From Candidatus Latescibacterota bacterium (GTDB lineage: Bacteria; Latescibacterota; UBA2968; GCA-2709665): DNA of 17,156 nt. Each line of letters begins with the position of its first letter. Positions within the stretch are counted from its first letter, which is position 1. Below are positions 1 to 17,156 of this stretch, piece after piece. Made by a program: the position numbers and the translations under genes. The DNA lies in assembly GCA_965248435.1 (NCBI GenBank), contig CBDFJH010000001.1, positions 1-17,156 of the forward strand. The letters are read 5' to 3'. The notes beneath the pieces were generated by a model. That model saw nothing but the letters and a program-made list of their open reading frames with translations, did not search any database and was not told where the DNA came from.

Positions 1-2
1 TC

Positions 3-476
3 TATTATGGTTTAACCAAGTGTCCCGTTCATGCCGAAGTTCGTGTGCAAGAAGATCAAGTGTGGATAATTGAAGTCGCTGCACGATCAATCGGTGGAGA
101 TTGTGCGCGTCTTTTCGAACTGGCTACGAATTCGCCACTGGAAGATTACGTTCTGTGCAGGATATCCGGAAAAGAGGTAAAAGCAATCCACTTCGAGGAA
201 GCCGCCGGTGTACTAATGATTCCGGTAACATCAAGTGGAATCCTCAGACGAGTTGAAGGAGTTACGGCAGCACAGTCGGTAGAAAACATACTGGAAGTTC
301 GAATCGATGTTCGAGAAGGGCACCGGTTGACTCCTTGGCCAGAAGGCGACAAATATTCAGGCTTCATTTATTCAAGAGCACGGTCGCCTGAATTAGTAGA
401 AGCATCTTTGCGAAAATCGCTGTCCTGTTTGAAATTCGTGTGTATGCCGGATTTTCCGGTTACCATAAGCGGTTAG
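3..476 (+). CDS. ATP-grasp domain protein, 3' part (5'-truncated by the window edge)
   Basis: The frame is open from base 3 (YYGLTKCPVHAEVRVQEDQVWIIEVAARSIGGDC...). The HAE-x-R...IEVAAR-x-GG motif is typical of the ATP-grasp C-terminal domain. Stop is TAG at 474-476. Confidence 0.75.
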   Translation, partial: YYGLTKCPVHAEVRVQEDQVWIIEVAARSIGGDCARLFELATNSPLEDYVLCRISGKEVKAIHFEEAAGVLMIPVTSSGILRRVEGVTAAQSVENILEVRIDVREGHRLTPWPEGDKYSGFIYSRARSPELVEASLRKSLSCLKFVCMPDFPVTISG

Positions 477-506
477 AATAACGGTTAATACTGCTTATAC
501 AGTATA

Positions 507-848
507 TTGAGAATATTGAATTTATCAGGGTACAGTTCTTTGGAAAATCGTGGACGACTTCAGACGATTATCGCAGCCATGCTACTCTGTATACCGTTAT
601 GGTTAGCGTGCCGGTGGATTCGAGTATCGTCGGAACATCTTGGTTGGTCGGAAAAGGTTGCGGAATTCAGTCATGGAGTCCCGGAAATTCTCATTCGAAC
701 GGAAGTTTCGCTGTTACTTTCTTTGTCAGCCTTCCTGGTCGGAGCACTGGCGATCAGAAATACCAAAGCGTTATGGAAAGCGATTGCAGTTTCAGAATCC
801 ATTGTTTCGCTACTGTTATCTTTGTGGTATGCATGGACATTTTTATAG
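507..848 (+). CDS. Small hypothetical membrane protein (about 3 hydrophobic segments)
   Basis: 113-aa ORF co-oriented with the upstream gene. Hydrophobic stretches are TIIAAMLLCIPLWLAC, VSLLLSLSAFLVGALAI and IVSLLLSLWYAWTFL. The TTG start is uncertain. Confidence 0.5.
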   Translation: MRILNLSGYSSLENRGRLQTIIAAMLLCIPLWLACRWIRVSSEHLGWSEKVAEFSHGVPEILIRTEVSLLLSLSAFLVGALAIRNTKALWKAIAVSESIVSLLLSLWYAWTFL

Positions 849-961
849 GTCAAGTCACCTGACTTTACCATTTTTAACGCAGTTGTCAAGGAAGAGTGGA
901 GCCCTAAGGATGAGAAGCGCAATTTTCTAACATCGAAACGAATCAAATTTTGACATTTCAT

Positions 962-990
962 TTGACGAATTCAACGGTCAAACGTATCAT
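962..990 (+). promoter_or_regulatory. Sigma70-type promoter of tRNA-Asn
   Basis: TTGACG (962-967), 17-nt spacer, TATCAT (985-990), 10 nt upstream of the tRNA 5' end. Confidence 0.7.
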
Positions 991-1000
991 TTACCCTTCT

Positions 1001-1076
1001 TCCCCGGTAGCTCAGCTGGCAGAGCGAGTGGCTGTTAACCACCAGGTCGGCGGTTCGATCCCGTCCCGGGGAGCCA
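1001..1076 (+). tRNA. tRNA-Asn (anticodon GTT)
   Basis: 76 nt. Acceptor stem TCCCCGG/CCGGGGA, D arm GCTCAGCTGGCAGAGC, anticodon loop CTGTTAA (GTT at 1034-1036), T loop GTTCGATC, encoded 3' CCA. Confidence 0.97.
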
Positions 1077-1118
1077 TCTCCTGTCGGCGGTTTGAAATCC
1101 GCCCAGAGCTTAACTCAA

Positions 1119-1158
1119 GACCTCGCGGCGTGATGCTTGCGGGGTCCTTCTATTTGTT
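1119..1158 (+). terminator. Putative intrinsic terminator downstream of tRNA-Asn
   Basis: GC-rich hairpin GACCTCGCGG...TTGCGGGGTC (1119-1146, with G-U pairs) followed by pyrimidine/T-rich CTTCTATTTGTT. Confidence 0.5.
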
Positions 1159-1467
1159 CCTAATTCTTCAAAGATTTACGCTGTTCAGTACATTTGTCTC
1201 GATTCTCCAATTCGTCTCGGAGCGGTACCGGTGCGAGTGCAGTTTGGGGTATCGTGCGCACGCTCCGCGGCTGTCGCCTCCAAATTCTCCCATTCTCCGT
1301 TCTTCGGAATCGCTCTGTTTAACGGCCCGATTGCAACGGACGGCCTTGATCGTGGTCTTCAACGGATACATACCGGCACGTCGGCGAAAGTGCCGGGGCG
1401 GAATGGAGAGTGCGGATCGTTGGTCCGGCTCCCTACGGTTGCATTCAGACGGCGCTCACGAATCCAA

Positions 1468-1497
1468 TTGACATTCTGGCGCAATTTCACCTATTTT
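1468..1497 (+). promoter_or_regulatory. Putative sigma70 promoter for the HTH / R-M operon
   Basis: Perfect -35 TTGACA (1468-1473), 18-nt spacer, TATTTT (1492-1497), about 95 nt upstream of the HTH gene. Confidence 0.4.
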
Positions 1498-1592
1498 AAG
1501 CTTGTTTCTCCGAATATGTACCAGTCACGTGTCGCCAACGCGGACTCCCTCGTCGGAACGGCTCGACTGGGTTCACGAGGATGCCCAGAGCA

Positions 1593-1793
1593 ATGATGGA
1601 AGATCGGTGGTTCTCCGTAGACGAGATTGCAGCCTACCTCGGGATCAAGCGGGACACGGTCTACAAGTGGATCGCAGAAAAGCAGATGCCAGCACACCGG
1701 ATGGGGCGTCTCTGGAAATTTCGCAAGGAGGAAGTCGACGAATGGGTGAGATCAGGAGGAGCCGATGAGACCAGGGATCAAGGACATGAGTGA
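1593..1793 (+). CDS. Excisionase-like helix-turn-helix DNA-binding protein (HTH_17 type)
   Basis: MEDRWFSVDEIAAYLGIKRDTVYKWIAEKQMPAHRMGRLWKFRKEEVDEWV is a classic excisionase-family winged HTH, commonly found ahead of type I R-M operons on islands. The start could be ATG 1581, 1593 or 1596. Confidence 0.88.
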   Translation: MMEDRWFSVDEIAAYLGIKRDTVYKWIAEKQMPAHRMGRLWKFRKEEVDEWVRSGGADETRDQGHE

Positions 1794-1917
1794 TAGCAGA
1801 ACCCCTTGCGGGCCCCGTCGCGCGAACGAACAGGCGGACCGGGACGCCGGTTCTTGTCCGAGGTCAGTTTCTCGCTGCGCGCTGAGTTTGAGAGTCTGAG
1901 GCGGAGGATACACACCG

Positions 1918-3946
1918 TTGGAACACATCGGAGAGATCGAGAAACGGCTCTGGTCCAGCGCGGATAACCTGCGGGCCAATTCCAACTTCGCCAGCAACGA
2001 GTACTTCCTCCCTGTCATGGGGCTGATCTTCCTTCGGCACGCGTACAGTCGTTTCCTCAAGGTCAAGGACGAGGTCGAATCGGCGCTGCCGCAGCGAAGT
2101 GGGAAGGTCCGCGCGCTCACCAAGGAAGACTTCTCCCAGAAAGGGTCGATCTTTCTGCACCCGGAAGCACAGTTCGATCATCTCGTCTCTTTGCCGGACA
2201 GTGCTGACCGAGCCCAGGCGATCATCGACGCCATGGAACGGATCGAAAAGGACTATGAGACCCTGCGCGGCGCCTTGCCGAAAGCCGAGTATCAAGAACT
2301 TGATAACGACGTCCTCGGGCAAATCCTGCACACCTTCAACGACCCAGCACTCAAGCGCGCCAATGGAGACATTTTCGGTCGTATCTACGAGTACTTCCTG
2401 ACGCAGTTCGCTGATCAGAAAGCCCACGACGGCGGGGAGTTCTTCACACCGGTCTCGCTCGTCCAAATGATCGTCAACGTGATCGAGCCTGAATATGGCA
2501 GGGTGCTCGACCCCGCCTGCGGTTCGGGCGGTATGTTCGTGCAGAGCGCGCACTTCATCGAACGGATGCACCGGAACCCGACCGAACGGGCCACTTTCTA
2601 CGACATGGAAAAGAACCCGACGACCATCCGGATCGCCAATATGAATCTCGCCGTGCACGGCCTGGAAGGTAACATCCAGAAGGCCATCACCTACTACGAA
2701 GATCCCCACGAGCTCTTCGGCAAGTGCGATTTCGTGATGGCCAATCCGCCCTTCAACGTCGACGAGGTGGACGCGGAGAAGGTGAAGAACGACCCGCGCT
2801 TGCCCTATGCTCTCCCGGGCGTGAACAAGAAGGGCAAAGTCTCCAACGGCAACTACCTCTGGATTTCGTATTTCGACAGCTACCTGGACGGCAAGGGTCG
2901 GGCCGGGTTCGTCATGTCCTCGCAGGCTTCGTCCGCGGGCGGCCAAGAAGCGAAGGTCCGAAAGAATTTGATCGAAGCGGGTCACGTGGACGTGATGATG
3001 GCGATCCGCTCCGGTTTCTTCTACACGCGCACGGTGCCGTGCGAGTTCTGGTTCCTCGACAAGGACAAGCCCCAAGAACGGCTCGATAAAGGTGCTGATG
3101 ATTGACGCGCGCAACGTCTACCGGAAGGTGACGCGCAAGATCTACGACTTCACACCCGAACAACAGAAGAATCTGTCGGCAATCGTCTGGCTCTATCGGG
3201 GTCACGCTGATCGCTTTGTCGAGCTGGTGGTCGACTACCTTGAGCGCATGATCGAGGCGATGGGCCACGCAATAGCGCCGCTCCGCAGGCTCTCTGCGGC
3301 CCTCGCTGAAGCAATTGCGGCCCGTGCACGTGACGGACTGTCGGACGACCTGGCTGAGCGCATCGATGAACTCAAGACTACGGAGGCAACTTTTGGGGAA
3401 GACGTGGAGCGCTTTGAGGCCATGGTTCAGGAGATTTCCAATGCCTGGCAACCACCGAGTCGGGACAATGAGTCGCTCAAGGACTTCGCCGAGCGGGCGG
3501 AGCCACTGGCAGACGTGAGCCGGGATCTGATTCGGCAAGCGGATCATCTGTACAATCTACTGTCACGCCTTGCCGAAGCGACCAAGAAGAACGACCGCGG
3601 GAGCCCGCTCAGGCCGCTCGACCAAGCGCGGAAAGAAGCGGTCGAGCATCTCAAATCGTGGCGCTATTTCCGGCGGCAGGCGCACTGGTTGCAGCAGCGG
3701 TTTCCAAGCGCGGAGCTTCGTGATGTCGAGGGGCTGGTGAAGCTGGTTGACCTGAAGGAGCTGGAGGAGAACGACTGGAGCCTGTCACCGGGACGCTACG
3801 TCGGAGTCGCTCCCGAAGAGGAAGATGAAGACTTCGACTTCGAAGAAACGATTCGTGAAATCCATACGGAACTCGATGAACTCAATGCCGACGCAGCACA
3901 TCTGGCAGCAACGATGAAGAGAAACTTCGAGGAGTTGGCGATATGA
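1918..3946 (+). pseudogene. hsdM: Type I R-M methyltransferase subunit M, split by a +1 frameshift at ~3088-3090
   Basis: N-terminal EKRLWSSADNLR, GEFFTP, motif I VLDPACGSGGMF, motif IV ANPPF, C-terminal WSLSPGRYVG. ORFs 1918-3105 and 3092-3946 join as LDKVLMIDAR if one A is removed from GATAAAGGTG, giving ~675 aa. GGAGG RBS at 1903-1907. Confidence 0.92.
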
Positions 3947-5163
3947 GCTGGCAAGAGATCAGCCTCGCTGGCGTCAGTGAGTCCGTTAGCTATGGTTACA
4001 CCGCGTCTGCCTCGGAAGACCCAATTGGACCAAAGTTCCTTCGCATAACGGACATTGTGCCAGAGTGTCTAGATTGGGGTTCCGTACCCTACTGCGAAGC
4101 AAGCGAAAAGGATCAAAATCGCTTCTCGCTGGAAGTTGGCGACATCGTTGTTGCACGGACTGGTGCAACAGTTGGCTATGCGAAGCAAATCCGCGATCCC
4201 GAAAGTGCCGTTTTTGCGTCCTACTTGGTCCGTTTCAGAGTCGATAGTGAACTGGCGGACCCCTACTTCGTTGGTCGTCTCGTCGAATCGACGACCTACA
4301 AGAGATACGTCAAGTCTCAAGTCGGCGGAGCTGCCCAGCCGAATGCGATCGCGAAGGTCTTGGGCCGCTTTGTATTCAGATTGCCCCCTCGGTCGATCCA
4401 ACAGCGTATAGCTTCCGTCCTCTCCGCCTACGACGACCTGATCGAAAACAATCGGCAGCGGATCGCGTTGCTGGAGCGGGCGGGGCGAGAGCTCTATCGC
4501 GGGTGGTTTGTGCGTCTGCGGTTTCCCGGCCATGAGCACACGAATATCTTCGATGGCGTTCCAGAGGGGTGGGAGAGGAAGACTCTGGGTGATGTGCTTT
4601 CGAGCCTAGAGTCAGGTGGGCGTCCCAAGGGCGGAGCTCAGGAAGAGGGTATACCTTCAATCGGCGCGGAAAATGTCACTGGCATCGGCCAGTATGACTT
4701 CACCAAAGAGAAATATGTTCCAGAAGAGTACTTTGATGCCATGCGGAAGGGCGTTCTGGGAAGCCGAGATGTCGTGGTCTATAAGGATGGAGCCAATATC
4801 GGACGGTCATCGTATTTCGGCGACGGCTTTCCGCATGAGAAGTGCGCCGTAAATGAGCACGTTTTCATTCTTCGGGTATTGCCGGAGGTGGGACAGAATC
4901 TCCTCTACTTTTGGGTTGCGGAGGACGAAACACGCCAGCGCATAGCTAATCTCAATGCCAACACAACCCAACCGGGAGTAAGCCAAGGCAAGCTCAAGAC
5001 CTTGGGTCTTGTCCAGACGCCAAATGTGATCGCAGGTCAATTCAATGAGGATTTTGAGCCGTTCGTCCGGCAGATTTTCCTGCTCGCACAGGCGAACCAA
5101 CGACTCACCGAAGCCCGCGATTTGCTGCTGCCACGCCTGATGTCCGGGGAGGTGGCAGTGTGA
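3943..5163 (+). CDS. hsdS: Type I R-M specificity subunit S (two TRDs)
   Basis: Intact 406-aa ORF. Central conserved region QQRIASVLSAYDDLIENN...WFVRLRFPGHE...GVPEGWE and C-terminal ARDLLLPRLMSGEV. ATGA overlap with the hsdM stop. Confidence 0.95.
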   Translation: MSWQEISLAGVSESVSYGYTASASEDPIGPKFLRITDIVPECLDWGSVPYCEASEKDQNRFSLEVGDIVVARTGATVGYAKQIRDPESAVFASYLVRFRVDSELADPYFVGRLVESTTYKRYVKSQVGGAAQPNAIAKVLGRFVFRLPPRSIQQRIASVLSAYDDLIENNRQRIALLERAGRELYRGWFVRLRFPGHEHTNIFDGVPEGWERKTLGDVLSSLESGGRPKGGAQEEGIPSIGAENVTGIGQYDFTKEKYVPEEYFDAMRKGVLGSRDVVVYKDGANIGRSSYFGDGFPHEKCAVNEHVFILRVLPEVGQNLLYFWVAEDETRQRIANLNANTTQPGVSQGKLKTLGLVQTPNVIAGQFNEDFEPFVRQIFLLAQANQRLTEARDLLLPRLMSGEVAV

Positions 5164-6582
5164 ACCAAGGGACCCTCTCCGACCTGCTCGCCCTTGGCGA
5201 AGGCTTCACGACCGAATTCAAGCGCTCCGGCACGGCCGGACTCGGACGGGAGGTATGCGCCTTCGCCAACGCCACCGGCGGAACGATTCTGCTGGGGGTG
5301 GCGGATGACGGAGAAGTATGCGGGGTTGGCAGCCACAATCGCCTGAAATCGGAAGTCCAGTCCATCGCCCGCTCCGCCGATCCCCCCGATTGCGGTGGAA
5401 ATCGAGAGCGCCGGCCAGGTGCTCTGTGTGCGAGTACCTGCCCAGCAGAGCAAGCCCTACTCGTTCGGAGGCAAGTTCTTCATCCGTGAGGGCGCGAGCA
5501 ACCAGCAGATGTCACGCGAGGAGATCCGCGAGTTTTTCTCCAAGGATGGGCTCATCAGATTCGATGAGACACCATGCCGAATCTTCGATTTGGAGCGGGA
5601 TCTGACGGAGGAGAATTGGGAGCGGTTCGCTCAACGGGCAGGGCTTCCCGAAAACTTGGAGCCGGTTGCGACGCTGGAGAACCTACATTTGGCCAAGGCG
5701 GGAGAAATGACGCACGCCGGTGCATGGCTGCTCGCCACCGACGTCACGCGCTACACCCTGCGGGCCGGGGTGACCTGCGCGGTGCTTCGGGGCGTGACCA
5801 AAACCCACATCCTCGACCGGAAGGAGTTTACCGGCGATCTCTATTCCACGTTTGAGGACTGCATGGTGTATCTGCAGGCCAAGCTCAACACGGCCTTGAT
5901 ACCCCATGCACGGGGAAGGGACGAACAGCTCGAGCTCCCTGAAGATGCCTTGCGGGAGGCGCTGGTCAATGCCATCGCCCATCGGGACTACCAGTCCACG
6001 GCGAACGTCCAGGTCTACGTCTTCCGTAACCGTTTGGAGATTGTGACGCCGGAGGGCCTGCCGGCAGGGATGCGTGAAGAAGATTTGGGCACGAAGAGCG
6101 TCCTTCGAAATCCACTCCTGTTCGGGATGTTCTACCGCATGGGGTTGGCCGAGCAGATCGGCAGCGGCATCCGACGCATCCGCCAGTTGTGCCGCGACTA
6201 CGAAGTCGCCGAGCCGCTGATCGATGTCTCCGATAATTGGGTGACGACGACGTTCGCGCGACCGGTTGAACATGCCGCAGACCGGGGGACCCGGCATGCC
6301 ACCCCCCAAGTACCCCCTAAGCGCCCCCCACGTACACCCGAAGTCACACCCAAAGTATCGAGGCTGCTTCGGGTCATCAGCGGAGCGATGGAACGCCAGT
6401 CCCTGCAAGAGGCCCTTGGGCTCAAGGCAGAAAAGAACTTCCGTCTACTCTATCTGCGTCCGGCCATCGAAGCAGGGTGGCTGGAAATGACCGTCCCTGA
6501 CCGACCCCGCAGCAGCAACCAAAAGTATCGCCTCACGGAAAGAGGCCGGGCGCTGCAGGATCAACTGAGGCGGACGCAATGA
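5160..6582 (+). pseudogene. AlbA_2 (Schlafen-like) DNA-binding / HATPase_c_4 regulator with C-terminal winged HTH, +1 frameshift in a C6 run at 5382-5387
   Basis: GEGFTTEFK...CAFANATGGTILLGVADDG (AlbA_2), ALREALVNAIAHRDY and EQIGSGIRRI (HATPase_c_4-like), YLRPAIEAGWLEMTVPDRPRSSNQKYRLTERG (Fic-like C-terminal HTH). Removing one C restores DPPIAVEIES, giving ~473 aa. Confidence 0.85.
6301..6357 (+). repeat. Degenerate ACCCCCCAAGT-type tandem repeat encoding a TPQV/TPEV linker
   Basis: Units ACCCCCCAAGT, ACCCCCTAAGC, GCCCCCCACGT, ACACCCGAAGTC, ACACCCAAAGTA lie in the linker before the C-terminal HTH. Confidence 0.55.
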
Positions 6583-9500
6583 GTTTTTCGCCCTATACCG
6601 AAGACACCCTCGTCCAGCAGACCACCGCCGACTACCTCGAACGGCAGCTGGGTTGGGAATCGGTCTTTGCTTACAACACCGAGACTTTCGGGCCGGAGGG
6701 GACATTCGGGCGGGCGAATGATGGCGAGGTTGTACTCATCCGCTATCTCCGCAGGGCGCTCGAAATCTACAACCCCGGCCTGCCTGACGGAGCCTACGAG
6801 AACGCGATCCGCGAAGTCGTCCAGGTGAGCGCGGCGCAATCGACTCTGCAGACAAACCTCGAAAAGTATGACCTGCTCCGCAACGGCGTGAAGGTGACCT
6901 ACCGAGACCCGCGCGGGGGCATGGAAACCCGGACGTTGTGTGTCTTCGACTTCGACAACGCTGAGAACAATCACTTCCTCGTCGTGCGTGAGCTCTGGAT
7001 CAAGGGACCGCTATACCGCCGCCGAGCCGATATCGTCGGTTTCGTCAACGGCTTGCCGCTCTTGTTCATGGATCTGAAGAACATCCACCGGAACGTCCGC
7101 CGTGCCTATGAGGAAAATCTCGCCGACTACAAAGACACCATTGCCCACATCTTTCATCACAACGCTTTCGTAGTTCTGGGCAACGGTGTCGATGCTCGAC
7201 TCGGCAGCTATTCGGCCTCGTTCGAGTTCTTCCGCGAGTGGAGGCGCCTTGACGAGGACGAGCCCGGCGTCGTCGACATGGAGACGCTTCTCAAGGGCGT
7301 TTTCACGAAATCTACGTTCCTCGATCTCTTTGAAAACTTCGTTCTCTTCGACGACAGCGGCGAAAGGCTGATCAAGATCGTCGCTCAGAACCAGCAATAT
7401 CTCGGCGTGAACCGGGCGATCCGATCGGTCGATGCACGTCACGAAGCAGCGGGCAAGCTCGGCGTCTACTGGCACACACAGGGGGCGGGCAAATCGTATT
7501 CCATGGTGTTCTTCAGCCGGAAGGTCCACCGCAAGTTCGGCGGCAATTTCACGTTCCTGGTGCTGTGCGACCGTGACGATCTCGACAATCAGATCTACCG
7601 GACGTACGCCGGCTGTGGCATCGTCGGCGAACACGAAGATGCGCGGGCCGACAGCGGCAAGCACCTGAAGCGTCTACTCGGAGAGCACAAGGCTTATGTG
7701 TTCTCCCTCATTCAGAAATTCAACGAGGATGTCCTGCCGGACGAGCCGTACTCGGACCGGGACGACATCATCATCGTCGTCGACGAGGCCCACCGGACGC
7801 AATACGGCCGCCTCGCGCTCAACCAGCGTAACGCGCTCCCGAACGCCCTCTATATCGCCTTCACCGGCACTCTCTTGATGAAGGACGATGAGAGATCACC
7901 CGACGGGTGTTCGGCGAATATGTGTCCAGGTACGGGTTCCAGCGTGCGGTGGAGGACGGCGCGACAGTGCCTCTGTTCTACGACGCGCGGGGTGAGAAGC
8001 TCGGCATCGCCACCGACGGGCTCAACGAGAGGACCGCCGAAAAGCTCGAGGAGTTCGAGACGAGCGACATCGATGTCGAACAGCGTCTGAAGCGCGAATT
8101 GCGGCGCGACTACCACATCATCACGGCGCCGGAACGACTCGAAGCCATCGCCGAGGATTTCGTCACGCACTACACGACTGGGTGGGAAAGCGGCAAGGCG
8201 ATGTTCATCGCCATCGACAAGGTCACCGCCGTGAAGATGCACGGCCTGATCACGAAGCGTTGGAATGAGCACGCCGCCAAACTCGAGGGCGAGATCTCCA
8301 GCCTGACCGACAACGAAGAGCGCTTGGCGCTGGAGCGGCAGCTCACCTGGATGAAGGAAACGGAGATCGCAGTCGTTGTGAGCGAGGAACAGGGCGAGGT
8401 CGCCAAGTTCCGCAATTGGGACCTCTATATCGAGCCACACCGAAAGCTCATCAAGGAGGGCTTCGAGACCGCCGACGGAGAGCGGATTGATGTCGAGAGC
8501 ACCTTCAAGAAGGACAGGCATCCATTCCGCGTCGCCATCGTCTGTGCGGTGTGGCTCACCGGATTCGACGTGAAGAGCCTTGCCACGCTCCATCTCGACA
8601 AATCGCTCAAGGCGCACACGCTGATGCAAGCCATCGCCCGGGCGAACCGCGTTCATGAGCGTAAGAACAATGGTCTCATCATTGACTATTGCGGCATCCT
8701 GAAGAACCTCCGCAGCGCGCTTGCGACCTTCGCCGGGCACACCGGAGAAGAAGATGGTGGCACGTCCGACCCTCCTGCGAAGCCCCAGGAGGAGCTACTC
8801 GAAGAACTCCTCGAAGCCATCGAAATGGTGCGTTCCTGCCTAGCCGCGAAGAATTTTCGCCTTGATGACATCATCGAGAAGACCGGCTTCGAGCGGAACG
8901 CGGCAATCGTCTCTGCCAAGGAGATCATCAACAAGAACGACGAGACCCGGAAACGCTTCGAGATCATGGCCCGCACCGTATTTCGGAAGTTCAAGGCGTG
9001 TCTGAACATGGCGGGCATTAACGATCATCGCAGGGCTTATGACGCCATCAACATCGTCTACAAGAGCCTGCAAGAAGACCGGGAACAGGCCGATATCTCC
9101 CAAATCATCAAGGGGTTGCATGGAGTAGTCGGCGAGAGCATCAGCATCACAGATGCGGATCGCGTACGGGAGACCCAAGCAACTTATAACATCTCAGCCA
9201 TCGACTTTGAACGGCTGCGCCAGGAGTTTGCGAAAAACCCGCAGCAGAATACGCAGGTACAGAATCTAAAGAACGTCATCGAAAAGCGCCTCGCCGTAAT
9301 GCTCGCGCAAAACCCTCTGAGGACGGATTTCCAGCAGCACTATGAGAACCTGGTCGCGGAATACAACCGGGAAAAAGACCGCGTGACGATTGAGCGAACA
9401 TTCGAGGCGCTGCTGAAGTTCGTTGCTGACCTCGACGAGGAACAGGATCGCGCCGTTACGGAAGGCCTCGACGAGCCGACACTCGCGTTGTTCGACCTAC

Positions 9501-9780
9501 TAAAGAAGAGCGAGCTTACACCGGCTGAGATCAAGCGCATCAAAACAGTTGCGATAGAGCTCCATGCGAAGCTCCAAGCGGAACTCGCGCGCATCCGTGA
9601 CTGGCAGAAGAAGGAAGCAACTCGGGACCGCATAAAGCAAATGATTTTTGACTTTCTCTACAGCGATGAGACAGGGCTACCACTGCCTATTCCGAGGCCG
9701 AGATCACCGTAAAGTCGGAGATGATCTTTGGCCATTTTTTCAACCAGCAGCAACACGGAATGGAGATGGCCTCAGCATGA
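6579..9780 (+). pseudogene. hsdR: Type I R-M restriction subunit R with two frameshifts (~7890-7895 and ~9683)
   Basis: Nuclease region RRADIVGFVNGLPLLFMDLK, Walker A HTQGAGKS, DEAH box, [14 protein letters not shown]. Removing a duplicated GA restores [16 protein letters not shown] 1-nt deletion near 9683 hides the tail [19 protein letters not shown]...ASA* (TGA 9778-9780). Repaired length is ~1066 aa. Confidence 0.92.
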
Positions 9781-10151
9781 TAGCCGCGTGCCTATCTTAG
9801 TCCGTGATTCGATTTTCGCCAGTTATATGCGTCAGTTACGCGGATGTAGTTTGATTACGCAAGGAAACAAATAGATGCGCAGAGTTGCCCTCAACTTCTT
9901 CCCACCAGCAACGGATCAGTTCACGATCACGCTCTACCGCCTCCCGTATATCGAACGTGAGCGGCCCAGAGTCGGAGACGAAGAAGCTGTTCGCAGGCAT
10001 CTCAATGTAGGTGGCAACTACGATCTCTACTGGACATTGTTCCAAAGAAAGGAAGACAGCACTGAGGTGGTATGGGAACCACTCGATGATGTCTATGTGA
10101 CAATAGATGCGCTTAGATTGGCCCTCATCCAGAGCTGTAGGAACAATTTAG

Positions 10152-11369
10152 GGAAGGTCTGATTAATTCTGTTTGAAAATTGTTGTTGTACTATACCTGG
10201 GCGAGTGCAAATTTCCAAGCAAACATAGAGGAACCTGAATATGCGTCAGTCAACGCTTGCCTCGCAAGGATTCGTGAAATATCCGATGAAAACGCGCAAG
10301 GCGCAGTTTCTGGAAGACATGGACCAGATCATTCCATGGTCAGCATTGGTAGAGCTGATCGAGCCCTACTACCCGAAGCCGCAAGGAGCCGGGCGTCGTC
10401 CGATTGGAATAGAGCGGATGTTGCGGATCTATTTTTTACAGCATTGGTATGGTCTTTCTGACCCGGCGGTGGAAGAAGCGTTGTATGACATGGAGGTGAT
10501 GCGCAAATTTGTCAGCATCGACCTGGGTCGCGAGCGAGCGGTGGACGAGACCACGATATGCAAGTTCCGTCACCTGCTGGAGAGCGAAGCACTGGCGGCG
10601 CAAATCTTTGAGCAAGTCAATCGCTATCTGGGCGAACAGGGACGTCAGATCAAGCAAGGCACAATTGTCGATGCAACGATCATTGATGCGCCGAGTTCGA
10701 CCAGGAACCGCAAACAAAGCCGGGACCCGGAAATGCACCAGACGCGCAAGGGCAATCAATGGTATTTTGGTATGAAAGCCCATCTTGGTGTCGACAGTGA
10801 GACGAAATTGATCCATTCGGTGGTAGCGACGCCGGCCAATCGGCATGACAGTCAGGTGATAGGCGAGTTGTTGCATGGCAGCGAGACGCAGGTATGGGGC
10901 GATTCGGCGTATACGGGTCAGGGGGAAGTGATCCGCGAAATAGCGCCCAAGGCGCTGGATCTGACGAACGAAAAAGGCACCCGTGGGCGGGCGTTAAGCG
11001 AAGCGCAACGTGCCAACAACCGTGACAAGTCTCGAACGCGCAGTCGGGTGGAACACGTCATTGGCGTGATGAAGAATCGATTCGGATTCGACAAGGTTCG
11101 CTATAAGGGGTTATCGAAAAATACCCATCATCTGTATGTATCGGCAGCATTGGTGAATCTGGCCGTATCGAGGGCGTATCTGGTGGCCCGGTGTAGCAAG
11201 ATTTGAGGCGTTGGTGTCGAAAAATTTCGAACATGAGCGCGAAATCAGGTAAAACCACCGTATCCGGGTCGACGAATCGAAGATCATATCGATAAATCGT
11301 CGCCCGATTTGTCAAAATTTGCGTATTCTTCTTCGGTATGATCAATTTCCCAAATTATTCAGACCTTCC
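10152..11369 (+). mobile_element. Complete IS5-family (IS5 subgroup) insertion sequence, 1218 bp
   Basis: 17-bp terminal inverted repeats GGAAGGTCTGATTAATT (10152-10168) and AATTATTCAGACCTTCC (11353-11369), 16/17 match. 4-bp target duplication TTAG at 10148-10151 and 11370-11373 fits the YTAR preference of IS5. Confidence 0.95.
10241..11206 (+). CDS. IS5 family DDE transposase (intact)
   Basis: 321 aa. MLRIYFLQHWYGLSDPAVEEALYD, catalytic contexts GTIVDAT, WGDSAY and RSRVEH, plus RDPEMHQTRKGNQWYFGMKAH. Confidence 0.96.
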   Translation: MRQSTLASQGFVKYPMKTRKAQFLEDMDQIIPWSALVELIEPYYPKPQGAGRRPIGIERMLRIYFLQHWYGLSDPAVEEALYDMEVMRKFVSIDLGRERAVDETTICKFRHLLESEALAAQIFEQVNRYLGEQGRQIKQGTIVDATIIDAPSSTRNRKQSRDPEMHQTRKGNQWYFGMKAHLGVDSETKLIHSVVATPANRHDSQVIGELLHGSETQVWGDSAYTGQGEVIREIAPKALDLTNEKGTRGRALSEAQRANNRDKSRTRSRVEHVIGVMKNRFGFDKVRYKGLSKNTHHLYVSAALVNLAVSRAYLVARCSKI

Positions 11370-11913
11370 TTAGATCGCAACTGCTTCCGGGTCATTGAGG
11401 GATTCCGTCAACACGTGAAGATCGTGACCAGTACATATCCCGACGGATCACAGGTGGTCTCGCTGGAGCCGTATCTGCTGCGCTCGCGTCGCCAATTTGG
11501 ATTTCTCGCCGACTTCCGATTCCGTCCCAATGAAGAGCATCGTGGATCGCGACGATCCCTTCAGCTCAGTCTATCGCTGGACAAGCACGGAAAGTCAAAT
11601 CTGAATTATTTCGCTGATCGTTACTTGCATCTTGTCGATTTTGTGGCCGAATTCCACAAGCGGATCTTCCCGCTCAATGTTCCAGGTGATCAAGAGGTAG
11701 CAGTCGGATCACAGCTCGTGGAGCTCGCGCCTGAATCACTCGACGTCAAAAGCTACGTAGTTGGCTCTGGCGTCGAATCCAGATCACAGTTGATGGGCGT
11801 CAAACAGTCGGGTCCGTTAAAGAAAGTCCTGAATGATACGCACCTGTACTTCCTCTACAGGCGAGAAGACCATGCGTTGTCTCAAGATATTTTTAGGGCA
11901 CTTCGTGGCGATT

Positions 11914-12024
11914 CTTGAGTTTGACGGTTTGGAATTATAAGTAGTTGATTTTGTTTGTGCGAAATTGGGCGTGTACACTACATTCGCACCCATCGGAACA
12001 GGCTGGGGAAGAAATTATTGGAAG
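11914..12024 (-). mobile_element. Possible right-end remnant of another IS (IS1634-like)
   Basis: Abrupt switch to AT-rich sequence at the point where the Argonaute-like frame stops. The minus strand reads LPIISSPACSDGCECSVHAQFRTNKINYL* then ...CCGTCAAACTCAAG, reminiscent of IS1634-family termini. No matching other end was seen. Confidence 0.3.
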
Positions 12025-12028
12025 CTAG

Positions 12029-12718
12029 CCCGCATAAATCACCAGTTTGGAAATTAGGCACCGTACTGCCTCAAAATTAGCCTTCAATATTGCTTATGAC
12101 CCGTACAATCCATGATCAGGCACTTTTCAGCGCAGCTGAAACATAAAGTATCTAATTTGGTGGTTATCGAGGAGCTATTGGCCCTCGTCAGGCACTACAG
12201 AGCCGATTTCGACGCATTGGCAACCCCCAGCTCGAGACGGTTGAGTGTACTCGAGCTCGCCAGAGGATAGCCACGGTCACGCGACCGTGGACGAGTCTTG
12301 CCGATCAGGTCGCTCTTGCCGACCAGCATCGCCAATACACTATCCTAGCGCAGTTCATCGTGGTCATTGAGATCTTCATAACCCATCGCCAGGGCGAAAA
12401 TACGCTGCGCCAGCAACTCCCCTACACTGTGCCCGGTCACCCTGGGGTCACGATAATCACGAAAGCATTTGCCTGCCCGGTCAACAAGACCCAGGCGTAT
12501 ATCGACCTCCCGCAACAGTAACGCTCCGGCATCTGAACTGATCCGACCGCCATCAAATCGCGCCGTCACATTGCGGGGTCCACAGGGTTCAAATTCAAGT
12601 TCAATTGTTGTACACTGTGTATTCATAAGGCTGCGTTTCCTAGTTATAAGTAATTGTTTATAATGCCATTTATACCAGAAAACGCGGCCTTATTCAATTG
12701 TTTGGTGAGATATTCGGG
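12029..12718 (-). mobile_element. Internally deleted, non-autonomous IS1380-family element, 690 bp
   Basis: Inverted termini CCCGCATAAATCACCA (12029-12044) and TGGTGAGATATTCGGG (12703-12718), 13/16 match. Both are flanked by CTAG (12025-12028 and 12719-12722). Confidence 0.85.
12195..12626 (-). pseudogene. IS1380 family transposase N-terminal fragment with an internal TAG stop
   Basis: FDGGRISSDAGALLLRE...DYRDP...QRIFALAMGYEDLNDHDELR, then TAG (12347-12345), then the same frame continues DSVLAMLVGK...PLASSSTLNRLELG to a second stop shortly after. The DDE core is absent. The lower boundary is approximate. Confidence 0.88.
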
Positions 12719-12822
12719 CTAGCACCGCTGGTATAGACGGACCTCCCTGTACGATGGCCCTGATCTCCAATAGCCTGGTATCAGGCTCCCACGCAATTTC
12801 CCAAGGGAAGGATTGGTTATGC

Positions 12823-13150
12823 ATGGCACGGCGAGAGGAAGATGACCTGTTGACGAAATCACCAATCCGAAGCGGTGCACGTTGCGAGAGTTGCGTCGCT
12901 TCACCAGTCAGCGAGGCCTCCGGCCATCAAGGAAATGGCGAATGTACTCGGAACATCCGTCACAAACGCGCACGACCAGGTGACCCAGCGCGTGCGAAGG
13001 GGATACCTGAAACAAAAGTCACAGGAGGCGCGCAGCCTGACTATCGTGAGAGAGCTTGCGGATCAAATTCTTGATCTGGGGCCGGTTTCCATCGTCGGCC
13101 GAGTAGCCACCGGACAGCCGGTCCTGGCGCAAGAGAACATCGCGGTCGGA
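12823..13150 (+). pseudogene. lexA: LexA-like repressor, degenerate and truncated (DNA-binding domain and linker only)
   Basis: ATG 12823 (MARREEDDLLTKS), a frameshift near 12863, then PPAIKEMANVLG..AHDQVTQRVRRGYLK..ARSLTIV..VSIVGRVATGQPVLAQENI. This matches the LexA wHTH and the cleavage-site region (normally VAAG-x-P). No S24 peptidase domain follows. Confidence 0.7.
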
Positions 13151-13190
13151 ATCATCTTCATCACCCGACACAGTGGGTTCGATGACGGTA

Positions 13191-13219
13191 TTGACAAAAG
13201 ATACTTTTTATGGTAAAGT
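13191..13219 (+). promoter_or_regulatory. Sigma70 promoter for the FN3-repeat gene
   Basis: TTGACA (13191-13196), 17-nt spacer, TAAAGT (13214-13219) with an extended -10 TG at 13211-13212. Confidence 0.65.
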
Positions 13220-13267
13220 TCGATGACGTATGTCTTTGGCTAATATGTCAGTCATTATCGGTGATTA

Positions 13268-16200
13268 ATGATCATGATCGACGGCACATCCATCCAGAGT
13301 CTGGCCGACATGAACTACACAGAAGACTTGAATAGTTTCGCGTTGCGTCGAACAGGCGCAGATCAGAAAGTTTTTTTTTACCGGAAGACGGTTTCTACGA
13401 GGCCTTTCCCAAGGCTGTTTTTCATCGGTGTATTGCTCGCCGCCGCCACGCTGTTGCCAGCTTTCGCTGCGCCAGCGCAGGCGCAAGTGCTCGTGAGCAA
13501 CACGAGCCAGACCACCCACGGTTATACAGCATGTGTCTCGGTTCCTCAACTACTAGACTGTGCTCAGGGGTTCACCACGGGCCAGAATACGCGGGGCTAC
13601 GACCTTGCAAGTATCGATATTGACGTTGGCACGGCTCCGGGTAGTGGAACCCTGACGGTAACGGTGAGGGCCGCCAGCGGATCGGGTCACCCGACAAACG
13701 AGGTCTTATACACCTTGACCAACCCGACCAATGTGGGAACGGGATTCCAGACGTTCACCACCCCTGGCGTTGCCCATCTAAATCGAAACACCCAATACTT
13801 CGTGCACATGACTTTTAGCGGTAGCGGAACTAGACCCAGGTGGAACCTGACGGCAAACGACAACGAAGATTCAGGCTCGCGCACAGGGTGGAGTATCGGC
13901 AATCACCGCTACACGCGCCAATCTGGCGGAACCGGGAGTTGGGATGGTGATGGCGGTGTGTACTCAACTTCGATACAAATCAGGGTTAACGGGTACACCC
14001 TTGCCCCGGCCGCCCCGGAGAATCTCTGGTCCGCGCCGGGTGACGGCGTGGTCACGCTGTCCTGGACCAATCCGGGCAACGACACGATCACCAAGTACCA
14101 GTATCGCCAGAAAATAGTCACGGGCGACTACGGCAGCTGGACCGACATCTCCAACAGCGATAAGGACACCACCACACACACGGTGACCGGCCTGACCAAC
14201 GGCACCCGGTACAGGTTCGGTGTGCGTGCGGTCAATGATTCCGGTCCCGGCCAGGAATCCACCTTGACTGCCCGGCCGCTCGCGCGGCCGGCCGCCCCGG
14301 AGAACCTCTCGCCCGCGCCGGGTGCCGGCCAAGTCACGCTGTCCTGGACCAATCCGGGCAACAACACCATCTGGAAGTACCAGATCCGCACAGACAGTGG
14401 CGGTAACTTCACCGACATCAGCGACAGCAGTTGGACCACCACAACCTACACCGTGACCGGTCTGACCAACGGCACCCAATACACGATGGCGCTGCGCGCT
14501 GTAAACGCTTCCGGTGAGGGCACGGCATCCACCGCGAACGCCAGGCCGCTGTGGGTTGCCCCGGCAAACCTCTCGGCCACGCCGGGCGACGGCCGGGCGA
14601 CGCTGACCTGGACCGATCCGGACGACTCCACAATCGGCAAGTACCAGGTCAGCACCGATGGCGACGGGACCTTCACCGATATCGACAGCAACGACATCAT
14701 CGAAAACGAGACGAACAACATCCTCAAACACACCGTGACCGGCCTGACCAACGGTACCGCGTACACGTTGGCGCTGCGCGCGGCGAACGATTCCGTTCAG
14801 GGCCCGGCATCCACCGCGACCGCCAGGCCGCTGTGGCCCGCGCCGGTCAATTTGAAGGCGGCGCCGGGCAACGAGGAGGTCGAGTTGACCTGGGACAAGA
14901 ACACCGGGATCACCCATTATCGGGTCCAAACACAGAGCGGCGGCACGACGCTTATGCCTTCGGATTTCGAGTCGTCCGGATCGGGGATGAAGGAGGCCAG
15001 GACCATTGAAATCTTGACCAACGGCACCGAATACACCTTCACGGTGCAGGCGGTAGATACGTCCGGGAGCACCACCGTGATCACCGGCGTGCCATCCAGC
15101 GCGACCGCCACGCCGGCGACGGTGCCGGGGCGCCCGACGAACCTCTCGGCCACGCAGGGTGACGACGGCGAGACCACTCTGACCTGGACCGATCCGGACG
15201 ACTCCACGATCACCAAATACCTGGTCAGCAGCGCCGGTGGCAGTAACTTCACCGACATCAGCGGCAGCAACGCGACTACCATTACATACACCGTGACCGG
15301 CCTGACCAACGGCACCGCATACTCGTTGGCGGTGCGCGCGATGAACGCTTCCGGTAAAGGCCTGACGTCCAACACGACCGCCACGCCCTTGTGGCCCGCG
15401 CCGACCGGTCTGGTGGCGGCGCCGGACAACGGCCAGGTCACGCTCCAGTGGAACACGGGCGACCCCGGGATCGCCAAGTATCACATTCTGACGGAGGGAA
15501 CCGGCAGCGACATTAATAGGTTGGTCCTGGCCGGATCGGGGACGAAGACGACCGATATCGTTACTGGGCTGGGCAACGGCACCGAATACACCTTCACAGT
15601 GCGGGCGGCGTTGGGAACCGACCCCGGGAACCCCGTGTATACCGGCGCAACATCCAGCGAGACCGCTACGCCAGCGGTGACTTTGCCGGCCGCGCCGACG
15701 GGCCTCACGCCCAAGACGGGTGACGGCCAGATCACTCTGTCCTGGGACGATCCGAACAACATCACGATCACCGGGTACGACTACAGCACCGACTACAGCA
15801 CCGACGGCGGCGTGACGACCTTCATCCTCATTGCTGACAGCAGCGCGACCACCACCGCATACACCGTTATTAATCTGAGCGACGGTGGCGGTTCAGTACT
15901 CAACAACGACACCCGGTACACGTTGGCGGTGCGAGCGGTGAACGCTTCCGGTAACGGCCCGTGGGCGACCGCAACCGCCACGCCGATTGCGTTACCAGTC
16001 GCCCCGGCCAACTTCGACGCCACACGGGGCAGCGACGGGGGCGAAGTGACGCTGATCTGGGACGATCCGGACAACGACACGATCACCGGGTATCAGTACC
16101 GGCGGAAGAAAGGCAGCGGCGAATTCCGCGACTGGGTCGACATCAGCGACAGCGACATCAGCGCAAACGAAACAGCAAACACCCTCACACACACCGTGAC

Positions 16201-17156
16201 CGGCCTGAGCAACGGCAGGGTGTACACGTTTGAGTTGTGGGCGGTCAACATTTCCGGTTACAGTGCGGTGTCCAGCGATACCGCCACGCCACTGTGGCCC
16301 GCGCCGGCCAATCTGGCGGCGACTCCGGACCACGAAAGGGTCCACCTGGAGTGGGACGGTGTCTCCGGAGCCAGAAACTATACTCTCACAACCACAAACG
16401 GTGTGAATTGGAGTTCGTTTATCGCATTTAGCGAACCGCCGTCGAAGGTTGACGATTCCGTTGGTCTCGGTAATAATCCGTTGACCAACGGCACCGAATA
16501 CACCTTCACTGTGTGGGCGACAAACGCTGGCGGCACCCAAACCAGCGTGAAAGCCATCGTGACAGCCACCCCCGCGGAACAGAATCTGCCAACCGCCCCG
16601 ATTATTTCCTCGGTCACGCCGGGTGACCAACAGGTCACGTTGTCCTGGGACGATCCGGACAACATCACGATCATCAAGTACCAGGTTCGCTGGAAGGACA
16701 GCGACGACAGCAACTACACTGCCTGGGCGAACATCATCAACCCCAACCTCTATGCGACGCCCCCCACGCCCCCCACCACATACACTGCTACCGGCCTGAC
16801 CAACGGCACCACGTACACGTTTGAGGTGCGCGCGGGGAACGGTACCGGTGAGGGCGCGGCGTCCAGCGTGGACGCCACGCCGATTGCGATCCCGAACGCC
16901 CCGGAGAACCTCTCGGCCGCGGCCGGTAGCGAACAGGTTACTCTGTCCTGGGACAATCCGAACGACACCTCGATCACGAAGTACCAGTATCGCCAGAAAA
17001 CAGTCACGGGCGACTACGGCAGCTGGATCGACATCCCCAACAGCGATAAGGACACCATCACACACACGGTGACCGGCCTGACCAACGGCACCCGATACAC
17101 GTTCGAGCTGCGTGCTGTGAACGATACCGGTGACGGCCCGGCATCCACCGTGAACG
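13268..17156 (+). CDS. Large secreted/surface protein: signal peptide, choice-of-anchor R-like N-terminal domain, at least 11 fibronectin type III repeats (3'-truncated by the window edge)
   Basis: One frame appears open from ATG 13268/13274/13310 to the window end (~1290 codons), so it is absent from the ORF track. Signal-like RLFFIGVLLAAATLLPAFAAPAQA-QVLVSN, then AQGFTTG..GYDLASI..LTNP..TFT..NEDSG..GWSIGN, then repeats of PAAPENL..PGDG.VTLSW..P....ITKYQ....TVTGLTNGT.Y...VRAVN..G.G. Confidence 0.9.
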   Translation, partial: MIMIDGTSIQSLADMNYTEDLNSFALRRTGADQKVFFYRKTVSTRPFPRLFFIGVLLAAATLLPAFAAPAQAQVLVSNTSQTTHGYTACVSVPQLLDCAQGFTTGQNTRGYDLASIDIDVGTAPGSGTLTVTVRAASGSGHPTNEVLYTLTNPTNVGTGFQTFTTPGVAHLNRNTQYFVHMTFSGSGTRPRWNLTANDNEDSGSRTGWSIGNHRYTRQSGGTGSWDGDGGVYSTSIQIRVNGYTLAPAAPENLWSAPGDGVVTLSWTNPGNDTITKYQYRQKIVTGDYGSWTDISNSDKDTTTHTVTGLTNGTRYRFGVRAVNDSGPGQESTLTARPLARPAAPENLSPAPGAGQVTLSWTNPGNNTIWKYQIRTDSGGNFTDISDSSWTTTTYTVTGLTNGTQYTMALRAVNASGEGTASTANARPLWVAPANLSATPGDGRATLTWTDPDDSTIGKYQVSTDGDGTFTDIDSNDIIENETNNILKHTVTGLTNGTAYTLALRAANDSVQGPASTATARPLWPAPVNLKAAPGNEEVELTWDKNTGITHYRVQTQSGGTTLMPSDFESSGSGMKEARTIEILTNGTEYTFTVQAVDTSGSTTVITGVPSSATATPATVPGRPTNLSATQGDDGETTLTWTDPDDSTITKYLVSSAGGSNFTDISGSNATTITYTVTGLTNGTAYSLAVRAMNASGKGLTSNTTATPLWPAPTGLVAAPDNGQVTLQWNTGDPGIAKYHILTEGTGSDINRLVLAGSGTKTTDIVTGLGNGTEYTFTVRAALGTDPGNPVYTGATSSETATPAVTLPAAPTGLTPKTGDGQITLSWDDPNNITITGYDYSTDYSTDGGVTTFILIADSSATTTAYTVINLSDGGGSVLNNDTRYTLAVRAVNASGNGPWATATATPIALPVAPANFDATRGSDGGEVTLIWDDPDNDTITGYQYRRKKGSGEFRDWVDISDSDISANETANTLTHTVTGLSNGRVYTFELWAVNISGYSAVSSDTATPLWPAPANLAATPDHERVHLEWDGVSGARNYTLTTTNGVNWSSFIAFSEPPSKVDDSVGLGNNPLTNGTEYTFTVWATNAGGTQTSVKAIVTATPAEQNLPTAPIISSVTPGDQQVTLSWDDPDNITIIKYQVRWKDSDDSNYTAWANIINPNLYATPPTPPTTYTATGLTNGTTYTFEVRAGNGTGEGAASSVDATPIAIPNAPENLSAAAGSEQVTLSWDNPNDTSITKYQYRQKTVTGDYGSWIDIPNSDKDTITHTVTGLTNGTRYTFELRAVNDTGDGPASTVN
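14005..17156 (+). repeat. Tandem array of ~270-300-bp FN3-coding repeats (about 11 units)
   Basis: Recurrent GTCACGCTGTCCTGG and GTGACCGGCCTGACCAACGGCACC. Units begin near 14005, 14287, 14551, 14834, 15121, 15392, 15685, 15995, 16295, 16588 and 16891. Confidence 0.85.

Follow-up and report, generated by a model that had tools for sequence, protein, structure and literature searches.

Gene content of the locus

The window, i.e. the whole 17,156-nt stretch of DNA analyzed here, contains a type I restriction-modification (R-M) operon followed on the same strand by two open reading frames (9875-10162 and 11319-11918 in the ORF listing), which are associated with an intact IS5-family insertion sequence and give way downstream to repeated DNA and a second, internally deleted mobile element (Table 1). 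It corresponds to a lone 17-kb contig (C2) of a 5.67-Mb assembly (97.5% complete, 7% contamination), the only other contig of which (C1) is 5.66 Mb long.

Table 1. Coordinates of the features recognized in the window
Feature	Position	Strand	Details
Type I R-M operon	1918..9780	+	From Pfam, PADLOC and frames
hsdM	1918-3946	+	Frameshift near 3100
hsdS	3943-5163	+
Nested Fic-like_C/HATPase_c_4 gene	5395-6582	+
hsdR	6579-9780	+	Frameshifts near 7900-8010 and near 9680
Shine-Dalgarno-like AAGGA	9861..9865	+	9 nt 5' of ATG; read from sequence
pAgo relic, 5' piece	9875..10151	+	N domain; codons 1-92 and first base of codon 93
TTAG target-site duplication, left copy	10148..10151
IS5-family insertion sequence	10152..11369	+	1218 bp; terminal inverted repeats 10152-10168 and 11353-11369
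Intact IS5-family transposase	10241..11206	+	321 aa; DDE_Tnp_1 E 1.1e-32, DUF772 E 7.2e-19
TTAG target-site duplication, right copy	11370..11373
pAgo relic, 3' piece	11374..11915	+	Remainder of codon 93 to codon 273; L1 and most of L2, stopping just before MID
TGA stop	11916..11918	+	First bases of foreign DNA at the break, not the gene's own stop; homology ends here
Repeated DNA abutting the break	11916..12023		Depth ~9 to ~480 in bin 11889-12019; unique unitig 11346-11939 ends here
Internally deleted IS1380-type (DDE_Tnp_1_4) element	12024..12723	-	21-nt inverted repeats 12024-12044 and 12703-12723

Removal of the insertion sequence together with one TTAG copy joins 9875-10151 to 11374-11918 in an unbroken frame of 273 codons (92 codons, one across the joint and 180 more) that has no internal stops or frameshifts. 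This is as foreseen in the original prediction, which had also assigned the gene its own ribosome-binding site, seen here as the AAGGA ahead of the ATG. When P0003, the best homolog, is used as a tblastn query the two pieces are recovered with E-values of 2e-94 and 6e-38, indicating that the frame did not arise by chance. The 5' piece matches positions 1-86 of the 617 positions of the PADLOC pAgo_II profile (E 2.4e-6) and is 77% identical to residues 1-92 of P0003; the 3' piece matches positions 95-264 (E 5.2e-43) and is 83% identical to residues 89-273, and the two profile matches are collinear. Neither piece has a Pfam match at E <= 0.01, the identification having come solely through PADLOC and homolog searches.

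The spacing between this gene and hsdR depends on how the end of the latter is read. In the assembled sequence hsdR runs into a stop at 9710-9712, which leaves 162 nt to the ATG, and the neighboring frame continues to a TGA at 9778-9780; the predicted gap of 94 nt holds for the second stop, i.e. given a +1 repair near 9680, and not for the first. A single additional base is present after 9679 or 9681 in some metagenome contigs from related strains, making such a repair plausible. These contigs and the frames are what speak for it: the second frame of the hsdR C-terminus went undetected with the PF11867 HMM, with the profile match ending at position 303 of 329 (base 9661).

The inserted element displays all the marks of the IS5 family, namely a DDE_Tnp_1 transposase, terminal inverted repeats (17 nt, 16/17 positions identical) and a 4-bp target duplication, with TTAG presumably being a site of the YTAR type that we take to be preferred by this family. 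In the likely source metagenome depth jumps at ~10152-11369 and again from ~11916 to 12805, with the summed depth of the IS5 element being ~700-1600 as against ~10 for the unique flanks. The IS1380-type element has a depth of 1256-3285 and loose ends at 12226/12228 in this metagenome; its transposase remnant extends from 12626 down to ~12180, with a stop at 12345, and its match to PF13701 (E 1e-26) is confined to profile positions 2-82 of 435. A search of C1 for the IS5 element and for the DNA beyond the break gave nothing except one 235-bp match at 69%, and as neither mobile element is copied there the membership of C2 in the organism of C1 is uncertain; the GC content is 56.6% in both contigs, so composition does not speak against a single organism.

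Affinities of the interrupted gene

Longer homologs of the relic, most of them of ~632 aa, contain the Pfam Piwi domain (PF02171) in 112 of 115 cases. This had been set beforehand as the test of the predicted Argonaute identity, which is borne out by it together with the pAgo_II matches of both pieces. P0003, which is 84% identical to the relic, matches pAgo_II end to end (E 2e-189) and is its sister in the tree (SH-aLRT 99), while a metagenome scan with P0003 as the query returned only relatives of <=47% identity. The best matches of the homolog family in a PDB profile search are AfAgo (E 7e-25), EcAgo (5.5e-23) and RsAgo (4e-14). An AF2 model of P0003 (pLDDT 86) has RsAgo as its best Foldseek match (E 7e-27, TMq 0.72) and is alignable with it across residues 2-632 (VIA Z 28, rmsd 4.1, 578-588 aligned), and with AfAgo across residues 210-632 (Z 31, rmsd 3.3, 395 aligned), the AfAgo-type L2-MID-PIWI unit starting at residue ~210 of the model. 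These profile and modeled-fold matches place the family nearest to the long-B pAgos, the kind that had been proposed.

The PADLOC positions, the identity to P0003 and the alignment of the P0003 model with RsAgo from residue 2 onward indicate that the N-terminal lobe of the relic (N-L1-L2) is homologous to that of full-length pAgos. A PAZ domain, which in long-B pAgos of the BPAS type would be a reduced PAZ*, had been predicted between L1 and L2, and this part of the prediction is not supported: no homolog carries a Pfam PAZ, profile offsets show RsAgo to be ~90-110 residues longer than the family before L2, and the P0003 model has only ~25 residues from the L1 sheet to the L2 helix. The clade probably has no PAZ, or a rudimentary one. 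The family alignment reveals the invariant motifs G403-I-G405-Q-A-H408 and H471-A-T, which we take to lie opposite the GxDVxH and RDG motifs of active Argonautes and which may thereby reflect loss of the DEDX catalytic tetrad. Long-B pAgos are reported to be catalytically inactive without exception (Ryazansky 2018). Comparison of the relic with eight relatives gives dN/dS values of 0.12-0.16 (0.07-0.16 for intact pairs), which say little about recent relaxation of selection as dS is saturated (> 1); the end branch of the relic (0.094) is no longer than that of P0003 (0.13).

The SIR2 partner and the missing half of the gene

To place the relic in context we collected related loci, keeping 80 of 196 genome hits, 21 of which constitute the closest set. 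In all 80 a SIR2_2 gene, matching PADLOC Aga_SIR2 Class II (E 1e-121), lies directly 3' of the pAgo gene, in agreement with the expectation of a neighboring effector for a long-B pAgo. The pAgo itself is a single continuous protein in all of them, being ~620-640 aa long in 79 and 481 aa in one (L022). Intact members of the family constitute the known long-B pAgo-SIR2 system (BPAS), described as a long-B pAgo with a SIR2_2 protein (bAgaS) that mediates anti-plasmid abortive infection (Song et al. 2023, PMC10620215). According to that report the pAgo restrains an otherwise toxic SIR2, which is lethal on its own; the operons are simple, with 2-3 genes and the pAgo 5' of the effector, and the function is one demonstrated in a single gammaproteobacterial system. 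Published long-B pAgos are described as using RNA guides against DNA targets (PMC10620215; RsAgo PDB titles), with which the suggestion that HsdR cleavage products might have fed the pAgo would fit poorly.

Homologs continue past codon 273 as ...LRGDS-FQTF... for ~359 further residues, the relic representing the front 43% of the gene (residues 1-273 of ~632) and the window copy having neither MID nor PIWI, the domains that bind guide and target. In the whole assembly, searches with the family and pAgo_II HMMs and tblastn with P0003 found nothing of the MID-PIWI half past position 273-277. The SIR2_2 NADase gene that follows the pAgo in every related locus is absent from its place directly 3' of the relic on the same strand; SIR2 has no match at E <= 1 anywhere in the window, and nothing credible emerged when the window was queried with SIR2, DUF3800, TIR and Y. 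DNA homology to the relatives begins exactly at the ATG (9875) and ends at ~11915, with none being found 5' of the start or 3' of the break in comparisons with the related loci. None of 40 related genomes from the same family or order has a full-length match, and in two of them weak matches (30%) extend over ~90 residues. Thus, the idea of a working gene hidden by the insertion fails, given that only residues 1-273 are left and that the entire assembly lacks both the effector and the MID-PIWI half. The locus is a pseudogene fragment, which an annotation would show as two hypothetical proteins.

A probable dead remnant of a BPAS-type Argonaute gene

We consider it very likely that the region is the dead remnant of a long-B pAgo gene of the BPAS type lying in a decaying stretch. 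An intact IS5 element splits it at codon 93, its frame ends at codon 273 where a repeat and then the deleted IS1380-type element begin, and the adjoining type I R-M operon is frameshifted and belongs to an unrelated Hsd lineage. The intact ancestor would have worked like the published BPAS, with the pAgo restraining a toxic SIR2 partner until invader DNA is recognized (through RNA guides in the related BPAN), upon which NAD+ depletion and abortive infection would follow. PIWI and SIR2 may then have been lost together by deletion or rearrangement at the ends of mobile elements, probably before, or independently of, the insertion of IS5; both this order of events and the deletion mechanism are what we infer. 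Since SIR2 alone is lethal in the published data, the joint loss of PIWI and SIR2 would be a tolerated route of decay. The BPAS data thereby impose a constraint: as SIR2 is toxic without its Argonaute, decay should take the effector no later than the sensor, and in the present case neither PIWI nor SIR2 remains. The window illustrates a defense island being taken apart by insertion sequences.

Nesting of related modules in type I R-M operons and alternative readings

A pairing of the pAgo with type I R-M had also been predicted, and this is seen in relatives rather than in the window. Ten of the 80 kept loci, including 9 of the 21 closest, have the one-strand arrangement hsdM-hsdS-pAgo-SIR2-hsdR with orthologous Hsd genes, allowing for cargo on either side of the pAgo-SIR2 pair. 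Identities among the nine nested close-clade loci, which come from ~7 phyla, are 77-84% for HsdM, 71-79% for HsdR and 68-78% for pAgo; as the Hsd proteins are as conserved as the pAgo across these phyla, the cassette appears to travel as one unit. In L005 hsdS overlaps the start of the pAgo gene by 19 nt, and in L078 the five genes are 13-42 nt apart (hsdM-hsdS excepted), the latter locus having Hsd proteins of the lineage seen in the other nests (HsdM 60%, HsdR 51%) alongside a pAgo that is distant (35%). Starred branches of the tree show that the nested state changed at least four times. Nesting of defense genes in type I operons is in itself already known, as reported for prrC in EcoprrI and for Ronin (10.1101/2023.04.06.535777, PMC12707154). 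For pAgos inside such operons full-text searches of the literature yielded only the listing of HsdS (og_11) among pAgo-operon proteins in Ryazansky 2018, and Fig. 6 or the data sets of that study, or Supplementary Fig. 1 of Song 2023, may already show such neighborhoods. The conserved five-gene cassette, common to metagenome-assembled genomes of ~7 phyla, is a lead outside the window, and the compact L078 form is a candidate for testing the coupling of Argonaute abortive infection to type I restriction.

These nests lend themselves to a more specific form of the original suggestion, whereby type I R-M and the pAgo module would be two layers of one integrated defense. The pAgo-SIR2 pair would serve as back-up or guardian, either sharing its regulation with the restriction complex or being triggered through it in the way that PrrC is by EcoprrI, and the window would be a decayed example of the pairing. 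The tight spacing, the equal conservation of HsdM, HsdR and pAgo, the common Hsd lineage of L078, the repeated changes of state and the PrrC and Ronin precedents are all in its favor, yet we regard it as unlikely. The full nest is missing in 12 of the 21 closest loci and in 58 of the 59 more distant ones (L069, with its pAgo between hsdS and hsdM, is a partial nest). Of 10 large flanking ORFs sampled from six un-nested close loci, 9 are non-defense genes (aconitase, polysaccharide export, oxidoreductase and others; the tenth is an AAA_13/AAA_21 ATPase), implying that the pair stands alone there. Moreover, the hsdS-hsdR slot of relatives also houses unrelated cargo (TIR, trypsin-like, DUF3800, Fic-like), as would a hotspot for defense genes. 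In the window itself the Hsd proteins are only 24-28% identical to those of the nested relatives (71-84% within the nested lineage), the relic lies outside the hsdS (or hsdM)-hsdR slot and begins after hsdR, and the sequence of one relative of this hsdR, which departs from the window at 9758/9763, has no pAgo. Somewhat less probable still is a further scenario, wherein one type I R-M lineage, whose HsdM bears an N-terminal HTH, acquired or carried pAgo-SIR2 pairs in its hsdS-hsdR interval on repeated occasions and spread with them across phyla, the layers being functionally wired and the window a decayed escapee. With such wiring, Argonaute-gated NAD+ depletion would be triggered by anti-restriction proteins or a failure of restriction, or else be conditioned by restriction.

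We consider it very improbable that C2 is a chimera joined at repeats, with the pAgo intact in the real genome. Both junctions do lie in repeats of high copy number in the metagenome, C2 is a lone contig in a bin with the above contamination, and the short-read unitigs extend no more than 24-26 nt into each repeat, less than the 31 letters of the bridging rule, so that the junctions are without independent proof. However, unitigs at the depth of the organism (9.4-10.7) have 0 differences from the window over 9688-10177 and 11346-11939, the perfect TTAG duplication with exact in-frame continuation is the mark of a true insertion, and the assembly has no MID-PIWI of the relic's family. An IS-free joint was seen in no metagenome contig of four runs, which says nothing on polymorphism as contigs drop rare variants. 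We dismiss as scarcely credible the notion of a working N-L1-L2 protein, made from the 273 codons or from the 95-aa N-terminal ORF, with a separate MID-PIWI partner in the manner of AfAgo-N. In its favor are the existence of split Argonautes (AfAgo with AfAgo-N, as reported in PDB 8ok9; PMC10954474), the lack of internal stops and a purifying-type dN/dS. Against it, IS5 breaks the frame, no partner was found in the assembly, the piece ends within L2 where a repeat starts rather than at a domain border, and the protein is continuous throughout the kept loci.

Comparison with known systems

The inserted element shows no notable difference from the IS5 family, sharing its DDE_Tnp_1 and DUF772 domains, 17-nt repeats and 4-bp TTAG duplication. 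The best structural counterparts of the dead remnant's family in profile and fold searches, RsAgo (PDB 5awh, 6d8a and others), AfAgo with AfAgo-N (1ytu, 8ok9) and EcAgo (23wq), are all inactive guide-binding Argonautes, to which the family is 15-20% identical. RsAgo is ~145 residues longer, and AfAgo is split into two proteins whereas the family is a single chain.

The homologs share with BPAS the full-length pAgo_II match, the adjacent SIR2_2 (Aga_SIR2 Class II) and the gene order, whereas the window copy, with residues 1-273 only, has neither PIWI nor SIR2. The clade differs from the published systems in that its ~632-aa pAgos are shorter than RsAgo or EcAgo, and in that, as against the 2-3-gene operons described in the BPAS report, 9 of its 21 close members lie inside a type I R-M operon. 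Unlike the nests of prrC and Ronin, the window stub is 3' of hsdR in a different Hsd lineage; in the relatives, pAgo-SIR2 occupies the same hsdS-hsdR slot and strand as prrC does in EcoprrI (as reported in PMC12707154), with both being effectors of abortive infection.

An IS5-split Argonaute frame

The two ORFs behind the type I restriction-modification (R-M) operon are separated by an IS5-family element. When this element and one flanking TTAG copy are removed, translation joins 9875-10151 to 11374-11918 in frame, giving 92 codons, one across the joint and 180 before the TGA. The resulting 273-codon frame lacks internal stops or frameshifts, exactly as the original prediction had it, and a Shine-Dalgarno-like AAGGA precedes it. 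While Pfam yields zero matches on either piece, the PADLOC pAgo_II ('Class II') profile of 617 positions aligns with them collinearly: positions 1-86 correspond to the 92-aa piece (E 2.4e-6) and positions 95-264 to the 180-aa piece (E 5.2e-43). A homologue search recovered 115 longer relatives of the second piece, mostly 631-636 aa in length, of which 112 contain the C-terminal Piwi domain (Pfam PF02171). The best relative, P0003, is 84% identical and matches pAgo_II over its full length (E 2e-189). P0044, P0061 and P0092 lack a Piwi match and measure only 359-361 aa; they may have been cut off by contig ends or be further naturally occurring stubs of the N-terminal part.

Among solved structures, a profile built from 28 full-length members (A1) came closest to AfAgo (E 7e-25), EcAgo (5.5e-23) and RsAgo (4e-14). 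When P0003 was modelled with AlphaFold2 on A1 (mean pLDDT 86, pTM 0.84), the best Foldseek match of the model was RsAgo (E 7e-27, TMq 0.72); VIA-align superimposed model residues 2-632 on RsAgo (Z 28, rmsd 4.1, 578-588 aligned) and residues 210-632 on AfAgo (Z 31, rmsd 3.3, 395 aligned). Given these profile, PADLOC and structure matches, the Argonaute call holds, and the closest relatives among characterised proteins belong to the inactive long-B type, as had been proposed. The suggested N-L1-PAZ-L2 half is correct in being the N-terminal half of an Argonaute, but a PAZ domain is probably absent or rudimentary: no homologue has a PAZ Pfam match, RsAgo is ~90-110 residues longer than the family before L2, and in the P0003 model only ~25 residues separate the L1 sheet from the L2 helix. 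The family architecture is probably N-L1-L2-MID-PIWI.

Features of the window around the Argonaute stub
Feature	Position	Strand	Remarks
hsdM	1918-3946		frame split near 3092-3105
hsdS			between hsdM and the Fic-like_C/HATPase_c_4 gene
Fic-like_C/HATPase_c_4 gene	5395-6582		between hsdS and hsdR
hsdR	6579-9780		split near 7900-8010 and near 9680
AAGGA			9 nt 5' of the ATG at 9875
Two ORFs of the window's ORF list	9875-10162 and 11319-11918	+	
TTAG copies	10148-10151 and 11370-11373		flank the IS5 element
IS5-family insertion sequence	10152-11369		1218 bp, between the two ORFs
IS5 terminal inverted repeats	10152-10168 and 11353-11369		16/17 positions match
IS5 transposase	10241-11206		321 aa, uninterrupted; DDE_Tnp_1 E 1e-32, DUF772 E 7e-19
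700-bp element in second repeat	12024-12044 and 12703-12723 (ends)		21-nt inverted repeats
IS1380-type transposase remnant in 700-bp element		-	PF13701 E 1e-26, first 82 of 435 profile positions only
Overlapping short frames	12754-13216		weak LexA-like DNA-binding similarity (E 0.012); likely the remains of a further frameshifted gene
FN3-repeat gene	13268-17155		very large, >1296 aa, open at contig end; at least 10 fibronectin type III repeats

Truncation by mobile DNA

Homologues run on past the residues LRGDS for ~359 residues, which comprise MID and PIWI, whereas protein homology in the window stops at residue 273. DNA homology to relatives likewise spans only the ATG at 9875 to ~11915, and the TGA at 11916 is part of foreign DNA. 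Searches of the two-contig, 97.5%-complete assembly with the family HMM and with P0003 detected no further pAgo pieces. Hence, excising the IS5 element does not recover a hidden gene; the window copy is a 43% stub of an Argonaute of the BPAS defence system (a long-B pAgo with the SIR2 protein bAgaS), disabled twice by mobile DNA, with its effector gone.

The DNA after the break is mobile. Depth summed over contigs of the likely source metagenome aligned to the window amounts to ~9-11 in the unique portions of the pAgo, ~700-1600 across the IS5 element and 480-3285 between ~11916 and 12805, and a perfect-match unitig (11346-11939) ends ~24 nt inside this second repeat. The IS1380-type remnant within it has a stop at 12345 and its frame fades near 12180; other copies continue differently from loose ends at 12226/12228, so this copy is internally deleted. 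GC content is 61.6% in the FN3-repeat gene versus ~51% in the pAgo/IS stretch. The 5.66-Mb companion contig of the assembly has no copy of either mobile element; with depths of hundreds to thousands, this means that the elements are either rife in other community members or that the window is foreign to the organism of the larger contig. The window makes up the entire smaller contig. Its composition fits the larger one (56.6% GC in both; tetranucleotide correlation 0.84, where the mean is 0.92 and the sd 0.13), and its membership of the bin is putative.

Nothing suggests long neutral decay of the relic. Its dN/dS against eight relatives is 0.12-0.16, inside the 0.07-0.16 range of intact pairs, dS being saturated and the test weak. 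A tree built on the 300 N-terminal residues places it as sister to P0003 (SH-aLRT 99), with an end branch of 0.094 versus 0.13 for P0003.

The SIR2 partner and a five-gene cassette

Among species-representative genomes, in the best 80 of 196 matched loci, a SIR2 gene lies directly 3' of the pAgo on the same strand in every case (80/80), bearing out the expectation of a neighbouring effector. Those of L003 and L005 match Pfam SIR2_2 and PADLOC Aga_SIR2 'Class II' (E 1e-121 and 3e-118), and the pair is the BPAS system described by Song et al. 2023 (PMC10620215). According to that paper, bAgaS alone lowers viability ~10^4-fold, its pAgo suppresses this toxicity and co-purifies with it, an invading plasmid with a CloDF13 origin triggers NAD+ depletion, and the related BPAN pAgo uses 5'-P RNA guides against DNA targets. 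A search of the window found no SIR2 remnant. Because SIR2 alone is toxic in that account, joint loss of PIWI and SIR2 would be a tolerated route, and the 3' loss was probably earlier than, or independent of, the IS5 insertion. In L022 (10001-12518) the pAgo frame of a nested cassette has only 481 aa (residues 1-480) and SIR2 begins directly after it, so that another pAgo may have been truncated independently here while keeping its SIR2.

Hsd proteins from L003, L005 and the window served as tblastn queries against the same 80 loci (E <= 1e-6), a threshold that divergent Hsd proteins may escape. In 10 of these best 80 of 196, hsdM-hsdS upstream and hsdR downstream enclose pAgo-SIR2 on one strand (L003, L004, L005, L006, L013, L019, L020, L022, L046, L078). 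L069 has hsdS before the pair and hsdM after it, and the only Hsd pieces in L066 and L063 are distant or lie on the opposite strand. Nine of the ten nested loci fall in the 21-locus clade containing the relic, while L078 and L069 lie elsewhere in the tree, whose starred branches require the nested state to have changed four times or more. Relative to L003, the nine are 77-84% identical in HsdM, 71-79% in HsdR, 68-78% in pAgo and 63-77% in SIR2, with hosts from Nitrospirota, Binatota, Acidobacteriota, Gemmatimonadota, Latescibacterota and Chloroflexota. Since Hsd is as similar as pAgo and SIR2 across these phyla, sequence comparison indicates that the five-gene cassette travels as a unit. L078 combines the Hsd lineage of L003 (HsdM 60%, HsdR 51%) with a distant pAgo (35%) in a compact hsdM-hsdS-pAgo-SIR2-hsdR operon (284-10425; gaps of 13-42 nt after hsdS). 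Packing is also tight in L005, where hsdS and the start of the pAgo share 19 nt. The HsdM of L003 has an N-terminal HTH_3 domain. A conserved protein of ~199 aa with zero Pfam and PADLOC matches lies between SIR2 and hsdR in L004 (10518-11114), L005 (13501-14097) and L019 (14403-14984); in L010 (13172-13746) it is still beside SIR2, the Hsd genes having been lost.

Is there a special partnership with type I R-M?

The original prediction paired the pAgo with type I R-M. The nesting of 9 of the 21 loci in the relic's clade speaks for such a partnership, but the other 12 are un-nested (three of these contigs being short). Among 10 large flanking ORFs from six un-nested close loci, nine are non-defence genes (aconitase, polysaccharide export, oxidoreductases and others) and the remaining one encodes an AAA_13/AAA_21 ATPase. 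Moreover, the hsdS-hsdR slot is shared with TIR-domain, trypsin-like protease, DUF3800 and Fic-like genes; the first three are added in L003 (7457-9521 and 13129-13983), whose operon thus has five cargo genes. Homologues of the window's Fic-like_C/HATPase_c_4 gene (28-32% identity) occupy the SIR2-hsdR gap of L013 (13268-14176) and L020 (14409-14909), pAgo-bearing cassettes of an Hsd lineage other than the window's; type I operons repeatedly carry this gene as a passenger.

As for the window's own operon, identity between its Hsd proteins and those of the cassette lineage is only 24-28%, the stub is placed behind hsdR, outside the slot, and a relative of this hsdR from another run diverges at 9758/9763 without a pAgo. 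The pairing is therefore real for the clade and putative at best for this R-M operon. The proposed start 94 nt past the hsdR stop holds only if the frame is repaired by +1 near 9680: in the assembled sequence, hsdR ends at a stop at 9710-9712, and the next frame supplies a plausible HsdR tail to a TGA at 9778-9780. This last frame would be restored by one additional base, which some related-strain metagenome contigs contain following 9679 or 9681. Since the window around 9680 is identical to a short-read unitig whose depth is that of the organism, this strain probably does carry the frameshift. The R-M operon is itself damaged as assembled, and the stub lies in a decaying stretch.

Full-text searches of the literature turned up no paper that places BPAS within type I operons; the running text of Ryazansky et al. 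2018 (PMC6299218) has HsdS (og_11) and AlbA_2 among the proteins of pAgo operons. The window stub is a dead member of the known BPAS kind, and the conserved hsdM-hsdS-pAgo-SIR2-hsdR cassette of its relatives is the part that merits bench work. It is established that type I R-M operons can harbour genes acting as a back-up to restriction, with prrC in EcoprrI and Ronin as examples (PMC12707154, 10.1101/2023.04.06.535777).
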